Source: a virus. From it: a stretch of DNA of 64,000 bases. Every line of letters begins with the position of its first letter. Within the stretch, counting starts at the first letter, position 1. Below, piece after piece: positions 1-64,000 of this stretch. Position numbers and translations under genes: made by a program. The notes below the pieces were generated by a model. That model made no database searches and had not been told where the DNA came from. It saw only the letters and a program-made list of their open reading frames with translations. Where the stretch lies: IMG/VR virus record IMGVR_UViG_3300009177_000031, positions 24,310 through 88,309 of that record; one strand, 5' to 3'.

Positions 1-4
1 AGCG

Positions 5-3000
5 GTGCGCGGCTTGATGGACCGCTACCGCAAAGCGCTGCACGAAGATCCGAAGGTGCAAGCGCTCGCGCAAGCCGCAGCGGAGAAGCGCGAAGCCGAG
101 CGCAACGCGTTCTACCTGACGTGCGAGCACACCGCGGAGGAGTTCTCGCCGCTCGCCGGCGATCTTGTCACGAAGGAGGACTTCGAGGATCTGACGTTCA
201 AAGCGACCGCTGCAATGGCGCAGATGGGTCTCATCGAGCGCGGTGGCAAAGGCAGCGTTGCTCAGCGCCGCATGCGCGGTGCAATCGTTCCGAAGTCGAG
301 CATGCTGTTGCAGGACAAGCGCAACATGGGTTCGCTTTGGAAGGACGATCAGCTCGAACGTCTCAGCGCGCCGCAGCTGATGGCGGTGCACATTGCAGTC
401 GATGCGCAGGAGTCGTTCTCGAAGGACAACACCTACGAGTACGAGCCTGGTGCGCCAAACGCGAACCGCGACCGCGTGTTCGATCTCATTTGCAGCAAGC
501 TCGGCGTCGACCCGGACGATCAGGTCGCGAAGAACACGCTGAAGCGCAAGCTGGAGAAGACGACGGAAGCGACGCTGCGCGCGATGACGAACTACAACAC
601 CGGACAGGATCCGATGTTCGCGCTCGCGATGACGAAGCGCATCTGTGACATCTACAAGAACGCCGATTGGCTAGAAGACCACAAGAAGAAGGTCGCCGAG
701 GAGCAATCGCGCATTCAGGAGATCCTCGCTGCGCAAGAGGACACGTCGTTCGAGCCTCCACCGTCGATGGTAAACGGCGTTTGGAACGGCAAGACGCTGA
801 AGGATGCGAACAAGCCAGAGAAGGGCGTTTGGGCTCCGTTCGAGTACCAGAAGAAGTACATCAACTGGATGCTCAAGGCGAAGCGCGGTGTGATTGCAGC
901 CGATGCCGGCATGGGCAAGACGCCGATCGTGATCGCGTTCCGTGAGCTGCTTGCATCGCAGGGCAAAGACGTTCCTGCCATTTGCTTCCTACCACCGTCG
1001 TTGATGGAGCAGTGGCCTGCGGCGATCCAGAAGTTCGCGCCAGAGAACGCCGACAAGATCCTCAACCTCAGTGGTCTCTCGTTGGAGGAGCGCAAGGTCG
1101 CTTTGCAAAGCGACATGGCGAAGAAGGCTCGCTACATCTTCATCAGCACCGGCACGCTCACCGGTGACGTGCCGGATCCGAACTCGACGGAAGACGAGAA
1201 CGATGGCACCGGTGGTTCTGACCACGAGATGGTCGAGATCCTGAAGAACCTCGAAGGCGCGGTGTTCATCGACGAAGCGCACCAAGGCGGTTACAAGAAA
1301 GCCGGCAACACGCGCCACGAGATTGCAAAGGCGGTGATGGAGGGTCGCGAGTACGCGTTCGGCATGACGGCTACGCCGATGCCAAACGATCCGATGGACG
1401 TCTATCACCTCGCGAACCTGTTTGCGCCTGGCAGCGTTGGTGACGCCGAGCTGTGGGCTGGTCGCACCGCTGGTGTGGCGTGGAACGAAGAGGAAGGTCG
1501 TTATGAGGTGTCGAACCCGGAGCACCTTGCAGAGCTGAACCAGCGCCTCAAGCCGTTCGTGTTCTACAAGAGCGTCAACGATCCAGACGTCGTGAAGGAC
1601 ATGGGCAAGGGTCTTCCGCAGAAGACCGGTGTGCACGAAGACTCAGCGATGCACGAGGGTGAGGGCGATCTGAATCTGTCAGGTCACTCGAACGCGCAGA
1701 ACGGTTTGTCGCAGCACGACTACTTCAAAGAGGGTGGTGTCATTGACACCATGATCGAGCTGCGCATCGCGCGTTTGGTGCGCGAGCGAGCGGAGAAGAT
1801 TGCAAACGGCGAAGTGAATCCTTCGACCGGTGAGCCGTACAAGGCGTACCACCCCAAGTTCCTTCAGCTGATGGCTGGCGGCATGAAGATCATGCTGCAA
1901 CGGCAAGCGTCGATCTCGCCAGCGCTCATCGATCACACGTATCGCAAGTCCGATGGTGGCGTTGCGCACTCGCCGAAGATCAAGGCGCTGTGCGATGACA
2001 TCGTCGCGCACTTCTCAAACGGTGGTCAGGGTGGTGACGACGCGAAGCCGCTCGTCGTGTTCTCATCGTTCCCTGGCAAAGCGTTTCCGCTCGTGCGCAA
2101 AGCGCTCGCCGAACGCGGTGTGGATCCGTCGCTCATCGAGACGATTGCAGGCGACGTCGCTCCGACGGAGCGCGGCTACATGCAGGACAAGCTGAACAAG
2201 GGCCACGCGAAGGTGCTCCTTGTCGGCACGATGTCAGGTGGCGCCGGTCTGAACCTTCAGGAAGCGGCGAACAAGACGCTGTTCCTCGATGAGCCGTGGA
2301 ACCCGGCTGCAAAGCGTCAGGCGATTGGTCGCGTTTGGCGCACCGGACAGAACAACGTCGTGCACGAGAAGACGTACCGTTCGGTTGGTACGTACGACTC
2401 GGTGGTGGAGCAGAAGATCGCAGGCAAGCAAGCGATGGTCGCTGCGCTTCTCGGAAAGGACATGCCGACGGAGGCATCGTTCAAGCCGGACACGTCGATC
2501 AAGGAGCTGCTTGGTCGCGTGAAGGGCACCGACTACACCGAGGATCAGATCAAAGCGATCATGGAGAACTCGAAGAACTACGATTTGGCTTCGAGTGAGC
2601 ACAAGCAAGCCGAACAGCTTTTGCAATCGATGCACGATGAGGATTGGAAGGAGAAGGCCGGTGGTCAGGGCTTCGGTGGTGGCGTTTCCGCAACGCTGAC
2701 CGACAAGGACTTCGAGCCGAACAAGGAAGCGCAGAAGACGCTCAAGAACAAGGGCGCGCACAAACTCACCGAAGCGTTCGATGAGAAGGAGTTCCGCGGC
2801 AAGTGGGAGATGGATCGCGATAAGCGCCGCTCGAAGCAGAACTACGAGATGGCGAACCTGATGGCTGACGTGTACAGCCAGCAAGGGAACAAAGAGAAAG
2901 CTGACGAGTACAAGCGTCGCGCTGACGAGCTTGCCGAGAAGTACCCTGAACTCGGTGGTGCAAAGGACGGTGGTGCGAAGAAGAAGGGCAAGGACGAGAA

Positions 3001-3628
3001 GCCGAAGGCCGAGAAGAAGGGCGACGAGAAGAAGCCTGCGAAGGGTGGCGACAAGAAGCAATCGAAGGAAGGTGGCGAGAGCGAGCAAACGAAACCGCCA
3101 CCGCGCGCGACTGCAACGGTTGCTGACGCCGAGCACGAGCTGAAGCAAAAGGCGAAGGCGCAGGACGCGCACACCAAGACGCAAACGGAGAAGGTGAAGC
3201 AGCGCAAGCCGCAAGAGACGACGAACAAGCTCGGTGGCAATCCTGACGAGCAAGAGGCGCCGGTCAAGCCGGCGACCTTGAAGCAGCCGGTGGTGAAGCG
3301 CAACGAAGCGCTCGGTGTCGACTTCCACTCGAAGGACAATCCGTTCCCGGAGAACGGACGCAAGGTGAAGGGCACCGACGTCTCGAACGCGGAAGCGAAC
3401 TACGTACTCGATGTGCTGCACAAAGAGAAGAAGCTGAAGTCGTGGGACGAGTTCATCACGACGCACATCAAGCCGGTTTGGGACGAAGAGGACGGTCGCA
3501 ATCCGTTCTCGATGAAGGCTGCGCACGAGTACGTCGGCAAGATCGTCGACGCGATCTCGAATCAAGGCTTGATGACGCTCAACGAGCCGATGAAGGCTGC
3601 GAAGAAGCAGACCAAGAAGGAGAAGTAG
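5..3628 (+). CDS. Large SNF2-family helicase/ATPase, 5'-partial, in the head module
   Basis: Motifs YQ..ADAGMGKT (I), FIDEAH (II), MTATP (III), SPKIKAL, VVFS, SGGAGLNLQ (V), QAIGRVWRTGQ (VI). K/E-rich C-terminal tail. The frame is open to the window edge. Confidence 0.9.
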   Translation: MRGLMDRYRKALHEDPKVQALAQAAAEKREAERNAFYLTCEHTAEEFSPLAGDLVTKEDFEDLTFKATAAMAQMGLIERGGKGSVAQRRMRGAIVPKSSMLLQDKRNMGSLWKDDQLERLSAPQLMAVHIAVDAQESFSKDNTYEYEPGAPNANRDRVFDLICSKLGVDPDDQVAKNTLKRKLEKTTEATLRAMTNYNTGQDPMFALAMTKRICDIYKNADWLEDHKKKVAEEQSRIQEILAAQEDTSFEPPPSMVNGVWNGKTLKDANKPEKGVWAPFEYQKKYINWMLKAKRGVIAADAGMGKTPIVIAFRELLASQGKDVPAICFLPPSLMEQWPAAIQKFAPENADKILNLSGLSLEERKVALQSDMAKKARYIFISTGTLTGDVPDPNSTEDENDGTGGSDHEMVEILKNLEGAVFIDEAHQGGYKKAGNTRHEIAKAVMEGREYAFGMTATPMPNDPMDVYHLANLFAPGSVGDAELWAGRTAGVAWNEEEGRYEVSNPEHLAELNQRLKPFVFYKSVNDPDVVKDMGKGLPQKTGVHEDSAMHEGEGDLNLSGHSNAQNGLSQHDYFKEGGVIDTMIELRIARLVRERAEKIANGEVNPSTGEPYKAYHPKFLQLMAGGMKIMLQRQASISPALIDHTYRKSDGGVAHSPKIKALCDDIVAHFSNGGQGGDDAKPLVVFSSFPGKAFPLVRKALAERGVDPSLIETIAGDVAPTERGYMQDKLNKGHAKVLLVGTMSGGAGLNLQEAANKTLFLDEPWNPAAKRQAIGRVWRTGQNNVVHEKTYRSVGTYDSVVEQKIAGKQAMVAALLGKDMPTEASFKPDTSIKELLGRVKGTDYTEDQIKAIMENSKNYDLASSEHKQAEQLLQSMHDEDWKEKAGGQGFGGGVSATLTDKDFEPNKEAQKTLKNKGAHKLTEAFDEKEFRGKWEMDRDKRRSKQNYEMANLMADVYSQQGNKEKADEYKRRADELAEKYPELGGAKDGGAKKKGKDEKPKAEKKGDEKKPAKGGDKKQSKEGGESEQTKPPPRATATVADAEHELKQKAKAQDAHTKTQTEKVKQRKPQETTNKLGGNPDEQEAPVKPATLKQPVVKRNEALGVDFHSKDNPFPENGRKVKGTDVSNAEANYVLDVLHKEKKLKSWDEFITTHIKPVWDEEDGRNPFSMKAAHEYVGKIVDAISNQGLMTLNEPMKAAKKQTKKEK

Positions 3629-3631
3629 GCG

Positions 3632-4096
3632 ATGCCAAATCGCGAGAAGTCGAACCACGTCGTGTTCCGCACCGTCAATCGCGGTGACGGAAAGAAGGGC
3701 ATCGAGGCGCACACGCCTGAGAAGGTGCTTCCGATCCACGACAAGAAGGAACTCGAAGCGCAGCTGAAGCACTACGCGAAGTTTCTTCTATCGCTGACGA
3801 CAGGAAGTAACGTCGCTGCGCGTCGGAAGTATGTCGAGCTGATTCGTCCGGCGCTGCGCTACTACTGCAAGAAGTTCAACGTGCAGGCACCGAAGTGGCT
3901 CGCAAACGACGACTACTACACCAAGACGATGGACACCGCGACGAAGCAGCAGATGTTCGGCATGCGCCCGCTTCGCATCGGGGAGTTTCAGAAGCTGAAG
4001 CCGGTCGAAGGTGTCGAGAGCGTTTCGTATCCAGGCAAGGAGCCGGATGCGGAGGAGCAAGGAGCAAAGGCAAATGGGCAAGCCCCTCAGCGATAA
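3632..4096 (+). CDS. Hypothetical protein (head module)
   Basis: 154 aa ORF starting 3 nt after the SNF2 stop, with typical codon usage. Confidence 0.75.
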   Translation: MPNREKSNHVVFRTVNRGDGKKGIEAHTPEKVLPIHDKKELEAQLKHYAKFLLSLTTGSNVAARRKYVELIRPALRYYCKKFNVQAPKWLANDDYYTKTMDTATKQQMFGMRPLRIGEFQKLKPVEGVESVSYPGKEPDAEEQGAKANGQAPQR

Positions 4097-5027
4097 GCAA
4101 CGAGAGAAGATCAGCAAGCTGATTGCTGACCATCACCTCGCGTTTGCCGTCGAGGTGCTTGGGCCTGACGCGATTCCGCGCGCTGAGCTTCAGCGTTTGC
4201 AGCGTGAAGGCATCCTGAAGCAGCACGAAGTCGAGCACGCGCAGGTTGCGATTCCAGCTGCGCACATGCTTGGCAAGCAAGCAGCGTCAAACGCGCAGCT
4301 CGCGCGCATGCCGCCAGAGCAGTTCTGGCAGTTCATCGAGCACGCACCGCCGCAGTTCAGCAAGCACGATCTCGACGCGATGAACGCGGCGAAAGCTGTG
4401 GTTGGTCGTTTGATCGTCAACCTCGGTGTCGGTTTGCTCAACGAGTTCGAGAGTGCCAGCCATGAAGAAGCAGCAAAGCTTCGTCAGGAAGCGTTGGGGG
4501 TTGTACAACACGAGGTTGCGCTCGGCATCGCACGACGTTCTGCGAAGGAGAAAATCCAGCGTCGCTTGCGAGACAAGCTCGGCGAGTCGGAACGCAATTG
4601 GGCGCTTGTGGTACAAACCGAACTCCACAACGCGCAGGAGTACGGCAAGGCGCTCGGACTCGGCGCTGACGGGCGAGACCCGATCGTCTACAAGCGGCCA
4701 CGTCCTGACGCTTGTCGTTTCTGCAAGCTCCTGTACCTCGTCGATGGTGTACGTCCTCGTCTCTTCCGTCTCTCAGTGCTCGTGAAGAACGGCACGAACT
4801 ACGGAAAGCGTGCGCGACGTCCTTCGTTCCGTGGTGCAGGCGCAACGGAATGGAAGGCGACCGTCGGCTGCGTGCATCCTGGTTGTCAGTGCGAGATGCA
4901 CCAGATGCCGGAAGGCATGACGTTCGACAAGCAGGGGAAGCTCGTTGCGTCTGTGCGCAAGAGCATCGAGCCTGACGTTCTCACCGCCGATCTTCGGAAG
5001 CTCATCGGTCACCGGTGCGTCGCATGA
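4074..5027 (+). CDS. MuF/SPP1 gp7-like minor head protein
   Basis: QTELHNA..G, DACRFC and VHPGCQC match the MuF T-E...CxxC...HPxCxC pattern. ATG 4074 follows GGAG. Confidence 0.75.
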   Translation: MGKPLSDKQREKISKLIADHHLAFAVEVLGPDAIPRAELQRLQREGILKQHEVEHAQVAIPAAHMLGKQAASNAQLARMPPEQFWQFIEHAPPQFSKHDLDAMNAAKAVVGRLIVNLGVGLLNEFESASHEEAAKLRQEALGVVQHEVALGIARRSAKEKIQRRLRDKLGESERNWALVVQTELHNAQEYGKALGLGADGRDPIVYKRPRPDACRFCKLLYLVDGVRPRLFRLSVLVKNGTNYGKRARRPSFRGAGATEWKATVGCVHPGCQCEMHQMPEGMTFDKQGKLVASVRKSIEPDVLTADLRKLIGHRCVA

Positions 5028-5893
5028 CTCAGCTCGAAACCATCGTGAAGCGGATGAAGCCGGTCTCGATCAAGATGATCGCGGAAGGCAACGTCGGCGC
5101 ACGTCTGGTGACGTATCCGAACGGCGCGCAGGTCGTGATGAAGATCTGTTCGTCTGTAACGACGAAGAACCAGCGCACGACGCAACGCGGTCTGCCCACC
5201 GAGACAGAACCGAAGCGCGAAGTCGCGTTCTATCGGCTGTGCAAGTTGCTCGGTTGGGACATCGTGCCGGAAACCGTTTTGGGCGAATTCGCCGGTTTCC
5301 CTGCGTCGTTTCAGCAATACATGACGGCGGCGAAGCTCTACGACGTGGAGCCGCGCCTGCGGAACCCGGGCAAGAACAGGGTGGCGTGGCAGATCGCGCT
5401 GCGCGAAACCTTGCGAGACAAGGTTCCATTTGAAGACACGCTGCGCCTGACAGTGCTAGATTTCCTGGCAGGGTCGCGCGATCGTCATGCTGCTAATTAT
5501 GGTGTTCGTTTGGATGTGTCTGCCAACAAAGCTCGTTGGCGACTCATCGGTTGGGACAACGGTTGCTCGTTTGGTTTGACGCAAGCGTTGTACAAATGCG
5601 TCGCTCACAAGTGGGTCTTCCGTTACGCGTTCGATCTGTCGACTGTTTGGGATGACCTTCGACGCATTCGACGTTCAGAACTCGCTTCTGCACTGAGTGG
5701 CCTGATCGACGACGAAGCTATCGACCACGTTTGGCATCGAGTTCAGTTTGTACTCACGTTTCCACATCGCATGCCGTGGAAGACGCTTTCGCAAGGGCAT
5801 GACGACGGTGACTCCTTTCCGTCGTACGCAGAATGGTTCAAACCGATGCTGGGCACCAAACCCTTCTACATCTTGCAAACGCAGGCGCTGTAG
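5024..5893 (+). CDS. PI3K/PI4K/HipA-fold atypical kinase
   Basis: VMK lysine, KREVAFY..LG..IVPET, catalytic loop DFLAGSRDRHAAN, WDNG metal-binding motif. ATGA overlap with the MuF stop. Confidence 0.8.
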   Translation: MTQLETIVKRMKPVSIKMIAEGNVGARLVTYPNGAQVVMKICSSVTTKNQRTTQRGLPTETEPKREVAFYRLCKLLGWDIVPETVLGEFAGFPASFQQYMTAAKLYDVEPRLRNPGKNRVAWQIALRETLRDKVPFEDTLRLTVLDFLAGSRDRHAANYGVRLDVSANKARWRLIGWDNGCSFGLTQALYKCVAHKWVFRYAFDLSTVWDDLRRIRRSELASALSGLIDDEAIDHVWHRVQFVLTFPHRMPWKTLSQGHDDGDSFPSYAEWFKPMLGTKPFYILQTQAL

Positions 5894-5917
5894 AGGTACT
5901 CCTAGGAGCCGGGTTCA

Positions 5918-6664
5918 ATGCGTGACAACGACCTTCTAGACGGCAAAGACGACTTCTTGATTTGGACGCCGAGCTGCGTCGAGATCATCATGAAGGCTGG
6001 TGTCGACATCGAGCGCACGCGTCCAATCGGTGGAACGTGTTCGACCGAGCGTCTCGATCGCCAGGACGAGAAGGTGTTCGCGAAGGGACTCGACTTCAAC
6101 GAGTTCGTGAACCACGGCTACTTCAACGACAACCACAAGCAGAACACGGCTGACATCCTCGGCTATCCGAACATGGCCGAGCTACGCAAGGGTCGTTGGT
6201 GGACCGAAGGCAACTTGCTTCTCGATTGGGAGCCTGCAAATCGTGTTTGGGCGCTCGCGAAAGCGCTCTCAAAGAGCACTGCGAAACGCAGGCTCGGCTT
6301 CTCGATCGAAGGCAAGGTAACGGAGCGCGGTTACGACAACCGCATCACGAAGGCGATCATTCGCCACGTCGCAATCACCAATTCGCCGGTGAACACCGAT
6401 TGCACGTGGGACATTCTCGCGAAGGCGTTTGGCTCGATGGAGGAGCTGGAAGGTGCTTCGTTGCGTCGCGCGCTGAGCGCGGGTGCTTCGTCGCCGGGTT
6501 CCAGTGGAGGCGCAGCGCTCGCAGGTGGGCGTGTGGAGCGCAAGCCGATCGAGCTGACGTTCGACGAAGCGGTGAAGGTTCTTAAAGCGCATCGTCCGCA
6601 GTACGCGTGGGGAACGTGCGAGCGGCTCGCTCGTGTGATTTTCAAACAAGAACGGAGGAACTGA
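5918..6664 (+). CDS. Prohead protease
   Basis: ST..LDRQDE, NDNH, GFSIEG and VAITNSPVN motifs of HK97/Herelle-type maturation proteases; lies upstream of the capsid gene. Confidence 0.88.
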   Translation: MRDNDLLDGKDDFLIWTPSCVEIIMKAGVDIERTRPIGGTCSTERLDRQDEKVFAKGLDFNEFVNHGYFNDNHKQNTADILGYPNMAELRKGRWWTEGNLLLDWEPANRVWALAKALSKSTAKRRLGFSIEGKVTERGYDNRITKAIIRHVAITNSPVNTDCTWDILAKAFGSMEELEGASLRRALSAGASSPGSSGGAALAGGRVERKPIELTFDEAVKVLKAHRPQYAWGTCERLARVIFKQERRN

Positions 6665-6665
6665 A

Positions 6666-7019
6666 ATGGCAAAGCGAACTCCTACGGGCAAGCCGCTTAC
6701 GGGTGCTCAAATCCAACAGGCCAACGACCTGATGGGAACTGTCACGTTCACCGGATCGGTGATCGTGTCGCTCAACAACGTCATCATCCGTCGCAAGGGC
6801 AACAAGATCTTGTCCTCGACGGATCTGAAGAGCTTCTTCATCACCGGTCTCACCTTCATCGATGCTGGTGGTGCCGCGACGGTTCACCGTCTCGCGGCGG
6901 TGAACAACGGCGATGGCACCTTCACGATCAACGCGTCGAAGGAGACCGGTGTCGCCGGCACGTACGCCACCGCGACGAACCCCTGCACCGTCACCTGGTG
7001 CGTCACGCTCGCGCAGTAA
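6666..7019 (+). CDS. Putative head structural/decoration protein
   Basis: Thr/Gly-rich, beta-type 117 aa ORF; GGAGG RBS; position in head module. Confidence 0.55.
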   Translation: MAKRTPTGKPLTGAQIQQANDLMGTVTFTGSVIVSLNNVIIRRKGNKILSSTDLKSFFITGLTFIDAGGAATVHRLAAVNNGDGTFTINASKETGVAGTYATATNPCTVTWCVTLAQ

Positions 7020-7072
7020 CGAAGGCATCTAAACGCCGTTGAGGCGTTCGACATCTTGCAAAGGAGAAACAC

Positions 7073-7468
7073 ATGTCTCGTCAGAATCTCGTGCGCTTCA
7101 ACGTTGGCGGTAAGGATCCGCTCACTCCATTCGGCGTCAAGGTGAGCACCTCGTTCACCATCCCGACGACGAAGCAAGTCGCTTCCGCGGTCGATTCCGC
7201 GTTCGGCGGCGCCAACCTCGCATCGATCATCAACACCGTTGGTGGTCAGCTGCTTCTCGCGATGAACGATGGCGCGGCCGGTACGGCGTGCGTCTTCGAT
7301 CTCACGATGCAAGACGTTTGCGATCTGCGTCCTGGTGACGTGGTCGCGATGTCTGCGGTCGCGACGAACATCGTCACGCTGACGGTCACCAGCGTCGACG
7401 GTACGGTGCGCACCTTCCTCATCACCGGCGTCACCACCACGGCGACCGTCGTCGGCTACTTCGCGTAA
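7073..7468 (+). CDS. Putative head structural/decoration protein
   Basis: 131 aa, AAGGAG RBS, Thr/Val-rich. Confidence 0.55.
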   Translation: MSRQNLVRFNVGGKDPLTPFGVKVSTSFTIPTTKQVASAVDSAFGGANLASIINTVGGQLLLAMNDGAAGTACVFDLTMQDVCDLRPGDVVAMSAVATNIVTLTVTSVDGTVRTFLITGVTTTATVVGYFA

Positions 7469-7504
7469 GCGAAGCGGTTGCAAAACCACCAAGGAGAAAC
7501 GCAA

Positions 7505-8524
7505 ATGGCAAATCCAAGCCAAGACGAACTTCTCGCCGAGCTGGATAAGCTGGAGAAGTCGACGCTCAAGAAGGGTGGCGACGCACTTCAGAACGCCCCA
7601 CACGACGGTGGTTTTGCCACCCAAGGGACGAACATCCAGGAGAAGGCGAAGAAGATGTACAAGGCTCTCCGCAAGGGAGGGTTCTCGAAGAAGGAAGCGA
7701 AGAAGGCCGTCTACAAGGCGTTCGGCGACGAGGAAAGCTCGTCGGACGAGTCTTCGGCGATGTCTTCGGTCGAGAAGGCGATCGGAAGCGCCGATTCGAT
7801 GTCGAGCGATGATGCGAGCGGCGATGACGAATCGTCGGATGGCACGTCGAGCGAAGACGAATCGTCCGACGAGTCTTCGGCGATGTCGTCGCCGATGAAG
7901 AAGTCGACCGGCGCTGCGGCGATGGCGAACGCTGTCGCTGGCGCGAAGCCGCAAGAGGATTCGATTCGCAAGGCGCTCACCGACGAGCATCCTGACGTCG
8001 CTGGTGCGCTCGATGCGGTTCCGATTCTCGGTCAGCTGATCGACGCAATCGATCGCATGGCCAAGGGCGGTGGCAAGTCGAGCAAGAAGGCGCTGGGCAG
8101 CATTCGCAAGGCGCTCGTCGCCGAGTCGGAAGCGCGCAACGACTTCAACAGCCGTCTCGCGAAGGCGCTCGTGCACATGACCGGGCGCATGATCGGCATC
8201 GAGGATCTCGTGAAGAAGATGGCGAGCGAGCCGGTGAACACCGGCAATCGTCAGCCGTCGCTTCGCAAGAGCGATTTGCAGCAACCGTCGTTTCACGATG
8301 GCGGTACGCAGCGAATCACCGGTGGCAACGGCGATCCCAACCAGGTGTCGCCGCTGACGCAACTTCCCTACCTGCAAATCCAAGAGGCTCTCACCGAGCT
8401 GTGCATGAAGGGCGGTGCCGAGCTGATGGACATCACGAAGTTCGAGAACAGCAAGGGCGACCTGCGGCTGTTGCCGCCGAACGTCATCGAGCAACTGGAG
8501 AAGCGTCTCTGCGCTGCGGCGTAA
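7505..8524 (+). CDS. Capsid scaffolding-like protein
   Basis: Immediately upstream of MCP; acidic low-complexity SSDESSAMSS repeats, coiled coil, many [ILVM]xK[SAG] motifs; AAGGAG RBS. Confidence 0.7.
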   Translation: MANPSQDELLAELDKLEKSTLKKGGDALQNAPHDGGFATQGTNIQEKAKKMYKALRKGGFSKKEAKKAVYKAFGDEESSSDESSAMSSVEKAIGSADSMSSDDASGDDESSDGTSSEDESSDESSAMSSPMKKSTGAAAMANAVAGAKPQEDSIRKALTDEHPDVAGALDAVPILGQLIDAIDRMAKGGGKSSKKALGSIRKALVAESEARNDFNSRLAKALVHMTGRMIGIEDLVKKMASEPVNTGNRQPSLRKSDLQQPSFHDGGTQRITGGNGDPNQVSPLTQLPYLQIQEALTELCMKGGAELMDITKFENSKGDLRLLPPNVIEQLEKRLCAAA

Positions 8525-8565
8525 GCAGACAGCAACGACGAAACGCAAACTGAAAGGAGTCTGAG

Positions 8566-9966
8566 ATGGAAGGCAATCACGTTGGTCTGTCTGACTACGA
8601 GGGACTGACCGGGTTCGGTCTGCTCCCGACCGGAGACACCGAGGAGATCCAAAAGGCTCTCTCGGCCGGCTACCAATCGCCGCGTCACGACGGCGGTTCC
8701 GCACTGCGCGTGGAGTCGCTCGAAGCGACGCTGCGCATCCTCACGTTCTCGCAAGGACACGTGAAGCTCTGGAAGGACATTCCGAAGCTTCCGGCGTACT
8801 CGACGAGCGAGGAGTACACCGTGCAAACGGCGTACGGCGGTGAGAACGGACCGTTCACTCGTGAAGGCGAGCTTCCGCAAGTCCAGGATGCGACGTACGA
8901 GCGTCGTGTCGAGCTGGTGAAGTTCCTCGGCACGCAGCGCGAAGTGACGCATCCGGCGACGCTCGTGCGCAATGCGTACGGCAACATCATCGCTCGCGAG
9001 ACGCAGAACGGCGCGATCTGGCTGATGGAGCGTCTGGAGCGCAACCTGTTCCGCGGTCAAGCGTCGGTCATCCCGGAGTGCTTCGACGGCATCGACGAGC
9101 AGATCCTCCGCGATCCGTTCGCGAGCGCGAACAACGTGCTCGATCTTCGCGGCGGTCCGATCACGGAAGACGTGATGGAAGAGGCGACGAACATCATCGT
9201 GGAGAACTACGGTCTCTCCTCGGCGCTGTACCTCGCACCGCGCGCGCATTCGGACATGTCGAAGCAGTTCTACTCGCGTCAGCGCGGTGGCTTCGGCGAG
9301 CGCGAGGGTCGCATCGGCTACTCGGCGAAGATGATGGAGACGAACGCGGGCGACATCGCGCTTCGTGGCGACATCTTCCTGCGCAGCGGCAAGAACAACG
9401 GCGTCAAGACGGCACCGGCCGGCCAGACGTCGGTGCGCGCGCCGAACGCTCCGACGACGGTCACGGGCGCGCACGGCGCGAACGCTGGCTCGCTGTTCGG
9501 TGCGGCGGATGCCGGCACGTACCAGTATTGCGTCACCGCGCTGAACCGCTTCGGCGAGTCGGCGCTGACGCAGGTTGCTGGTGGCGTTGCGCCGGTGTCC
9601 GGTGACGCGGTCACGCTCACGATCACCGATGGTGGTGGTGGTGACACGGCCACGGGTTACCGCGTCTACCGCTCGAAGAACGGTGGTGCGGTGGGCACGG
9701 AGCAATTCGTGCTCGACATCCCGCGTCCGACCGGCGCGGCGACGACGGCGTTCGTCGACGTCAACCAGTTCCTGCCAGGCACGTCGCGCGCGTACCTGTT
9801 GCAGATGAACCTGCAATCGCTGTCGTTCCGACAGCTCGCTCCGATGATGAAGATCCCGCTCGCGACGCTCGCCGCGTCGATCCGCTGGATGCAGCTCATC
9901 TACGGAACGCCGATCGTGTACGCACCGCGCAAGAACCTGATCCTCATCAACGTCGCCGACGACTGA
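8566..9966 (+). CDS. Major capsid protein (SPO1/Twort/A511-like)
   Basis: 466 aa; IQKALSAGY...GSALRVESLE..L..LT N-terminus, FDG, VLDLRG, and an Ig/FN3-like insertion (YQYCVTA..GES, GYRVYR) as in Herelle-type MCPs. Confidence 0.92.
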   Translation: MEGNHVGLSDYEGLTGFGLLPTGDTEEIQKALSAGYQSPRHDGGSALRVESLEATLRILTFSQGHVKLWKDIPKLPAYSTSEEYTVQTAYGGENGPFTREGELPQVQDATYERRVELVKFLGTQREVTHPATLVRNAYGNIIARETQNGAIWLMERLERNLFRGQASVIPECFDGIDEQILRDPFASANNVLDLRGGPITEDVMEEATNIIVENYGLSSALYLAPRAHSDMSKQFYSRQRGGFGEREGRIGYSAKMMETNAGDIALRGDIFLRSGKNNGVKTAPAGQTSVRAPNAPTTVTGAHGANAGSLFGAADAGTYQYCVTALNRFGESALTQVAGGVAPVSGDAVTLTITDGGGGDTATGYRVYRSKNGGAVGTEQFVLDIPRPTGAATTAFVDVNQFLPGTSRAYLLQMNLQSLSFRQLAPMMKIPLATLAASIRWMQLIYGTPIVYAPRKNLILINVADD

Positions 9967-9976
9967 TGTAGGGACG

Positions 9977-10016
9977 TAAAGCGAGTGAGCGTGCTGTTTG
10001 GCGCTCGCTTGTTTTG
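9977..10016 (+). terminator. G:U-rich stem-loop after MCP (terminator or processing site)
   Basis: GCGAGTGAGCGT...GCGCTCGCTTGT followed by TTT. Confidence 0.5.
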
Positions 10017-10052
10017 CTGCTTCTACACCCACTCATCAGAAGGAGATTGCAA

Positions 10053-10655
10053 ATGGAGAACGCTGCTACGAACGACGATGTGAAGACGATGGATCCGAAC
10101 ACGATGATCAAGCTGAACGTCGTGTCCAAGGATAATGCTGGACGTGCGCCGTCGACACGATGGGGCAAGGTCTCGTTCGACGAGAACGGCGAGGGTACCG
10201 TCGAGATGCCGCTCAAGGACATCGCTCTCTTCAGCCAGCTGAAGTGGTTGCGACCGGAGGACATGGAGAAGTATCTCGGCATCAGCCAGCAAGCTGCGGC
10301 TGTGGTGACGACGGAGCAAGCGAGCGATCTACAGCAACAGCTCGACGCGACGAAGTCTGCAAACGTGCGCCTCGCTACGAAGAACGCCGAGCTGGAAGCG
10401 AAGCTCGACGAGATCCTCGCGCGGTACCAGAAGGAGTTCAAGGGGTACGAGGAGAAGGTGATGGCGGACATGCAATCGATTCGCGAGGATCTCGACAAGG
10501 CGAATGATCGCATGAACGCGGTTGCCGCCGAGAACGATGCGCTGAAGAACGAGAACGCCGCGCTGAAGGCGCAGCTCGCACCGCCTGCGGAGAAGGCGCC
10601 CGAGACGAAGCCGGAAACCCCGGCTGCGAAGGCCGAGAAGGCGGCGAAGAAGTAA
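10053..10655 (+). CDS. Coiled-coil hypothetical protein downstream of MCP
   Basis: AGGAG RBS; heptad-rich C-terminal half. Confidence 0.75.
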   Translation: MENAATNDDVKTMDPNTMIKLNVVSKDNAGRAPSTRWGKVSFDENGEGTVEMPLKDIALFSQLKWLRPEDMEKYLGISQQAAAVVTTEQASDLQQQLDATKSANVRLATKNAELEAKLDEILARYQKEFKGYEEKVMADMQSIREDLDKANDRMNAVAAENDALKNENAALKAQLAPPAEKAPETKPETPAAKAEKAAKK

Positions 10656-10658
10656 CCG

Positions 10659-11459
10659 ATGTCGCTCTCTGATGGTGATATCTCGCTCAGCCGCTCGGAT
10701 TTGACTCCGACGTGGCTGAAGAAGAACTTCCTGACCGGTCTCCAATTCGTTGATGAGCACGGCACGGAGTACGGCGACGACTTCTTCGACTACCATTTGA
10801 GCAATGCGGTAGCGAAGTTGGAGAAGCTCTGCGACATCGCCATTCTTGAGCTGGACATCAAGAGCGAGGAACACGATTACCTCGTCACCGATTACCTGAA
10901 TTGGGGCTGGATGCAGCTCTACAAGGTGCCTGTGAAGCAGGTCAACGAGCTTCGAGGCGTCTACCCGCTCGGTACAAACGTAGTGAAGTACCCGAACGAA
11001 TGGATTCAGGTGAACGGTGAAGCGGGCCAAATCAACGTCGTTCCCACACAAGGTGCAATTGGCGCGGTGATCATCGGACAAGGTGGTGACTTCGTGCCGC
11101 TCGTTTACGGTGGTGTCTCGCGCGTGCCGAACCTTTGGCAAGTCGATTACGTGGCTGGAATGGATCCTGACAACATGCCGCGCATGGTTGTCGAAGGCAT
11201 CGCAAAGCTCGCGTGCATGGACTTGCTCACGATCGTCAGCGACACCACGCGACCGGTAGGTGTGACGAGTCAGAGCGCTTCCGTCGATGGCCTGTCGCAA
11301 AGCCAGAGCTACGCGGTTCCTGCGTTCCAAGGACGTTTGCAGCGCTACACGGCCGATCTGTACGGTCCTGAAGGCAAGCAACAGGATCTCACGATGACGT
11401 CTGGTTTGCTGCGCCAGATCCGAGACGCGTATCGACCGATCACGTTGGCGAGCATCTAA
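10659..11459 (+). CDS. Head-tail adaptor/neck protein
   Basis: Position; E.HDY, W..L...PV, VDY.AG and SVDGLSQS motifs typical of adaptor proteins. Confidence 0.7.
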   Translation: MSLSDGDISLSRSDLTPTWLKKNFLTGLQFVDEHGTEYGDDFFDYHLSNAVAKLEKLCDIAILELDIKSEEHDYLVTDYLNWGWMQLYKVPVKQVNELRGVYPLGTNVVKYPNEWIQVNGEAGQINVVPTQGAIGAVIIGQGGDFVPLVYGGVSRVPNLWQVDYVAGMDPDNMPRMVVEGIAKLACMDLLTIVSDTTRPVGVTSQSASVDGLSQSQSYAVPAFQGRLQRYTADLYGPEGKQQDLTMTSGLLRQIRDAYRPITLASI

Positions 11460-12313
11460 TGGCAGTGAAGCAGCTCGGTGGAGTTCGTGTTGATGGTGAT
11501 CCAAACCAGATCGCCCAACCCTCGCCTTCACCGAACGTGCGTGGTGACCAAGACGGCTTCAACGTTCCGCTCGATCGCGATCTGTTCACGAAGCTGATCA
11601 AGTCACACGGCTACGATGTCACATGGGAGAAGGCAACCTTCTGTCCGTTCCTCAAGGGCACCGATCCGAAGGCGCACGATCTCAATTGCACGCAGTGTCA
11701 CAACGGCTTCATGTACTACGGCTTGGTGCCGACGCGAATGCACCTAGCGCCGCTCAACGTGCAGCAACAGTTCTTCGCGTACGGTCGCTTCGACAGCGGT
11801 AAGGCACAGATCACCGCGTATCCAGAGTTCAAGATGTCGTTCTTCGATCGCATCACGCTCACGAAAGCGCGAGCGCGACACTCGGATCGCGTGATGCGGC
11901 AACGAGGCACGAACCGAGACCGTCCGAAGTTCAATCCGATCTCGGTGGACGATTTGCGCTGGGCGACAGGTGATAAGACGATCGGTATCGCGGTGCAGAA
12001 CACCGACTTCACGCTCGATGCGGTGACAGGTGAGATCGTCTGGCTCACGAACAATCGACCAAACGCGGATCAGCTCTACAGCATCGTGTACTACTTCCAT
12101 CCGCAGTACATCGTGCTCGACGTTCCTCACCACATTCGCGACCAACCCATTCTTGGTGCCGACACGTCGACGGATCAGCAATGGGAGTTTCCGGTTCAGG
12201 TCGTTGCGCAAATCGATCAGTTCATCCGTGACGAGCGATTGGACCCAAGTAATGAAGGTGCGGCTGTCAATCCATTCCCGGCTCAAGGCCAAACTCGTTG
12301 GCAAGGTTCGTGA
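11459..12313 (+). CDS. Head closure/neck protein
   Basis: WEKA..CP...C..C..G motif as in Herelle-type neck proteins; TAATG coupling. Confidence 0.65.
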   Translation: MAVKQLGGVRVDGDPNQIAQPSPSPNVRGDQDGFNVPLDRDLFTKLIKSHGYDVTWEKATFCPFLKGTDPKAHDLNCTQCHNGFMYYGLVPTRMHLAPLNVQQQFFAYGRFDSGKAQITAYPEFKMSFFDRITLTKARARHSDRVMRQRGTNRDRPKFNPISVDDLRWATGDKTIGIAVQNTDFTLDAVTGEIVWLTNNRPNADQLYSIVYYFHPQYIVLDVPHHIRDQPILGADTSTDQQWEFPVQVVAQIDQFIRDERLDPSNEGAAVNPFPAQGQTRWQGS

Positions 12314-12992
12314 CGCCACCAACGCGGTGATGGAGAGCGCGGTTTCACACGCAATCGACGCTCTCTCGAACATCGCGGACTCGGAGCTTCACGGCACTGC
12401 GCAAGCGTACAAGGATGGTTTGCGCAACGCGGTCACGGCGAAGAACGGAACGCTCAAGATCGAATTGACAGGAGTAGCGAAGGATCTCGAAGTCGGCTAT
12501 CCAGCGCGCGACATGAAGAAGGAGCTGCTAGCGTCACCGAGCGCGAAGCAGGGCAAGAATGGGAAGTACATCGACATCCCATTCAAGCACAAGATGAGCG
12601 AGGCACCGACGGAGATCAAAGCGAAGGCGCAGGCAGCGATTCGCGCAGAGAACAGCCGAGCGAAGCTAGAGAACAGAGACCCACGCAATCCGATGCGTGT
12701 CATCGGCAACCTGCCAGGCAAGAAGAACGTCCAGCAACGGTTCAACGCACGAGGTGGAACGAAGCAGGTAGAGGTGCAGCACAAGACGAGCGTGTTCTCG
12801 AACATGATCAGGACGAAGCTCGGAAGCAATCAAGCATCGTACAACACGATTCGCCGCATCTCTGCAAACAGCGACCCGCAATCGTGGCACCACCCCGGCT
12901 TCAAAGGCATCCATGCTCTGAAGCGCATCGAGAAAGACCTTCGCCAGATGTTGCGTAAGGAACTCAAACGAGAGCTACAGCGGAACAAATGA
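12252..12992 (+). CDS. Neck/tail-completion protein
   Basis: Basic protein with DMK..LL, Y.TIRRIS.NS.P.SW.HPG motif. Start uncertain (12252 or 12330). Confidence 0.6.
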   Translation: MKVRLSIHSRLKAKLVGKVRDATNAVMESAVSHAIDALSNIADSELHGTAQAYKDGLRNAVTAKNGTLKIELTGVAKDLEVGYPARDMKKELLASPSAKQGKNGKYIDIPFKHKMSEAPTEIKAKAQAAIRAENSRAKLENRDPRNPMRVIGNLPGKKNVQQRFNARGGTKQVEVQHKTSVFSNMIRTKLGSNQASYNTIRRISANSDPQSWHHPGFKGIHALKRIEKDLRQMLRKELKRELQRNK

Positions 12993-13765
12993 CGACAGCA
13001 TCCACACTCCCAACGCCAAACAGCAGCACCGGCTTCATGTACTTCGAGCCGGTGCTGCGGCAGTTCTTGGCCTACCAGCTGAAGCAGATCATCGCGAACG
13101 TGAACGATCCAGGCATCACGTTCATCGATGAGATGTTTGCGCGTTGGGGTGACGACGTGCGTTTGCAAATCAAGAAGTGGCTGGCGACGACAGGTAACAT
13201 CAGCGTCGACATCAACTTCCCTCAAGAGCACATGACGCTTCCGCTGATCGCGGTCGTGTCCGCAGAGGACAACGAGAAGACGGCTGAAGCAGTGCTCGGC
13301 GACTTCGGCGGCACGCTCTACATCGGTGGGAGTCAGGTCACGAAGTCGAATCCGCAAACGCTACCGCCGAACGTGTACGGTCAAGCAGAGGCGTTGCCGG
13401 ATGATCGGCCGCTCGCAATGGAAGCGCGCTACTTGCTGTCGGTGCCGGAAGCACGCATCACGCGTTTGTACATCGCGACCGACGACGCGGACTCGGTGCT
13501 GTACCTCTACACGATCGTGAAGGCGTTGCTGATCGTGAACAAGCTGGACTTCGATCAATTCGTCGGTGTGCGTAACCTGAAGCTGAACGGTGGCGACTTG
13601 GAGCACCGACAGGATCTGCTTCCGCAGTTCGCGTACATGAAGCAGCTCACGCTCAGCTACGACACCAACTTCGACGTTCCGACTTCCCCAACTGGAACGA
13701 TTGGGGGCATGAACGTTTCGATCACCGCAGCCTTCAACGGCGCGAACATCTCGCTCACTACGTAG
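12989..13765 (+). CDS. Tail terminator-like protein
   Basis: Position before the sheath gene; ATGA overlap. Confidence 0.55.
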   Translation: MTTASTLPTPNSSTGFMYFEPVLRQFLAYQLKQIIANVNDPGITFIDEMFARWGDDVRLQIKKWLATTGNISVDINFPQEHMTLPLIAVVSAEDNEKTAEAVLGDFGGTLYIGGSQVTKSNPQTLPPNVYGQAEALPDDRPLAMEARYLLSVPEARITRLYIATDDADSVLYLYTIVKALLIVNKLDFDQFVGVRNLKLNGGDLEHRQDLLPQFAYMKQLTLSYDTNFDVPTSPTGTIGGMNVSITAAFNGANISLTT

Positions 13766-13774
13766 GAGGGATAG

Positions 13775-14131
13775 ATGGCTGACAGCAAGCTACCGGGTAC
13801 GCGCCAAACGGAGGAAGTCATCCTTGGGAAGAAGTTCCAAGGCGAGACGTTCGTGACCGTGAAGTCGGCTGCACAAGTCGAAGAGGTTGCGAAGCTGCAC
13901 GAGACGTACGCTCACGAACACGCGGTTCCAATCGAGGCGTACTTCTCGATTCGCGGCCACAACGAACCCCACATGCGATCGATGTTGCTCGCGTACACGC
14001 AGGTGCGAAAGGCGACCGTCGAAGCGTTCGACGACATCTTCCACCTGTTCTTCCACACGACACCAAAGCCCCCAAAGGCTGCGCCAGAGGCAGATGCGCC
14101 AACGGCAACTGAACCTGCAAAGGAGGTCTGA
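13775..14131 (+). CDS. Small hypothetical protein preceding sheath
   Basis: GGAGG RBS, 118 aa. Confidence 0.7.
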   Translation: MADSKLPGTRQTEEVILGKKFQGETFVTVKSAAQVEEVAKLHETYAHEHAVPIEAYFSIRGHNEPHMRSMLLAYTQVRKATVEAFDDIFHLFFHTTPKPPKAAPEADAPTATEPAKEV

Positions 14132-14134
14132 ACC

Positions 14135-15925
14135 ATGTCTCGTCAAGTTCTCTTCAACGGCGCAGTTCTGGTGCGTCCAGGCGCGTACACCAAGATCGAC
14201 GCATCGCAGTTCCAGAGCATCGTGCTCAACGGCATCGGTGTCGTCGGCATCATCGGCAACGCCGATGGCGGACAGCCGCGTGTCGTGCAGATCTTCAACA
14301 GCGCCGCAGCTGTGAAGGCTGCATATCGCAGCGGTGACATCGTCGAAGCCGCAGGGATTCTCTGCAATCCTGGCAACGACGATCTCATTCCTGCGGGCGC
14401 GCAAACGATCGTCACCTACAAGGTGAACAATGGAACGCAGGCGACGCTCGCAGCTGCACCGTTCACGTTCACGTCGAAGGATTGGGGGCTGTCGCAGAAC
14501 TCGATCAACGTGCAGCTGACATCGCAAGGTGGCAACCTGCGCACGTTCATCTCGCAGGGTCTCGATCAGCTGAGCAACCTGATCGTCGAGACGTCGCCGC
14601 AGTTCGGCGATCCGACGAAGTACGGCAAGTTCACGCTGAAGTACAACGGCACCGGCACGGCTGCGACCGTCACGATCACGTCGACGACGCTCACCACGAC
14701 GGTTACCGCTGGTCCTGGTAGCGAGAACCTCGCGATCACGTTTGCGAACTTCGCTTCTCTGAACGACATCCTGTTCTTCATCAACGGCTTTGCCGGCGGT
14801 GTTTACGTCGCGACAGCACTCATCACGAACGCGCTGTCATTCAACCCGGCGAACCTCGATGCGGTCTCCGCGCTCGATATCAAGACGACGGCGCTGACGC
14901 TGATGGCGAACAACTTCGACGTCAGCGACTGGATCAACAACAACAGCCAGCTGATCACGTGCGTGCTGACGCAGGGACAAACCGGTCCTCGCGCTGCGCT
15001 CACGCTCACGGCTCTCGCTGGTGGAACGCTCGGCACGAGCGCGAACGCCGATTGGGTGACCGGCTTCACCGCTCTCGGTGGTGTTCGCATCAACCAGGTC
15101 GTGCCGCTCGCATCTGCGGATGCAACGACGGCACAAGGCACGTACACGATTGCGTCGGTCAACGCCGGTTTGCAATCGCACTGTTCGTTGCTGAGCGCGA
15201 CCGCAGGCAAGAGCGAGCGTCAAGGTTGGGCGTCGTTCTCTGGAACGAAGACGAACCTGATCCTCGCGGCGCAGGGCCTGAACAGCCAGGACGTTTGCAT
15301 CAGCTCGCAGAAGCTGACGCGGCAGAGCGCGGTCACCGGCAACATCACGCAGTTCCCGGAGTGGTCACTGTCGTGTGTGCTCGCAGGCATGCGTGCAGGC
15401 GCACCGCTCGGCGAACCGCTGACGCACAAGTTGATCCTCGCGACCGCAATCGCGAGCGACGCATCGTGGTCGCCGAGCACGACGCAAGACGTGATCGATC
15501 TGCTTCTGAACGGCATCATCCTGGTGACGTCGGTGCAGGGTCGTGGTTTCCAGATCGAGAAGGGAATCACGACGTACACCAAGAGCAACAACGACGCCTT
15601 CATCGAGGAGACGATCGTCCAGTGCTGGAAGTACATCGCGTTCACGTGGCGCACGAACCTGGAGAACCGCTACACCGGCCGGCCGATGGACATCGGTCAG
15701 ATCAAGACGGTGATTCCGTTCTCTGTCTCGGTGTTGAACGGTTTGCGCCAGCAAGGCGTCATCACCGACAGCCTCGTGAACGGCGTGCAAACGCCTGGCT
15801 TCAGCAACCTGCAAGTCACTGCGAGCGGTGACGTGCTGAACGTGTCCGGCAACGTGCAACCGACGTCCGGCATCAACTTCATCTTGAACACCGCAGTGCT
15901 CGTTCCGGCGCAGTTCTCGGTCTGA
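14135..15925 (+). CDS. Contractile tail sheath protein
   Basis: RPGAY N-terminus, G.ADGG.P, LAGGT.G, EPLT.K, GITTY, P...INFI C-terminus; 596 aa. Confidence 0.92.
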   Translation: MSRQVLFNGAVLVRPGAYTKIDASQFQSIVLNGIGVVGIIGNADGGQPRVVQIFNSAAAVKAAYRSGDIVEAAGILCNPGNDDLIPAGAQTIVTYKVNNGTQATLAAAPFTFTSKDWGLSQNSINVQLTSQGGNLRTFISQGLDQLSNLIVETSPQFGDPTKYGKFTLKYNGTGTAATVTITSTTLTTTVTAGPGSENLAITFANFASLNDILFFINGFAGGVYVATALITNALSFNPANLDAVSALDIKTTALTLMANNFDVSDWINNNSQLITCVLTQGQTGPRAALTLTALAGGTLGTSANADWVTGFTALGGVRINQVVPLASADATTAQGTYTIASVNAGLQSHCSLLSATAGKSERQGWASFSGTKTNLILAAQGLNSQDVCISSQKLTRQSAVTGNITQFPEWSLSCVLAGMRAGAPLGEPLTHKLILATAIASDASWSPSTTQDVIDLLLNGIILVTSVQGRGFQIEKGITTYTKSNNDAFIEETIVQCWKYIAFTWRTNLENRYTGRPMDIGQIKTVIPFSVSVLNGLRQQGVITDSLVNGVQTPGFSNLQVTASGDVLNVSGNVQPTSGINFILNTAVLVPAQFSV

Positions 15926-15942
15926 AAGAAAGGAGCTGAGCA

Positions 15943-16431
15943 ATGGCGGCAGAACTTCCATTCAGCGACGTCGGCACACGGACTTTCTCCGGTGCGCGTG
16001 CGCGCTTCTACTTCAACGGTACGCAGGTGGCGTACGCATCAGGCTGCGATGGGTCCGAGGAGATCCAAATGGAGCCTGTCGAGGTGCTGGACAACCTCGC
16101 GGTGAAGGAACACGTTCCGGTCGGCTACCGGGTGACGTTCAACGCGAGCATCTTCCGCACCGTCGCGAGCGGCGCGAGCACGGATGTGGCGCCTGGCTCT
16201 CTCAAGGAGCAAGGCATCTTTCCGAAGTTCGGTACGCGCGGTGAGCGCATCCTGCAACTGACGCCTGTCACGGTGTTCATCCAGGATCGCAACAGCGGCA
16301 AGGTGCTGTACGTGATCGAGGGCGTCAAGCCGTCGTCGCAAAACTTCAGCATCACGGCGCGCGGTGTCGTGGCGCAGAACGTCTCCTTCGTCGCGATCAC
16401 GATGAAGGACGAAGCCGAGATCAACGCGTAA
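15943..16431 (+). CDS. Tail tube protein
   Basis: 162 aa right after the sheath; SGAR, EHVP.GY, QNVSF.A. Confidence 0.85.
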   Translation: MAAELPFSDVGTRTFSGARARFYFNGTQVAYASGCDGSEEIQMEPVEVLDNLAVKEHVPVGYRVTFNASIFRTVASGASTDVAPGSLKEQGIFPKFGTRGERILQLTPVTVFIQDRNSGKVLYVIEGVKPSSQNFSITARGVVAQNVSFVAITMKDEAEINA

Positions 16432-16446
16432 CGAAAGGAGACTGAC

Positions 16447-16962
16447 ATGACTGCACGTTTACGCTCGGACATGACGAACATCCTCACCGGTGTCGTCACT
16501 GCCGGTAGCACACCGCCGATTGTCGAGACGCAGACCAACCTGTTTCTCGATCTGATCGACAGCTCGTACTTCAGCACCGACACGCTTCCGTCGTTCTCGC
16601 CTGCGGTGGGAACGCCGTTGCCAATCGTGTTCGGTGTTCCTGTCTTCGCCGACGTCAACATCCCGGATGCGGCTGGTACCAACACGTACCAGGTCATCAT
16701 GCCGTTCAAGGGAACGCTCATCGGCATCGACGTCAACAAGTCGGTTGCAGGCGCTGGCAACACGATCCAGATCACGCAGGCAGGCGGTACGGCAATCACC
16801 GATGCGATTGTCGCAGCGGTCGACAAGGCGGTGACTCACGTCGGCACGATCGATCCTGCGGTGCGCGACTTCGCGGCTGGCGACATCCTCAAGATCGTCG
16901 CGGTGCGTGCGGCCGGTTCGATGCTTTGCAAGGTTCGGTTTTGGGTCATCAAGACGCCGTGA
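16447..16962 (+). CDS. Putative virion structural protein
   Basis: AAGGAG RBS, beta-rich, tail module. Confidence 0.6.
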   Translation: MTARLRSDMTNILTGVVTAGSTPPIVETQTNLFLDLIDSSYFSTDTLPSFSPAVGTPLPIVFGVPVFADVNIPDAAGTNTYQVIMPFKGTLIGIDVNKSVAGAGNTIQITQAGGTAITDAIVAAVDKAVTHVGTIDPAVRDFAAGDILKIVAVRAAGSMLCKVRFWVIKTP

Positions 16963-16969
16963 GGAACTG

Positions 16970-17308
16970 ATGCCATCGCTTCGTCAGCTGGAAGCGCATT
17001 TCGTCAAATACTTCCACGAAGGCATCGTGGAGTATTGGCAACGCGTTGACACGCTCGCCGAAGCGGATGGTCTCTGGTTTCTCTGTCCGAAGTGTTTTGC
17101 AAACGTAGGTCATACCGGTTGTCACGGTGTGCTTTGTTGGTTTGAGTACAAGGTACCTGACGATGTGAAGCCAGGGCCTGGTCGCTGGAACCCACAAGGG
17201 ACATCGCTGGACGATCTGTCGTTTGTGCCAGGCAAGAAGTCGCACAGCGTTCAGCTGAACGGCGGATGCAATTGGCACGGCTTCGTCACAAACGGTCAAG
17301 CAGAGTAG
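16970..17308 (+). CDS. Cys/His-rich protein resembling DUF6527
   Basis: FLCPKC...W...S..P...S.....C.WHGFVTNG; lower GC than neighbours. Confidence 0.5.
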   Translation: MPSLRQLEAHFVKYFHEGIVEYWQRVDTLAEADGLWFLCPKCFANVGHTGCHGVLCWFEYKVPDDVKPGPGRWNPQGTSLDDLSFVPGKKSHSVQLNGGCNWHGFVTNGQAE

Positions 17309-17318
17309 AGGGGTAAAC

Positions 17319-17675
17319 ATGTCGACGAGCGCGCAACGAGTCACCACCGTGCAGTTCACTGGAGACGTCACGTTTCCGTTGACGCCGACACCGACGGCGA
17401 ACAATCCGACGTCGCCTGCGAGCGAGATCCTGATGTCGCTCTCAGCTGGCGACAACGTCATCGCGATCCCAACGACCGGTGCGCCAGCTGCGGCGGTGAT
17501 GATCTTGAAGCCGAGCGGCAACAACATCGTGCTCAAGCTCAAGGGCATCGCCGGTGACACCGGGGTGCTGTTGCACAAGACGGACTACGACATCATCAGC
17601 CTGGATCCGACGGCGGTGTCGTTCATCATCAACGCCGCTTCGCAGGTGAACGGCGTGCGTTTGGTTTGGATGTAA
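17319..17675 (+). CDS. Putative structural protein
   Basis: 118 aa, beta-rich, GAGG RBS. Confidence 0.6.
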   Translation: MSTSAQRVTTVQFTGDVTFPLTPTPTANNPTSPASEILMSLSAGDNVIAIPTTGAPAAAVMILKPSGNNIVLKLKGIAGDTGVLLHKTDYDIISLDPTAVSFIINAASQVNGVRLVWM

Positions 17676-17730
17676 ACGAAAGGAGTCGTGCGCTGTACGC
17701 GGCAACGAAGCCGCAGAAAGCGAGACAGCT

Positions 17731-18057
17731 ATGGATAAGACGAAGGCACTCAAGGTTGGCGACCACATCATCTTCGTGGACGAGAAGCGCGTTGCTCACG
17801 ATGCTCTTGTCGAAACGTGGTGGTTGGGTGCGACTTACGTGGACGGTAAGGCCATTGCAAACGACTCGATCGAGAAATTCGAGCGCGAGTTCGGTGAAGG
17901 CAAGCGACCGGCTGTGAACCTGGTGTTCATCTCCGACGATCCGGATCACCGCGATCAGTACGGTGGACAGAAGGTGCACAAGGGTTCTGTCATTCACGGC
18001 GATGTGCAAACGCCTCCGCGCCTTGGGAACTACTGGTTGTTCGCCAGTGAGCTGTAG
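17731..18057 (+). CDS. Hypothetical protein
   Basis: 108 aa ORF, typical codon usage. Confidence 0.65.
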   Translation: MDKTKALKVGDHIIFVDEKRVAHDALVETWWLGATYVDGKAIANDSIEKFEREFGEGKRPAVNLVFISDDPDHRDQYGGQKVHKGSVIHGDVQTPPRLGNYWLFASEL

Positions 18058-18159
18058 TTGAGTCAAGCGTCGGCGAGGAACCGAGTAGGGACCGAGCAAA
18101 GCCGAAGCTGTTTCGTAGTCGCGTAGAGAGCACGAACCAAAACCTAGAAGGAGAAGCCG

Positions 18160-18585
18160 ATGTCAGACGAGAAGCCGGAAGAGAAGAAGGACGAGAAGAA
18201 GGAGCACGTGGAAGTTCGAGACGTCACCGCAGAGGGTGCCGAGAAGAACAAAGAGCTGCGCTTCACGAAGCGCTTCCACATGGTCGTTCGCGACGAGGGC
18301 GGCGAGACCATGCACGAGGGTGAGTTCACGATCAAGCGTCCGACGATCGGCGAGTCCGCGCGCATCGGCGTGTTGATGGCCGAGTACCGTCAGGACAAGC
18401 CGATCTCAGCGCTCGACTACGCCACCGTGAAGACGCACGAGTGGCTGGCGACATGCGTGGTGTGCGTGACGAAAGCGCCTCCGTGGTGGGACCCGGAGAA
18501 CATGTACGACAACGAACCGCTTGCGAAGTGCTACGCAGAGGTCGTAGCTTTCGTGAACTCGTTTCGTAAAGCTGTGGAGAAATGA
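18160..18585 (+). CDS. Tail assembly chaperone (G-like)
   Basis: GEFTIKRP, KAPPWW and C-terminal NSFR; two genes before the tape measure. Confidence 0.75.
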   Translation: MSDEKPEEKKDEKKEHVEVRDVTAEGAEKNKELRFTKRFHMVVRDEGGETMHEGEFTIKRPTIGESARIGVLMAEYRQDKPISALDYATVKTHEWLATCVVCVTKAPPWWDPENMYDNEPLAKCYAEVVAFVNSFRKAVEK

Positions 18586-19051
18586 CTTCGAGAAGCTGCG
18601 CATGGTCGCAGCTGCGAAGCTTCAAGCTGACCAATTGCAATGGTGGTGGTGCAATCACTACCGCAGGCCGCTCAAAGATCCGCTGCTTCAGGAGTACACG
18701 CTAGAGGAGCTTCAGATCGAACACTTCATGTACCTCATCGATGAGGATCCGCAGCAAGCCTACCCACGCGGCGACATGGGAAACATCCAGTTCAGAACTG
18801 GTGATCCGATCATCGACGAATGGGAGAAGCAGCTAGCTGAAGGCAAGGACCCTTCGCAAATCGATTGGGACGTTGGTGTCGATCAGGACTTCCTCAAGCG
18901 GTTCAAGGAATACTCGAAGCGCGTTGCCGAGCGTTTGGATCCAGCGCTCGCAGAAGCTCGTTTGAAAGAGGAAGTCGCTCCGCAATTGCCACCGTTGGAG
19001 CGTGACGAGTTCCTCGAAAGCTTGGTCGGAGGCTTCAAAGACACCTATTGA
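18557..19051 (+). CDS. Tail assembly chaperone extension (T-like), probably reached by +1 frameshift
   Basis: The +1 frame is open from 18557 across TCG TTT CGT (18559-18567); WW...Y..P..DP motif; no strong RBS before ATG 18602. Confidence 0.7.
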   Translation, partial: TRFVKLWRNDFEKLRMVAAAKLQADQLQWWWCNHYRRPLKDPLLQEYTLEELQIEHFMYLIDEDPQQAYPRGDMGNIQFRTGDPIIDEWEKQLAEGKDPSQIDWDVGVDQDFLKRFKEYSKRVAERLDPALAEARLKEEVAPQLPPLERDEFLESLVGGFKDTY

Positions 19052-19059
19052 GGTAGCAC

Positions 19060-21375
19060 GTGGCTGACGAACCTGACGCGACACTCACAATCGAACCGGA
19101 CGAGCCTGCATTCGTCAAAGCCATCGGCGAGATGGCGAAGGCGATGGAGGAGCGTTTCAAGAAGTCTGGCCAGGCGATGAAAAGCGTCTTCGGCGCAGGC
19201 GTGTTCGGTTTGAATCCAGGGCAGAGCTTCAGCCAATCTCCGATGGTCCAACAGACCAAGGAGATGGAGAAGCAACTGAAGTGGGCGAAGGAGCTGAACA
19301 AGGTCGAGCGCGATCGGCGTGAGGTTGCGCGCGCACGTCGTTTCGATGAGAACCGAGCGCGCTACGGTGACAGTGTCGAGCTGGACGAGAACGGCAACGT
19401 CAAGCGTCGACGTCGTGTTGGTGGCGACGAGGAACGTCAAGCTGCGCGCGGTCGCGCCTACGCAACCGGCATCGGCGCAGCTGGCAGCATCGCGTTTGGC
19501 GGTGGCTCGATGCAGTCTGGTTTGCAGGCAGGTCAGATGCTCGCAAACGCGATTGCACCGGAAGCTGCGCCGGTGACGAACGCGATCACCGGTTTGGTGA
19601 TGGACGCGTTGAACGCAGCTGACACACGAACGGAAGCAGCGCTTCGCGCGTACCAGGTCGGTGGATCGAAGGGCGCAAACCAGATCTTGCAGAGCGGCGA
19701 CGCAAACGCGTGGCGTGGTTTCGACTACGAGCGCTACGTGAACATGCAGGTCGCTCTCGGACGTCGCACCGGTCAAACTGGTGCAGGTATGGGCTCAGCG
19801 ATGAACGCTGAGAACGGCTTTGGTCTCGGCGGCAACCTCATCAACCTGTTTGGTGCGTCGACGCGATCCGGTACCAACATCGCCAAAGGTGGCAACGAAG
19901 AGAAGATCGTCGGCACCGCGTTCGGTCTCGCCGTCTCGGAGAACATCGGCAAGGGCCGCTTTGGCGAAGTGCTCGATCAGCTCACCGGAGCGATGGAGCA
20001 GAACACGAAGGGCGTTGCCGACATCGGTGAAATCGCAGACCGCTTCCAGTTCATTTCGCAGCTCGGCGATCAGTACAAGGGCAACAGCGCTGGCTCGCGC
20101 GAGATGAACCAGAGCCTGACGGCGCTGTCGCAAGGCAATCGTCCGTACACGCAATTGGCGATGCTGCGCGCAGCCGGGTTTGGAAAGCCTGGCGTGAGCT
20201 ACGCGCAAGCGTGGCTGCGCACGCAAACCGGTCTCGACGTAGCTGGTGGCGTGTCCAGCGAGGACATGATCAAGAACAACTTCGGTTCGTACATCCCTGC
20301 GTACGCGAAGGGTGACGCGAACCAGAAGGCATCGATCGTGATGCAGCTTAGTTTGCTCACTGGTATGAACGGTGCGCAGGTGAAGGCGATCATGGATCGG
20401 CTCGCGTCAGGGCCGCTCGGTCATGTCGATTCAGCGTCCGGCATGGCTGCGTTCAACCAAATGACAGCGTATGGGCCTGGCTCGGATCTCGACAAGCTCA
20501 CGCGTGTCCGGCAAGAGCGTGCGAAGGCCGAGTCGGCGAAAGCGCGCGCAGGCAACTCGACACGCAATTGGATCGACGCGATCGGTGACGTTGTGCTCGG
20601 ACCGCTCGGCTCCAAGATCCTTCCTGCGGCTGACAATCAGGGTGGGCTCGATAGCCTTCCAAACGGCACTGGCAATGCTGTTGGTGGTGGAGGTGGCGCA
20701 GGTGGAGGTGGTGGCGCATTCGATCCAGCTAGCGTTCAGAACAACACGTCGTTTGTGAACGATTGGATCAGGATGGAGTCTGGTGGAAACATTCAGAGCC
20801 GCGACTCAGGTATCGGTTTGGAGGATTGGCGTGGAGCACGTGGCTACGCGCAGCTCACGCGTGAGGAAGCGCGCGGACTCGGCATCACGTCCGACGAAGA
20901 CTTCCGTCGTTTGTCGACGGACCCTGAATACTCGATGGAGATGAGCAAGAAGCTCATCGCGTCGAAGGCGATCCAAGCTGTCGCGGTCGCGAAAGCGCGC
21001 GGTTTGCAGTGGTCGCAATCCGACATGCTGCACCTGACGAAGTACGAGCACGGTGGTTCAGGCTTCGTCGAAGCTGGTTTGAATCAGTTCGTGTCGAAGG
21101 TCGGACGCAATCCGCAATCGTGGAACGAATACTACCAAGCGATGAACAAGAATCTGCAAGACGATCCGTCGCGTGGTGTCACCGCGTACCAAGCGCAGCG
21201 CGCGCTCGACAACGCGAACAACATCAAGACTGGCGGTGGCCAGGTCACGGTGGTCGTTGTCGACAAGACGCAGCACGGTGTCGACGTGCAGCACGAAACG
21301 CAGTCGTACGCGCAGCAAGCTCGGAAGGCTGCACCTGGCGACGTTCCAATCACGAGTCCTGATCAGCTCCCATGA
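19060..21375 (+). CDS. Tape measure protein with C-terminal lysozyme/SLT-like domain
   Basis: A/G-rich helical 771 aa, Gly linker, WIRMESGGN and GARGYAQL motifs. Confidence 0.82.
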   Translation: MADEPDATLTIEPDEPAFVKAIGEMAKAMEERFKKSGQAMKSVFGAGVFGLNPGQSFSQSPMVQQTKEMEKQLKWAKELNKVERDRREVARARRFDENRARYGDSVELDENGNVKRRRRVGGDEERQAARGRAYATGIGAAGSIAFGGGSMQSGLQAGQMLANAIAPEAAPVTNAITGLVMDALNAADTRTEAALRAYQVGGSKGANQILQSGDANAWRGFDYERYVNMQVALGRRTGQTGAGMGSAMNAENGFGLGGNLINLFGASTRSGTNIAKGGNEEKIVGTAFGLAVSENIGKGRFGEVLDQLTGAMEQNTKGVADIGEIADRFQFISQLGDQYKGNSAGSREMNQSLTALSQGNRPYTQLAMLRAAGFGKPGVSYAQAWLRTQTGLDVAGGVSSEDMIKNNFGSYIPAYAKGDANQKASIVMQLSLLTGMNGAQVKAIMDRLASGPLGHVDSASGMAAFNQMTAYGPGSDLDKLTRVRQERAKAESAKARAGNSTRNWIDAIGDVVLGPLGSKILPAADNQGGLDSLPNGTGNAVGGGGGAGGGGGAFDPASVQNNTSFVNDWIRMESGGNIQSRDSGIGLEDWRGARGYAQLTREEARGLGITSDEDFRRLSTDPEYSMEMSKKLIASKAIQAVAVAKARGLQWSQSDMLHLTKYEHGGSGFVEAGLNQFVSKVGRNPQSWNEYYQAMNKNLQDDPSRGVTAYQAQRALDNANNIKTGGGQVTVVVVDKTQHGVDVQHETQSYAQQARKAAPGDVPITSPDQLP

Positions 21376-23324
21376 CGACACCTCAAGTCCAAATCCCGGA
21401 AGTAATCGAGGGCTACAGCGATGTGCGCGTCGTTTGGTACAACGCGCAAATGAAGCCGTCGTGGTTTCGCGTGAACATCGGTGCTGGTGACGCGGAAGGT
21501 GGACCACCTGTTCTCGATCCAGAGCAGAACACGCAAAACGCGGTGCAGGCGCAGCTCGCGCAGCAAGCTGGCAACGCGAAGCAACAGCTGACGGAGCTGA
21601 ACAAGTTCCCAATTGCAGCGCGCGGCACCGAGTACGAGAACGGCAACGAGCTGATCACGGACGGCGACAGCGACGTGGCGCAGATGTCGTGGAACAAGGA
21701 CATGGAGTCGCCTGCGGGCGTACTCAACCTCGTCCTGTTTCCGAAGCGCGACTACGCGCACCTGATGCAGCCGGAAGACATCCTCATCATCTACGGTCGT
21801 GCCGACAAGTACAAACCGGAGACGATGCTCGCGATGGTGTCGGTCGACTCGGTTCGTTTGTCGCGCGTGGTCGATGGAAGCGGTGCGACGATCGAACGCG
21901 TGAACGTGACGGCGCGCGATTTGGGCAAGGTGTTGATGGAGACGCCGACGGTTTACGACCAAGCGTTTGGTGGGAAGACGATCCAGAAGTTCTTCTCGCA
22001 GTTCGTCAAGGCGTTCACCGAAGGTCAAGCGCAAGGAGGGCCGAGTCTCGTCGTGCAAACGATGCTCGCCATCTTCTTCTCGATTCGCCAAAACTTTGTC
22101 ACGACGTCGGTGGGTGCCGAGGTGCCGACGTCCGACGAGCCTGCCCTGCAATCAGGTCCGCTTCGCTCGTGGCGCTTCCCTGGCACGCGCGACATCTCGC
22201 TGTTCTCGTACATCGATCTGTCGTCGTTCGTGCAAACGCCGATGGTGGGTGCGCTCGTCGTTGAAGGCACGGTGTTGCAGAACGCCGGCAACCTCTGGCA
22301 GCTCTGTGACATGTACGCGAACCGTTTGGTGAACGAGTTCTTCATCGACACGCGTGATCTCGTCGACGGCTACGACGCGCCTCACAAACGCGCTGGCTAC
22401 TTCGCACAGCAATTCCTCAAAGGCCAAGGCGACGACGGCACCGATCAGAAGCAGAAGATCGACTCGCTTCAGCGCACGATTACGCTGGCGCCAGAGCTGT
22501 TGGAGGACTCGAAGAACAAGCCAGAGCTGTTGAGCAAGATCGCGGCTGCGGACTTCAACCACTCGCCGCAATCAGGCAACGGTGCAGGCAGCGTCATCGC
22601 GCTCGTGCACCGCCAGTACCCGTACGACACGTTCTCGTTCTACATGCTTCCGACCACGGTCATCTACGAGACCGAGGTGTTCGACGTCGCATTGGAGCGT
22701 GGCTCGCACGACATCCTCAACTTCTTCCGTGTGCGCTTCCCTGGCTTGGTCGAAGGTGTCTCGCAGGATCTTCAGTTCGGCACCACGATCAATCGTTTGT
22801 CGTGCGAGCAACACGGCATCCGTCGGTTCGAGGGCGAGAGCATCTATCCGTACGTCAACGACAAGACGGACAACAACGGCTTCATCTCGTCGTTTCAGCC
22901 GACGTTCGATTACTACATGTCGTGCGTCACCGCGTGGTATGCGTACAACGAGCGTTTGCTCGAAGGCACGATGACGATGCGGTTCCGACCGGACATCCGC
23001 ATTGGAACGCGTTTGACGTTCGTCTACACGCGTAAAGGCAAGGTGCAGGTCTCTGACTTCTACGTGCAGCGCGTCTCGCACACGTACACGCCGCAACCGA
23101 ACACGTCGCGAACGACGGTGGATCTCGTGCGTGGCGTGGAGCGTCTCGATGTGTCGACGGTTGGCGATTCGCCGGAAACGCACTTGTACTGGACGAACGA
23201 AGGGCGCTCGCTCGATCCAGATCCGTACGAGACGGTGGTGTCGGAGGACATCTTCACGACGTCGAACGTGCAAGCGCCAGACGTTCAGCCGACGCAGCTC
23301 GCGCCGGACCAAGGAGACTCGTGA
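21372..23324 (+). CDS. Baseplate hub-like protein
   Basis: Follows the TMP; ARDLGK, PDIRIG.RL, FYV..VSH, T...LVRG motifs typical of hub proteins. Confidence 0.7.
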   Translation: MTTPQVQIPEVIEGYSDVRVVWYNAQMKPSWFRVNIGAGDAEGGPPVLDPEQNTQNAVQAQLAQQAGNAKQQLTELNKFPIAARGTEYENGNELITDGDSDVAQMSWNKDMESPAGVLNLVLFPKRDYAHLMQPEDILIIYGRADKYKPETMLAMVSVDSVRLSRVVDGSGATIERVNVTARDLGKVLMETPTVYDQAFGGKTIQKFFSQFVKAFTEGQAQGGPSLVVQTMLAIFFSIRQNFVTTSVGAEVPTSDEPALQSGPLRSWRFPGTRDISLFSYIDLSSFVQTPMVGALVVEGTVLQNAGNLWQLCDMYANRLVNEFFIDTRDLVDGYDAPHKRAGYFAQQFLKGQGDDGTDQKQKIDSLQRTITLAPELLEDSKNKPELLSKIAAADFNHSPQSGNGAGSVIALVHRQYPYDTFSFYMLPTTVIYETEVFDVALERGSHDILNFFRVRFPGLVEGVSQDLQFGTTINRLSCEQHGIRRFEGESIYPYVNDKTDNNGFISSFQPTFDYYMSCVTAWYAYNERLLEGTMTMRFRPDIRIGTRLTFVYTRKGKVQVSDFYVQRVSHTYTPQPNTSRTTVDLVRGVERLDVSTVGDSPETHLYWTNEGRSLDPDPYETVVSEDIFTTSNVQAPDVQPTQLAPDQGDS

Positions 23325-24241
23325 TCGCGCGGCGGCGAATCGGTCAAGCAGGTATCCGTGGTGCTCGGGTAGCCGGCAAGTACCCTGCGTTCTCGAAGGG
23401 CGTGCCTGTCGAGTGCGTCGTGATCGCGGTGTATTTCATCGACGACACCGGCAACCTGTCGAAGAAGTACACCGAGTACGACGTCAAGGATCTGCGCACC
23501 GGTCAGATCTATAACAACGTGCGTCGCGTCGATTCGGTTGCAGGCATGGATGACGGTGAAGAGAACGTGCTCCGTCCTGCGCAGAAGCTCATCGGTGCGC
23601 AATCGTCCTCGTTCGATCCGAAGATCGATCAGCTCTCACAATCGGACGGCGACCGCGTTGCGGTGACGTTCAGTTACGGTGCGCAGCACACGCCGGTCAT
23701 CACCGACGTGCTTCCACATCCACAGCTCTCGTACGGTACGACGAAAGCGCAAGGGCAGCGTCGTTTCCAAACGCACAAGGGTACGTCGATTGAGACGAAG
23801 TCGGATGGCACGTACCAGATCAAGCGCAACGACACCACGATCACGCTCAACGCCGATGAGACGATCGACATCGTTCACAAGAGCGGTTCGGTGATGCACT
23901 TCCGCGACAACGGCGACATCGAGGCGACTGCAAACGCGAACATGGTCGTGGACGGTCAAGCGGTCATGCTCGGCACGAGCACAGCGGCAATTCACCCTGC
24001 ACCAGAATTCGATGTCTATCGCGCATCTGAGACCACGCTACACGTAGCACTAACGGCACTGGTCACTGCAATCGGTGCGTTTGGAACAGCGACAGCTGGC
24101 GACCCGACAATGGTGATTCACCCAATCACGGTTGCAGCTGCAACTGCACTCACCGCAGCCACGGTTCCGGCGATTGCTGCGATTCAGGCGTTCGAGGCTG
24201 CGGCTGCTACGTACCTGTCCAAGAAAGTCACCAACGAGTAA
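23321..24241 (+). CDS. Baseplate central spike (gpV/gp5-like)
   Basis: OB-like N-terminus (GDRVAV.F..G...P), short beta repeats (H.GT.I...DG; H.SGS.....NG). Confidence 0.7.
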   Translation: MIARRRIGQAGIRGARVAGKYPAFSKGVPVECVVIAVYFIDDTGNLSKKYTEYDVKDLRTGQIYNNVRRVDSVAGMDDGEENVLRPAQKLIGAQSSSFDPKIDQLSQSDGDRVAVTFSYGAQHTPVITDVLPHPQLSYGTTKAQGQRRFQTHKGTSIETKSDGTYQIKRNDTTITLNADETIDIVHKSGSVMHFRDNGDIEATANANMVVDGQAVMLGTSTAAIHPAPEFDVYRASETTLHVALTALVTAIGAFGTATAGDPTMVIHPITVAAATALTAATVPAIAAIQAFEAAAATYLSKKVTNE

Positions 24242-24245
24242 AACC

Positions 24246-26450
24246 ATGGCTGACATCACCGAAGACCCTAGCGTAAAGATGCCGCCACTCGCCAATTGGG
24301 TGGCTCAAACGTTTGCGTATGGCTTCTTGCTCGATCGCTCGGCAGTGCTGGACTACAGCGGCAACGCTGCGCCCAATCAGAGCGGACGCTCTGGTTTCGA
24401 CAGTCCGCAGCCTGACGATTTGCATTTGCTCAACCTCAATCCGCAACAGCTGTCGATGCAAGAGCCGCTCGCTACGGCTATCGCTCCCACGCAGGGCGGT
24501 GGTAAGTTCATCGAGTCGCGCGGTGGCGTGATGAAGACGCTGACGATCCACGGCACCACCGGCTTCCTTCCGCCTGTCGCTCCGTACGCGACGCACATGC
24601 GTCAGCCGTCATCGCTCATCGACGTGTCGAGCACAGGCACCGAGCTGATCACGTCGCCGAATCCGTCGGTGCAACAGAACCAAACCGGCTTCTTCGAGTT
24701 CTACCGTTTGCGGAAGCTGTTCCGGCAATTCGGTTTGGAACGCAAGCAAGGCAAGGCAGTGCAAATGCACTGGCTGGACTTCAAGGGTGACGAGTTCTGG
24801 ATGGTCGAGCCGCAGTCGTTCGACATGGACCGCACGCGGTTCGGCTACGTCTACAACATCCGTTGCAACCTGATCATGCCTTCGCAGCTGAAGCTGAAGC
24901 ACAAGGACCAAGGTCAGGATGCGAAGATTCGTGGTCTCGATTCGCGCGACTACGGCGCGGCGTTGCTGAAGAACCCGATCAACGGTGCGCTCGATCCGTC
25001 GCAGCTCAGCTTGCTCACGCGCATGACGCAGATGGCGAACGGTGCAGCTGCGTTCGTCAACAACTACGCGCTCGGCGTGGTCGGCTTGAAGCTGCAAGGC
25101 ATCCTCAGCGCAATCGGTGCCGTGCAGCAATTCTTCTCGGACATCGCAGCGGTTCGGCGAGCTGTGCTCGACACCGCGCTGAACCTCTACAAGCAAACGT
25201 ACAGCGCGATCCAAGGGCTGTCGGATGCGTGGGATGACGTCACGCCGGATGCCTTCAAGAAGGACATCAACGAGTGGCAGATCGAAATGCAGGGCGTGAC
25301 CGAAGGGCTGATGAACAACCATTTGCTCACGTTCGGTGCAAACGCGCTCGGTTTCCAGAGGGAGAACCAGAAGTACACCACACCGCTCGCTGTCGGCGGC
25401 ACGAAGACGGCGTTGCTCACCGAGACGTCGAACGCGAGCCAACAGGTGACGCAGGTCAGCGCTGGTCTCGCACTGATCGGCAACATCGAGCAAATGATGT
25501 CGACGACGGCAATGCGTGCCGAGGACATCCTCAGCGGCGAGACGATCTTCGACATTGCGCAGCGATGCCTCGGTGATGCAAACCGCTTCATCGATCTGGT
25601 GCTCATCAACCAGCTGAAGCCACCGTTCATCGTCTCTGACCTTGCAAACAAGCTTCCTGGCACGCTCGCGTGGACGGAGAAGATCCTCGTTCCTGCGAGC
25701 GAGGAGTCCGCGTCGATCAGCTCGGCCGCACCGGTGCAATCCGCTGTGCCTTCGTTTGCAGGCTCTGTTGCAGTGGTTCCTGTTTTTCCGCTCAGCCCTA
25801 CGCTGCAATTCCTCATCACGACGCCGCAGGTGCCGTACCGCGATGAGATGTGGCTCGGTTTCACGGTGACGTGGTTGACCGGGAGCAACGCTGGTCAGAC
25901 GCGCGTCATCACCGACAACACGAACCAGGGTGACGGTACGACGCTGTTCACGTGCAATCGCGCGCTGTCGAATCCTGTCGTGGTCGGTGACACGTTCTCG
26001 GTGTCGCTCATCCTGTTCACGTCGCGCAAACCGGTGACACCGGAGAACGCGGCGTACGGCATGGACATCATGGGTGTGTTCGCGAAGTCGAACGGCATCA
26101 ACACGGATGGCACGATCGACATCTTGCTCGGTCCGACGAAGGACCTAGCCACGATCGAGGGCATCGAGAACTTCGAGCAAGCCATCACGCTCGCTTTGCA
26201 AACGCCGCGTGGCTCGAACAAGTCCAATCCGCTTTACGGCACGTCGAACGTGATCGGCCGGATGTTGGAGCCGAACGTTCTCGCGCTGAATGTCTTCTAC
26301 GTTCGTCAGTCGCTGTTGCAGGATCCGCGAATCGCTGCGGTCGAAAGGCCGCAGATGGTTTACGACAACGACACTGGAGCGCTCTACTTCACTGTCTACG
26401 TCCGTCCTGTCCGAGTGCAGCGCACTTTCTTCCTTCGCATTCCAGTCTGA
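24246..26450 (+). CDS. Multidomain baseplate protein (tube-initiator-like + LysM-like + gp25-like wedge)
   Basis: LNPQ...I.G.TG N-terminus; GETIFDIAQRCLGD..R...L...N LysM-like segment; C-terminal G..N..QAI...L.TP.G....P.YG...L.QDPRI. Confidence 0.7.
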   Translation: MADITEDPSVKMPPLANWVAQTFAYGFLLDRSAVLDYSGNAAPNQSGRSGFDSPQPDDLHLLNLNPQQLSMQEPLATAIAPTQGGGKFIESRGGVMKTLTIHGTTGFLPPVAPYATHMRQPSSLIDVSSTGTELITSPNPSVQQNQTGFFEFYRLRKLFRQFGLERKQGKAVQMHWLDFKGDEFWMVEPQSFDMDRTRFGYVYNIRCNLIMPSQLKLKHKDQGQDAKIRGLDSRDYGAALLKNPINGALDPSQLSLLTRMTQMANGAAAFVNNYALGVVGLKLQGILSAIGAVQQFFSDIAAVRRAVLDTALNLYKQTYSAIQGLSDAWDDVTPDAFKKDINEWQIEMQGVTEGLMNNHLLTFGANALGFQRENQKYTTPLAVGGTKTALLTETSNASQQVTQVSAGLALIGNIEQMMSTTAMRAEDILSGETIFDIAQRCLGDANRFIDLVLINQLKPPFIVSDLANKLPGTLAWTEKILVPASEESASISSAAPVQSAVPSFAGSVAVVPVFPLSPTLQFLITTPQVPYRDEMWLGFTVTWLTGSNAGQTRVITDNTNQGDGTTLFTCNRALSNPVVVGDTFSVSLILFTSRKPVTPENAAYGMDIMGVFAKSNGINTDGTIDILLGPTKDLATIEGIENFEQAITLALQTPRGSNKSNPLYGTSNVIGRMLEPNVLALNVFYVRQSLLQDPRIAAVERPQMVYDNDTGALYFTVYVRPVRVQRTFFLRIPV

Positions 26451-26458
26451 GGTAGCCG

Positions 26459-28561
26459 ATGCCTACGCCGTTCCAGCTGAAGACATTCCCTGAGATCCTC
26501 GCTGCGATGTTCGCGACCGCGCGTTCGCAGCTCGATCCAGACATCGACCTGAACATCGGTTCGATCCTGCGCGCGATCTACGAAGCGTGCTCGCTGCAAG
26601 ATGCTGAGCAGTACGTTCAGATCGGCAAGCTTCTCGATCTGTTCTCGCGCGGCAATGCGATTGGCGACGATTTGGATCGTCGCGGTCTCGACTTTGGCGC
26701 TGACGTCTTCACCGACATGCGGCGACGTCAGGCGAACACGAGCATCTCGGCAATCGTGGTTGGCGATGGAACGATCCAGCGCTCGGCAACGCTCGTTGCT
26801 GACGTACCTGCAACGTCGTCGTCGTTCTCGATCAGCGACCCAACGAATTGGCCTGCGGCTGGCTCGATGATGATGGAGCCTGGAACGCTGCGCCAGGAAG
26901 AGGTGTTCTTCACGCTGTCTGGTGCCGTCGTCACAATCGTGTCGCCTGCAACCGGAACGGTGAACCCTCACCTGCAAGGCGGAACGGTCAAGACGATTGC
27001 GACGCGTTCGGTGCTCGCGGTGCAATTGAACGCTGGTGGTACCTCAGCGTCGATCCAATCAGGCACCGAAGGCGCGTGGCCTTCGAGCGGTTCGGTCATC
27101 TTCGAGCGCGACACGGTTCGACGCGAGCTGCGCACGTTCACACGTGTCGGCACGACGCTGACGCTCGGTGTTGCAGCGACGTTCACGCACGCAGCTAGCT
27201 CGGACGTGACGTTGTCGACGTTCGGGTCAGACCGTCCGGTCGGTAGCGGTAGCGCGTGCCTCGTGCCGGCCACGACGTCCACCGCGTCGATTCTGTTCCG
27301 CACCACCGCAGCGGGTACGCTGATGGACGGCGACTATGCGTCCGATCCGATTGCTGTCGAGTCTGACGGCGTTGGTTCTACGACGCGCGTTGGTGCAAAC
27401 ACGATCACGCAATGGCAGTCGCCTCCGTTCGCAAACGCGACGGTGACGAATCCGAACGCAGCGGTGCGCGGTCGCGATCGTGAAGACGACGCGTCGTACA
27501 ACACGCGCATCTCCAACTTCATTCAGAGCCTGTCGCGTGCGACAGCGCTCGCGATCGAAACGCTGACGGCCGGACAGCAGGATCCGTTCACGAATCTGAT
27601 CATCTCGTTCGCGCAAACGGTGGAGCCTGTCGCGCCAGGCCAATCGTTGCTGTACGTCACCGATGGCAGCACGACGTTCGCGATCGACTACCAGGTGAAG
27701 CCTGGACGAATCATCCTGATCAACGATGCGCGCACGAACGACAAGCGCGCTCACCTACCGGACTACGGTCCGTTCCAGGAAGTGCTCGCACCGACGGCGC
27801 AGGTCACGCCGCGTTTGTACAAGAGCGATCCAGGAGCGTCGAACGTGTCGACGCTCACCGGTGCAAACTTCATCGAAGATTCGACGCAAGGCTGGACGGT
27901 GAACCAGTGGGCAGGTTTCACGGTGAAGGCTACCGATGGGCAGTTCTATCCGGTCACCAGCAACACGGCGATCCGTTTGACCGTGACAGCTGGTGGCGCA
28001 ACGCCAGCGCTCGGTCAGTACGCGGTGTTCGATTTGCGCGTCTCCGCTGCGCCGCTCGTGCCGGAAACGGACTACGTGTTCAACTCGTCCACGGGTGATT
28101 TGGAGCTGGTCGTTCCGCTCGCGCAGCATCAATCGATCATCGCAGCGGATGACAACGCGACCGCGGTTGGTGCGTACGTTTACTCGCGCGGTCTCGCTGC
28201 GTACGCGCAGCGTTTGGTGAACGGCGACCGCACGGACCTGCAAGACTACCCTGGCATCAAAGCGCTCGGTACGTCGTGCCTCGTCACCGCACCGACGGTC
28301 ATCACGCCGACGATCGTCATCCAGATCATCACGGCGTCAGGACTCACCGATGCAGATCTCGCGTCGACGGTGCAGAGCGTGGTGCAATCGTACGTGAACG
28401 GTCTCGGCATCGGTCAGCAAGTGCTCATCTCCGAGATTATGCGTCTCGTGAAGAACCTCAACGGCGTCACCGATTGTCGCGTCATCTCGCCGACGGCAAA
28501 CGTGCAGGTACCTGACGGACAAATCGCGCGCATGAACACGACTGACGTGCAGGTGGTGTGA
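26459..28561 (+). CDS. Baseplate wedge protein (gpJ/gp6-like)
   Basis: D.N.GS..R...EA, A.GDDLD, G.D.EDD...RI, Y.N.L.IG..V..S motifs. Confidence 0.85.
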   Translation: MPTPFQLKTFPEILAAMFATARSQLDPDIDLNIGSILRAIYEACSLQDAEQYVQIGKLLDLFSRGNAIGDDLDRRGLDFGADVFTDMRRRQANTSISAIVVGDGTIQRSATLVADVPATSSSFSISDPTNWPAAGSMMMEPGTLRQEEVFFTLSGAVVTIVSPATGTVNPHLQGGTVKTIATRSVLAVQLNAGGTSASIQSGTEGAWPSSGSVIFERDTVRRELRTFTRVGTTLTLGVAATFTHAASSDVTLSTFGSDRPVGSGSACLVPATTSTASILFRTTAAGTLMDGDYASDPIAVESDGVGSTTRVGANTITQWQSPPFANATVTNPNAAVRGRDREDDASYNTRISNFIQSLSRATALAIETLTAGQQDPFTNLIISFAQTVEPVAPGQSLLYVTDGSTTFAIDYQVKPGRIILINDARTNDKRAHLPDYGPFQEVLAPTAQVTPRLYKSDPGASNVSTLTGANFIEDSTQGWTVNQWAGFTVKATDGQFYPVTSNTAIRLTVTAGGATPALGQYAVFDLRVSAAPLVPETDYVFNSSTGDLELVVPLAQHQSIIAADDNATAVGAYVYSRGLAAYAQRLVNGDRTDLQDYPGIKALGTSCLVTAPTVITPTIVIQIITASGLTDADLASTVQSVVQSYVNGLGIGQQVLISEIMRLVKNLNGVTDCRVISPTANVQVPDGQIARMNTTDVQVV

Positions 28562-29970
28562 TGACAGCTTCAACCGACGTCAAGGATCTGTACAAGGTCT
28601 ACCAGCTGCTTCAAGGTTTGCCGCCTTCGTTCAAGCGAACGAAGGATGGCGTTCTCGCAGCTGCGCTCACAGCATGTGGCGAGCGCGACAACTTCATCGG
28701 CGGTCTGTTCGGCAAACGCAACTTCCTCGGCGAGACGTCGCTGCTTCTGAGTGGGCCTGGCATCATCAACACGACCGCAGGGCTGTCGCAGAACGCTACG
28801 AACGGCAAACCGCCTGGACCGACGGTTCCAACTGGTGCCGATTTGAGCGTGAGCGGTGGCGTCGTTTGGACCGCGGTGATGACGACGACAGCGCTCACCA
28901 CGGTGTCGTTCTCGATTGCAGTGCTCGCAGGTGCGCCAGCGCCAAACGGCATCACGGTGAACGACAACCAGTATTGGGACACGAACCTGAACTCGTGGCA
29001 GACCGCGACCGGCAACGTCGGGGTGCTCATCGGTTTGGGCGGTGGCGGTGTCACGGTTGCGACGCTCGAAGCGGCGATCAACTCGAAGTCGCGTTTGCTG
29101 CGCGTGACGTCGCCTGATGTCACAAACGCTGCGCACACGATTCCAGCGCAAACCGCTCTCGTTGGGCCTGTCAACATGTCGAACGTGCAGGATCGCAGCG
29201 CGATCGATCAGGCGCGCGATTCGATGTTCGTGAACACGGCGAGCGGCAAGTTCCTCACGGACCTTGGCTCGAACTACGGCGTACCTCGTCCTCCGCAATC
29301 GCCGTTCGACGACGAGCTGTTCCGGCGCATCGTCCCTGTGCTCGCGTGGCTTCCGAAGACGCCGTTGCTCGTGACGTACAAGCTCGCTGAGGTGATCTTC
29401 GGTACGCAAGCGGTGGTGCAAACGCAGTACGGACACACGTGGCAGATCTACGAGGTGAACCCAAACGAGATCATCTTCGAGTGTCCGATTGGGCTCATCG
29501 CTGGAAACACAGAAACCGCTAGCTACATGCACGGCTACCCTGGAACCACAGGAGCGGTGACAGGACCGACGAACACGATCACCAACGTTGGATCAGATGC
29601 GCGCCTCGCAGTTTCAGGAAGCAACCTGACAGGCTTCACGATCTACGTGTTCTTTACTGGTGCCTGGCAGACGTACACGATTAGCTCGTCTAGCTACAAC
29701 CTCGGAACGCAGACGAACACGTTTGTGTTGAGCGCATCGACGGTACCGACTGGTGACAGCTATCCGTTCTTCATCGACATCCCAAGCGCGAACAGCTTCA
29801 ACCCTGGCGATTACATGATGAGCGACGCGACGGTGACAGCGGACGGTACGAATCCTCCGCACAACGATTTGGTTTACTTGTTCGGTAAGGCCCGGCTTGA
29901 TATCTTTGAGTTCTACATGAACAACTTTGTGCGAGCTGCGGGCGTCAGCTTGCGCAGCGAGATTCTGTAA
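28561..29970 (+). CDS. Baseplate wedge protein (gpI/gp7-like)
   Basis: TASG.FL..LG..YGV.R....DDE.FR.R; C-terminal RAAGV. Confidence 0.72.
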   Translation: MTASTDVKDLYKVYQLLQGLPPSFKRTKDGVLAAALTACGERDNFIGGLFGKRNFLGETSLLLSGPGIINTTAGLSQNATNGKPPGPTVPTGADLSVSGGVVWTAVMTTTALTTVSFSIAVLAGAPAPNGITVNDNQYWDTNLNSWQTATGNVGVLIGLGGGGVTVATLEAAINSKSRLLRVTSPDVTNAAHTIPAQTALVGPVNMSNVQDRSAIDQARDSMFVNTASGKFLTDLGSNYGVPRPPQSPFDDELFRRIVPVLAWLPKTPLLVTYKLAEVIFGTQAVVQTQYGHTWQIYEVNPNEIIFECPIGLIAGNTETASYMHGYPGTTGAVTGPTNTITNVGSDARLAVSGSNLTGFTIYVFFTGAWQTYTISSSSYNLGTQTNTFVLSASTVPTGDSYPFFIDIPSANSFNPGDYMMSDATVTADGTNPPHNDLVYLFGKARLDIFEFYMNNFVRAAGVSLRSEIL

Positions 29971-29979
29971 GGAGCGATC

Positions 29980-32799
29980 ATGGCGACAGGCGATAAGACC
30001 ACAGCGACGCGACCGGTTGGTCAATCCAACATGCGGTTGGATCTGGTCGACTACGCCGCGATGGCGTTGGTCGGTCAGCTCGCAGTCGAAGCGGCGAACC
30101 GCTCGCTCGCAGCGACACCGAAGGCGACAGCTGGTGCAGCTGTCGGTGAGCGCTGGCTCGGAAGCATGACGGCGAATCCCACGACCGGTTCGGACGGCTT
30201 GTTTCGTCTCGACTCCACGACGTTCGTTGGTCTCGATGCGAACGGCGGCATGCTCATCAAGCCGAACGGTACCGCGCTCTCGATCACGATCCCAGCTGGT
30301 GGTGCGAGCCAACAGGTGTATGCGTACGTCAGCGACGTCTCCGAGAACACGCAGGTGCGTCGCTTCCTTCCTGCAACCGGCCCGTTCAACGAGTTCGCGA
30401 GCGCGATCAACGTGGCGCTTCGCCAAACGGTTGGGCTCTACGTGCGTGCAGGAACGCTCGGAAGCGTTGTGGCGCAGGATGCGGTTGCAGGCATCACGCG
30501 TCCGCTTCTGTTCCTCGGTATCGCAACGAACACCGGTGGTGTCGTCACGTTCACGCCTGGTACGAACACGCTCGAAACGGTGCGCACGCCTGCGAGCGTT
30601 CCGCAAACTGACAGCGGCACGACGACGGTCAAGACGACGGTTACCGGTTCGCAGAACACATTGCGCGAGCTGATCAACGCTGCGCTCTACGCAGTGGGCA
30701 ACGCGATGTTCAAGGGTAGTGACTTCATCACGCCTGCGGACGGCAACAATTGGGGTGCGTACAACGTCGCGTCGCTCTCTGGCGGTATCGACAAGACGTT
30801 CCGCCAAGCGCTCGGGTACGTCATCATCGGCAACGGCACGACGGTGTTTGGCGACTTCAACACGAACGCGTATGCAAACAGCAAGCTGTTGATGGATGCA
30901 GCGTTTGCGTCGCTCCCAGCACAAGGTGGCACGATCATCATCAAGCGTGGTGTGCAGCTCACCAATTGGGGTGGCGTCACGTGCAATGCGCCTACGGCGA
31001 AGACCGTCGTCATCATTGGCGACCACACGAACACGCCGAACAACTTCCCACAACTCAACTTCGCCACCGGTGAATCGATCACCGCAGGAAGCACCGGTGC
31101 ACTCATCTTCCAGAACGTGCACATCCGGTGGGTGCAGAACGCAATCATCGCTGCGGCAACTGGTGCAGGTTCGTACCTGAAGTTCGTCGATTGCTACATC
31201 GACAAGGCCGGTGCCGCGGACACAGGGGCCTTCATCACCGGTACGACGGTGAGCGACGTCCATTTCGAGCGCTGCAACGCGCTCGTGTCTGTCACGAGCG
31301 GTACCGCAAACGGCATGCTGATTCGCGCGACAAGCCAGTGTCAGCGTTGGGCGGTGAAGAAGTGCAACTTCACCGCTGGTAGCGCTGATATGGCGTGGTT
31401 TCAATTTGGCGACATGCGCGCCGATTTGGACTTCACCGATTTGACGTTTGCGGACTTCGGAACGCAAACCGGAGCTACCGCTGGTGTCGGTTGTTTTACG
31501 TGCGCTTCGTCTGACAACTCGACGGTGGCGAACATCGTCGGTCGGCGTTTCAGGAACATCTACAACACGACGTCGGTTCCGACGTTTTTCCTGTCGACCG
31601 CAGGCAATCTCGACATCTCGAACGTCGAGCAATTGAAAGCGTCGACGGTTGCGTTCAGCGCATCAGGCTACAGCGGTACAGGGCCAATCAAGGTGCGTCA
31701 CAGCAGGATCGTAGGCGTCACGCTCGCCGGCGCGTACCCTGACATCGCGTTCCAAGACGTCACGTTCTTCGGGACAGGTTCGACGCTTGGAAGTGTCACG
31801 AGCAACCAAGGCACGATTGAAATCACGCGTTGTCGTTTCATGCCGACGATCGCGGGGCGGCCGATTCTCGTTGGTGGTTTGACGATCAACGAGCTTCGTG
31901 TCGACAGCTGTTACTTCGAGGGCGTGTTTCACACGACGACGGACATCGCGTGCTTCGCGGTGCAAGCAAACACGAAGCTCACGAAGTGCGTGATCCAGAA
32001 CAACGAGGTGAACGGCTTCCAGAACATCGCGTGGGCTGGTGGCGCAAGCGTCTACTCGCGCTGCTTCGAGCTGGACGTCGTGACGGTCACGTCTGTCGTG
32101 TTCCAGAACAACACCGCTACGAACCTGATGAGCAGCTCGTCAGGAACGGCACGTGTTGGCGTGTACATGTTGGAGCTGAACTCGCACGATCGCGCAACGG
32201 TGGAATTGGGCATTGGTGGTTTGGTGTACCGCAACAACACGATCGGCGATGACGGCTCGCGATGCATGATGCTGATGGTGGCGAACTACGGATCCGTCAC
32301 CGACGTGTTCATCCAGAACAATCGGTGGGGTGGGACGTACGACAACGGTGCAGCGAACGCGTGTTCGCTTTCGCACATCATCAACTTCGCTTCACCTGGC
32401 TCTGGCACGCAAACGCTGTCGTTCGTCAAGGTCGAAGGCAACCACATGACGTTGCTTGCTGGCGCAGGCAACATGAACGCGATCGCAATCGACTTCGCTC
32501 GGTTCATGCAGTTCTTCTCGGTGTTGCCGATCTTCGCGCTGTCGATCTCGCACAACCACTTCGATTGCTCGTCCGGTAACCCGGCTGCATTTGATGCCGT
32601 CAACGGCTTCGGCGTCAACATGAGCTTCGCTGTTTGGAGTTTCGAGCTGTGGGGGAACACCGCCATCTATGGCGCGAGCACGGTGGTGAACTTCTTCCAG
32701 ATCAACATCGGAAGTGCAATCAGCTTCAACGCAAGCTCTGGCGCGTTGCCGACAGCCGGTTCGGTGTTCACAAGCAACATCCAGATCAAGCGTCACTAA
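29980..32799 (+). CDS. Tail spike/fibre with parallel beta-helix (putative depolymerase/receptor-binding protein)
   Basis: 939 aa; A...LPA.GG.I.I..G entry motif followed by repeated I..C.F / IQNN beta-helix rungs. Confidence 0.75.
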   Translation: MATGDKTTATRPVGQSNMRLDLVDYAAMALVGQLAVEAANRSLAATPKATAGAAVGERWLGSMTANPTTGSDGLFRLDSTTFVGLDANGGMLIKPNGTALSITIPAGGASQQVYAYVSDVSENTQVRRFLPATGPFNEFASAINVALRQTVGLYVRAGTLGSVVAQDAVAGITRPLLFLGIATNTGGVVTFTPGTNTLETVRTPASVPQTDSGTTTVKTTVTGSQNTLRELINAALYAVGNAMFKGSDFITPADGNNWGAYNVASLSGGIDKTFRQALGYVIIGNGTTVFGDFNTNAYANSKLLMDAAFASLPAQGGTIIIKRGVQLTNWGGVTCNAPTAKTVVIIGDHTNTPNNFPQLNFATGESITAGSTGALIFQNVHIRWVQNAIIAAATGAGSYLKFVDCYIDKAGAADTGAFITGTTVSDVHFERCNALVSVTSGTANGMLIRATSQCQRWAVKKCNFTAGSADMAWFQFGDMRADLDFTDLTFADFGTQTGATAGVGCFTCASSDNSTVANIVGRRFRNIYNTTSVPTFFLSTAGNLDISNVEQLKASTVAFSASGYSGTGPIKVRHSRIVGVTLAGAYPDIAFQDVTFFGTGSTLGSVTSNQGTIEITRCRFMPTIAGRPILVGGLTINELRVDSCYFEGVFHTTTDIACFAVQANTKLTKCVIQNNEVNGFQNIAWAGGASVYSRCFELDVVTVTSVVFQNNTATNLMSSSSGTARVGVYMLELNSHDRATVELGIGGLVYRNNTIGDDGSRCMMLMVANYGSVTDVFIQNNRWGGTYDNGAANACSLSHIINFASPGSGTQTLSFVKVEGNHMTLLAGAGNMNAIAIDFARFMQFFSVLPIFALSISHNHFDCSSGNPAAFDAVNGFGVNMSFAVWSFELWGNTAIYGASTVVNFFQINIGSAISFNASSGALPTAGSVFTSNIQIKRH

Positions 32800-32809
32800 G
32801 GAGGCGTTC

Positions 32810-33172
32810 GTGTCCGCTGCAATCCCAAAGGTCTCGTACGGACAAACCGTCACTCGCATCAAACAGGGCGACACGCTTCCGATCCTCACGTACACGACGC
32901 AGGACGAGAACCAGCAAATGGTTCCAATCACCGGCGCGACCGGCGTGCAGTTTCGCTACTGCTTGAAGGGCGCCGATCCGGCAACTGCAATCGTTCGTCA
33001 GGCGACGATCCTCGCAGCTGACCAAGGTCAATTGACGTACGCCTGGATTGCAGCCGACACGGCGCAGCCTGGCACTTACAACGGCGAATGGATCGTCGCC
33101 TTCCCAAATGGTGGACAGCAAACCTTCCCTGTGCGCGGCTATCAGCCGTTCGTTGTGGAAGCGAAACTCTGA
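32810..33172 (+). CDS. BppU-like baseplate upper/adaptor protein
   Basis: IKQGDT.P....G.L.Y.W...DT..PG.Y.GE....F..G...TFP; GTG after GGAGG. Confidence 0.7.
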   Translation: MSAAIPKVSYGQTVTRIKQGDTLPILTYTTQDENQQMVPITGATGVQFRYCLKGADPATAIVRQATILAADQGQLTYAWIAADTAQPGTYNGEWIVAFPNGGQQTFPVRGYQPFVVEAKL

Positions 33173-33189
33173 AGTGAAAGGAGACCACA

Positions 33190-33540
33190 ATGAGCGCTAG
33201 CGGCAAACTGATGTCATTCGGCGGTACGGCGACCACGACGGAGACGCGCGTTGCGTTTCCGCAGGCGTACCGTAGGGGCTACCCAAACGCGAACCCTGGT
33301 GCTGGTGTTCAGACGTATCCGACACCGCAAAAGCCACCTTCGTTCATGAAAAACCTGCGCATCCGGTGCACCGATGCGACGAACGATTTGCTCATCCGCA
33401 TCAACGGCGGTTCGCAAATCACGGTGAAGCACACCGATGCGCAGCCGTTCCAGTTCGATCCTGGTGAGGTTCACGATCTCACCGTGCAATCGAGTGCGGC
33501 GACGGCTGCGTGGGAAGCTGTCGGCGTCGTGTCGGCATAA
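33190..33540 (+). CDS. Hypothetical structural protein
   Basis: AAGGAG RBS, 116 aa. Confidence 0.65.
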   Translation: MSASGKLMSFGGTATTTETRVAFPQAYRRGYPNANPGAGVQTYPTPQKPPSFMKNLRIRCTDATNDLLIRINGGSQITVKHTDAQPFQFDPGEVHDLTVQSSAATAAWEAVGVVSA

Positions 33541-33552
33541 ACGGAGGCGACG

Positions 33553-33990
33553 ATGAACCCTGTCGTAACGCTTGCGCAAGCGGCGCCCATCGAGAAGTCG
33601 GGCACCGATTACATGGTGCAGTACGGCGTCGTTGGCATCATGTGCGTGGTGTTCGCGTACATCATCTTCTACCTCTACCGCGAGAACCGAGCTGACCGAC
33701 GCGAAGCAGCTGCAAACGAGAAGAACCATGCCGCCGAGCTGATGGCGTGCAAGGAGCAGTGCAAGACGGAGAAGGAAGCGCTGGAGAAGCTGTTCGAGAA
33801 ACGCAATCGCGAGATCCTCGAAGGCTACACGCAACAGCTCATCGTGATCCGTCAGTCGTGCGAGAAGCGCGAGGACGACATCCGGCGCGAGTTCAACGCG
33901 CTCGCAGAGAAGCTCGCCAACGGCAACAAGGAATCCAGCGAGGCGTTGGTCGAGATGCTTCAGCAGTTTCTCAACAAGGTGGTCAAGTGA
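33553..33990 (+). CDS. Single-TM coiled-coil protein (holin-like candidate)
   Basis: Hydrophobic YGVVGIMCVVFAYIIFYLY followed by a coiled coil. Confidence 0.5.
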   Translation: MNPVVTLAQAAPIEKSGTDYMVQYGVVGIMCVVFAYIIFYLYRENRADRREAAANEKNHAAELMACKEQCKTEKEALEKLFEKRNREILEGYTQQLIVIRQSCEKREDDIRREFNALAEKLANGNKESSEALVEMLQQFLNKVVK

Positions 33991-34001
33991 AAGGAGCTTC
34001 C

Positions 34002-34244
34002 ATGGCGCTCTCGCAGAACGCAAAGGATGCTGTGCAGGAAGCTACGGCTTCATGTGAGCGCGTTGCTGAACGTGCTCGCACGATCACCGCCGCAATTGCA
34101 AATCGACCTACGCGTGCTCGAACGAATCCGTTCATCAAGATCGAGGACAGCGAGTTCGAGCAAGAGGATAGCATGGTGATGTCGATCGAGAAGGTCATCA
34201 GCACGCAAAGCAACGCGGCGATCGAAGTGCAAAAGGACGAGTAA
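34002..34244 (+). CDS. Hypothetical protein
   Basis: AAGGAG RBS before ATG 34002. Confidence 0.6.
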   Translation: MALSQNAKDAVQEATASCERVAERARTITAAIANRPTRARTNPFIKIEDSEFEQEDSMVMSIEKVISTQSNAAIEVQKDE

Positions 34245-34245
34245 C

Positions 34246-34674
34246 GTGGGAACAACCGGTGCGTACAACGTGGCGAAGTTTCAGCTCGCCACGAAGCAGC
34301 TCGATCTGTCGTCAGCCGACTTGCGCGTGCTGTTGGTCGCGAGCGGCTACGTGTTCAACCCTGACCATCGTGTGGTCTCCGACATCACGTCCGAGCTGAG
34401 CGGCACCGGGTACCTTCGTCAGCAATTGCAAACCATCAGCGTCGTTGAAGACGACGTGAACAACGTCGTGACGTTCGATGCAGCTGACATGTTGTGGGCA
34501 GGTGCAAATTTCACCGGCGGTGCTGTCGATGCAGCGATCATCTACATCGAAAGCTCGAACACCGATTCGCTGCGACAGCTCGTTTGCAGCGTCAACCTGA
34601 ATCCAAAGATCACAACGGCTGGCTCAAACTACACGGTCTCGTGGGGTGCAAACGGCATCCTTCGCTTGTCCTGA
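34246..34674 (+). CDS. Tail-fibre-associated structural protein
   Basis: L...L.....F..DH....D...E..GTGY...L......FDAAD..W pattern common in phage fibre modules. Confidence 0.65.
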   Translation: MGTTGAYNVAKFQLATKQLDLSSADLRVLLVASGYVFNPDHRVVSDITSELSGTGYLRQQLQTISVVEDDVNNVVTFDAADMLWAGANFTGGAVDAAIIYIESSNTDSLRQLVCSVNLNPKITTAGSNYTVSWGANGILRLS

Positions 34675-34686
34675 AGGAGCAATCGC

Positions 34687-35001
34687 ATGCAGTGGAACGT
34701 TCGTGAAGACGGACCCTACGTCGTCATCCCTGGTGGTAGGGAGGTTCTGATCACTGAAGCCGTGCCGTTCATAGCGGCAGATGGTTCGCTCGTCATTCGC
34801 ATTCCAGCGCGTGATGTGAACGTCATCACGCCGATCGTTCCAGAGCTGCACTACGACATGACGGACGTGGTGCGTTTGGTGATCGCAGTGGTCAGGGGTG
34901 GGCTCACGATCGCTCAAATCTCTGCGGTTCGTCCAAATGTCGCAACCGCAGTGCAAACGTTCATGACCAACCACGGTCTCGTCGCAGGATCAGCACCATG
35001 A
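34687..35001 (+). CDS. Hypothetical protein
   Basis: AAGGAG RBS. Confidence 0.6.
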   Translation: MQWNVREDGPYVVIPGGREVLITEAVPFIAADGSLVIRIPARDVNVITPIVPELHYDMTDVVRLVIAVVRGGLTIAQISAVRPNVATAVQTFMTNHGLVAGSAP

Positions 35002-36728
35002 CGGCAATCAAAGACGCAATCGATCTCATCACGCAGAAGTCAAACGGTCTCGTCACGACGGCGGATCAAATCGCGTCGTTGATGACGGATGGTGGCGCTG
35101 TTGCGATGGAGACGATCTACTCGCACAAGGAGCCGCGTGTTGCAGGCGCTGCGGCTTCAGCCGCGATCATCGGTCAGCCACTCTCGATGTGGCAGTTCGA
35201 GGGAACACCTCTGACTCACGGGGCGGTGCCGACGGTTTGGGCAAACCCAACGCGTGCAACGCTTGGTGGTTTTCAGCAAGCGAATCCTGGTGGCGGTCGT
35301 ACGAAGCTGATGCTCTCGCTGATCGCCGGTTGTCAGAACGGTGGCTACCTGATCATCGGTGATCGTTTGGGCCACATGGGCGGTCTCGATGGCACACTTA
35401 CCACTGCGCAAAACGTCAACGGTGGTTCGCCTGGCGCACCCACGCGCAACACAGGTGGTGTTGGCAATCTGTTGCTGATCGAAATCTACACAGCGGTTGG
35501 CGCTACAGCTACCACGATCACCGCAAACTACACGAACGATCAAGGAACCGCAGGTCAGGTGACGCAACCGATCGTGTTTGGTGGCGCCAGTCGTCAGGAA
35601 GCACAACGCGTGATGGTGATGTCGCTCGCCGCAGGCGACAAGGGTGTTCGCTCGGTCACGAGCGTCACGGTGCTCGCGACGACAGGCACCGCAGGTAACT
35701 TCGGCGTGACGCTGTTCCGACCGCTGATGTGCATTCCGTTTGCGAGCGCGACAGGCTGCGGTCACATCATCAACGCGCTCAATCACGCGATGTCGGTGCT
35801 GGACACGGATGCGTGCCTCAGCATGATCTTCGTTCCCACGGTAGCGGCATTGCCGATTACCGACATCGTCATGAACAACGTCGAAGTCGCTGGTACGCCA
35901 GGCACGACGACGGAGACGATTCACCAGTGGAAGGAGCTGCGCCTCGGTGGTGCTGCATACGCCACCGCATCGATGGCTGGTAAAGAGCTGTCGATGTGGC
36001 AAGCAGAAGGTTCGCCGAGCCATGGCGCAGCTCCGGGTGCATTTGCAAATCCGACCAACGCAACGGCCGGAAGCTTGATGCAAACCGATCCGGCTGGTGG
36101 CAAACAGAAGTGGCTCACGTCGCTGATGTTCCCTGGCGGCTACATCGGCTCATCGTGGATGTTGATGGATCGTCTGATGCACGCTGGTGGCTTCAGCGGT
36201 ATCGTCACGACAGCGCAAAACCTCAACGGTGGTTCGCCAGCGACGTTGACGCGGCACTATGCAGACAGTACCGGCGCTCTAGATGTCGGCAACCAGATCT
36301 TCATCGAGATCAACGCTGCGCTTGGTGCAACCGGAACAACGGTGACTGCGGTGTACGCAAACGAGAACGGCGTTTCGCACACGACGCAAGCTGTTACGAT
36401 TGGCGGCACCAGCTTCTTCAATCCAGGGCGTTGGATCCAACTACCGCTTGCCGCAGGCGACAGGGGCGTGCAGTCGGTGACAAGCGTAACGCTTGCAGGA
36501 ACCACAGGAACCGCAGGCGCGTTTAGCGTCGTGGTTGTTCACCCTCTGCTTCACCTTCCGGTTTCGCAAATGCAACCTGACTCGTGGCAAGGCGCAATCG
36601 ACACGCCTGGCAACATCGAGATCAAAACAGGTGCGTGTTTGTTTTGGTCGTGTTTGCAATCCGCAGGTGCGACGTCAGCTCTGCTCCCAGCACTACCGCT
36701 GGTTCAATTCTCCTTCGTGGATAAGTGA
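34998..36728 (+). CDS. Virion protein with two tandem ~280-aa paralogous domains
   Basis: Two copies of LSMWQ.EG.P.HGA.P...ANPT.AT.G, DRL.H.GG..G..TTAQ and LAAGD.GV.SV.SVT...TTGTAG. Confidence 0.8.
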   Translation: MTAIKDAIDLITQKSNGLVTTADQIASLMTDGGAVAMETIYSHKEPRVAGAAASAAIIGQPLSMWQFEGTPLTHGAVPTVWANPTRATLGGFQQANPGGGRTKLMLSLIAGCQNGGYLIIGDRLGHMGGLDGTLTTAQNVNGGSPGAPTRNTGGVGNLLLIEIYTAVGATATTITANYTNDQGTAGQVTQPIVFGGASRQEAQRVMVMSLAAGDKGVRSVTSVTVLATTGTAGNFGVTLFRPLMCIPFASATGCGHIINALNHAMSVLDTDACLSMIFVPTVAALPITDIVMNNVEVAGTPGTTTETIHQWKELRLGGAAYATASMAGKELSMWQAEGSPSHGAAPGAFANPTNATAGSLMQTDPAGGKQKWLTSLMFPGGYIGSSWMLMDRLMHAGGFSGIVTTAQNLNGGSPATLTRHYADSTGALDVGNQIFIEINAALGATGTTVTAVYANENGVSHTTQAVTIGGTSFFNPGRWIQLPLAAGDRGVQSVTSVTLAGTTGTAGAFSVVVVHPLLHLPVSQMQPDSWQGAIDTPGNIEIKTGACLFWSCLQSAGATSALLPALPLVQFSFVDK

Positions 36729-37384
36729 GGCGCCGATGTCTGTCTCAACCTACGCTGCGTTGCTGAACAAGCTTTTGAACCCTACGCAAGAGATCAAAGC
36801 GATTGCAGCTGCGACATCGCCAGCGCAGAGCACGCAAACGTGTCCGCTCGTCAGCGAGTGGATCACAGCTGGTCGCGGTCCTACGGTTGGTGTTGCGCCA
36901 GGTGCAGCTGCGATTCCAACAAATGCGACAGCTGGTGCGCTCGGTCAATCGAACAAGGCTGGTACCGAGCAACGCGCGTGGTTGAAGCGTTTCGACATCT
37001 CGTACGGTCAGAACACACCGGGCGTCGGTATGTTCTTGCTGGTCGATCGACTCGCTCACATGAGCGGTTTGAGCGGCATCGTTACGACTGCGCAAACGGT
37101 CGGCTTCCCTGCGCTGACGCGTTTTACGAGCGGTGCAGGCGTTTGGGCTGCAATCGAGTTCTACGTGGCGGTTGGCGCAACCGGTACGACGTTGACGATG
37201 TCGTACACCAACACGGTACCGACGGCTGGTCAGACATCGCAGCCGATTGCGTTTGGAGGCACCGGTCTGAACAACATCCGTCGCATTCTTCCGATCTCGC
37301 TCGCGAGCGGCGACACTGGCGTAACTGCGGTGGCGTCAGTGACGGTGCTCGCGACGACAGGCACCGCAGGTAACTTCGGCGTGA
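35667..37384 (+). repeat. 43-bp perfect direct repeat (35667-35709 and 37342-37384)
   Basis: ACGGTGCTCGCGACGACAGGCACCGCAGGTAACTTCGGCGTGA is identical in two paralogs. Confidence 0.9.
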
Positions 37385-37572
37385 ACCTGTTCAAGACGCT
37401 CGCTGCATGGCCTGCGGTCAGCGCGATTCCGTACTTGATGAGCGGACAGCCGTTGCCTTACTTCGGCATGATGCCGGCGATTCCTGACAACGCGTGTTTG
37501 CAATTCCTCTACATCGGCGGTTCCGGTTTGGGCAACACGAACGTCCAAGTCGTGGACTTCTTCGAGGACTAA
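36736..37572 (+). CDS. Third paralog of the same domain
   Basis: PTNAT.G, DRLAHMSGLSGIVTTAQ, LASGDTGV..V.SVTVLATTGTAGNFGV. Confidence 0.8.
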   Translation: MSVSTYAALLNKLLNPTQEIKAIAAATSPAQSTQTCPLVSEWITAGRGPTVGVAPGAAAIPTNATAGALGQSNKAGTEQRAWLKRFDISYGQNTPGVGMFLLVDRLAHMSGLSGIVTTAQTVGFPALTRFTSGAGVWAAIEFYVAVGATGTTLTMSYTNTVPTAGQTSQPIAFGGTGLNNIRRILPISLASGDTGVTAVASVTVLATTGTAGNFGVNLFKTLAAWPAVSAIPYLMSGQPLPYFGMMPAIPDNACLQFLYIGGSGLGNTNVQVVDFFED

Positions 37573-37575
37573 CCA

Positions 37576-37956
37576 ATGCTATTCGGCGGACACAACGCGA
37601 CACCTCTGTTTCTGGACGGCTACGCTCAGAACTTTGGCGTCTTTCCGCTCATCGCAAGCTCCACGATCACCGGGACCGTGTTGATTGGAGGCGAGCCTCT
37701 GGCTGACGGCGCCACGATCAACATCTACAGCGATGTCGGTGGGCTTATCACGTCAACGACGACGACAGGCGGCGCTGGTGGTTTCTCGGTGAACGTTCCT
37801 GACGTCAACACCGTTTACTTCGCGAGCTACACCGACGGTTCAACGATCGCAGCTCGAAGCCTCGGTCACACGGCTACGGCGTCTCTCGTTTACAACATCA
37901 CCACAAACCGTGCAGCCTCGCCGCTAGGCTCGTTGGTGGTTAGGAGCAACGTATGA
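37576..37956 (+). CDS. Small Ig/prealbumin-like structural protein
   Basis: ITGTV...G.PL..ATI..Y......TTT...G.FS pattern. Confidence 0.55.
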   Translation: MLFGGHNATPLFLDGYAQNFGVFPLIASSTITGTVLIGGEPLADGATINIYSDVGGLITSTTTTGGAGGFSVNVPDVNTVYFASYTDGSTIAARSLGHTATASLVYNITTNRAASPLGSLVVRSNV

Positions 37957-38489
37957 TGGGATACGCCGCACTCGGCGAAACACGCCGTTTGCTGTTCTCG
38001 ACGCAGAATGCGACTGGTGCAGCGACAAACGCCGACAGCTTGCCGACGGTCTCGGTCTACCAGCAAGGCACACTGATCGGTGCAGGTTCGCCAGTCGTGA
38101 CGAACAAAGCGACCGGTTTGTACGAGGTGGCGATCGTGCTCACCACGGCGAACGGCTTCGCTGTCGGCAAGGAGTACAGCGTCGCAGCAAACGCAACGGT
38201 CAACACCGTTGCAGGCGTCATCCCTGTCGCAAACTTCGTGATCGATCCGCAGATCGTTCGTGGTCTCACTTCTGGTTCACCTACCACGACGATCATTCCG
38301 ACGAACATCACGGTTGCGTCCGCGGACTACTACAAAGATGCGTGGCTGCTTCTCGAAGACGGTGCGCTCGCAGGTCAAGTGAAGCGCATCGGAGCGATGA
38401 CGGTTGGCGGTCAAATCACGTTGGCTGCAAGCTACGCGTTCAGCCTGGCGCCTGCGGCTGGCGTCAATTGCCGCATCATCAACCGGTGA
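37953..38489 (+). CDS. Putative structural protein
   Basis: ADSLP.V.VY, TGLY, DYY....L...GAL.GQ...I. Confidence 0.6.
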   Translation: MMGYAALGETRRLLFSTQNATGAATNADSLPTVSVYQQGTLIGAGSPVVTNKATGLYEVAIVLTTANGFAVGKEYSVAANATVNTVAGVIPVANFVIDPQIVRGLTSGSPTTTIIPTNITVASADYYKDAWLLLEDGALAGQVKRIGAMTVGGQITLAASYAFSLAPAAGVNCRIINR

Positions 38490-38492
38490 AGC

Positions 38493-38717
38493 TTGTCGCT
38501 GCGTCGCACATCAGCGTTCGTCATCCTCACGTCAGACGACGTGTTTGTGCCGCCATCTGGCGATGTCGTTGTGGCGGATACGGCGATGATCCTGGTGAGC
38601 GTGCAAGACGCGTCTGCATCGCAGGTTGTTTTGCCGCGTCCAACGCAGGTCATCACCGGTGACATCCGGGTGCTCGGCGAGATTCAGGGCCGCATCACCG
38701 TGGTTGGAGGTTCGTAA
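38493..38717 (+). CDS. Hypothetical protein
   Basis: 74 aa ORF filling the gap; TAATG coupling to the next gene. Confidence 0.45.
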   Translation: MSLRRTSAFVILTSDDVFVPPSGDVVVADTAMILVSVQDASASQVVLPRPTQVITGDIRVLGEIQGRITVVGGS

Positions 38718-39052
38718 TGGCATCGTCCGTCATCGTTGGAACGCGTGCGCGGTTGCAGATGACGTTCAAGCGCGACATCGGTGACGGCAACGGTCCGCAG
38801 CCGTTCGATCCGCAGGTCATCCTGTTCACGTCTACGTTCACGCCTGGTTCTGTTGGCCTACCTCAAACTAAGGAAGCTCTACAGTACGGTGTGGATGCAG
38901 ACGTTGTTCGACTCTCACAGGGCATCTACTACGTGCAACGGTTGTTGGACACGATCGGCACGCTCAAGTTCACGTATCGGTCAACGGCGTGGGGTGAGGA
39001 ACTGAACATGGAAGAGATCTGCAAGGTGGCTGCACGCTCGGTCATCGAGTAG
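38717..39052 (+). CDS. Putative structural protein (last gene of the virion module)
   Basis: 111 aa, GGAGG RBS. Confidence 0.6.
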   Translation: MASSVIVGTRARLQMTFKRDIGDGNGPQPFDPQVILFTSTFTPGSVGLPQTKEALQYGVDADVVRLSQGIYYVQRLLDTIGTLKFTYRSTAWGEELNMEEICKVAARSVIE

Positions 39053-39087
39053 AGCGAGTTCTTCGACGAGAACCTACGCTCGAACCT

Positions 39088-39137
39088 GGTGCAGATCTCG
39101 GTGCAGATCTCCAAGTGTCAGAGGCGTGTCGTAAGAC
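39088..39137 (+). promoter_or_regulatory. Upstream motif copy 1: (GGTGCAGATCTC)x2 + TGTCAGAGGCGTGTCGTA
   Basis: Intergenic, before the replication operon; shared with 57690-57751. Confidence 0.6.
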
Positions 39138-39171
39138 CATGCGCGCGATGTAGTGTCACGAGCTGAGCGAG

Positions 39172-40896
39172 ATGAAGGAGAAGGTAACAGTCGAAGTGCT
39201 GAGCAACGTGCGCTGTCGAATGACAGGCGCACCGAAGGCGTTGCTGAAGCACCTCGACGATTCGCTCGCCGAGCAACAGAAGGGCAGCGAATGGTCGCCA
39301 CGTCACCGCCGCTTCGGTGGGAAGTGGGACGGCAAGAAGCATCACTTCCATCGCTCGCCGACATTCGCAGGCGTAGGCACTTTCGCGAGGGGTTTGCTGT
39401 CGCGCGTGAAGCGTCTCAGCAAGCTGAAGGGCTACAAGGTGCGCGTGGTGGACAAGCGCAAGGGCGTGTTCCCACCGATCGACACGTCGAAGCTGAAGCC
39501 GGACATGCTCATCGGCGTGCGCATGGATGGCGAATATAGCTACCAGCTGGACGCTGTGAAAGCTGCGTTGACCGGGGAGGCAGGCGTCCTCTTCATGGCC
39601 ACGAACGCAGGCAAGACGGAGATCGCAACCGCGCTGATCAAGGTGCTGCACGAGCGTTCGGTGTTGTTCGTGGTGCCCAAAGCGATCCTGTTGAAGCAAA
39701 CGCGCGAGCGCATCGCTGAGCGCCTAGGAACGATTCCAGAGAACATCGGTGTGATTGGTGGCGGTCGCTTCGAGCCGAAGGACATCACGATCGCGATCAT
39801 CAACAGCATCACGCCTGCGCGCAAAGCGAAGTCAGCGCGCGGTAAGAAACGAAACGCGATCCTGCGCAAGTACCTCAAGACGGTGGAGTGCGTGTTCCTC
39901 GATGAAGGCCATCACGCCAAAGCGAACACGTGGTACCGCCTCATGTCCGCGTGCTCGAATGCGCAGTATCGCTACCTGATGAGCGGCACGCCGTTCAACG
40001 GCGACAACGATCTGATGGTCGAAGCAGCCGCAGGGCCGGTGCTCTGCGAGATCAGGAACGACGATCTCATCAAGCTCGGCGTGAGCGCGAAGCCACGCGT
40101 ACGGCTCATCACGATCGACGAGCCGGATCTCGAAGGTAAGGACGCGCTCGACGATGAATCGTGGGACTCGGTGATGAAAGCCGGTATCGTCGAGAACGAG
40201 CTGCGCAATCGCATCATCGCGCGTGAAGCGGTGCGCTACGCGAAGCAAGGCAAGAACGTGCTCGTGCTGATGCGCATCCTTCAGCAAGGCTCGACGATCC
40301 GGCAGTTCATCGCGGCGAAGAAGGTGCCGGTGGAGTTCGCGCACGGCAAGATGCCTGGTAGCGAGCGCGATCAAATCGTCGAGTGGTTCCAGGAGTCGAA
40401 CGGCGTCGTGCTCGTCGGCTCGAACATCTTCGATGAAGGCTTCAGCGTGAACGGCATCAACGCGCTCATCGTCGCTGACGGTGGCAAGAGCCTGCGTGCA
40501 GTGCTTCAGAAAGTGGGCCGCAGCATCCGACGGAAGAAGAAGGGTGCAAACGTGGTGGACGTGGTGGACTTCGCCGATTGCACGCATCACTGGTTGGCGA
40601 AGCATGCGCTCGAACGGTTCGACATCTACACAGGGGAAGGCTTCGATGTCGTCGAAGAAGACCCGAACGCGAAAACAGAAGAAGCAGGAGTCAGAGGAGA
40701 TGGAAGCAAGCCAGCTAAAGCCGCTCGCAAGGAAGCTGTTCAAGCACTACCACGCGAAGCTGATGGCAGAGACGTCATTCCTTGGGACGCTCGACAATTC
40801 GCACTTCGACACGCTCGACTCGCAACCGGACAAGGTGCAGACGTGCTTTCAGAAAGCGAGCATGTCATGCGCTGGCGTTGGCGCTCGGCCGCGTGA
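39172..40896 (+). CDS. SF2 DNA helicase (UvsW/SsL2-like)
   Basis: YQ, ATNAGKT, LDEGHH, SGTP, FDEG, LQKVGRSIR, VVDF.D. Confidence 0.92.
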   Translation: MKEKVTVEVLSNVRCRMTGAPKALLKHLDDSLAEQQKGSEWSPRHRRFGGKWDGKKHHFHRSPTFAGVGTFARGLLSRVKRLSKLKGYKVRVVDKRKGVFPPIDTSKLKPDMLIGVRMDGEYSYQLDAVKAALTGEAGVLFMATNAGKTEIATALIKVLHERSVLFVVPKAILLKQTRERIAERLGTIPENIGVIGGGRFEPKDITIAIINSITPARKAKSARGKKRNAILRKYLKTVECVFLDEGHHAKANTWYRLMSACSNAQYRYLMSGTPFNGDNDLMVEAAAGPVLCEIRNDDLIKLGVSAKPRVRLITIDEPDLEGKDALDDESWDSVMKAGIVENELRNRIIAREAVRYAKQGKNVLVLMRILQQGSTIRQFIAAKKVPVEFAHGKMPGSERDQIVEWFQESNGVVLVGSNIFDEGFSVNGINALIVADGGKSLRAVLQKVGRSIRRKKKGANVVDVVDFADCTHHWLAKHALERFDIYTGEGFDVVEEDPNAKTEEAGVRGDGSKPAKAARKEAVQALPREADGRDVIPWDARQFALRHARLATGQGADVLSESEHVMRWRWRSAA

Positions 40897-41242
40897 CTTC
40901 ATCGAGGCGCAGTTCGTGATGTTCGAGGAGTTCACGCGGTTCCTCGGCAAACGCATCGTGCCGCAACCGTCGCAGCTGTTCGGCTTGAACGCGCAAGCGC
41001 GATACGCGCAATGGCGATCGGAGCGAGAGCAAGAGGACTATCGCGACGAGCGCAAGGAGCGGAAGGTGGTGCGCGGAAGCTTCACGCTCGACGAGCGCAA
41101 CCTCAAGGCGCTGATGCGCTCGCTGCGTTTGCCTGAAACGGATGTGCTCGTCGAGAAGCCAGAGGAGTTCTCGATTCCGTTTCTCAAGAGCAAGGGCATC
41201 TATCAGCTCGTGCGCAGGCGTCGATCCGAGGCGATGTCGTGA
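40700..41242 (+). CDS. Hypothetical replication-module protein
   Basis: Protein-like frame overlapping the helicase tail; start 40646 or 40700. Confidence 0.6.
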   Translation: MEASQLKPLARKLFKHYHAKLMAETSFLGTLDNSHFDTLDSQPDKVQTCFQKASMSCAGVGARPRDFIEAQFVMFEEFTRFLGKRIVPQPSQLFGLNAQARYAQWRSEREQEDYRDERKERKVVRGSFTLDERNLKALMRSLRLPETDVLVEKPEEFSIPFLKSKGIYQLVRRRRSEAMS

Positions 41243-41478
41243 GCGAGCGTGCTTCGATTGAGAAGCTCGCCGAGCGTGGGACGTGGGTCGACGACTTCAA
41301 CGAGACACGGCTTCGTCAGTCTGACGGCGTGATCGTTGACTACGTCGAGATCGATCCGCGTTTGCGACCGAAGCAGAAGCGCGTGTGGCTGTTCTTCTGG
41401 AAGAACGGCGAGCACACGAAGCAGGCTTTTGACGAGCAGTGCACGCAAGATTGGAGACGGCGCTTGGCAAATGGCTAG
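41239..41478 (+). CDS. Hypothetical protein
   Basis: GTGA overlap, 79 aa. Confidence 0.6.
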   Translation: MSERASIEKLAERGTWVDDFNETRLRQSDGVIVDYVEIDPRLRPKQKRVWLFFWKNGEHTKQAFDEQCTQDWRRRLANG

Positions 41479-41665
41479 CTGGCGCTTTGTACAGCCTGGA
41501 CGAAACCAGGTTGCGGTGGTGATGCACGACACTGCGAACGAGGGTCGCATTTGGCTCGTGCCGTTGGACATCGTTTACCTCGATCATGAAGGTTTTCACG
41601 TGCGACTTCATCAGAAGCCAATGAGCCTGTTCATGCGCTGGCATTGGCGCAGGTGCGTGCGATGA
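41471..41665 (+). CDS. Hypothetical protein
   Basis: Fills the gap; ATGA overlap with the next gene. Confidence 0.45.
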   Translation: MASWRFVQPGRNQVAVVMHDTANEGRIWLVPLDIVYLDHEGFHVRLHQKPMSLFMRWHWRRCVR

Positions 41666-43098
41666 AGACGCGCGAGCGCAAAGAGCGCACGAAGCTGACG
41701 TACGACCACAGCTTCCAAGAACGCATCGTCCGCACGCTCTACCAGGATCCTGATTGGTGCATGCAGTTCGGCGTGTTCCATCTGACGCCGCAGCTGTTCG
41801 AGAACAACGTGCATTCGTGGTTCGTCGATCGCATCGTCGGCTACGCGAAGAAGTACGCGAGCGGTATCACGCGCGCTGCGCTGAAGATCGAAGCGAAGCA
41901 CGCCTACAATTCTGGTCGCCTGATCCGTCGACGCGACAAAGCGGTGGTGAACGCGCTCGTCGCGAAGATGCGCAAGCCAGTCACCGATCGCAGCTACATC
42001 AAGCGAGAGCTGTACCGGTTCGTCAAGACGCAGACGTTGAAGGACGTCATGCTGAACGACGCGACCGAGTTGGTGAAGAACAACGACGTCGACAAGTACG
42101 ACATCGCAATGCAGCGCGTGCTCGACATCCAGCCCCCGAGCGAGGGTGGGGTGGGGCACTTCATGGGCGACGATCGCAACGAGCGCTTCAAGCGACGTCG
42201 CGATTGGGTGCCTGACGGCATTGCGACAGGGCTCGAAGTCGACGGCTACATCAAAGCCGGTGGGCCACGTCGCAAGCAGCTCGCTGCGGTGGTTGCACCG
42301 CCGCACACCGGCAAGACGATGATGCTCTGCCACCTGGCGAAGCAAGCGGTGTTGCTGTCGCACAAACGCGTGCTATTTGTTTCGCTCGAAGAGAACGACG
42401 AGACGATCGAAGACCGTTTGGACTCCGCGTTCACCGGCATCAACATCAACGAGCTGGAGTCGCGCAAGAACTGTCGGAAGGTGCGCCGCTACTGGCGCAA
42501 GCTGCGCAAACGCTTTGGCCAAGAGATGTTGGTGGTCAAAGAGTTTCCGATGGGCGTCACGAAGGTGTCGCAGATCGAGCGGCACATCAAGATGCTCGAA
42601 CGGAAGGGCTTCTACCCGGACGTCGTGTTCATCGACTACGCTGGCTTGCTGCTACCTGACGGTGAGACCGCTGATGGTCGCTCGCGATCTGACGACAGCC
42701 GTTACGAGGAAGTCGGAAGCATCTACGTCGAGCTGCGCTCGATGGCGCAGCGGCTGAAGCTTCTCGTGTGGACGGCGCACCAAGGCAACCGTTCGTCGAT
42801 GGGCAAGAAGCTCGTGACGATGAAAGATCTCGCCGAGTCGTTCAAGCCAGCGATGCACTCGGACCTGTTGCTCGCGATCTGCCAGACGGAACAGGAACAG
42901 CTTCGCGAGAAAGCGCGCATCTACTCGATGAAGGTTCGTGGTGGTCGCGCGCACATGGAGTTCAACGTGAAGCTTGACTACGAATTGGTGAGGTGTATCA
43001 ACAGAGATTCCGGCCATGAACCACACCGAAGACCGAAGCTCAGATCCAAAGCTGTGGATGCACGACGATCATCGCGAGAGAGCCGAGCGGCTGCTTAG
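41662..43098 (+). CDS. DnaB/T4 gp41-like replicative helicase
   Basis: APPHTGKT Walker A, FVSLEE, VFIDY, WTAHQ.NR, K.R.G. Confidence 0.92.
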   Translation: MKTRERKERTKLTYDHSFQERIVRTLYQDPDWCMQFGVFHLTPQLFENNVHSWFVDRIVGYAKKYASGITRAALKIEAKHAYNSGRLIRRRDKAVVNALVAKMRKPVTDRSYIKRELYRFVKTQTLKDVMLNDATELVKNNDVDKYDIAMQRVLDIQPPSEGGVGHFMGDDRNERFKRRRDWVPDGIATGLEVDGYIKAGGPRRKQLAAVVAPPHTGKTMMLCHLAKQAVLLSHKRVLFVSLEENDETIEDRLDSAFTGININELESRKNCRKVRRYWRKLRKRFGQEMLVVKEFPMGVTKVSQIERHIKMLERKGFYPDVVFIDYAGLLLPDGETADGRSRSDDSRYEEVGSIYVELRSMAQRLKLLVWTAHQGNRSSMGKKLVTMKDLAESFKPAMHSDLLLAICQTEQEQLREKARIYSMKVRGGRAHMEFNVKLDYELVRCINRDSGHEPHRRPKLRSKAVDARRSSRESRAAA

Positions 43099-43282
43099 CG
43101 AGGGGAAGCCATTGTCGATTCACTTCAACGGCGAGATGTACGTGCACGGTTCGTTTGTGCACGTTCCGCTTTGGGTTGGTGACACGCTCACGTGGGCGAC
43201 GCTACCGAACTGCGGCACGCCTGGCTTCGGTGCACACGAGGAAGCGACGCAAGTGTGGCGTCGCAGGATGCTCGTGTCGTGA
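43016..43282 (+). CDS. Hypothetical protein
   Basis: 88 aa ORF, GTGA coupling downstream. Confidence 0.5.
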   Translation: MNHTEDRSSDPKLWMHDDHRERAERLLSEGKPLSIHFNGEMYVHGSFVHVPLWVGDTLTWATLPNCGTPGFGAHEEATQVWRRRMLVS

Positions 43283-43491
43283 GCCTCAAGTCGATTTGGC
43301 AACGTCGCGCGTACGAGCGCGGCTTCGTGATCAAGACGGACCACGGCGACATCCGCGTTGTTGCGGACCCGACGATGGCGACTGACACGATCAAGTGGAC
43401 GCAGGTCATGTACGGAACGCCGTTGCGGTACGTGCCAGGACCGAAGCGTTCGATCATCTTCGTGGACGTCGACAAGGTGGAAGTCGTATGA
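43279..43491 (+). CDS. Hypothetical protein
   Basis: GTGA/ATGA coupled on both sides. Confidence 0.55.
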   Translation: MSLKSIWQRRAYERGFVIKTDHGDIRVVADPTMATDTIKWTQVMYGTPLRYVPGPKRSIIFVDVDKVEVV

Positions 43492-44153
43492 GCGTCAAGG
43501 GCGTTTGGAACAAACGAGTCGAAGCAATCGTCGATGCGAAACGTCGCGCTGATGAGGAAGCGAAGCGCTTCACGCGTACGTGCTTTCCGTTGCGACGCAA
43601 CAAGGCACCGGTCAGTCTCATCGACGTGCCGCCTGAACCGTCGCCGTGGGAAGGCGTAGATCGATCGTCGATCCAAACGATCGACGGACGCGAGTACACC
43701 GTCATCAGTCGCCGCACGATGTTTGGTGACTACAAAGAGGTGGAGCGCAGGCTCACGGAAGTGGTGGTAGCGCCGATCTCGTTCAGGTCGCTGAAACCGA
43801 TGGCGCCGATGGTGATGGGGCCACGCGGCTTGCCTCCGCTTCCGCCGTACCACTACGTCAAGTTCACGTCGAAGTCAGCTGTTGAAGAAGCGGCTACCGA
43901 GATGGTGGAGCGGATCAACAAGCTGTACGCAGAGTACGCACCGAAGCCAAAACCGAAGCTGTACCCATACCAGGAAAAACTCGTCAGCGAGTTCTTTGCA
44001 AAGGAGAAGAAAGAAAATGACATCACACGCACAAACGAAGGACTCGTTAACCGAGGAGACCAAGCGCGAGACGGCGCAGTGGGCACCCGTCGACGCGTAC
44101 ATCAAGCAGACGCTCGAAAGCTGGGAAGGAAAGGGCGCGTACACGGCCGATGA
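43488..44153 (+). CDS. Hypothetical protein
   Basis: ATGA overlap; 3' end overlaps the next ORF. Confidence 0.55.
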   Translation: MSVKGVWNKRVEAIVDAKRRADEEAKRFTRTCFPLRRNKAPVSLIDVPPEPSPWEGVDRSSIQTIDGREYTVISRRTMFGDYKEVERRLTEVVVAPISFRSLKPMAPMVMGPRGLPPLPPYHYVKFTSKSAVEEAATEMVERINKLYAEYAPKPKPKLYPYQEKLVSEFFAKEKKENDITRTNEGLVNRGDQARDGAVGTRRRVHQADARKLGRKGRVHGR

Positions 44154-44733
44154 GGTGAAGACGTTCCTTGCTGGCAACCTTCACGCACTCGCAGCGTGGA
44201 TGTTCGAGCGTGAGGAGCGCGAAGAGTCGCGCGCAATGGAGGACATGCGGATCGAGCTGGCTGGAAAGAAGAAGGCGCTCGAAGCTGCGTACACGACGCT
44301 GAAGGATGCAGGCAAGGACACCGCCGATTACGGCTTGCTGCAAACGTACGTGCGCGAGGTGTCGCAATTCCATCGACAGTTCCTGATTCCGCTTGTCGGT
44401 GTCGTGACGCAGATCTTGGAGCAAGCGGACAAGATCGCCGATGAGGACGGCAAGGCGAAGCTCGCGCAGGTGATCAAGTTCGTGAAGGCGATCGAAGATC
44501 GCTCGAAGCACTACGAGAGCCAAGCGCTCGTAGAGAAGGCACGCAAGCAAGCTGAGGACGAGCTGAAGAGGATGACGGTGAAGACCGGTTTGAGCGGCGA
44601 GACCGGTGCGGTGAAGGTGAACATGACGACTGGCGAGCTTGCAGCTGGAACGCACGCGAGCCATTGCGCGAAGGCGCACGATCACTCGAAGCGCTGCGAC
44701 TGTCATCTCGCCAGCAACTATCCGCCGCCATGA
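44017..44733 (+). CDS. Coiled-coil hypothetical protein with C-terminal Cys/His cluster
   Basis: H..HC...H.H...C.CH C-terminus; ATGA coupling to primase. Confidence 0.65.
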   Translation: MTSHAQTKDSLTEETKRETAQWAPVDAYIKQTLESWEGKGAYTADEVKTFLAGNLHALAAWMFEREEREESRAMEDMRIELAGKKKALEAAYTTLKDAGKDTADYGLLQTYVREVSQFHRQFLIPLVGVVTQILEQADKIADEDGKAKLAQVIKFVKAIEDRSKHYESQALVEKARKQAEDELKRMTVKTGLSGETGAVKVNMTTGELAAGTHASHCAKAHDHSKRCDCHLASNYPPP

Positions 44734-45851
44734 ACCTCAACCTCCGCCGTCTTGAGAAGCGGTTCGATTTGCAAACGTACATCGAACAGTACGACTTCAA
44801 GATGGTCGGGGAGAACGCGGTGATGCACTGTCCGCAGTGCGAGCGCGACGACAAGCTGTACGTGCTGATGCAGGACAAGCGCGACGAGCGCGGAGAGACG
44901 AAGCCTCGCGGCACGTGGATCTGTTACTACTGCAACGATCAGGAAGAAGGTGGGGGCGCAGGGCGCACGTGTTTGTCGCTGATCGAATGGCTCGAAGACG
45001 TCGAATGGCTCGATGCGGTTCGACGACTCGCCGAAGGCGGCACCTCAGCTGACGCGGACTTCATCGGCGCGATGGAGAAGACGCTCGCCGAGCTGGATGA
45101 CGACGAAGACAAGGACGAGGCGCCAGTGCCGACGATCCAATTGCCGCGCGAGTTCATCCGCATCGACGAGCGTCGCTACCCGCCCTACGTCGCCGAGCGT
45201 GGCATCAGCGTCGATCGAGCGATGCGCTTTCGTTTGGGCTACTGCAAGAGCGGCTACTACGAGAACAGGCTCATCGCGCCGGTCTACTTCGAGCAACGCC
45301 TGGTTGGCTTTCAAGCGCGCTACATGAAGAAGAAGCCACCGGTGTGCACGGCGCACGAGCTACCGTGCTCGATCTGCGGTGGCGATGACGAGCACAAGCG
45401 GCTGAAGAAGACGAAGCACGCGAAGGGCGCGAAGATGTCGCGCGTGCTCTACAACTACGATGAGGCACGCGAAGCGAATCGGCTCGTGCTCGTGGAGTCA
45501 CCGTGGGCGGTGATCAAGCTTGGGCGATGCGCAGCTGGAACGTTCGGCAAGAACCTCAGCGCGTCTCAGCTAGAGCTGGTGATGAAGTCGGACGCGAAGG
45601 AAGTCGTCATCATTTGGGACCGCGATGCGGACCATGCGCCAGGGAAAGGCGGCTACGACAAGAGCGTGGCGCTCGCTGAGCGGCTAGCTCAGTTCGTTCG
45701 CGTGCGAGCTGTGAAGCTCGGTGCGAAGGTCGACATCGATGATCTCAGCACGCGTGAGATCGGCGAGCTGATCGCGCGAACCAAGGCGCTCGATGTAAAC
45801 GCTGCGTGGGCTGAGAAGGTCGCGCGCCGCGTTGGCTGGATCGAAGACTGA
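44730..45851 (+). CDS. DNA primase (DnaG-like, Zn finger + TOPRIM)
   Basis: CPQC...CYYC, ERGIS, RLIAP...GFQAR, LYNYD, LVES, WDRD. Confidence 0.9.
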   Translation: MNLNLRRLEKRFDLQTYIEQYDFKMVGENAVMHCPQCERDDKLYVLMQDKRDERGETKPRGTWICYYCNDQEEGGGAGRTCLSLIEWLEDVEWLDAVRRLAEGGTSADADFIGAMEKTLAELDDDEDKDEAPVPTIQLPREFIRIDERRYPPYVAERGISVDRAMRFRLGYCKSGYYENRLIAPVYFEQRLVGFQARYMKKKPPVCTAHELPCSICGGDDEHKRLKKTKHAKGAKMSRVLYNYDEAREANRLVLVESPWAVIKLGRCAAGTFGKNLSASQLELVMKSDAKEVVIIWDRDADHAPGKGGYDKSVALAERLAQFVRVRAVKLGAKVDIDDLSTREIGELIARTKALDVNAAWAEKVARRVGWIED

Positions 45852-45891
45852 AACGGCCGATTTCCAGCAAACGGCCGAGACAGTTGCGCCC

Positions 45892-45928
45892 AAGTTCCTG
45901 TTTCCACAGGGAAACTTTTTTCTTTTTT
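45892..45928 (+). terminator. Intrinsic terminator ending the replication operon
   Basis: TTCCTGT-TTCC-ACAGGGAA hairpin followed by CTTTTTTCTTTTTT; preceded by AAACGGCCGA x2. Confidence 0.65.
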
Positions 45929-45997
45929 CCTGGGATTCTGAAGCCGTATAGGGGACAGAACGCGATAAAACGGCAACCAAAACAAGGGATGGTTCAG

Positions 45998-46519
45998 ATG
46001 GTGAAGAAGACGAAGCGTGGGAAGCATACGCCGCAGCGCGAGCAAGCGGCGAACGAACAGAACGCAGCACGTCAGATCGAAGCGACGGTCGAACGTACGG
46101 AGCACTTCAACATGCTCCAAAAGAAGTTCGGACCGAAGGGTCCCAAGGTTGAGCCTGCACGCTTCAGCAAGGCAGGCGAACCGACCAAGCGCACGGTGGC
46201 GGAAGCGATCGAGCGGCTGCGCACCGAGCTGCAAATCGTGTACGGCAGCGATTACACGTTCGTCGTGATGGATGCGAACCAGCGAGTCATCGCGTCGCAT
46301 CGCAGCGGACTCAACCACGACACGTTCATCGCGTGCACGAACGACACGCTCGAACAGGCGAAGATCACGGACGCGATCGTGGACGAAATCATCGCGGAAG
46401 ACGACGAGACGCCACCCTGCGGCGCGTGCGGTGGCGAGCTGACGTCGCTCGGTACGCTCGGCAATCGCAAACACTATCGTTGCCGCAACTGCGGCGCTGA
46501 CCAATCCAAGGAGGGCTAG
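45998..46519 (+). CDS. Hypothetical protein with C-terminal Zn ribbon
   Basis: CGAC...LG.LG....RCRNCG. Confidence 0.65.
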   Translation: MVKKTKRGKHTPQREQAANEQNAARQIEATVERTEHFNMLQKKFGPKGPKVEPARFSKAGEPTKRTVAEAIERLRTELQIVYGSDYTFVVMDANQRVIASHRSGLNHDTFIACTNDTLEQAKITDAIVDEIIAEDDETPPCGACGGELTSLGTLGNRKHYRCRNCGADQSKEG

Positions 46520-46523
46520 GACC

Positions 46524-46721
46524 ATGGCGTACAAAATCATCCGTCACTTCTTCAACAGCAACCGCAAGGTCACGATCAAGACTGGCATCACGCTCGAAGA
46601 GGCGCAGGCCCATTGCAACGACCCGGAGACGTCGTCGTCGACGTGCACCAAGTCCGCAGGCAAGCGCCGCACGAAGCTGTACGGCAAGTGGTTCGACGGC
46701 TACACGGAGTGCAAGCGATGA
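46524..46721 (+). CDS. Small phage hypothetical protein
   Basis: YKI.R.F...I.TG.TLEEAQAHC.DPETSS...WFDGY. Confidence 0.7.
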   Translation: MAYKIIRHFFNSNRKVTIKTGITLEEAQAHCNDPETSSSTCTKSAGKRRTKLYGKWFDGYTECKR

Positions 46722-47143
46722 GCAACCTCAGCATCAGCATCGATCCTCGTCTCTGTCTGTCCTGCAACCAAACGCGCACGCAGGGCGACTTCATCAACGA
46801 CCGCGGCGCACCGATGGCTCACTGCATCTACTGCGAGAGCAAGCTAGGCATGCGGATCCGCATGTGGCAGGTGCAGATGCAGGTCATCACGACGCGCGAT
46901 GGTTGGACGTCCTCGCGTGGCACGCCGACGTTCTTCATCCTCGCGATGAATGCTGACCACGCGTGGGCGCAGGGCAAGAACGTCACCCTCGCTGCGGACT
47001 ACAACAGCGCTACGACGAAGGTGAAGCTGAGCGGCACGGTCGCAATCGCGAAGCCTGTCGCAAACGGCGAGTTCGGCGCGCTGTACGATCTCGTCGACGT
47101 CGATGGTGAAGGCTACAAATCGTTCGTGGAGGACATCGTATGA
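46718..47143 (+). CDS. Hypothetical protein with CxxC pairs
   Basis: CLSC...CIYC; ATGA coupling. Confidence 0.6.
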   Translation: MSNLSISIDPRLCLSCNQTRTQGDFINDRGAPMAHCIYCESKLGMRIRMWQVQMQVITTRDGWTSSRGTPTFFILAMNADHAWAQGKNVTLAADYNSATTKVKLSGTVAIAKPVANGEFGALYDLVDVDGEGYKSFVEDIV

Positions 47144-47340
47144 CGCCTATCGAGCCAAATGCGATGTCGCACTTCGCGGCGATTCAGGAAGTGCTGAAGC
47201 TCCACGGTAAGGAGTTCGTGCTGCGAGACTTCAAGCCGAACGAGCTACGCATCATGATCGAACGTTTGGCGAAGCGATCGATCCCTGACGTCGTAAACGA
47301 CGTTCTCAACAATCGCGCTTTAGCTTCTGAAAGGAGGTGA
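47140..47340 (+). CDS. Hypothetical protein
   Basis: GGAGG RBS, ATGA overlap. Confidence 0.55.
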   Translation: MTPIEPNAMSHFAAIQEVLKLHGKEFVLRDFKPNELRIMIERLAKRSIPDVVNDVLNNRALASERR

Positions 47341-47343
47341 AAC

Positions 47344-47586
47344 ATGGAAGACGAAGACATCGACCTAGCGGTGGCGTACCAAGAGGCGGTTGCGAAAGGC
47401 AACGAGCTGCGACGCACGCTGAACGCTGTGCTTCGGAATCGCAAACGCGTTCCGCCGCACAAGATGTACAAGTTCGAGGCGCTGGTCGCGAAGATTCGCG
47501 GCAAGATCGAGTACCACAGCGAGCTGATCGCGCAGCTGGAAGCGAGCATCATCGCCGAAGGTGGCGAGGTGGTTCCGCGAGCGTGA
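47344..47586 (+). CDS. Hypothetical protein
   Basis: AGGAGGT RBS. Confidence 0.65.
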   Translation: MEDEDIDLAVAYQEAVAKGNELRRTLNAVLRNRKRVPPHKMYKFEALVAKIRGKIEYHSELIAQLEASIIAEGGEVVPRA

Positions 47587-47594
47587 GGGCTAAA

Positions 47595-47882
47595 ATGAAC
47601 CTTCCATTCCACGGCAAACGCAAATGGACGAACCTGACGCCTGCACAGCAACGTGCGTTTGTGCGTGCGTTCAACGCTGGCAATGAATCATGTAGCGTCA
47701 TCCCTCGCAAGGGCTCGCATGACGAGCGCATGCTAGCAGGGCGCATCGGTTACAAGCTCAAGAGCAGAGAAGGCACGCTCTACGCGGTGATTCCGTTCTC
47801 GGTCTTTGCGAGGAACGGTAACAAATGCGTCTCGCATCCGCTGAGCTACACCACCACCGTTTACATTTCACCGTTTCGCTGA
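47595..47882 (+). CDS. Hypothetical protein
   Basis: GAGG RBS, 95 aa. Confidence 0.5.
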   Translation: MNLPFHGKRKWTNLTPAQQRAFVRAFNAGNESCSVIPRKGSHDERMLAGRIGYKLKSREGTLYAVIPFSVFARNGNKCVSHPLSYTTTVYISPFR

Positions 47883-47930
47883 AACGTAGCTAGATGGTGC
47901 CGAGCAATCGGCGCTATCAGGGTGCGCTTC
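47881..47930 (+). promoter_or_regulatory. Conserved long RNA hairpin, copy 1 (RNase III-site-like)
   Basis: 23-position stem with 3 mismatches, 4 G:U pairs and a GCAA loop; homologous to 49772-49828. Confidence 0.7.
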
Positions 47931-47966
47931 GCATCGACAACCAAATAGGGACAGAGGAGAAAGACC

Positions 47967-49331
47967 ATGTCGAAATTCGAGCTGAGCATCAACGTGAAGT
48001 ACCTCCCGGAGTGGGGCGTGTGGGAAGGCATCCGCGAGCTGATCCAGAACGGCAAGGATGCCGAGGTGGAGCACAACGCACCGCTGACCGTCGACTGGAA
48101 GAACGGCACGCTGCGCATCGAGAACGAAGGCGCGTTGCTGACGCGCGAAGCGCTCCTGTTCGGCACGACGAGCAAGGGCGGTCGCGCTGACCTGATCGGC
48201 AAGTTCGGCGAGGGTCTGAAGCTCGGCGTGCTCGCGCTGGTTCGCGCAGGACGCTCGGTGACGATCCGCAGCGGTGGCGAGGTGTGGGAGCCGACGATCG
48301 CTCGCAGCGAGAAGTACGACGCCGACGTGCTCGTGTTCGACATCAAGACTGGACGCGAAGAGAAGAAGCGCGTGCGCGTCGAGATCGACGGCGTGATCGA
48401 GAGCGAGTGGCTGGACTTCCGCAACCGCTTCCTGTTCCTCAAGGACAAGCGCGAGAGCAACAGGAAGCACATCGTGTCGACGTGGTACGGCGATCTGCTT
48501 CTCCACGAGCGCAACGCCGGCAAGCTGTACTGCAAAGGCATCTACGTTTGCGATGCGAACACGCGGTTCGGCTACAACTTCAAGGATGCCGAGCTGGATC
48601 GCGATCGGAAGATGATCGCGGACTACGACCGCCGCGCGAAGATGGGCTACATCCTCAACGAAGCGGCGAACATCGAGCCGACGAAGGTGCTCGATTCGTA
48701 CATCAGCATTGTGGAGTCGCCTGACAGCGAGGAAGGGAAGGGCATCAACGAGTACCGCCTCCCGGCGCCCAAGATCACCGCTGCGATCGTGAAGCGTTTC
48801 AAGGAGAAGCATGGCGACAACGCTGTGCCGGTCCGCTCGCTCGCCGAGTCGCAGGACGTCGAGCACTTCGGTGTGCGCGGCGTCGTCGTCTCCGAGGCGC
48901 TCGCTGCGATTCTGAAGAAGGATCTCGGCAACGCGGAGACCACCAAGAGCAAGTTCGCCAACTCGACGTTGCGCGAGTTCAGCTACGGCGATCTGACGCA
49001 CGACGAGAAGGCGGCGCTGTTCAACGCAATCGACAAGGTGAGCTGCGGAAACGCATCGCTCCTTGATGGCTCGAACGCGTACGACACGAAGCTGCGCAAG
49101 CGCATCGCAATCGTCGAGTTCCGCGATGCGAACCTCAACGGCCTCCACCACGGTGAGCGCATCGAGATCGCGCGCAAGATGCTCGCTGACGAGTTCGAGA
49201 CGCTTCGCGTGCTCGTGCACGAGCTGGCGCACGACGCTGGTAGCGATGGCGACAAGAGCCACGTAGCGCAAATCGAACGCACGTGGGCGAACATCGCTCG
49301 CTACCTCAGCGGCAAGGCGGTGCGCTCGTGA
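47967..49331 (+). CDS. GHKL (Hsp90/MORC/sacsin-type) ATPase fused to HExxH zincin-like domain
   Basis: IRELIQNGKDA (N box), NEG, IGKFGEGLK (G2 box), C-terminal LVHELAH. Confidence 0.8.
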   Translation: MSKFELSINVKYLPEWGVWEGIRELIQNGKDAEVEHNAPLTVDWKNGTLRIENEGALLTREALLFGTTSKGGRADLIGKFGEGLKLGVLALVRAGRSVTIRSGGEVWEPTIARSEKYDADVLVFDIKTGREEKKRVRVEIDGVIESEWLDFRNRFLFLKDKRESNRKHIVSTWYGDLLLHERNAGKLYCKGIYVCDANTRFGYNFKDAELDRDRKMIADYDRRAKMGYILNEAANIEPTKVLDSYISIVESPDSEEGKGINEYRLPAPKITAAIVKRFKEKHGDNAVPVRSLAESQDVEHFGVRGVVVSEALAAILKKDLGNAETTKSKFANSTLREFSYGDLTHDEKAALFNAIDKVSCGNASLLDGSNAYDTKLRKRIAIVEFRDANLNGLHHGERIEIARKMLADEFETLRVLVHELAHDAGSDGDKSHVAQIERTWANIARYLSGKAVRS

Positions 49332-49771
49332 AGATCCTCCACATCGAAGACGACGCGTTCCTACAGCGCGCTGTGAAGCGCACGCTCGAACGTGCGTTTG
49401 GCGAGCACACGGTGGTGGAGAGCGTGGCTGACGCACCGACGGCGATTCGCTACCTACAGGCAGCGCTCGCGACGTTCGGCTGCTTCCACTACGACCACAT
49501 CATCAGCGACTACAACCTCACCGAAGGCACCGGTGGTGACGTGCTCGCGTGGATCAAGAACACCACCGACGCGATGCTCAACGACTGGCAAACGGCGTTC
49601 GACGGCAAGTCCTCGCGTCAGGTGTTGCTCGAACGCTTCACGTTCCTCACGGCGAATCGCGATGCGCTCGCGCTGCACGATCGGTTCATCGAGAAGCCAA
49701 TCCGGCCTAGCACGCTGGCGAGGCTTCTGAGCACGAAGGGACCGCTGCGCATCACGAACGAGATCGGCTGA
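49328..49771 (+). CDS. Single-domain response regulator (receiver, CheY-like)
   Basis: ILHIEDD, IISDYNL (phospho-Asp), FLTA and EKP all intact; GTGA overlap with the GHKL gene. Confidence 0.85.
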   Translation: MKILHIEDDAFLQRAVKRTLERAFGEHTVVESVADAPTAIRYLQAALATFGCFHYDHIISDYNLTEGTGGDVLAWIKNTTDAMLNDWQTAFDGKSSRQVLLERFTFLTANRDALALHDRFIEKPIRPSTLARLLSTKGPLRITNEIG

Positions 49772-49828
49772 ACGAAACGCAGCTAGAGCGTCGCTAGGAA
49801 GCCTAGCGGCACTCAGGGTACGTTTCGT
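49772..49828 (+). promoter_or_regulatory. Conserved long RNA hairpin, copy 2
   Basis: 27-position stem with the same AGCUA/AGGGU internal mismatch motif; different but still paired upper stem. Confidence 0.7.
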
Positions 49829-49862
49829 ACCGAACCACAACCAAGGCATAGGGAGAACGCAA

Positions 49863-50126
49863 ATGAAGACCATCATCGCTCTGTTCATCACGATCGCGGC
49901 GTGCGGCGACAACACCAAGACGCAGTCGCTCGACGAGGCGCGCGCGACCATCAAGGCCGAGTGCGGCGACGCGCCGGTCGCGCCCGGCTACTCGGTGTCC
50001 TCCGAGACCATCAACGGCTTCGACCGCGTCTGCACGACGGTCGACGGCTGGAACCAGCTGGCGACCTGGTACAACGACGTCGAGACCTACACGGCGTGCG
50101 TGCAGGGCTTCGCCATCAACCACTAA
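49863..50126 (+). CDS. Small lipoprotein
   Basis: MK + hydrophobic stretch + lipobox IAA-C-GDN; three further Cys. Confidence 0.75.
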   Translation: MKTIIALFITIAACGDNTKTQSLDEARATIKAECGDAPVAPGYSVSSETINGFDRVCTTVDGWNQLATWYNDVETYTACVQGFAINH

Positions 50127-50156
50127 ACGATCGCAACGGAGAAGAAGGAGAAGGTC

Positions 50157-50660
50157 ATGAGCAATCACAATCAGCCCCACGAAACCATCACCGAGAACGT
50201 GCAGACCGTCGTCGACGGCGAGCGCAAGGTGCAGCCTGTTCTCGCGTTCCTCTGCGTTTACGAAATCAGCCGGCACTACGGCGGCGCTGAGGAAGGCGGT
50301 TGGTGGTACGACAGCTACACGTTCACCGGCGCTGCGTTCCCTTTCCAGGCGATGCAGGAGTTCGAGGCGCAGGTGCTCGAAGGCGACGACACTTCGAGCG
50401 GCACCGACGATCATCGTCAGATCTGGTACGACGAGGACACGAAGGAGTACAAGGCGTGGGTGCCGGTCGGTTTGCCGATCGTCACCGACGAGCCGACGCG
50501 CGTGCGTTTGGAGAGCGCGCGTGCGCACTTCATCGCGATGTTCGGCGAGCCTGACTCGCGCTACCGCTTCAGCGTCCGACCGCGCGGCGAAGACTTCGCG
50601 TATATCTACGAGCTTCGTCCTGGCGAGCGCGGTGAGCAACCGCGTCCGAGGTATTGCTGA
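50157..50660 (+). CDS. Phage hypothetical protein (YGGxEEGGWWYD motif)
   Basis: AAGGAG RBS; distinctive motif and RPRYC end. Confidence 0.7.
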   Translation: MSNHNQPHETITENVQTVVDGERKVQPVLAFLCVYEISRHYGGAEEGGWWYDSYTFTGAAFPFQAMQEFEAQVLEGDDTSSGTDDHRQIWYDEDTKEYKAWVPVGLPIVTDEPTRVRLESARAHFIAMFGEPDSRYRFSVRPRGEDFAYIYELRPGERGEQPRPRYC

Positions 50661-50661
50661 G

Positions 50662-51675
50662 ATGAGCGAGCTACCGCGAAGCGGCGTTCACGATCTCACC
50701 TGCAAATGGGTTTGCAAGAACCCACAACCTAGCTGCGAGCATTCGTGCTCGTTTTGCAATCAAGGAGTCGGTCACATGCGGTTCGAGAACATTCTGGAGT
50801 GGTACAGCGGCAAGGCGCGCGACACGATCGCGCAGTTCGTCATCCCGGCGCTCGTCGAGTGCGAGGAGTTGGGGTGCTGGAAGAAGGGCGTGTCGCGCTC
50901 GGTGAAGGGCGCGCTGAACAAACAGAACGTCGCGAAGAAGTGGGTCGACACCAAGGCGTGGAAGCCGCACGGTTCGCCTGACCTGGTGCCGACGCACGGC
51001 AACTTGCTGGAGAAGATCGAGGTGCCGTCGAAGAAGCCGCGCGAGACCGGCACGAGCGGTTGGTACCTGGCGCACGCGATGCGCTTCGGTAGCTTCGAGC
51101 TGGCGAAGTCGAACATCGCGCTCGCTGAGAAGCTCGAACACGTCGCCGAGGTGGCGCCGCGCGAGACCTACGAAGCGTGGGGCGTGGCGCTGCGGTGGGC
51201 GAAAGCGTTCGCGCCTATCGCCGAGCTGGTGAGGCTTCTCGACGCTAGTAGGCCGAAGCAAACCGTCGTGATGAAGACGCTGTCACCGACGGTGATGGAG
51301 AACCTCAGCAAGCACGTCGGCATCGACATGCGCTCGATCCAATCGCCACCGATGAAGGGTGAGTGGCGCGAAGAGACGATCGTCGTCGGTGGCAAGTCGA
51401 AGCAGGTGCGCGTTTGGCGCGTGCGCATCGAGTGGCCGGAAGGCACGCTGCACAATCGGTCGAAGTTCTTCCACAGCGGTGAGAACTGGCAGTGCCAAGC
51501 GTGCGGTCACGCGATTCGCAATCCGTTCAATTGGGTGCCGATCCTCGCGTACGGCGACAACACGCTCGGCACGAAATCGACTCCCTACTCGCTCATCGTC
51601 GGACGTGACTGCGCTGAGAAGCTGTTCGGCTGCGAAGTCGACGGCGACATGCTCATCGAGAACCGCGATCACTAA
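50662..51675 (+). CDS. Hypothetical protein with Cys clusters
   Basis: CQACGHAI...VGRDCA zinc-binding pattern; alternative start 50776. Confidence 0.65.
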   Translation: MSELPRSGVHDLTCKWVCKNPQPSCEHSCSFCNQGVGHMRFENILEWYSGKARDTIAQFVIPALVECEELGCWKKGVSRSVKGALNKQNVAKKWVDTKAWKPHGSPDLVPTHGNLLEKIEVPSKKPRETGTSGWYLAHAMRFGSFELAKSNIALAEKLEHVAEVAPRETYEAWGVALRWAKAFAPIAELVRLLDASRPKQTVVMKTLSPTVMENLSKHVGIDMRSIQSPPMKGEWREETIVVGGKSKQVRVWRVRIEWPEGTLHNRSKFFHSGENWQCQACGHAIRNPFNWVPILAYGDNTLGTKSTPYSLIVGRDCAEKLFGCEVDGDMLIENRDH

Positions 51676-51728
51676 ACTAGCTTTGCAAACAGCGACCAAA
51701 ACCTCATACGGAGAAGCAGGAGAAGACC

Positions 51729-52622
51729 ATGGAGATCATCACGAACGAGACCACCACCACGAACAGCAACCCGACCGCTGGCGGACCGCCTGGCACGCCG
51801 AAGGTGAACAAGAAGGTCCAGAAGCAGCTCGCCGAGCTGATCGCAAACACGCCGAGCCTCACCGCCGAGCCGGCGCCGAAGGTGTCGACGAAGAAGGCCA
51901 TGAAGTGGGCGCTGAAGAAGTTCGGTGCCGAGGGTGTCTACGCTGACGGCGAGCGCAGCGAGAAGCAGGCGAAGCGGTGGGCGGTGGAGCAGTACGTCGA
52001 GTACAAGGCGAGCAAGAAGGCGAAGCCGTCGAGCGATGGCGTCATCGACATGATCGCGAAGACGAACAAGGATGCGATCAAGGCGAACGACGCGATGGAG
52101 GCGCTCGCGAGCGGTGCGGTGAAGCGTAAGGCAGCGAAGGCGAAGAAGGACGAAGCCAAGGCGAAAGCCGAAGCGCAAACGCGCGACACCGAGATCAGCA
52201 CGGCGTTCACCGCGCTGAAGCTGTCGCTCGACGAACAGCTGAAGAACGCGACGCTCAACTTCATCAACGGTCCGGTGAAGGACGTGATGGACTCGTTCGT
52301 CAAGCTGTTCACGTCGCGCAGCTCGGACGGCGAGAGCGACGAGGCAGTGCTGGCGCTCGACGCGTGCAAGAAAGCGTTCGACGCGTGCGGTCTGATCCTC
52401 GCTGACGTCGAGACCAAGTCGAAGAAGAAGGCGAAGGTGAGCACCGAGAAGGCGCCACCTGAGACGGCGAAGGACGCGAAGCGCGAGCTGCGTCACGAGC
52501 TGCGCGAGTTCGTGAATAGCAAGACGAAGAAGCGCAAGCCGCTCACCGAGAAGCAGCGCGAGGCGAAGAACAAGAAGGACCGCGAGCGTCGCGCGGCGAA
52601 GTCGAAGAAGGGGGCGAAGTAA
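51729..52622 (+). CDS. Lys/Ala-rich coiled-coil protein
   Basis: AGGAG RBS, 297 aa, very basic C-terminus. Confidence 0.75.
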   Translation: MEIITNETTTTNSNPTAGGPPGTPKVNKKVQKQLAELIANTPSLTAEPAPKVSTKKAMKWALKKFGAEGVYADGERSEKQAKRWAVEQYVEYKASKKAKPSSDGVIDMIAKTNKDAIKANDAMEALASGAVKRKAAKAKKDEAKAKAEAQTRDTEISTAFTALKLSLDEQLKNATLNFINGPVKDVMDSFVKLFTSRSSDGESDEAVLALDACKKAFDACGLILADVETKSKKKAKVSTEKAPPETAKDAKRELRHELREFVNSKTKKRKPLTEKQREAKNKKDRERRAAKSKKGAK

Positions 52623-52624
52623 TC

Positions 52625-52864
52625 ATGACGACGACGTTCATCATCGTGTACGAGGATCGCGAGTACGGAGAGATTCACGCTGAGCGTTTGTTGTCCAAAG
52701 CTGATGTTCTGAACCGCATCTCTGGACTCGTCGACGAAGACGGTGTCGATGTCGACGACCTTGAGCTGTACGAAGCCGTGAAGGTTGCGTTCGTGGTCGA
52801 AACCGTCGCGACGGAGATCAAGACGCAGCCGAAGGTCAAACCGAAGAAGAAGGCGAAGAAGTAG
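52625..52864 (+). CDS. Hypothetical protein
   Basis: 79 aa ORF in tight array. Confidence 0.6.
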   Translation: MTTTFIIVYEDREYGEIHAERLLSKADVLNRISGLVDEDGVDVDDLELYEAVKVAFVVETVATEIKTQPKVKPKKKAKK

Positions 52865-52893
52865 CTCTCACAATCAAGGCGAAGGAGTAGAAG

Positions 52894-53388
52894 ATGGTGG
52901 AAGCGAAAGCGCCGCGGACCACGCACGAGCTGGTGTGCGTCGGTCTGCGGCTAACAGACAAGAAGAAGCTCGTCCCGGTCTTCAACGAGATCGTGGACGG
53001 TAGGCGCGGCAAGGTAGAGCTGTCGTGGGACGCGCTGAAGGCGCACACCGGCAACGTCTACCAAATCGAAGCAGAGACGTGGGAGGAAGGTGGCTCCCAC
53101 GTCATCTTCGTTCCGAAGGGCGGTCGTTTGCCGTGGCTGCGGTTGTGGCCCAACGCGGAGGACCGCGCGCTGTGGGAAGCCGCAGCTGACACCACGAAGG
53201 CAAACCAGGCGCGCGAGAAGCTCCAACAGAACGCAGAGAAACAGCGCGAGCTGGTGAAGCTCACCGAACCGCTCGCGGTGATCTTCCGCGGTCTCGCGTG
53301 GGGCAATCGCACGGCGTTCCTGATCCACGTCCAAGAGCTGATCCTCAGACACCCAACGGCACAAAAGAAAGGCGCAGACGATGAGTAA
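52894..53388 (+). CDS. Hypothetical protein
   Basis: AAGGAG RBS. Confidence 0.7.
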   Translation: MVEAKAPRTTHELVCVGLRLTDKKKLVPVFNEIVDGRRGKVELSWDALKAHTGNVYQIEAETWEEGGSHVIFVPKGGRLPWLRLWPNAEDRALWEAAADTTKANQAREKLQQNAEKQRELVKLTEPLAVIFRGLAWGNRTAFLIHVQELILRHPTAQKKGADDE

Positions 53389-53878
53389 TCACAAGATCAA
53401 GTTCACGCTGTTTCGTGAGCGTCCGGCGACGCAGGCCGATCTCGACGCTGAAGCGGCATACGTTGCAGAACACGGAAGGCCGAACTACGGCGAAGACCTG
53501 AAGCTCGGCGAGCCGATGGACTTCGAGGACGAGATCGAACTCCCGGCCCGCTGGGAGATCTGCGACCGCTGCGACGGCGAGGGGCAGCACGTCAACCCCA
53601 ACGTCGACGGTCACGGCATCAGCGCGGAGGAGTGGGAACAGGATTGGGACGAGGAGTCGCGCGAGGGTTACTTCCGCGGCGACTACGACGTCCCCTGCGA
53701 GGCGCGCTGCAACGGCGGCAAGATGCTCGTCGTCGATGAGAAAGCGTGCAAGAACGAGCCGCTGAAGTCGCTCTACGAAGCGTACGAGAAGCAGGAAGCT
53801 GAGCGTGCGCAATCGGAAGCCGAGGACCGCCGCACGCTCTATTGGGAGAGCGGTGGGCGTGAAGGGAGTCGGTACTAA
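53381..53878 (+). CDS. Phage protein with DnaJ-like CxxCxGxG zinc motifs
   Basis: CDRCDGEG...YF.G.YDV.C...CNG. Confidence 0.7.
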   Translation: MSNHKIKFTLFRERPATQADLDAEAAYVAEHGRPNYGEDLKLGEPMDFEDEIELPARWEICDRCDGEGQHVNPNVDGHGISAEEWEQDWDEESREGYFRGDYDVPCEARCNGGKMLVVDEKACKNEPLKSLYEAYEKQEAERAQSEAEDRRTLYWESGGREGSRY

Positions 53879-54324
53879 TGAAGGGGAAGAAGGAAGCAAT
53901 CATGTTGCAACAGCGTGCGCACGCGCTGGTGTGGCCTAAGTCGGACGATGCAGCGTCGCAGTTCGCGCAGTTCAAACGCGACTTGCGAGACATCGTGCTC
54001 GCAAACCTCAACCTGCACGGTAGCAATCGCGACGCAGCCGAATCGTGGGACTACGACGAGGACGGTGAAGAGTTCTTCTTCACGATCTCGGAGTCGCTGG
54101 CGATCGAAACGAAGCCAGGTTTGACGCGTCGCTGCGGAGTCACGACGATGTTCGTGCTTCCCAAGGCGTGGTTGAACGATATCCCCCTCAGCATCGAGAT
54201 GCTCAACGACGACATAGTGACGTGGCGCAAGTCGCTGCACCACGTTCGCAAGCTGCAATTGCAGCATGTGCTGGCCACCGAAGGTCAGGATGCGTTCATC
54301 GCAGCGACGGAAAGGACCCTGTAG
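53878..54324 (+). CDS. Hypothetical protein
   Basis: TAATG coupling. Confidence 0.6.
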   Translation: MKGKKEAIMLQQRAHALVWPKSDDAASQFAQFKRDLRDIVLANLNLHGSNRDAAESWDYDEDGEEFFFTISESLAIETKPGLTRRCGVTTMFVLPKAWLNDIPLSIEMLNDDIVTWRKSLHHVRKLQLQHVLATEGQDAFIAATERTL

Positions 54325-54327
54325 CCC

Positions 54328-54630
54328 ATGACGAAGAAGGACTACGAGCTGATCGCGAAGGTGATCAAGCAGTCGCACGACAACATCTCGACGCTCGCAA
54401 ACGGTATGCTTCCGAAGACGAAAGTTGAGGCGCAGCTCGCTGGCGTTGCGTTCGTGGCGCTCGCCATGGCAGCACATCTCGCCTGCGACAACCCTCGCTT
54501 CGAGGCGAAGCGGTTCTTCACCGCGTGTGGCTTCGTCGAGCAGCCTGACGGCACCCTGCGCTCGCTTGAAGAGGTGAGCAAGGAAGCGGCTGCAAACGCG
54601 CGTGCAGCTCGCAAAGGAGGGAAGCTGTGA
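54328..54630 (+). CDS. Phage hypothetical protein (MTKKDY...DNPRF...F..AC)
   Basis: Small-phage-protein motif recalled from memory; AAGGA RBS. Confidence 0.7.
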   Translation: MTKKDYELIAKVIKQSHDNISTLANGMLPKTKVEAQLAGVAFVALAMAAHLACDNPRFEAKRFFTACGFVEQPDGTLRSLEEVSKEAAANARAARKGGKL

Positions 54631-54953
54631 TTGCAATCCCTCGCAAGCTGCGCCGCATCGCAAAGTTGCTCGCCGAGCGCGTAGGTCCGTCCTACAACGC
54701 GCCTGGCTTCACCAAACAGGACGTGATGAACGACCGAGCGAAGATCCGAGACGCGTACCTGCAAGGCTACAGCGATGCAGCTGAAGCGTTCCTCGCGAAT
54801 CTCGAAGAGGTGTACGTACGGTCGGACCTGCGCAGGCCGGAAATGCGGCGTTCCGAGATGCTTCGCCTGATGGCGAAGAAGCCGGTGATCGCTGACCACG
54901 ACTGCGAGAACGGTGGCGGTGAGTGCAATCACCCGGACTGTCAGGAGGTCTAG
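54627..54953 (+). CDS. Hypothetical protein
   Basis: GGAGG RBS, GTGA overlap. Confidence 0.6.
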   Translation: MIAIPRKLRRIAKLLAERVGPSYNAPGFTKQDVMNDRAKIRDAYLQGYSDAAEAFLANLEEVYVRSDLRRPEMRRSEMLRLMAKKPVIADHDCENGGGECNHPDCQEV

Positions 54954-54954
54954 G

Positions 54955-55278
54955 GTGGGGGCGCAGGAAGACTACGAAGCGAAGCTGGTCAGGACCACGG
55001 TGAAGCCTTTGCTGAGGCTTGCCTTTGAAGTCGAGCACGCGACGCACGAAGGTACGCTCGCGAGCGTCGCGGTCACCGTCGGCAACGCTGGTGATCGCGT
55101 GCCGTGGAATCCCAATTGGGCCTACACGGTGTTCAAGGTGTGCATCGACATGCCTGACGAGAAGGCTGGTACCGTCGAAGGCTTCTGGCACGAAGAGGAC
55201 TTCATGAAGAAGCCTGACGACGCTACCGTGCGCGTCGTCGAGGCGTTTGCAAAGCTCGTGTTGGAAATGGAGGCGTAG
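54955..55278 (+). CDS. Hypothetical protein
   Basis: AGGAGG RBS before GTG. Confidence 0.6.
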   Translation: MGAQEDYEAKLVRTTVKPLLRLAFEVEHATHEGTLASVAVTVGNAGDRVPWNPNWAYTVFKVCIDMPDEKAGTVEGFWHEEDFMKKPDDATVRVVEAFAKLVLEMEA

Positions 55279-55701
55279 ATGGGAGCGCACTACGTCAACG
55301 TCGCGCCGCGCTACACGTGCGGTTCACCAGCAGCCGTCGACATCGACATCGCTGAGCGTCTCGCGAAGGACGAGCGCGAATCGTACGAGTTCATCATCGA
55401 AGGGCGCGAAGGGCAGGAGCGTGCAGCCAAAGCGAAAGCCGAAGGGCTGAAGCTCATCGTGTTCGAGATGGTGGAGCACTCGAAGCAGTGGCTCGTCTTC
55501 GATTGGCTCACGAACGAGCTGCACGTTTGGCCGTTCCACGAGAAGTGTCCGAAGTGCAAAAAGCGCTTCTCGTGCACGCGCGGCTGGATCAACGAGCACG
55601 GATGTCCGTTCAGGTTCGAGGGGTACGTAGGTCACCTCATGAACGAGAACGAGCGCATCAAGTACGCACGACGTTTCTTCAAGCAGCCGGACGGAACGTG
55701 A
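55279..55701 (+). CDS. Hypothetical protein with CxxC
   Basis: GGAGG RBS; CPKC. Confidence 0.65.
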   Translation: MGAHYVNVAPRYTCGSPAAVDIDIAERLAKDERESYEFIIEGREGQERAAKAKAEGLKLIVFEMVEHSKQWLVFDWLTNELHVWPFHEKCPKCKKRFSCTRGWINEHGCPFRFEGYVGHLMNENERIKYARRFFKQPDGT

Positions 55702-55853
55702 CCGAGACGATGGCGATCGACATCGATTGCACCAAATGCGGTGCGCTCGCTGGCGTTCGTTGTCCAGGAAATCGCTTCTGCCAAACGCGGTGCACTGAAG
55801 CGCAGCGTTTGACGCGTGAAGCAAACAAACAACTCAGGGAGAGACAGCCATGA
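55698..55853 (+). CDS. Small zinc-finger protein
   Basis: CTKCGA.AG.RC....C..R. Confidence 0.55.
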   Translation: MTETMAIDIDCTKCGALAGVRCPGNRFCQTRCTEAQRLTREANKQLRERQP

Positions 55854-56194
55854 ACCAGTTCCAAGGCGTGAAGGTATTCTCAGCAACCAAGGCGCGCGAC
55901 CGCGAGATGCTCGGTGAAGTGATCACCGACTGGCTTCGCACGAACAGCGACAAGGATGTGGTCGACAAGATCATCACCCAATCGTCGGACAGCGAGTTCC
56001 ACTGCCTGACGATCACGCTGTTCTACACGTTCGCGACGCAACCGCGTAAACCGATGTGCGAAGTCGATTGGTGCGAGGAGCGTCGAGGGCACGACGGACC
56101 GCACACCGGTGAGACGCCGAAGGCACCGCCGAAGCGCCTCAAGTTCAACGACCCGCCAGACCGCTCGCACCGCACCTACGGTCGCGAGGAGTAG
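55850..56194 (+). CDS. Small protein resembling a conserved myxobacterial hypothetical, with Cys/His extension
   Basis: F.GVKVFSATKA..RE.LGE.IT.WL......VD....QSSD.EFHCL.I.LFY. Confidence 0.7.
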   Translation: MNQFQGVKVFSATKARDREMLGEVITDWLRTNSDKDVVDKIITQSSDSEFHCLTITLFYTFATQPRKPMCEVDWCEERRGHDGPHTGETPKAPPKRLKFNDPPDRSHRTYGREE

Positions 56195-56197
56195 ACG

Positions 56198-56428
56198 ATG
56201 AGCCGTTGGATTCACCCAACGCTTGTTTGCCCAAAGCACGGCAAGCCGTTCCTGGTGACGAGGAGCGGCGTCGTGTTCTGCGGCGAAGGGCTCGACGAAA
56301 ATCACAACCCAACATGCGAGGTGCCGTCCGAAGTGACGGTCCCAAAAGCAGTGGCGCGTGCGATGCACCGACTTCGGAAGCGCACGCGCCGCATGCTTCG
56401 CAAGAAAGCGAGGGCACGCGGTGACTAA
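56198..56428 (+). CDS. Small Cys-containing basic protein
   Basis: GAGGAG RBS; CPKH..C..C. Confidence 0.6.
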   Translation: MSRWIHPTLVCPKHGKPFLVTRSGVVFCGEGLDENHNPTCEVPSEVTVPKAVARAMHRLRKRTRRMLRKKARARGD

Positions 56429-56783
56429 ACGCATGCCCACGCTGTGGGTGTTCATCGAGCAGTACCTGGCGCGCGGTAGCAAATGGCCCAACAACTCGTG
56501 GGTCACCTGCCACGGCTTCGCGCACCTGTACGTTCGCATCACGTCACGCGTCATCGGTGACGAAAAACTTGCCCCGGTCCTAGACCTGGCGAACATGGAG
56601 GCGAGGGAGCCTGGCAAGGGCGCCTTCGGCAATATGTTCCGACGACTCAGGGCCGAGCATCCGCATCTTCACATCTACGTCGAACAAACGCACGAGCGGT
56701 TCGGCGCGCATCTATTCAGGCTCGGCTTCCTCAAGCTGGATCCGTACGTCTACGGCGACAGCTACATCTACAAGGCAGGGTGA
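56421..56783 (+). CDS. GNAT-like acetyltransferase
   Basis: LDLAN.E...PGKG.F...L.....IYVE.....F...L.RLGF matches GNAT motifs A/B. Confidence 0.55.
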   Translation: MTKRMPTLWVFIEQYLARGSKWPNNSWVTCHGFAHLYVRITSRVIGDEKLAPVLDLANMEAREPGKGAFGNMFRRLRAEHPHLHIYVEQTHERFGAHLFRLGFLKLDPYVYGDSYIYKAG

Positions 56784-56784
56784 C

Positions 56785-57180
56785 ATGAAACGTCTCGGAG
56801 CAATGCAGGTCAAAGCGCGCGACAAGCACGCGGTGGAGCTTCGCAACACCACCAACGAGCTGAACGCGGCAATCACGAAGTACAACGAAGCCGTCGAGGC
56901 TGCGAAGGGAGAACTCGAAGCGGCGATCACGAAGCACAACGAGAAGCTCAACGAGGTTCGCGAGTGGTGCAGCGAGATCGTGAGCGACATGGAGAGCTAC
57001 GTTGGCGAGCGCTCGGACAAGTGGAGCGAGAGCGACGCGGCGAGCGAGTACGAGGACTGGAAACAGTCGTTCGAGAACCTCGAAGTCGAGGACGTCGAGA
57101 TCGAGTTTCCTGATGAACTCGAACAGGTGAGCGAGGACGCCGCGGACGCGGTGGACAATCTCCCGGAGTCGCCTGGCTAG
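56785..57180 (+). CDS. Acidic coiled-coil protein
   Basis: Internal repeat EL.AAITK.NE x2; ERSDKW.ES motif. Confidence 0.7.
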   Translation: MKRLGAMQVKARDKHAVELRNTTNELNAAITKYNEAVEAAKGELEAAITKHNEKLNEVREWCSEIVSDMESYVGERSDKWSESDAASEYEDWKQSFENLEVEDVEIEFPDELEQVSEDAADAVDNLPESPG

Positions 57181-57198
57181 ATCGTGGTATAGGGCGGC

Positions 57199-57663
57199 AT
57201 GAACCAGATCATCGCGTTCCTGCATTTGCTGTTTGCAGCGCACCAGCTTCCTGACACCAAGGCGGTTGACGTGCTGCGCTTCGTGATCGCAGCTGCACAA
57301 GAAGAGACGCCAGACGTACCGGCGTCTCTTCTTGTCGCGCTCGGCTGGCCGGAGTCTCGGTTCCAGCTGGACGCACAGCCAGCGTGCGGCGTGATGCAGG
57401 TTTACCCCCACGACATCAACCGGCCGGACAGCGATTGCGCTGTCTGGCGTGAAGACGTACGCGCTGGCGTTCACGCTGGCGTGGTCGAGATCGAGATGCT
57501 TCTCGCTGACCGTCGCGTGAACCGGAACATGCATCGTGCGCTGATGTACCGAGCGTGCGGCAACAAGTTCTTCGATGGGACATGCGACGCAGCGAAAGCG
57601 GTGTGGGTCGACAACGCCATCGCTCGTTGGCGGTGGTTGGAGTCGACAGGGATCGGCACGTAG
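57199..57663 (+). CDS. Lytic transglycosylase (SLT-like)
   Basis: LLVAL...ES.F, CGVMQV, AL.Y; hydrophobic N-terminus. Confidence 0.7.
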   Translation: MNQIIAFLHLLFAAHQLPDTKAVDVLRFVIAAAQEETPDVPASLLVALGWPESRFQLDAQPACGVMQVYPHDINRPDSDCAVWREDVRAGVHAGVVEIEMLLADRRVNRNMHRALMYRACGNKFFDGTCDAAKAVWVDNAIARWRWLESTGIGT

Positions 57664-57689
57664 CTCGACGGTGTCAAGACGTTCTGAGA

Positions 57690-57751
57690 GCAGATCTCCC
57701 CTCGAAAAACAGGGCAGATCTACCTCGAACGTCAGAGGCATGTCGTATGTA
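57690..57751 (+). promoter_or_regulatory. Upstream motif copy 2: GCAGATCT x2 + GTCAGAGGCATGTCGTA
   Basis: 16/17 identity to 39117-39133; intergenic. Confidence 0.6.
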
Positions 57752-57825
57752 CACGACCACGAACCAAGTACGATGCGTGGTCAGAACCGCAGACAGATGT
57801 CTGCATAGAAGAAGGAGCAGAGACG

Positions 57826-58107
57826 GTGACTACGATCGAACGCACGCGTGAGGACTCGATGCTGCTAGCCAACGGCATCATCTTCACGATCAAAGAACTG
57901 CACGACAACAACGTGCACTACTTCAACCAGAAGCGCGCTGATGCGATGCGACGCTTCTGTCAGCCTGAGATCGCGGCGTTCTCGATGCAGCTGCTAGAGC
58001 TGTCGTTTGGGCTCGCAGCGCTCGCGGTGCACGCTGCGAAGCTGCAAGAGGCAGCTGAGAGCGACGAGTACGCGAAGAAGTTCTGGTCGAGCACGACGAT
58101 CAACTAG
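57826..58107 (+). CDS. Hypothetical protein
   Basis: AAGGAG RBS, GTG start. Confidence 0.6.
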   Translation: MTTIERTREDSMLLANGIIFTIKELHDNNVHYFNQKRADAMRRFCQPEIAAFSMQLLELSFGLAALAVHAAKLQEAAESDEYAKKFWSSTTIN

Positions 58108-58109
58108 CC

Positions 58110-58718
58110 ATGCAGCGTAGCAAGGCTTTGGCGATCCTCACGCGCCAGATCATCCATCGTTGTCCGTACAAGGGTCAGGACACGTACCTCGCGACCTGCT
58201 ACATCAACGCGCAGGATGGCGAGCACGAGTTCTGCTATGGCTGCGACCACATCGAGAAGCTGAAGGCGAAGTACGGCCTGAAGACGTTCAACCGCAAGGT
58301 GGTGACGTCCTCGTGCCGCAATTGCTCTGACTCGGCATCGCTTCACAGCGATGAGCCACCGCACAAGAGCGAGCGCGACACGCGTTGTCCTGGCTTCGCA
58401 CCGCAGCTCGATGACGCGAAGGTGTACGTACCCACGAACCTGGAGTGCACCGAATGGATGATCGTGGATCTGGCGACCGGCATGCGTACCCCGTACGCGG
58501 TGGCTCGTGCGAAGTGGGACCCAAACGCTCGTCGCCTGCAAATCGGTTTGCTCGGTGCGCCTGGAACAGTGCCGTCTGATTCGCGTGACGAACGACGGCG
58601 CCAGCTGGCGCACGAAGCAACCAAACGTCGTGGCAGGCCAGACATGGTTGTGCTCGACGATGACGGCAACGAGGTTCAACAGACCGTCAGAATCAAGAAG
58701 GGCAAGAAGTCCAAATGA
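58110..58718 (+). CDS. Cys-rich hypothetical protein
   Basis: Multiple CxxC motifs; ATGA coupling to the AAA gene. Confidence 0.65.
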   Translation: MQRSKALAILTRQIIHRCPYKGQDTYLATCYINAQDGEHEFCYGCDHIEKLKAKYGLKTFNRKVVTSSCRNCSDSASLHSDEPPHKSERDTRCPGFAPQLDDAKVYVPTNLECTEWMIVDLATGMRTPYAVARAKWDPNARRLQIGLLGAPGTVPSDSRDERRRQLAHEATKRRGRPDMVVLDDDGNEVQQTVRIKKGKKSK

Positions 58719-59875
58719 ACGAACCGATCAAATGCGCGCTCTGCGAGTTCCGTGGTCACACGCTCGCGAGGCACGTTTGGGTGGTTCACAACGTCAACCC
58801 TGTTGACTACACGATCGAACACGGCGCTTTGCTGTCGCCGTATGGAGTGCAGAAGATGAAGGAGCTGAAGATGCGTGAGCCGTTCAAGACGAAGACCGTG
58901 AAGATGTCCGAGTTGTTCTCCAACTGGACGCAGGCGTTTGCAGAGGACAACACCTACGAGGTGGGCGTCGAGGATCATCCGCTGATCCCCACGCTCGATC
59001 CGAACTACAGCTTCCCGGAGGACGCAGCGCTCGAAGTGCTGACGCTTCTGGAGAAGAAGGTGCGGAACAACCTGTGGGTGCAGGGACCGACGCAAGCCGG
59101 CAAGTCGACGCTGATCCAGAACCTCGCAGCGGTGATTCGACGTCCGCTGTTCCGCCTCAATTGCAACGTACACATGACGCCGTCGCACTTCTTCGGCAAG
59201 ACGCGCGCTCGCGCTGGCGAGACCTACTTCATGTACGGCGTGATCGTGAAGTGGATGCGCACGCCTGGCGCGTGGCTTCTGATGGACGAGTACGACACGC
59301 TCGACACGGAATGCACCAACGCGCTCAAGAGCGTGCTGGAGTTCCCTCGTCGCGCGTGCCTGACCGAGCATGACGACGAGATGGTGGAAGGCCATCCTGA
59401 CAATCGGCTCATCGTCGCGTGCAACACGCGCGGTCGCGGCGACGACACCGGAATGTTCATCAACACGCAGGTGCAATCGATCGCCGATCTCGCGCGGTTC
59501 AACGGCTACATCGAGATCGACTACATCGGCGAGGAGCAAGAGAAGGCGCTTCTCGCGAAGATGTTCGAGAACGTTCCGAAGAAGGCGATCGACAACATCG
59601 TGGCGGTGGCGAACAAGACGCGCGAGCAGTTCAAGCGTGGGCAGCTCGCGCGCGTCATCTCGACGGCAGAAGCGATCAACTGGTGCGAGAACTACGCGCT
59701 GTTCTACACCGGTCATCACAGCGCGCGCATCTCGTTCCTCAACGGCTACGACGAGGTTTCGCGCACCGCGGTGAAGGAGCTGATCAACAACGCGTTTGGA
59801 CAAGAGGACAGCGAAGTCCTCAACGACGCGCGTGCGGCTGCGCGTGCTGCGGACGCTGCGACCGACGAGGGATGA
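58715..59875 (+). CDS. CobS/MoxR-like AAA+ ATPase with N-terminal C2H2 finger
   Basis: CALC...H....H; GPTQAGKST; LMDEYD; ACNTRG.GD; A.L.RF. Confidence 0.88.
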   Translation: MNEPIKCALCEFRGHTLARHVWVVHNVNPVDYTIEHGALLSPYGVQKMKELKMREPFKTKTVKMSELFSNWTQAFAEDNTYEVGVEDHPLIPTLDPNYSFPEDAALEVLTLLEKKVRNNLWVQGPTQAGKSTLIQNLAAVIRRPLFRLNCNVHMTPSHFFGKTRARAGETYFMYGVIVKWMRTPGAWLLMDEYDTLDTECTNALKSVLEFPRRACLTEHDDEMVEGHPDNRLIVACNTRGRGDDTGMFINTQVQSIADLARFNGYIEIDYIGEEQEKALLAKMFENVPKKAIDNIVAVANKTREQFKRGQLARVISTAEAINWCENYALFYTGHHSARISFLNGYDEVSRTAVKELINNAFGQEDSEVLNDARAAARAADAATDEG

Positions 59876-59876
59876 C

Positions 59877-60485
59877 GTGCCGGCGCGTCCAAACGGTGCG
59901 GTGATGGCGTGGTGGTACCTCACGTGCGGACCTGGAAACGCGCACTGCTTCATCGCGGTGTTCGTCCACAACGTGCGTGACGAGCTGATGGTGTGCATCG
60001 CCGAAGGGAAGTCGAGCATGCTCGGCTTTCCAAAGGACGACTACATCACGAAGCAAGGCTGGTGCTACGAGAGCGGCTCGCTCACCACGCGTCGCCAGGC
60101 GTACGGTCGAGCGCTGAAGTACGCGTACGAGATCGTGAGGGAGCGAATCAATCGCGACTTCAAATGCGCCGCACACTCGTTCAACGAGAACACCGGTACG
60201 GACGAAGACGCGGCGATGAGTAGGTGGGAGCGCATCCACGACACGTTGCAGAACCTCACGCTGTCGCAGACTCCCCGGCCGGACTGGTGGCCTACGAAGG
60301 GGAACCTCTGGTGGATGCCGAACCGCTCCTTGGAGCGGCGAGAAGATCTCCACCAGGAAGGGTTCGATCTCGTCGGTTTGGTAAACAGTGCACACAGCGC
60401 CACGAGCAAGCGGCGCAGGAAGAAGCGAAACCATGCTAGGACGTACCGCCGCGTCGGACGATTCCTCGTCCGTGCAAAGGACTAA
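59877..60485 (+). CDS. Hypothetical protein between AAA+ and vWA genes
   Basis: GAGG before GTG; fills the gap. Confidence 0.55.
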   Translation: MPARPNGAVMAWWYLTCGPGNAHCFIAVFVHNVRDELMVCIAEGKSSMLGFPKDDYITKQGWCYESGSLTTRRQAYGRALKYAYEIVRERINRDFKCAAHSFNENTGTDEDAAMSRWERIHDTLQNLTLSQTPRPDWWPTKGNLWWMPNRSLERREDLHQEGFDLVGLVNSAHSATSKRRRKKRNHARTYRRVGRFLVRAKD

Positions 60486-60489
60486 GGCG

Positions 60490-62634
60490 ATGTCGAAGAT
60501 GAGCCTGAACCGTCGTGCGATGCTGGAGTTGATCCAGCGTTACGAGCACGGAATGGAATCCGCGATCCAGATGCAAACGAGCCTCTACAACTTGAGGGTC
60601 GTTTTCGAGGGAACGCGCGCATTCACCGATGGCAACACGATCACGCTCCCAAACGTGCGCGTGTTTGCTCAGCACGACCACATCAGCGACGAGGACATCG
60701 AGAACGCTCGCGCGTACTTCATGGCGCTGCGCGGCTACGCGTGGCAACAGGCTGCGCGCATCGTCGAGAGCGATCTCGACTTCCTCAAGGTGTGGCAGGC
60801 GAAGCATGGCTCGTTTGCGCTCGCGCTGCACAACGCGCTCGACGACATCCGAATCGAGCATCGATTCGGCAAGACGGCGCAGGGCATCCAAGAGGCGATG
60901 GACTTCATGCGCGAGACGTGGCTGTGGCCACGCTACGTGCGGAAGAAGGAGCGTGGCACGTTCGACGTGATGTACGAGATGCTGGTCGGTTTGCAGTGCT
61001 TCATGAAGCACTACGAGTCGATCGAGTCGCATCCGCTGTGGAACGCGCTCGATCCTGCGGTGCAATCGTGGGTGCGCCGCAACCAGGACGATCTCGACGT
61101 CGCGTACGACACGCTCAAGATGGAGAAGCGCAAGGGCACCGAGCGCCTCACCGAGTGTGTCGAGCGCATGATCGCCCGGTGGAGCGAGGAGTACGCGCTG
61201 GTCGAGCCGCTGTGTCCGAAGTCGGAAGCCAAGGCTGTCGAAGACGACACCAAGGCGAAGCGAAAGGACACGCAGTTCGACAACTTCTTCGGTGCGCTTC
61301 AGAAGAAGCTCGGTGAGCAAAAGAAGAAGCTCGTCGGCACCGAGGAAGAGAAGCAGATGGACGAGATGGCGGACCTACTCACGAACGCCATGAAGCCTCC
61401 GCTTCTGTTCGTCACGCTCGGACCGCGCGTCACCACGTTCGTCTCTGCGCCGTTTGCAGGGAAGTACGTGCAGCGCGTGGAACCGGTTCCAGCGCCAGAC
61501 AACAAGGAAGGCTGGGAGCGGCTGACGCAGCTCGGTGCGAACGAGTCGCGTACGATCGTGCTGCACCCACCGGATCCGCGTTTGGAGCAAGCGCTCGACA
61601 AGGCGATGGGCGACCTGGTGGGCGCGATGATGAGCGCTGCGGCTGAGGTGCAGAAGGAAGCGCAGAAGGCAATCGACGACGCGCAAGCGCACATCGAGCG
61701 GTTGCCGGAAGACGAGAAGGCGTACCTCGTCTATTCGACGAAGAACGATCGCTTCGAGCGCACGCCAGAAGCATCACCGACGGACCTGAAGCGCATGCGC
61801 GATCAGGTGCAGCAGCACGTCGGTATCGTGAAGAACCGTTTGCAGGTGCTGCTACGTTCGCGTACGCGAACGCGGTGGCGCGGCAATCGCGAGGAAGGCG
61901 AGGAGTTGGATCAGAACTCGGTCGCCGACATCGCGATGGGTCGCATCCTGAACAACAACGACCCGAGGCCGTTTCGCGTCCGTGTCGAGTCCGACGACTT
62001 GCTCGACACCGCGTCCATGCTGTTGGTGGACTCGTCTGGCTCGATGCAGGGGCGCAAGCTTCAGCTCGCTCGGTGGGCTGCGCTGTGCTTCGCGGAGGCG
62101 CTTGACCTGTCGAAGATGCGCTTCTCGCTGGCTGCGTTTTCGTCCATCGAGGACGAATGGCAGGAGTCGTATCAGCACGCGAGCGAAGCGGACCGCGAGC
62201 TGTATGGTCGCTTCGGTGCGCTCTACATCGAGACGTGTAAGACGTTCGACGAACCATGGCGTGCGGTCGCAAACCGCGTTCCTCGTCTCGGTTCGGTGAA
62301 CGAAGCGAACTACGACGCGGATAGCGTGCGGTGGGCTGGCTCGCAGCTGCTAGCTCAGAAGGCGTCACGGCGCGTTCTGTTCGTGTTCAGCGACGGTTTG
62401 CCTGCAACGAGCGAGATGCCATTGCAGGTGGCTCGTCAGCAACGTCATTTGAAGGACGTTGTCAAAGCGCTGATGGGGCAAGGCGTCGAGGTTGTCGGCG
62501 TTGGCATCTGCGACGAAAGCGTTCGGTTCTACTATCCGAACCACGTCGTGATACACAACGCAAACGACCTGCCCAAAGTGGTCATGAACCAAATGGAGTT
62601 TTTGCTGCTTCACCGTCGCTCATCACGACGGTGA
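60490..62634 (+). CDS. CobT-like vWA domain protein
   Basis: AFTDG..I.LP, NALDD.RIE N-domain; MIDAS VDSSGSM, N.D, FSDG.P, VGVGI. Confidence 0.88.
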   Translation: MSKMSLNRRAMLELIQRYEHGMESAIQMQTSLYNLRVVFEGTRAFTDGNTITLPNVRVFAQHDHISDEDIENARAYFMALRGYAWQQAARIVESDLDFLKVWQAKHGSFALALHNALDDIRIEHRFGKTAQGIQEAMDFMRETWLWPRYVRKKERGTFDVMYEMLVGLQCFMKHYESIESHPLWNALDPAVQSWVRRNQDDLDVAYDTLKMEKRKGTERLTECVERMIARWSEEYALVEPLCPKSEAKAVEDDTKAKRKDTQFDNFFGALQKKLGEQKKKLVGTEEEKQMDEMADLLTNAMKPPLLFVTLGPRVTTFVSAPFAGKYVQRVEPVPAPDNKEGWERLTQLGANESRTIVLHPPDPRLEQALDKAMGDLVGAMMSAAAEVQKEAQKAIDDAQAHIERLPEDEKAYLVYSTKNDRFERTPEASPTDLKRMRDQVQQHVGIVKNRLQVLLRSRTRTRWRGNREEGEELDQNSVADIAMGRILNNNDPRPFRVRVESDDLLDTASMLLVDSSGSMQGRKLQLARWAALCFAEALDLSKMRFSLAAFSSIEDEWQESYQHASEADRELYGRFGALYIETCKTFDEPWRAVANRVPRLGSVNEANYDADSVRWAGSQLLAQKASRRVLFVFSDGLPATSEMPLQVARQQRHLKDVVKALMGQGVEVVGVGICDESVRFYYPNHVVIHNANDLPKVVMNQMEFLLLHRRSSRR

Positions 62635-62671
62635 GGCGAGAAGGCTTCAGCAAACCGAGAAGGAGATGCAG

Positions 62672-63757
62672 ATGGCAAAGCACGAAGAGATGATCAAGAA
62701 GCTGTTCACCAAGTACGTGAAGCCGATGAAGCTTCCGCCGCGCTTGGCTGGACAAATCAACCACGCGATGGAAGCGGCTGCGAAGAAGTCGAAGGGCGAC
62801 GTGAAGGCCACGAAGAAGGCCATCAAGGCGTACCTGACCGAGCGTGGCTACGATCCGGAAACCGGCAAGAAGCTTCCCAAGGCGAAGCGCGCGAAGGCGA
62901 AGAAGGAGGCAAAGGCGAAAGCGAAGGCTCGCAAGACACGCGAGGAGAACGACGACAACGGCGACGAGGAGAGGCCGAAGAAGAAGTCGAAGAAGTCCGA
63001 CGCCGACCCGGCGAAGGAGAAGCTCGAAGCCGCTGGCGCGAAGAAGGCGCTGAAGGGCGATGCTGACACCGGCGTTCCGGCTGGCAACATCGACCTGCGC
63101 AAGCTCAATCGGCCTACGATGAAGGGCATGGCGAAGGATCTCGGCATTGGCTACAAGAAGAAGTGGACCGACGACGAGCTGCGCACGAAGCTCGCGAAGT
63201 CGATGATCGGCATCGACGACAAGGTCATGAAGGAGATCGCGAAAGCGGATCCTGCCAAGATCGAGGGTCTCGACAACTGCATCGGCGTGTTGCTCGATCT
63301 CTCGAAGGCCATCTGCATCACGTGTCCGGCGCAAACGGACTGCCGCAAGCAGTTCGAGGCGCACCGCAGCGATGGCTTCAAGGTGTTCGCGACGCTTCAG
63401 CCTGGCTCGACGCAGAGCGATCCTACGGTCGTTCCTGCGGCGAACCTGACGAAGAAGTCGTCGCCGATGCCGAAGCCGGTCGATGCGTTCAACGCCGATC
63501 GCAAGATCGAGGTGTACGACTTCGAGAAGGTCAAGGAGCTTCCGAAGGTCGAAGTCGACGGTGCGAAGGTCAAGTCGAACATGGAGCACAAGGCGTTCCT
63601 GCGCGCGGTGAAGAAGACCGTGCCGGAAACGCTCGGCGAGTTCCGTGACGTCGTGATCAAGCACTACAACGCCGAGCCGACGGACACGGACGCGGTGAAG
63701 CTGACCATGTGGTTCGCGCGGTATTGCACCGCGCTCGAAGTCATCAAGTTGGTGTGA
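62672..63757 (+). CDS. Lys-rich protein with Rho-N-like helix and Cys cluster
   Basis: L.KL....MK.MAKDLGI......DELR; C...CITCP..DC. Confidence 0.7.
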   Translation: MAKHEEMIKKLFTKYVKPMKLPPRLAGQINHAMEAAAKKSKGDVKATKKAIKAYLTERGYDPETGKKLPKAKRAKAKKEAKAKAKARKTREENDDNGDEERPKKKSKKSDADPAKEKLEAAGAKKALKGDADTGVPAGNIDLRKLNRPTMKGMAKDLGIGYKKKWTDDELRTKLAKSMIGIDDKVMKEIAKADPAKIEGLDNCIGVLLDLSKAICITCPAQTDCRKQFEAHRSDGFKVFATLQPGSTQSDPTVVPAANLTKKSSPMPKPVDAFNADRKIEVYDFEKVKELPKVEVDGAKVKSNMEHKAFLRAVKKTVPETLGEFRDVVIKHYNAEPTDTDAVKLTMWFARYCTALEVIKLV

Positions 63758-63873
63758 AGGTCAAGAAGTATCCACCAGGGACTGTCGAACACACGCTAAA
63801 CAGTCTCTGGTCTTTCATCAAAGAGCGTGAGCAACGTCTGTTTACAAACGTGACCGTAGAAGGAGCATCTCAA

Positions 63874-64000
63874 ATGGCGAAGAAGGCAAAGGCTGCGAAG
63901 AAGTCCAAGAAGTCCGACAAGGCCGCGAAGGGCGAGAAGGCGCCCAAGAAGAAGGGCCTGTCGATCAGCATCGTCCAGGTGCCCACCAACTTCGTGCTGA
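63874..64000 (+). CDS. Lys/Ala-rich protein, 3'-partial
   Basis: AAGGAG RBS, MAKKAKAAKKSKK..., runs off the window. Confidence 0.65.
   Translation, partial: MAKKAKAAKKSKKSDKAAKGEKAPKKKGLSISIVQVPTNFVL

Follow-up and report, generated by a model that had tools for sequence, protein, structure and literature searches.

A head-gene block of giant enzymes, a MuF-like protein and a coupled atypical kinase as a candidate capsid-delivered set in a Herelleviridae-like phage

We propose that a block of genes in the head module of this phage encodes enzymes, a MuF-like protein and a kinase that may be loaded into the capsid and delivered to the host, a reading to which we give a probability of about 45%. 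By analogy with known systems, the block's proteins are probably loaded into the capsid, and precedents among MuF-effector and polyvalent proteins suggest that they would be ejected from it. The window, the whole 64,000-nucleotide stretch of DNA that was analysed, spans positions 24310–88309 of the whole record (G000), which was read to place the start of the upstream gene. Judged by its genes, the source phage is a member of an uncultured SPO1-like/Herelleviridae-like myovirus lineage; its capsid protein shares 35–39% identity with those of SPO1-like phages and matched 676 phage records. The SNF2, MuF-like and kinase genes and the downstream protease, scaffold-like and capsid genes all lie on the same strand (Table 1). 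The first-pass annotation had placed a cassette of three genes directly upstream of the protease, scaffold and capsid genes. The genes are real and every named element is present, but a conserved 154-aa gene separates SNF2 from MuF, and the three form just the downstream end of a ~14-kb block whose start follows the portal gene directly and lies beyond the window.

Table 1. Features of the head-gene region in window coordinates
Feature	Position	Strand	Basis
SNF2 giant protein, C-terminal 1208 codons	1..3628	+	ORF, Pfam, phrog_62
Basic 154-aa protein	3632..4096	+	tblastn relatives; without family match
MuF-like minor head protein, 317 aa	4074..5027	+	profile relatives, BFVD neighbours, phrog_115 via orthologue
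Atypical kinase, 289 aa	5024..5893	+	motifs, AlphaFold2 model, Foldseek
Prohead maturation protease	5918..6664	+	phrog_1028, E 1.4e-44
Two small conserved ORFs, 117 and 131 aa	6666..7468	+	between protease and scaffold-like gene
Scaffold-like protein, named by position	7505..8524	+	location as in SP-10, CP-51
Herelleviridae-type major capsid protein	8566..9966	+	phrog_752, E 1.7e-87

The 14-kb block sits between the portal and prohead-protease genes and is absent from all five cultured Herelleviridae examined, in which portal, protease, scaffold and capsid genes are directly adjacent. Downstream of it, the C-terminal part of the protease repeats a segment from the N-terminus of the capsid protein (motif HMM, E 2e-5), the 117-aa and 131-aa ORFs had no match in Pfam, PHROG or NCBIfam, and the scaffold-like gene, placed where SP-10 and CP-51 have their annotated head scaffolding proteins, encodes a Ser-rich acidic tract at about residues 83–137 (ORF counted from 7478). 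The upstream part of the block comprises four giant genes, encoding an 843-aa protein, a NUDIX plus 2H-phosphoesterase protein, a SAM lyase and a 1500-aa SNF2 protein; their predicted multidomain products are of the 'polyvalent protein' type. All except the NUDIX–2H protein carry an N-terminal PGSRGG signature, and a scan of the 25 related loci obtained through the kinase gave 14 further instances of the motif PGSRGGK(F/W)(W/Y)RD. The signature was not found in the kinase and did not match the segment common to this phage's capsid protein and protease. The predicted cargo domains vary and appear to be carried on conserved N-terminal modules; together with the ADP-ribosyltransferase of one relative, the NUDIX–2H, SAM-lyase and SNF2 genes look like an anti-defence arsenal.

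The giant SNF2 ATPase reported inside the stretch is present, but the window edge cuts its gene: an open frame extends from window base 2 to 3628, and the ATG lies at G000 23435, 874 nt upstream. The full product has a conserved N-terminal module of ~500 aa bearing PGSRGG, a helicase core at residues ~542–1229 and a further ~270 aa, and it matches SNF2-rel_dom (E 3.8e-15), ResIII and Helicase_C in Pfam and phrog_62 (E 1.6e-50). Among the 13 relatives scanned, the SNF2 module was found in 6, and the N-terminal module stood alone without a helicase (467–482 aa) in 6; one relative joins an ADP-ribosyltransferase domain to its SNF2 protein (ADPrib_exo_Tox, E 1.4e-13).

The downstream part of the block, judged from related loci, is an invariant trio of the 154-aa protein, the MuF-like protein and the translationally coupled kinase. 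In essentially all related metagenomic loci these genes and the protease keep their order: of the 24 loci having upstream DNA, 23 have MuF before the kinase (in L027, the one exception, a 224-aa CxxC ORF takes the MuF position), and all 22 having downstream DNA have the protease after it. The trio was also found in 8 of 10 loci identified through the capsid protein that had at least 4 kb upstream, and the two lacking it were the furthest removed, with capsid identities of 41% and 32%. The proposed synteny of MuF, kinase and SNF2 therefore divides: MuF, kinase and protease are conserved together, but the linkage of SNF2 to the head genes is not stable. The 154-aa protein (pI 9.7) is directly upstream of the MuF-like gene in every case, has tblastn relatives in 22 of the 25 related loci, and had no match in Pfam, PHROG or NCBIfam.

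Several indirect lines of comparison mark the 317-aa protein as a divergent minor head protein of MuF-like type, in agreement with the first-pass annotation. Its ORF runs from 4011, with the likely start at the ATG behind AAGGAG at 4074, and it has an invariant Cys/His cluster (C214, C217, H268, C271 and C273) in a CxxC...HPxCxC arrangement that we take to be typical of MuF. The protein itself had no Pfam or PHROG match, and a search of this genome with PF04233 at E ≤ 1 found nothing; PF04233 appeared below threshold in 3 of 32 family members and, among 53 distant relatives, in 2. Half of the BFVD structural neighbours (25 of 50 rows) are named head-morphogenesis, MuF or minor capsid, an orthologue matches phrog_115 'minor head protein' (E 1.6e-6), and homologues adjoin the portal gene in the cultured phages SP-10 and YungSlug. 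With hhalign, the family reached probabilities of 14–16% against SPP1 gp7 and about 1% against Mu gp30. A profile search recovered 1669 relatives at E ≤ 1e-3; of the best 150, 102 are at least 450 aa long, match at the N-terminus and have a long C-terminal extension. A domain scan of 53 long relatives, a choice biased to long proteins, yielded InPase (44), PolyA_pol (13), Zeta_toxin (4), ddrB-ParB (3), RelA_SpoT (2), SAM lyase (1) and LPD1 (1), named in Pfam 'Large polyvalent protein-associated domain 1'; the scanned extensions hold enzyme domains of polyvalent-protein type. InPase and LPD1 reportedly also come from the 2017 work of Iyer et al.

The kinase gene is coupled to the MuF-like gene by an ATGA overlap (ATG 5024–5026, TGA 5025–5027) that is directly visible in the sequence. 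Its catalytic motifs are VVMK (K40, 5141–5143), REVAF (E66), SRDRHAANYG (D153–N158; DRHAAN at 5480–5497) and WDNG (D178–G180; DNG at 5555–5563); across 41 homologues K40, D146, R152-D153-R154-H155 and D178-N179 are invariant and E66 and N158 at least 90% conserved. An AlphaFold2 model (pLDDT 89.8, pTM 0.89) gave 126 Foldseek matches in the PDB at E ≤ 1e-3, headed by PI4KIIalpha (5e-7), Fam20C, CtkA and HipA. The model thus predicts an atypical kinase with a type II PI4K/CtkA/HipA-like fold and an intact catalytic set, and the K, E, DRHxxN and DNG motifs, the overlap and the PI3K/HipA fold described at first pass were all borne out. The kinase reached the cut-off of no Pfam or NCBIfam model; TIGR03843 (SCO1664 family) matched at E 1.1e-8, below that model's cut-off. 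None of 45 homologues, 234–334 aa throughout, contained a Pfam domain. In tblastn the kinase had no match in 50,697 phage records, and cultured relatives lack it; a search of 185,579 prokaryotic species, each represented by a single genome, gave one weak match, suggesting that it occurs only in this phage lineage. No fusion to MuF was seen in 148 new proteins among the best 150 MuF relatives, and the kinase was not found inside any longer protein, which is weak evidence.

If the block is delivered, its proteins would be produced together with those of the head and incorporated into the procapsid; late co-transcription is only assumed here, because promoter and terminator scans gave nothing above chance. 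MuF would be located at the portal, like SPP1 gp7, and the kinase would travel with it in place of the C-terminal enzyme domain fused in many MuF relatives, while the giant proteins would enter through their conserved N-terminal modules. Upon infection, the proteins would exit with the DNA and act ahead of any phage gene expression: the SNF2 ATPase might target DNA or defence proteins bound to it, signalling nucleotides would be the targets of the 2H and NUDIX domains, and the SAM lyase could counter SAM-dependent restriction while the kinase phosphorylates a host protein.

Strict conservation of the kinase, set against the variable putative effectors, suits a role in the core head module no less than that of an exchangeable effector; conservation on a par with structural genes is not usual for an arms-race effector and counts against delivery, as do the kinase's lack of the PGSRGG signature and the failure to find it fused to MuF. 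The kinase could instead be a morphogenetic enzyme that phosphorylates phage head proteins in the producing cell or procapsid, which we regard as unlikely, even though its presence does not vary across the lineage and its place between MuF and protease is fixed, as for a structural-module gene. An acidophilic, casein-kinase-like activity would find its most attractive substrate in the Ser/Asp/Glu-rich scaffold tract, where phosphorylation would tune scaffold–capsid binding or scaffold exit. Within the scaffold-like protein, the 40-aa window richest in acidic residues holds 4–18 Ser in the 16 kinase-positive loci and 2–6 in 7 kinase-negative relatives (one-sided Mann–Whitney p 2.4e-4), observations that are not independent because the loci are related, with just 7 controls. 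Base composition alone cannot explain this contrast, since GC spans 43–69% across kinase-positive loci, and the basic character of the kinase family (median pI 9.2) also favours such a role. However, the nearest fold is type II PI4K and not Fam20C, a limited literature search found no precedent for phage scaffold phosphorylation, and Pfam detected no phosphatase or phospho-binding domain in 53 of the 54 ORFs from 15.9 kb onward or in the 15 main ORFs before.

Somewhat less doubtful is that the kinase is made late and acts unpackaged in the cytoplasm of the producing cell, perhaps along with the giant proteins, in host takeover or in blocking abortive-infection defences, the head-operon position reflecting shared timing only. 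T7 gp0.7 works inside infected cells and is not known to be packaged, and we detected neither a targeting signature in the kinase nor its fusion to a head protein. Tight coupling to the MuF-like gene is nevertheless kept across relatives of 31–77% kinase identity, fused enzymes are very frequent in MuF relatives, and SAM lyase and SNF2 anti-restriction would be most useful ahead of phage gene expression, an argument well established for T4 Alt and P1 Dar. Least probable of these alternatives is phosphorylation of a lipid, nucleotide or other small molecule. Type II PI4-kinases phosphorylate phosphatidylinositol, the DRHxxN/D-x-G signature is presumably of PI3K/PI4K type, and the nearest ESM Atlas clusters are PF00454-annotated (53% of members in the closest); yet most bacteria lack phosphoinositides, and CtkA, HipA and HipT, the characterised bacterial relatives of the fold among the structure matches, are protein kinases.

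Capsid delivery, the reading we prefer, has partial counterparts in several known systems. The kinase shares with type II PI4K, CtkA and HipA/HipT a fold over about 240 residues, and its catalytic set of Lys, Glu, a DRHxxN-type loop and a metal-binding D-x-G loop matches theirs; it is compact and has 16–18% identity to PI4KII. Like P1 DarB, to which it had been likened, the SNF2 protein is a very large phage-encoded helicase-motif protein proposed to ride in the head. That likeness holds in part: a weak match to phrog_10089 'DarB-like antirestriction' (E 8e-9) covers only the generic helicase C-terminal region, the core here is SNF2-type, and the Pfam scan found no methyltransferase domain. 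As with SPP1 gp7 and Mu gpF, the MuF-like gene is a head-module gene associated with the portal, with structural neighbours carrying MuF or head-morphogenesis names and a TE-x-H segment in register with gp7 residues 146–202; unlike them, it escapes PF04233, and its N-terminal half is long and helical. In T4, Alt and the internal proteins are late products that enter the prohead via a short common N-terminal signal; the signature common to three giant proteins here, PGSRGGK-aromatic-aromatic-RD, is a candidate counterpart although unrelated to the T4 targeting sequence, and the ADP-ribosyltransferase domain of one relative is a further parallel to Alt.

The closest precedent is the work of Iyer, Burroughs, Anand, de Souza and Aravind (2017), which in the sections covered here describes MuF-effector fusions and virion-delivered polyvalent proteins with SNF2, 2H and kinase domains, counts ddrB-ParB and a zeta-toxin-like kinase among the domains of polyvalent proteins, and cites T7 gp0.7 as a precedent for a phage kinase acting on host proteins (PMC5512222), an example that would suit an unpackaged enzyme. 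Unlike those fusions, the enzyme here is a separate, translationally coupled gene, and its PI4KII/HipA-like type matches neither of the two kinases described in those sections, one a truncated Ser/Thr/Tyr kinase, the other a zeta-toxin-like kinase in fusion with MuF (PMC5512222); the block also differs in its place, as an insertion that parts the portal gene from the protease gene of a Herelleviridae-like genome. Relatives of the MuF-like protein carry the ddrB-ParB and zeta-toxin-like domains that those sections assign to polyvalent proteins, and also InPase and LPD1. Alike, in the same sections, are giant multidomain proteins beside portal and head genes, SWI2/SNF2, 2H and kinase domains, MuF as a head-associated carrier, and proposed delivery with the DNA (PMC5512222).

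The phage record, of which the window takes up bases 24310–88309, is linear, 88,309 bases long and 75% complete by CheckV estimate, with a GC content of about 59% and all main coding frames on the + strand. Its capsid protein shares 35–39% identity with those of SPO1-like Herelleviridae (676 phage records matched) and the first 9 kb of DNA matched no phage record, together indicating an uncultured, distant, high-GC relative of that family. The portal, protease, scaffold and capsid genes directly adjoin one another in all five cultured Herelleviridae examined, indicating that the 14.1 kb lying here between portal and protease is a lineage-specific insertion. The first-pass annotation had described a cassette directly upstream of the protease, scaffold and MCP genes; its genes were confirmed, but what it had seen was only the downstream end of this insertion, the full extent of which includes four giant proteins. 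Promoter and terminator scans of the DNA gave counts at or under shuffled expectation, and no terminase gene turned up in the 20 kb examined upstream of the window.

Features of the portal–capsid region. Coordinates are those of the window, of the whole record (G000) or of two stretches of the same record read upstream of the window (L001, L002).
Feature	Position	Strand	Basis
Portal	G000 14292–16097	+	PF04860, E = 2.6e-21
843-aa protein, no assigned function	L002 11703–14234; starts 4 nt past portal stop	+	ORF reading
NUDIX + 2H phosphoesterase protein, 755-codon ORF	after 843-aa gene	+	NUDIX, E = 3.8e-13; PF13563, E = 6.4e-11
SAM-lyase protein, 781 aa from ATG (828-codon ORF)	L002 16464–18809	+	PF23780, 31.1 bits (cut-off 28)
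SNF2 protein, 1500 aa	G000 23435–27937; L001 626–5128; ends at window 3628	+	PF00176/PF00271
154-aa gene	window 3632–4096	+	gene map
MuF-like gene	window 4074–5027	+	gene map
Kinase	window 5024–5893	+	gene map
Prohead protease	window 5918–6664	+	gene map
Two small genes	between protease and scaffold-like gene	+	gene map
Scaffold-like gene	window 7505–8524	+	gene map
Capsid gene	window 8566–9966	+	gene map
Tail sheath	further downstream of capsid gene	+	gene map

Several neighbouring features were also recorded. A 538-aa protein encoded just upstream of the portal (L002 8265–9881) had no family match and resembles the middle of the SAM-lyase protein (27% identity over ~300 residues, blastp E = 8e-16), which means that part of the cassette has a paralogue outside it. 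Ahead of the SNF2 gene, a 226-nt gap (L002 18810–19021) contains a 10-bp perfect inverted repeat and a ~70-codon ORF whose CPCC ... C-x-x-C pattern may mark a small zinc-ribbon protein. The window also encodes, next to each other, an AAA_5 (dynein-related) protein and a CobT-type VWA protein that make up a CobS/CobT-like pair (58715–62634), and 49283–49771 gave a sub-threshold response-regulator receiver match.

The downstream part of the insertion is conserved as a unit. Among 25 related loci gathered via the kinase, which include near-duplicates (L015/L016, L019/L020, L022/L023 and L013/L014/L028), MuF lies upstream of the kinase in 23, one locus lacks upstream DNA, and the exception (L027) has a 224-aa ORF with a CxxC motif at the MuF position. 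All 22 loci with downstream DNA have the protease after the kinase, and the 154-aa gene is present in 22 of the 25, so the proposed linkage of MuF and kinase to the head genes holds in relatives. One subclade carries a 192-aa gene of no assigned function, with no PHROG match, between MuF and kinase (L010 1570–2151, L012 9419–9997, and also L015 and L019). When loci were instead found via the capsid protein, the 154-aa, MuF and kinase genes occurred together in 8 of the 10 that had 4 kb or more of DNA upstream; the two without this trio are the most distant (41% and 32% capsid identity).

The linkage claimed for SNF2 did not hold up to the same extent. Both lobes of an SNF2 family ATPase score above Pfam cut-offs in the 1500-aa protein (PF00176, 56.2 bits against 24.9; PF00271, 34.4 bits against 23.5), and a match to the DarB-like phrog_10089 is confined to residues 990–1109. 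The gene product just upstream of the 154-aa gene is 1463–1713 aa with SNF2 domains in only 6 of 13 loci; in another 6, the protein at this position is 467–482 aa and corresponds to an N-terminal part of the SNF2 protein 440–495 residues long. In one of the six SNF2-bearing loci (L007 3698–8665), the protein has a further ADP-ribosyltransferase domain of the exoenzyme type at its C terminus (PF03496, E = 1.4e-13) that recalls the T4 Alt enzyme. The remaining cassette genes vary among loci, with 2H in some, NUDIX in fewer and DUF5661 in others, a pattern suggesting that conserved modules carry exchangeable enzymes. The N-terminal module itself gave no usable ESM Atlas match, and three stand-alone versions of it had no PHROG match. 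A likeness to the P1 antirestriction protein DarB was not borne out: DarB joins an N6-adenine methyltransferase and a helicase in one giant protein, and no methyltransferase family was detected in the 1500-aa protein at E ≤ 0.01 (Pfam). The giant proteins have the hallmarks of polyvalent proteins, namely several unrelated enzymatic or conflict domains encoded beside virion genes: NUDIX and 2H share one ORF, SNF2 and ADP-ribosyltransferase are joined in L007, and all lie between portal and protease.

Three of the giant proteins encoded here have in common the signature P-G-S-R-G-G-(K/Q)-F-W-x-D-x-K-G-x-x-x-Y, which runs from residue 12 in the 843-aa protein, residue 8 in the SAM-lyase protein and residue 141 in the SNF2 protein, always after a K-A-T triplet. 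Of the 25 kinase-derived related loci scanned, 14 have it too, in the corresponding protein. Neither the kinase nor MuF contains it; a regular expression for it had no instance in a set of 231 proteins collected in this analysis, and a 46-aa query around the motif had no match in 50,697 phage records. Proteins encoded right behind the portal have it at the extreme N terminus, which suggests that it may serve for loading or anchoring. It is distinct from a second shared element, a segment of ~30 residues (K-A-L ... P ... G-G ... L-R-V-E-S-L-E) at the capsid N terminus (window 8620–8720) that recurs in the C-terminal part of the protease (6440–6530): an HMM of 15 capsid N termini misses the giant proteins (best E = 3.7), and the protease (E = 2e-5) is its sole other match in all six frames of the record. 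This capsid–protease segment may be a maturation-cleavage or docking site; a search of the literature on Herelleviridae capsid cleavage sites found nothing relevant.

Assignment of the 317-aa protein as MuF-like draws on its relatives. The window protein has no Pfam or PHROG match of its own and does not reach the PF04233 gathering score (29.6 bits), and a PF04233 search of the whole record returned no candidate at E ≤ 1. PF04233 was matched below threshold over the whole length by 3 of 32 family members (best E = 5e-4) and 2 of 53 distant relatives (25 bits), and PF25310 was weakly matched by 15 of the 32. An orthologue at 33% identity matches phrog_115 ('minor head protein', E = 1.6e-6) as well as phrog_4728 ('head morphogenesis'). 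With a structure model of pLDDT 82.7, 25 of the best 50 BFVD neighbours are named head-morphogenesis, MuF-like, GpF-like or minor capsid/head proteins, only three rows reaching E ≤ 1e-3, those being unnamed or intein-bearing relatives; Foldseek against the PDB gave none at E ≤ 1e-3. The TE-x-H segment was aligned by hhalign on residues 146–202 of SPP1 gp7, weakly (probability 14–16%, pairwise E = 0.002), and comparisons with the single SPP1 gp7 and Mu gp30 sequences were weak with both 32- and 167-sequence alignments. Cultured Herelleviridae have homologues at 27–32% identity, one of them annotated as a minor capsid protein, and in SP-10 the gene immediately precedes the portal, while in Bacillus phage YungSlug it is close to it; here it has a head-module position between portal and protease.

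A profile search returned 1669 MuF relatives at E ≤ 1e-3. Of the 150 best, 102 reach 450 aa or more and 64 reach 800 aa or more, with the MuF-like part N-terminal. Domain scans of 53 long relatives, a selection biased to long proteins, found InPase in 44, PolyA_pol nucleotidyltransferase in 13, Zeta_toxin in 4, ddrB-ParB in 3, RelA_SpoT in 2, SAM lyase and LPD1 in 1 each, inteins in 6 and nothing in 4; the 154-aa protein was not found fused to MuF relatives. Taken together, the family and orthologue matches, BFVD names, portal adjacency and fused relatives suggest that the 317-aa protein is probably MuF-like, in agreement with the original call. In YungSlug (L029 1940–7363), the MuF homologue is followed by an 87-aa gene, an 869-aa protein with a PARP catalytic domain (E = 1.2e-14) and the portal, a smaller version of the same theme.

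The kinase start overlaps the MuF stop (ATGA), as first reported, and the catalytic motifs noted then (K, E, DRHxxN and DNG) are kept across the family: in an alignment of 41 members, K40, D146, R152-D153-R154-H155 and D178-N179 are invariant, and G22, E66 and N158 are at least 90% conserved. Searching 5.8 billion clustered proteins gave 45 family members, which are 234–334 aa long and lack Pfam domains; the family is basic (median pI 9.2; that of the MuF family is 9.3). A bilobal fold of the PI3K/PI4K type was found, with catalytic Lys, DRHxxN loop and D-x-G loop; figures for its relatives are near 15 for CtkA/Fam20, 13.6 for HipT, 12.8 for HipA and about 11 for CotH/mTOR. In the ESM Atlas, the kinase sits beside small prokaryotic and phage clusters annotated PI3K/PI4K. 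The only sequence-level link is a sub-threshold one to the SCO1664 family (TIGR03843, E = 1.1e-8). PF00454 did not match the kinase at E ≤ 0.01; across the 41 members, sub-threshold matches were to HipA_C in 12, Fam20C in 8 and PI3_PI4_kinase in 5 (best E = 0.009). The family profile matched PDB sequences at chance level only (ribosomal protein L20, E = 0.2; FAM20C, E = 0.67). A HipA-type toxin kinase was rejected, given a HipA_C E value of 0.24, MuF and protease as neighbours and no HTH or HipS-like gene seen. No member occurs in 50,697 phage records, and a search of 185,579 prokaryotic species, with one genome for each, yielded a single weak partial match. We conclude that the gene encodes a predicted active kinase of the PI3K/PI4K/HipA branch, in a family of its own.

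The likeliest single reading, from gene content, position and precedents, is that the cassette proteins would be loaded into the head during its assembly and ejected with the DNA. This reading fits the giant proteins best; the kinase, by its position, would be a separate, translationally coupled gene standing in for the fused C-terminal enzyme of MuF relatives. The proposal in the first-pass annotation that SNF2, MuF and kinase form a capsid-delivered effector cassette, with the kinase acting on host defence or signalling targets, is partly supported: the genes, the MuF-like and kinase assignments and their linkage stand, but the SNF2 linkage and DarB likeness do not. Two points argue against the kinase as cargo. 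It is invariant, like a structural gene, and no MuF–kinase fusion was found, either in 148 new proteins among the best 150 of the 1669 MuF relatives or, as weaker evidence, in a search for kinase fusions among proteins of 530–2000 aa. A predicted MuF–kinase complex scored 0.00 in both runs, which had no controls and carry no weight for or against binding.

The kinase could instead be an obligatory assembly enzyme, casein-kinase-like, that would phosphorylate the scaffold at its Ser-rich acidic tract, or other internal head proteins, and is not injected, placing head assembly or scaffold release under phosphorylation control in this lineage. The scaffold-like protein here has a Ser-rich acidic tract (15 Ser in 40 residues), such a tract is present in every kinase-bearing locus (16 loci), and the most acidic 40 residues contain 4–18 Ser in these loci versus 2–6 in 7 kinase-free relatives. 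Because kinase-bearing loci span 43–69% GC, base composition alone does not explain the contrast; its nominal p of 2.4e-4 overstates the evidence, as the loci are phylogenetically non-independent. We know of no tailed phage for which such phosphorylation control has been described, a literature search on scaffold phosphorylation found no relevant paper, and we regard this role as improbable. A late function in the cytoplasm is unlikely, though less so, and a non-protein substrate for the kinase seems more doubtful still than an assembly role.

With ready-made enzymes in the capsid, phages can disarm the host's defences ahead of any expression of their own genes, and to our knowledge very few capsid enzyme cargoes have so far been characterised. 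A compact and conserved test case is found in this lineage: a MuF-like carrier is paired with a separately encoded kinase, of a fold not known to have been linked to phage heads before, and the adjoining, swappable giant proteins have conserved N-terminal modules that bear SNF2, 2H, NUDIX, SAM-lyase and ADP-ribosyltransferase domains. Should packaging be confirmed, the kinase would represent a new class of virion-borne kinase, the related loci a natural series for how cargo modules are exchanged, and PGSRGG a candidate targeting signature for loading foreign proteins into capsids. If the kinase acts on the scaffold, it would exemplify control of phage capsid assembly by phosphorylation. The literature, searched for phage kinases of PI4K type that are virion-borne or ejected and for SCO1664/TIGR03843, yielded no relevant paper. 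Passages of a 2017 study (PMC5512222) describe giant multidomain phage proteins beside head genes, MuF as a carrier, SNF2, 2H and kinase domains, and delivery alongside DNA. Those passages and the literature searched do not cover this phage lineage, the portal–protease insertion, the PGSRGG signature or the stand-alone PI4KII-like kinase coupled to MuF, although the supplementary domain lists of that study might include a related kinase. The fused relatives of the MuF-like protein have the same architecture as the MuF–effector fusions in those passages (PMC5512222).

Follow-up and report, generated by a model that had tools for sequence, protein, structure and literature searches.

Two related long hairpins were identified on the plus strand of an uncultured soil phage (copy 1 and copy 2, Table 1), where they bracket a two-gene operon (47967-49771). 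Positions are those of the window, the whole 64,000-nt stretch of phage DNA that was analyzed, which belongs to a contig of 88,309 bp (75% complete). Folding and comparison of the two copies indicate that this structured element is genuine and under selection, and that its mismatch signature is conserved between the copies. As far as can be judged from the sequence, the hairpins most likely mark the places where a long phage transcript is cut or stabilized.

Table 1. Features at and around the two hairpins, with positions in the window.
Feature	Position	Strand	Details
Upstream ORF, 96 aa, no family	47592..47882	+	codon-position GC, ATG at 47592
Hairpin copy 1	47881..47930	+	23 stacked positions, GCAA loop, 11-bp upper stem
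Alternative 6-bp hairpin, copy 1	47921..47935	+	GGUGCG-CUU-CGCAUC, -7.0 kcal/mol
Leader of copy 1	47937..47966	+	ACAACCAA 47937-47944, ATAGGGA 47945-47951, Shine-Dalgarno GAGGAG 47954-47959, then ATG 47967
First bracketed gene, 454 aa, phrog_6077 / PF25856	47967..49331	+	phrog_6077 E 8.4e-57
Second bracketed gene, 147-aa receiver-domain-like protein	49328..49771	+	Response_reg E 5.1e-6
Hairpin copy 2	49772..49828	+	27 stacked positions, AAG loop, two C.A mismatches
Alternative 6-bp hairpin, copy 2	49817..49831	+	GGUACG-UUU-CGUACC, -7.6 kcal/mol
Leader of copy 2	49837..49862	+	ACAACCAA 49837-49844, ATAGGGA 49848-49854 overlapping Shine-Dalgarno GGGAG, then ATG 49863
Gene 3' of copy 2, 87-aa protein	49863..50126	+	weak Rz-like spanin phrog_812, E 7.8e-4

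Fold and conservation of the two hairpins

A first-pass annotation of this DNA had described both copies as unbulged hairpins with the same G.G and A.A mismatches, and folding of the plus-strand RNA agreed with this description. For copy 1 a minimum of -30.4 kcal/mol (z -3.8) and for copy 2 of -34.3 kcal/mol (z -4.0) was predicted, values that were equaled by none of the 200 shuffles in either case. The two mismatches lie in an internal block, AGCUAGA/UCAGGGU, which is common to both copies; the lower stem of copy 1 additionally contains one A.C mismatch. With scores of 41 and 35, against 43 for the highest-scoring one, both hairpins ranked among the top three of the 16 hairpins of the contig. 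The two strands gave an inconsistent picture, as the minus strand folded worse for copy 1 (-21.9 kcal/mol, z -1.0) and better than the plus strand for copy 2 (-39.0 against -34.3 kcal/mol, z -4.9), so that a strand asymmetry does not hold and copy 2 leaves room for a role at the DNA level or in antisense. G:U pairs had been taken to imply selection on RNA. In favor of this, both copies retain two G.U pairs (columns 13-45 and 20-38 of the alignment) on the sense strand; the better minus-strand fold of copy 2 speaks against it.

The copies are about 82% identical and align over their full length. Their upper stems, which had been described as different in sequence yet paired, do keep their pairing but are related in sequence: an alignment matches them column by column, with four invariant pairs and four compensatory pairs, in which both sides are altered and pairing is kept. 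In the alignment, 93.5% of cells are paired, compared to 29-42% when partners are slid by one to three columns. When an equal number of random substitutions was simulated, this much pairing survived with P = 1.7e-4 if copy 1 was the starting sequence; with copy 2 as the start it survived in 0 of 200,000 trials. In a shuffle control, 94 of 500 shuffles reached the observed compensatory count, because two sequences permit few distinct shuffles. Since only two copies are at hand and no homolog was found, the covariation rests on a single pairwise comparison. The upper stem differs in 11 of 20 columns and the lower stem with the mismatch block in 3 of 28, an uneven distribution (Fisher p = 0.0013) that fits a recognized lower part and a purely structural upper part.

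The 3' arm of each copy may alternatively enter a small hairpin of the form GGURCG-YUU-CGYAYC, in copy 1 by pairing of the 3' lower arm with bases downstream of it. Folding bore out this proposal of the first-pass annotation, including the compensatory change: between the copies, one pair of the small hairpin changes on both sides from G-C to A-U and another changes from G-U to G-C. The small hairpin enters the best predicted fold of copy 1 once positions 47878-47895 are removed, and without the first ~15 nt of the 5' arm it is the best predicted fold of either copy. At columns 9-49 a change from U.G to C.A weakens the long helix in copy 2, and the change in column 49 is compensated in the small hairpin. 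The Shine-Dalgarno sequence and the start codon lie outside both folds.

Genetic setting and occurrence

As had been proposed, each copy begins at a stop codon: the first pairs of copy 1 share bases with the TGA at 47880-47882, and copy 2 directly adjoins the TGA at 49769-49771. The reading frame that ends at copy 1 could be traced as a 181-aa ORF (47337-47882), but codon-position GC marks it as coding in this frame only downstream of about 47600 and is wrong for the part before; the 96-aa ORF at 47592-47882 was therefore adopted in its place. This protein gave nothing better than E 0.038 against Pfam. A SECIS element or read-through was considered and rejected, as a further stop is reached 20 codons (copy 1) and 4 codons (copy 2) past the UGA.

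Downstream, the hairpins are separated from the next start codon by a similar distance (36 nt for copy 1, 34 nt for copy 2), and both leaders contain ACAACCAA followed by ATAGGGA, in line with the earlier description of shared leader motifs. On the plus strand of the contig ACAACCAA is found three times, twice in these leaders; it was dismissed as a specific signal, as comparable CA-rich leaders precede other genes in the contig and in G001, the nearest complete relative (major head protein 81% identical). ATAGGGA occurs at these two sites only, on either strand, 15 and 22 nt from the start codon.

The 454-aa product of the first bracketed gene looks like a GHKL-type ATPase by its ExxxNxxDA and GxxGxG motifs; a C-terminal HExxH is also present. 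It has 642 relatives at E ≤ 0.001. PF25856 was precomputed for the protein itself and PF02518 for one of the 120 relatives listed; our Pfam scan yielded only a weak SprT-like match (E 0.072), and no match was obtained against PDB sequences. The Response_reg match of the second protein (27.1 bits) lies under the cut-off of 30.2 bits. Its GTG start overlaps the stop codon of the first gene, which identifies the pair as a coupled bicistron. We read the N-terminus of the 87-aa protein encoded 3' of copy 2 as lipoprotein-like, from its signal sequence and Cys.

All genes of the contig are on the plus strand. A second two-copy motif, a possible promoter, was observed near 39.1 kb and 57.7 kb, which would place the hairpins within what could be one long transcription unit. 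Between 45000 and 53000 no promoter-like site was found, and none of the 15 terminator-like sites was located at a hairpin. The stems are followed by CAUCGAC (copy 1) and UACCGAA (copy 2) and not by a U-tract; a canonical hairpin with T-tract is present after the major head gene of the same phage (9976-10017). No sigma-70 promoter was found in the leader, and a T7-like promoter in ATAGGGAGA was rejected since the motif occurs only twice. The search for a single-subunit RNA polymerase in two records was negative and uninformative, as control genomes were also silent. Neither the contig nor its complete relative, the two records searched, yielded an RNase III gene; the enzyme would therefore have to be provided by the host.

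Throughout the contig, the paired signature AGCTAG..CAGGGT was found twice in forward orientation, and neither in reverse nor with a reversed-pattern control. Exact matches to GAAACGYAGCTAGA are located only at 47881 and 49774, and the remaining 18 of 20 matches require three mismatches, a tolerance at which 8.4 matches are expected by chance. Likewise, TCAGGGTRCGYTTCG matches exactly only at 47917 and 49813, and the remaining 14 of 16 matches require two or three mismatches. This corroborates the description of two copies with common flanking sequence around a variable stem-loop. Similarity between the two regions is in direct orientation and limited to the intergenic part, from the stop codon to the ribosome-binding site. 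A covariance model built from the two copies only was run on the window, where just these copies (72.3 and 85.9 bits) and their reverse strands scored as the element; the next-best match on the plus strand, at 18.6 bits, is a generic hairpin within a coding repeat at 37300. In a second sequencing run the contig across copy 2 was identical, so that the two runs holding this stretch offered no usable population variation; among the listed runs with the stretch, none is recorded as RNA. One joint of low support connects 46701 with 49927 (20-nt side, one contig, likeness limit 80); neither of its ends falls at a hairpin.

The search with a covariance model of the genome, related phages and Rfam, which the first-pass annotation had suggested, thus picked out both copies, and it revealed no homolog beyond them. 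Rfam gave no match in the 64-kb window at the gathering score and, at E up to 10, four chance-level matches in 47700-50000, none at the element. The model matched none of four relative records; it gave three matches at E 0.16-0.62 in 75 loci (470 kb) and one at E 0.89 in 80 loci (558 kb), none of them credible. No stretch was returned by an exact-pattern scan of IMG/VR, and with a loose pattern (two mismatches) matches in five relative records were no more numerous than those of the reversed-pattern control. Among the at least 120 matches of the inner signature listed in bacterial genomes, none folds like the element, and an extra CGY prefix was present in 4 of 120 matches listed, as predicted by chance. 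In INPHARED, blastn with both copies gave no match apart from one 33-nt chance match at E 0.9, and the 5-kb region gave none. The first-pass annotation had named a lack of further homologs or of covariation as evidence against its proposal: no further homologs were found, and covariation is present between the two copies.

Relatives were also collected through the proteins. A single-protein search of IMG/VR returned nothing, a profile search returned 46 loci, and a metagenome scan returned 8 loci, among which the contig of the 66% homolog itself was not present; with the neighboring 167-aa protein as query, G001 was again the closest record. The element motifs are absent from two contigs with 64-67% homologs (L049 and L051) and from G001. 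Upstream of the homologs of the first bracketed gene, 11 of 52 loci have a single hairpin of ≤ -22 kcal/mol within 150 nt, at varying distances, and none of the 52 loci has the element motif or a shared feature upstream. Within the group the first bracketed gene is ancestral, and it occurs in the same module in G001, which lacks the receiver gene and the four small ORFs upstream. G001 harbors an unrelated two-copy intergenic module of its own; the copies of this module share 98% identity across 64 nt and flank a small lipoprotein-like gene that lies shortly after the homologous gene. To judge from these searches, the element is confined to one phage lineage.

Comparison with known systems and possible functions

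RNase III sites in the early and late mRNAs of T7 have a common sequence around an internal loop. The element resembles the R1.1-type signals of T7: in both cases a polycistronic phage mRNA carries hairpins between its cistrons that are about two helical turns long and built from an upper stem, an irregular block and a lower stem. It differs from them in having no sequence similarity and no Rfam match, and in carrying, at two sites only, single symmetric G.G and A.A mismatches in place of an asymmetric internal loop. The helices contain single G.G, A.A and A.C/C.A mismatches, which may or may not act as the T7 internal loops do. According to one account, irregularities in T7 sites can restrict cutting to a single strand, so that a 3' hairpin is left (PMC1540722). 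The same account describes bacterial RNase III substrates as helices of about two turns, in which internal loops or bulges can confine cleavage to one phosphodiester so that a protective 3' hairpin remains (PMC1540722). With 23 and 27 stacked positions the helices exceed the roughly 20 bp that correspond to two turns, and their predicted geometry fits this description.

We therefore favor, tentatively and at less than even confidence, an intercistronic double-stranded RNA signal that is cut by host RNase III or stabilizes the mRNA. Both elements would act as cis-acting structures of a long polycistronic phage mRNA, in which the double-strand-specific RNase III of the host would recognize the two-turn helix, with the conserved G.G/A.A block directing or restricting its cut. 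If both copies were cut, the bicistron (47967-49771) would become a message of its own. Should the cut fall on the 3' side, a protective 3' hairpin would stay with the upstream RNA, and the new 5' end of the downstream RNA might refold into the small hairpin, which would protect that end. Even if left uncut, the helix would form a barrier to 3'-to-5' exonucleases. We infer in this proposal that the active form is RNA and not DNA, that RNase III is the reader and that cleavage has an effect on the messages.

Alternatively, the element could be an operator, bound at the lower stem and G.G/A.A block by a phage or host RNA-binding protein that co-regulates the two downstream cistrons, or a translation-coupled switch, in which a ribosome ending at the stop codon melts the lower stem and the 3' arm flips into the small hairpin, coupling downstream expression or decay to upstream translation. 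We consider this unlikely, even though several observations would suit it: the conserved lower stem and mismatch block beside a variable upper stem, the stop codons overlapping or abutting the 5' arm, the similar spacing to the start codons, and the small hairpin with its compensatory change, which takes over without ~15 nt of the 5' arm. The column 49 change is also as expected if both folds matter. However, either fold leaves the Shine-Dalgarno sequence and start codon free, so that no on/off logic is obvious, the protein scans of the contig gave no candidate RNA-binding protein, and a block of 7+7 nt conserved in two copies is weak evidence for sequence-specific recognition. A bolder version, an unnamed class of phage cis-regulator that reads upstream translation as a two-state RNA device, appears decidedly improbable. 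Here a ribosome stopping at the UGA would open the lower stem, the 3' arm would snap into the covarying 6-bp hairpin, and only untranslated copies would present the full helix with G.G/A.A to a nuclease or a dedicated protein. If true, the operon of an ATPase-like and a receiver-domain-like protein, and the next gene, would be tied to ribosome traffic.

A role in gene exchange is suggested by the restriction of similarity to two directly oriented intergenic regions on either side of a gene cassette. In T4-like phages, indels in hyperplastic regions are reported to be mediated by PeSLs (promoter-early stem-loops), motifs in which a promoter and a terminator are combined (PMC4122927). The element likewise consists of repeated intergenic stem-loop modules beside variable genes in a myovirus, gene content at this place differs from that of G001, and G001 has its own two-copy module. 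As a mobile cassette boundary of this kind, the module would provide DNA homology for gene swapping and the hairpin would be a passenger or secondary. We hold this to be distinctly unlikely. No joined sigma-70-type early promoter or any other promoter-like site was found beside either copy and there is no U-tract terminator; PeSLs form many dispersed copies at indel boundaries between close relatives, and the contig has two copies of the element and not a dispersed family. About 82% identity with compensatory changes points to selection on the fold rather than on homology, the first bracketed gene is ancestral, and no relative was found in which the site is empty or holds one copy. Another phage repeat with a comparable layout is the SAS of cluster K mycobacteriophages, which lies 3-8 nt from the start codon. 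Like SAS and ESAS, the element combines a purine-rich ATAGG motif before starts with an upstream inverted repeat with variable center. SAS is reported as the 13-bp GGGATAGGAGCCC, of which each genome has 11-19 copies associated with translation start sites, and ESAS as having 17-bp arms and a 4-13 bp spacer, both with a function described as unknown; departures in ESAS do not support RNA pairing, and its authors therefore favor DNA-binding sites (PMC3203893). In contrast, the element shares only ATAGGGA with SAS, in two copies and at a greater distance from the ATG (15 and 22 nt), and it is paired over its whole 50-57 nt with departures that are compensatory.

It is very improbable that the hairpins are atypical terminators or attenuators without U-tract, or antitermination sites of the nut/put kind. 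Lambdoid phages do have two-copy cis-acting RNA sites, nutL/nutR and putL/putR, and very stable GC-rich hairpins right after stop codons, with two of the three highest scores in the contig, would suit a terminator. Yet a GC-rich stem-loop followed by a U-tract, which defines an intrinsic terminator, is not what the CAUCGAC and UACCGAA tails show; moreover, none of the terminator-like sites nearby is at a hairpin, the same phage uses a canonical terminator after its major head gene, no promoter lies at short range before the copies, and no Rfam family matched. Exceedingly unlikely, finally, is a DNA-level site, i.e. imperfect palindromes that would serve as hairpins or cruciforms for a recombinase or transposase (attC-like or IS200/IS605-like ends) or for the replication machinery near the helicase-primase module. 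Integron attC sites form imperfect hairpins in which the base and the unpaired bases are conserved and the paired center varies, found once per cassette boundary in direct orientation, and their core sites are RYYYAAC/GTTRRRY. The element shares the conserved base and unpaired bases, the variable paired center and the direct orientation around a cassette, and the better minus-strand fold of copy 2 would also agree with a DNA-level role. But in a comparison by eye the bases of the stems disagreed with the attC core sites, four protein scans (Pfam/PHROG) of the 75% complete contig revealed no integrase, Y1 transposase or TnpB, and the two G.U pairs conserved on the sense strand would turn into A.C mismatches on the opposite one. 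If the 3' lower arms were exchanged between the copies, columns 9-49 would become Watson-Crick, and an in-silico swap gains 5.5 kcal/mol in sum; such an exchange was rejected since it has this single informative position, which is as simply explained by one mutation per copy from a Watson-Crick ancestor and compensation in the small hairpin.

Implications for gene control in the phage group

An intercistronic hairpin for processing or stability has long been known as a kind; its sequence form here is new, and the gain would be incremental. For this group of uncultured soil phages, the element offers a clean, selected helix with a mismatch signature and a competing small hairpin. Its position exactly between cistrons makes it a ready substrate for work on how transcripts are cut or stabilized in such phages. 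The bracketed gene pair is itself unusual in placing a member of a widespread phage protein family beside a receiver-domain-like protein. Together with the different two-copy module nearby in G001, this arrangement hints that paired intergenic modules may be a recurring way of framing gene cassettes in these phages.

Genomic setting of the hairpin pair

The contig, an IMG/VR virus record of 88,309 bp with an estimated completeness of 75% and a GC content of 59.6%, has the window as its last 64 kb. It belongs to a myovirus, with virtually every gene on the plus strand. The genes for portal, head protease, major head protein, tail sheath and baseplate precede a replication module, and the hairpin pair is located just past the latter. 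As the intrinsic terminator behind the major head protein gene shows, ordinary terminators are recognised by the host polymerase. Three tandem diverged coding-segment copies were observed past the tail genes (spacing ~810-880 nt, 63-79% identity over 70-100 nt blocks); they probably represent paralogous fibre or receptor-binding modules, and one of them harbors a strong hairpin. Two very large ORFs adjoining the portal region just upstream of the window carry NUDIX, 2H-phosphoesterase (LigT-like) and S-adenosylmethionine-lyase-like domains and may have injected anti-defence or RNA-repair functions.

Features of the contig and of the relative G001 (window coordinates unless a contig or locus is named)
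Feature	Position	Remarks
Two very large ORFs	G000:C1:18591-23208	this phage contig
Canonical intrinsic terminator	9976-10017	GC-rich stem then TTGTTTTG; directly after major head protein gene
Tandem coding copies	35300-37400	
Strong hairpin in one tandem copy	37301-37354	
Second two-copy motif	39095-39133 and 57700-57747	plus strand
DnaB-like helicase	41644-43098	replication module
Primase	44664-45851	replication module
96-aa ORF	47592-47882	terminates at copy 1
Hairpin copy 1	47881-47930	plus strand; begins within TGA 47880-47882
454-aa protein	47967-49331	phrog_6077 / PF25856; first bracketed gene
Receiver-domain-like (CheY-like) protein	49328-49771	27.1 bits, under Pfam cut-off of 30.2 bits
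Hairpin copy 2	49772-49828	plus strand; begins immediately past TGA 49769-49771
87-aa lipoprotein-like gene		after copy 2
G001 module copies	L050 11485-11560 and 11965-12055	G001:C1:43434-43987; minus strand

The two hairpins bracket a coupled bicistron, in which the GTG start of the receiver gene overlaps the stop of the preceding gene. For the ORF ending at copy 1, a 181-aa reading was rejected, as its first part had the wrong codon-position GC. Inspected by eye, the 454-aa protein has N-terminal motifs that look GHKL-ATPase-like and what looks like a C-terminal HExxH; local Pfam gave a weak SprT-like match only and a PDB sequence search no match. Among 8000 candidates scored, 642 relatives of this protein were detected at E<=0.001, some of them in very large phage contigs.

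In G001, the nearest complete relative (118,719 bp, with 81% identity in the major head protein and 54% in the 454-aa protein), the gene for the homolog of the 454-aa protein is located closer behind the primase than here, and neither hairpin motif is present. The receiver gene was absent from both relatives examined, namely locus L049 and the G001 locus L050. G001 harbors its own two-copy intergenic module, which is unrelated to the hairpins (copies 98% identical over 64 nt) and contains a short terminator-like hairpin with TTTT after it. The gene enclosed by the two module copies is small and lipoprotein-like and is located shortly behind the gene for the homolog of the 454-aa protein. Hence, this neighbourhood varies, with paired intergenic modules as a recurring feature.

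A second two-copy intergenic motif of the present phage, GCAGATCT..GTCAGAGGCRTGTCGTA, was found in two larger gaps, before the helicase gene and before the 57826 gene block. Its 17-mer occurs exactly at these sites only (0.36 expected at <=3 mismatches), and the sites may be promoters framing one long transcription unit that holds the hairpins.

Sequence and fold of the two copies

The first-pass annotation had described two unbulged hairpins of 23 and 27 positions with the same G.G and A.A mismatches, each starting at a stop codon, and motif matching and folding confirmed this, the stop overlapping copy 1 and abutting copy 2. The shorter stack of copy 1 carries a GCAA loop, that of copy 2 an AAG loop; common to both is the block 5'-AGCUAGA/UCAGGGU-3', where G.G and A.A flank C-G and U.G. 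Exact matches to the conserved 5' motif were detected at 47881 and 49774 only (20 matches in all, the remaining 18 at 3 mismatches, chance expectation 8.4), and to the 3' motif at 47917 and 49813 only (16 in all, the remaining 14 at 2-3 mismatches). Across the whole contig, two forward occurrences of the paired inner signature were counted, against none in reverse and none in the reversed control. As sense RNA, copy 1 folds with -30.4 kcal/mol (z -3.8) and copy 2 with -34.3 kcal/mol (z -4.0), equalled by 0/200 shuffles in either case, and both were among the 16 strongest hairpins of the contig (scores 35 and 41, top score 43). ATAGGGA is found in the contig at these two sites only, and ACAACCAA three times on the plus strand, twice at hairpin leaders. 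CA-rich leaders are not confined to the hairpin sites, as similar ones occur elsewhere in the contig and once in G001.

The upper stems had been reported to differ in sequence and yet pair. Pairing is indeed kept, but the stems are not unrelated, as both hairpins, upper stems included, align column for column. In this alignment, 16 of 24 pairs are invariant, four changed on both sides and still pair (U-A/G-C, G-C/C-G, C-G/G-C, G-C/U-A), one changed on one side and three have a mismatch in one copy; 93.5% of cells are paired versus 29-42% with partners slid by 1-3 columns. The observed compensatory count was reached by 94/500 shuffles, a weak control because two rows permit few distinct shuffles. 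Therefore, a simulation was run in which the observed 7 + 7 arm substitutions were placed at random stem positions. Equal pair survival had a P of 1.7e-4 starting from copy 1 and was seen in 0/200,000 trials from copy 2, substantiating covariation between the copies. In the lower stem and mismatch block 3/28 columns differed, whereas the upper stem had 11/20 differing columns (Fisher p = 0.0013). Together, simulation and uneven divergence demonstrate that the fold is under selection and that the lower part is also conserved in sequence.

The proposed alternative small hairpin GGURCG-YUU-CGYAYC, built from the 3' lower arm and downstream bases, folds in both copies (-7.0 and -7.6 kcal/mol) and belongs to the best fold of each once the 5' arm lacks its first ~15 nt. 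It differs by one G-C to A-U double change, as had been claimed, and one G-U to G-C. In the long helix the purine at column 49 faces U or C (U.G in copy 1, C.A in copy 2), so that the change is compensated in the small hairpin and not in the long one; by a rough count, the chance of keeping all six pairs would be ~0.03.

Distribution of the element

No further copy was obtained by an IMG/VR pattern search, and no homolog by a covariance-model search of four relative records and 155 loci, among the first 120 pattern matches listed for bacterial and archaeal genomes, or in cultured phages; these searches covered contigs other than those of the closest homologs of the 454-aa protein (77%, 69% and 66% identical). 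The covariance model suggested in the first-pass annotation retrieved no credible homolog beyond the two copies, nor did any Rfam family match. Copy 2 was identical in a second soil run, leaving no population variation to exploit, and no RNA run was among those listed for the stretch.

Possible function

G:U pairs had been taken to imply an RNA. Sense-strand G:U pairs at columns 13-45 and 20-38 occur in both copies, and copy 1 folds much more poorly on the minus strand (-21.9, z -1.0). By contrast, copy 2 gives its better fold there (-39.0), where two C.A mismatches turn into G.U. Sense RNA is accordingly favoured but not proven as the active form, and a recombination or replication site acting as DNA appears very improbable. 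Columns 9-49 become Watson-Crick if the 3' arms are swapped (5.5 kcal/mol gained in silico, summed), but this is the only informative position for such an exchange, and a Watson-Crick ancestor followed by a single mutation in each copy accounts for it equally well. A PeSL-like shuffling module (PMC4122927) is rather unlikely. The SAS/ESAS repeats of cluster K mycobacteriophages are similar on paper, but they have another motif, and RNA pairing is not supported by their arms (PMC3203893).

A canonical terminator was rejected, as no U-tract follows the copies, 0/15 terminator-like sites in 45000-53000 lie at a hairpin and the phage has its own hairpin-plus-T-tract elsewhere; an atypical terminator or antitermination site is improbable. 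A promoter module was likewise rejected, as 45000-53000 contains no sigma-70-like site. ATAGGGAGA, resembling the start of a T7 promoter, is present only twice; a single-subunit polymerase was not found in a search whose controls were also silent. Neither read-through nor a SECIS function is tenable, since the frames close after 20 and 4 codons. A protein operator or translation-coupled switch, for which the two alternative folds might be considered, seems doubtful, if less so than the preceding alternatives. Our tentative preference is a double-stranded RNA signal acting at the mRNA level, for which cleavage by host RNase III is the likeliest role. RNase III substrates, as described in PMC1540722, span about two helical turns, and internal loops or bulges can restrict cleavage to one phosphodiester, leaving a protective 3' hairpin; geometry, position and absent U-tract fit this description, as may the conserved irregular block. 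Beyond the structure itself, we infer that a bicistron released by cleavage of both hairpins would carry a 3' hairpin and, at its 5' end, the small hairpin, whose covariation would thereby be explained.

Taken together, the hairpin pair is a real structured element under selection, restricted to one lineage and of a familiar general type, with a putative function. The widespread phrog_6077/PF25856 protein and the receiver-domain protein within one operon could be a phage-borne signalling pair.
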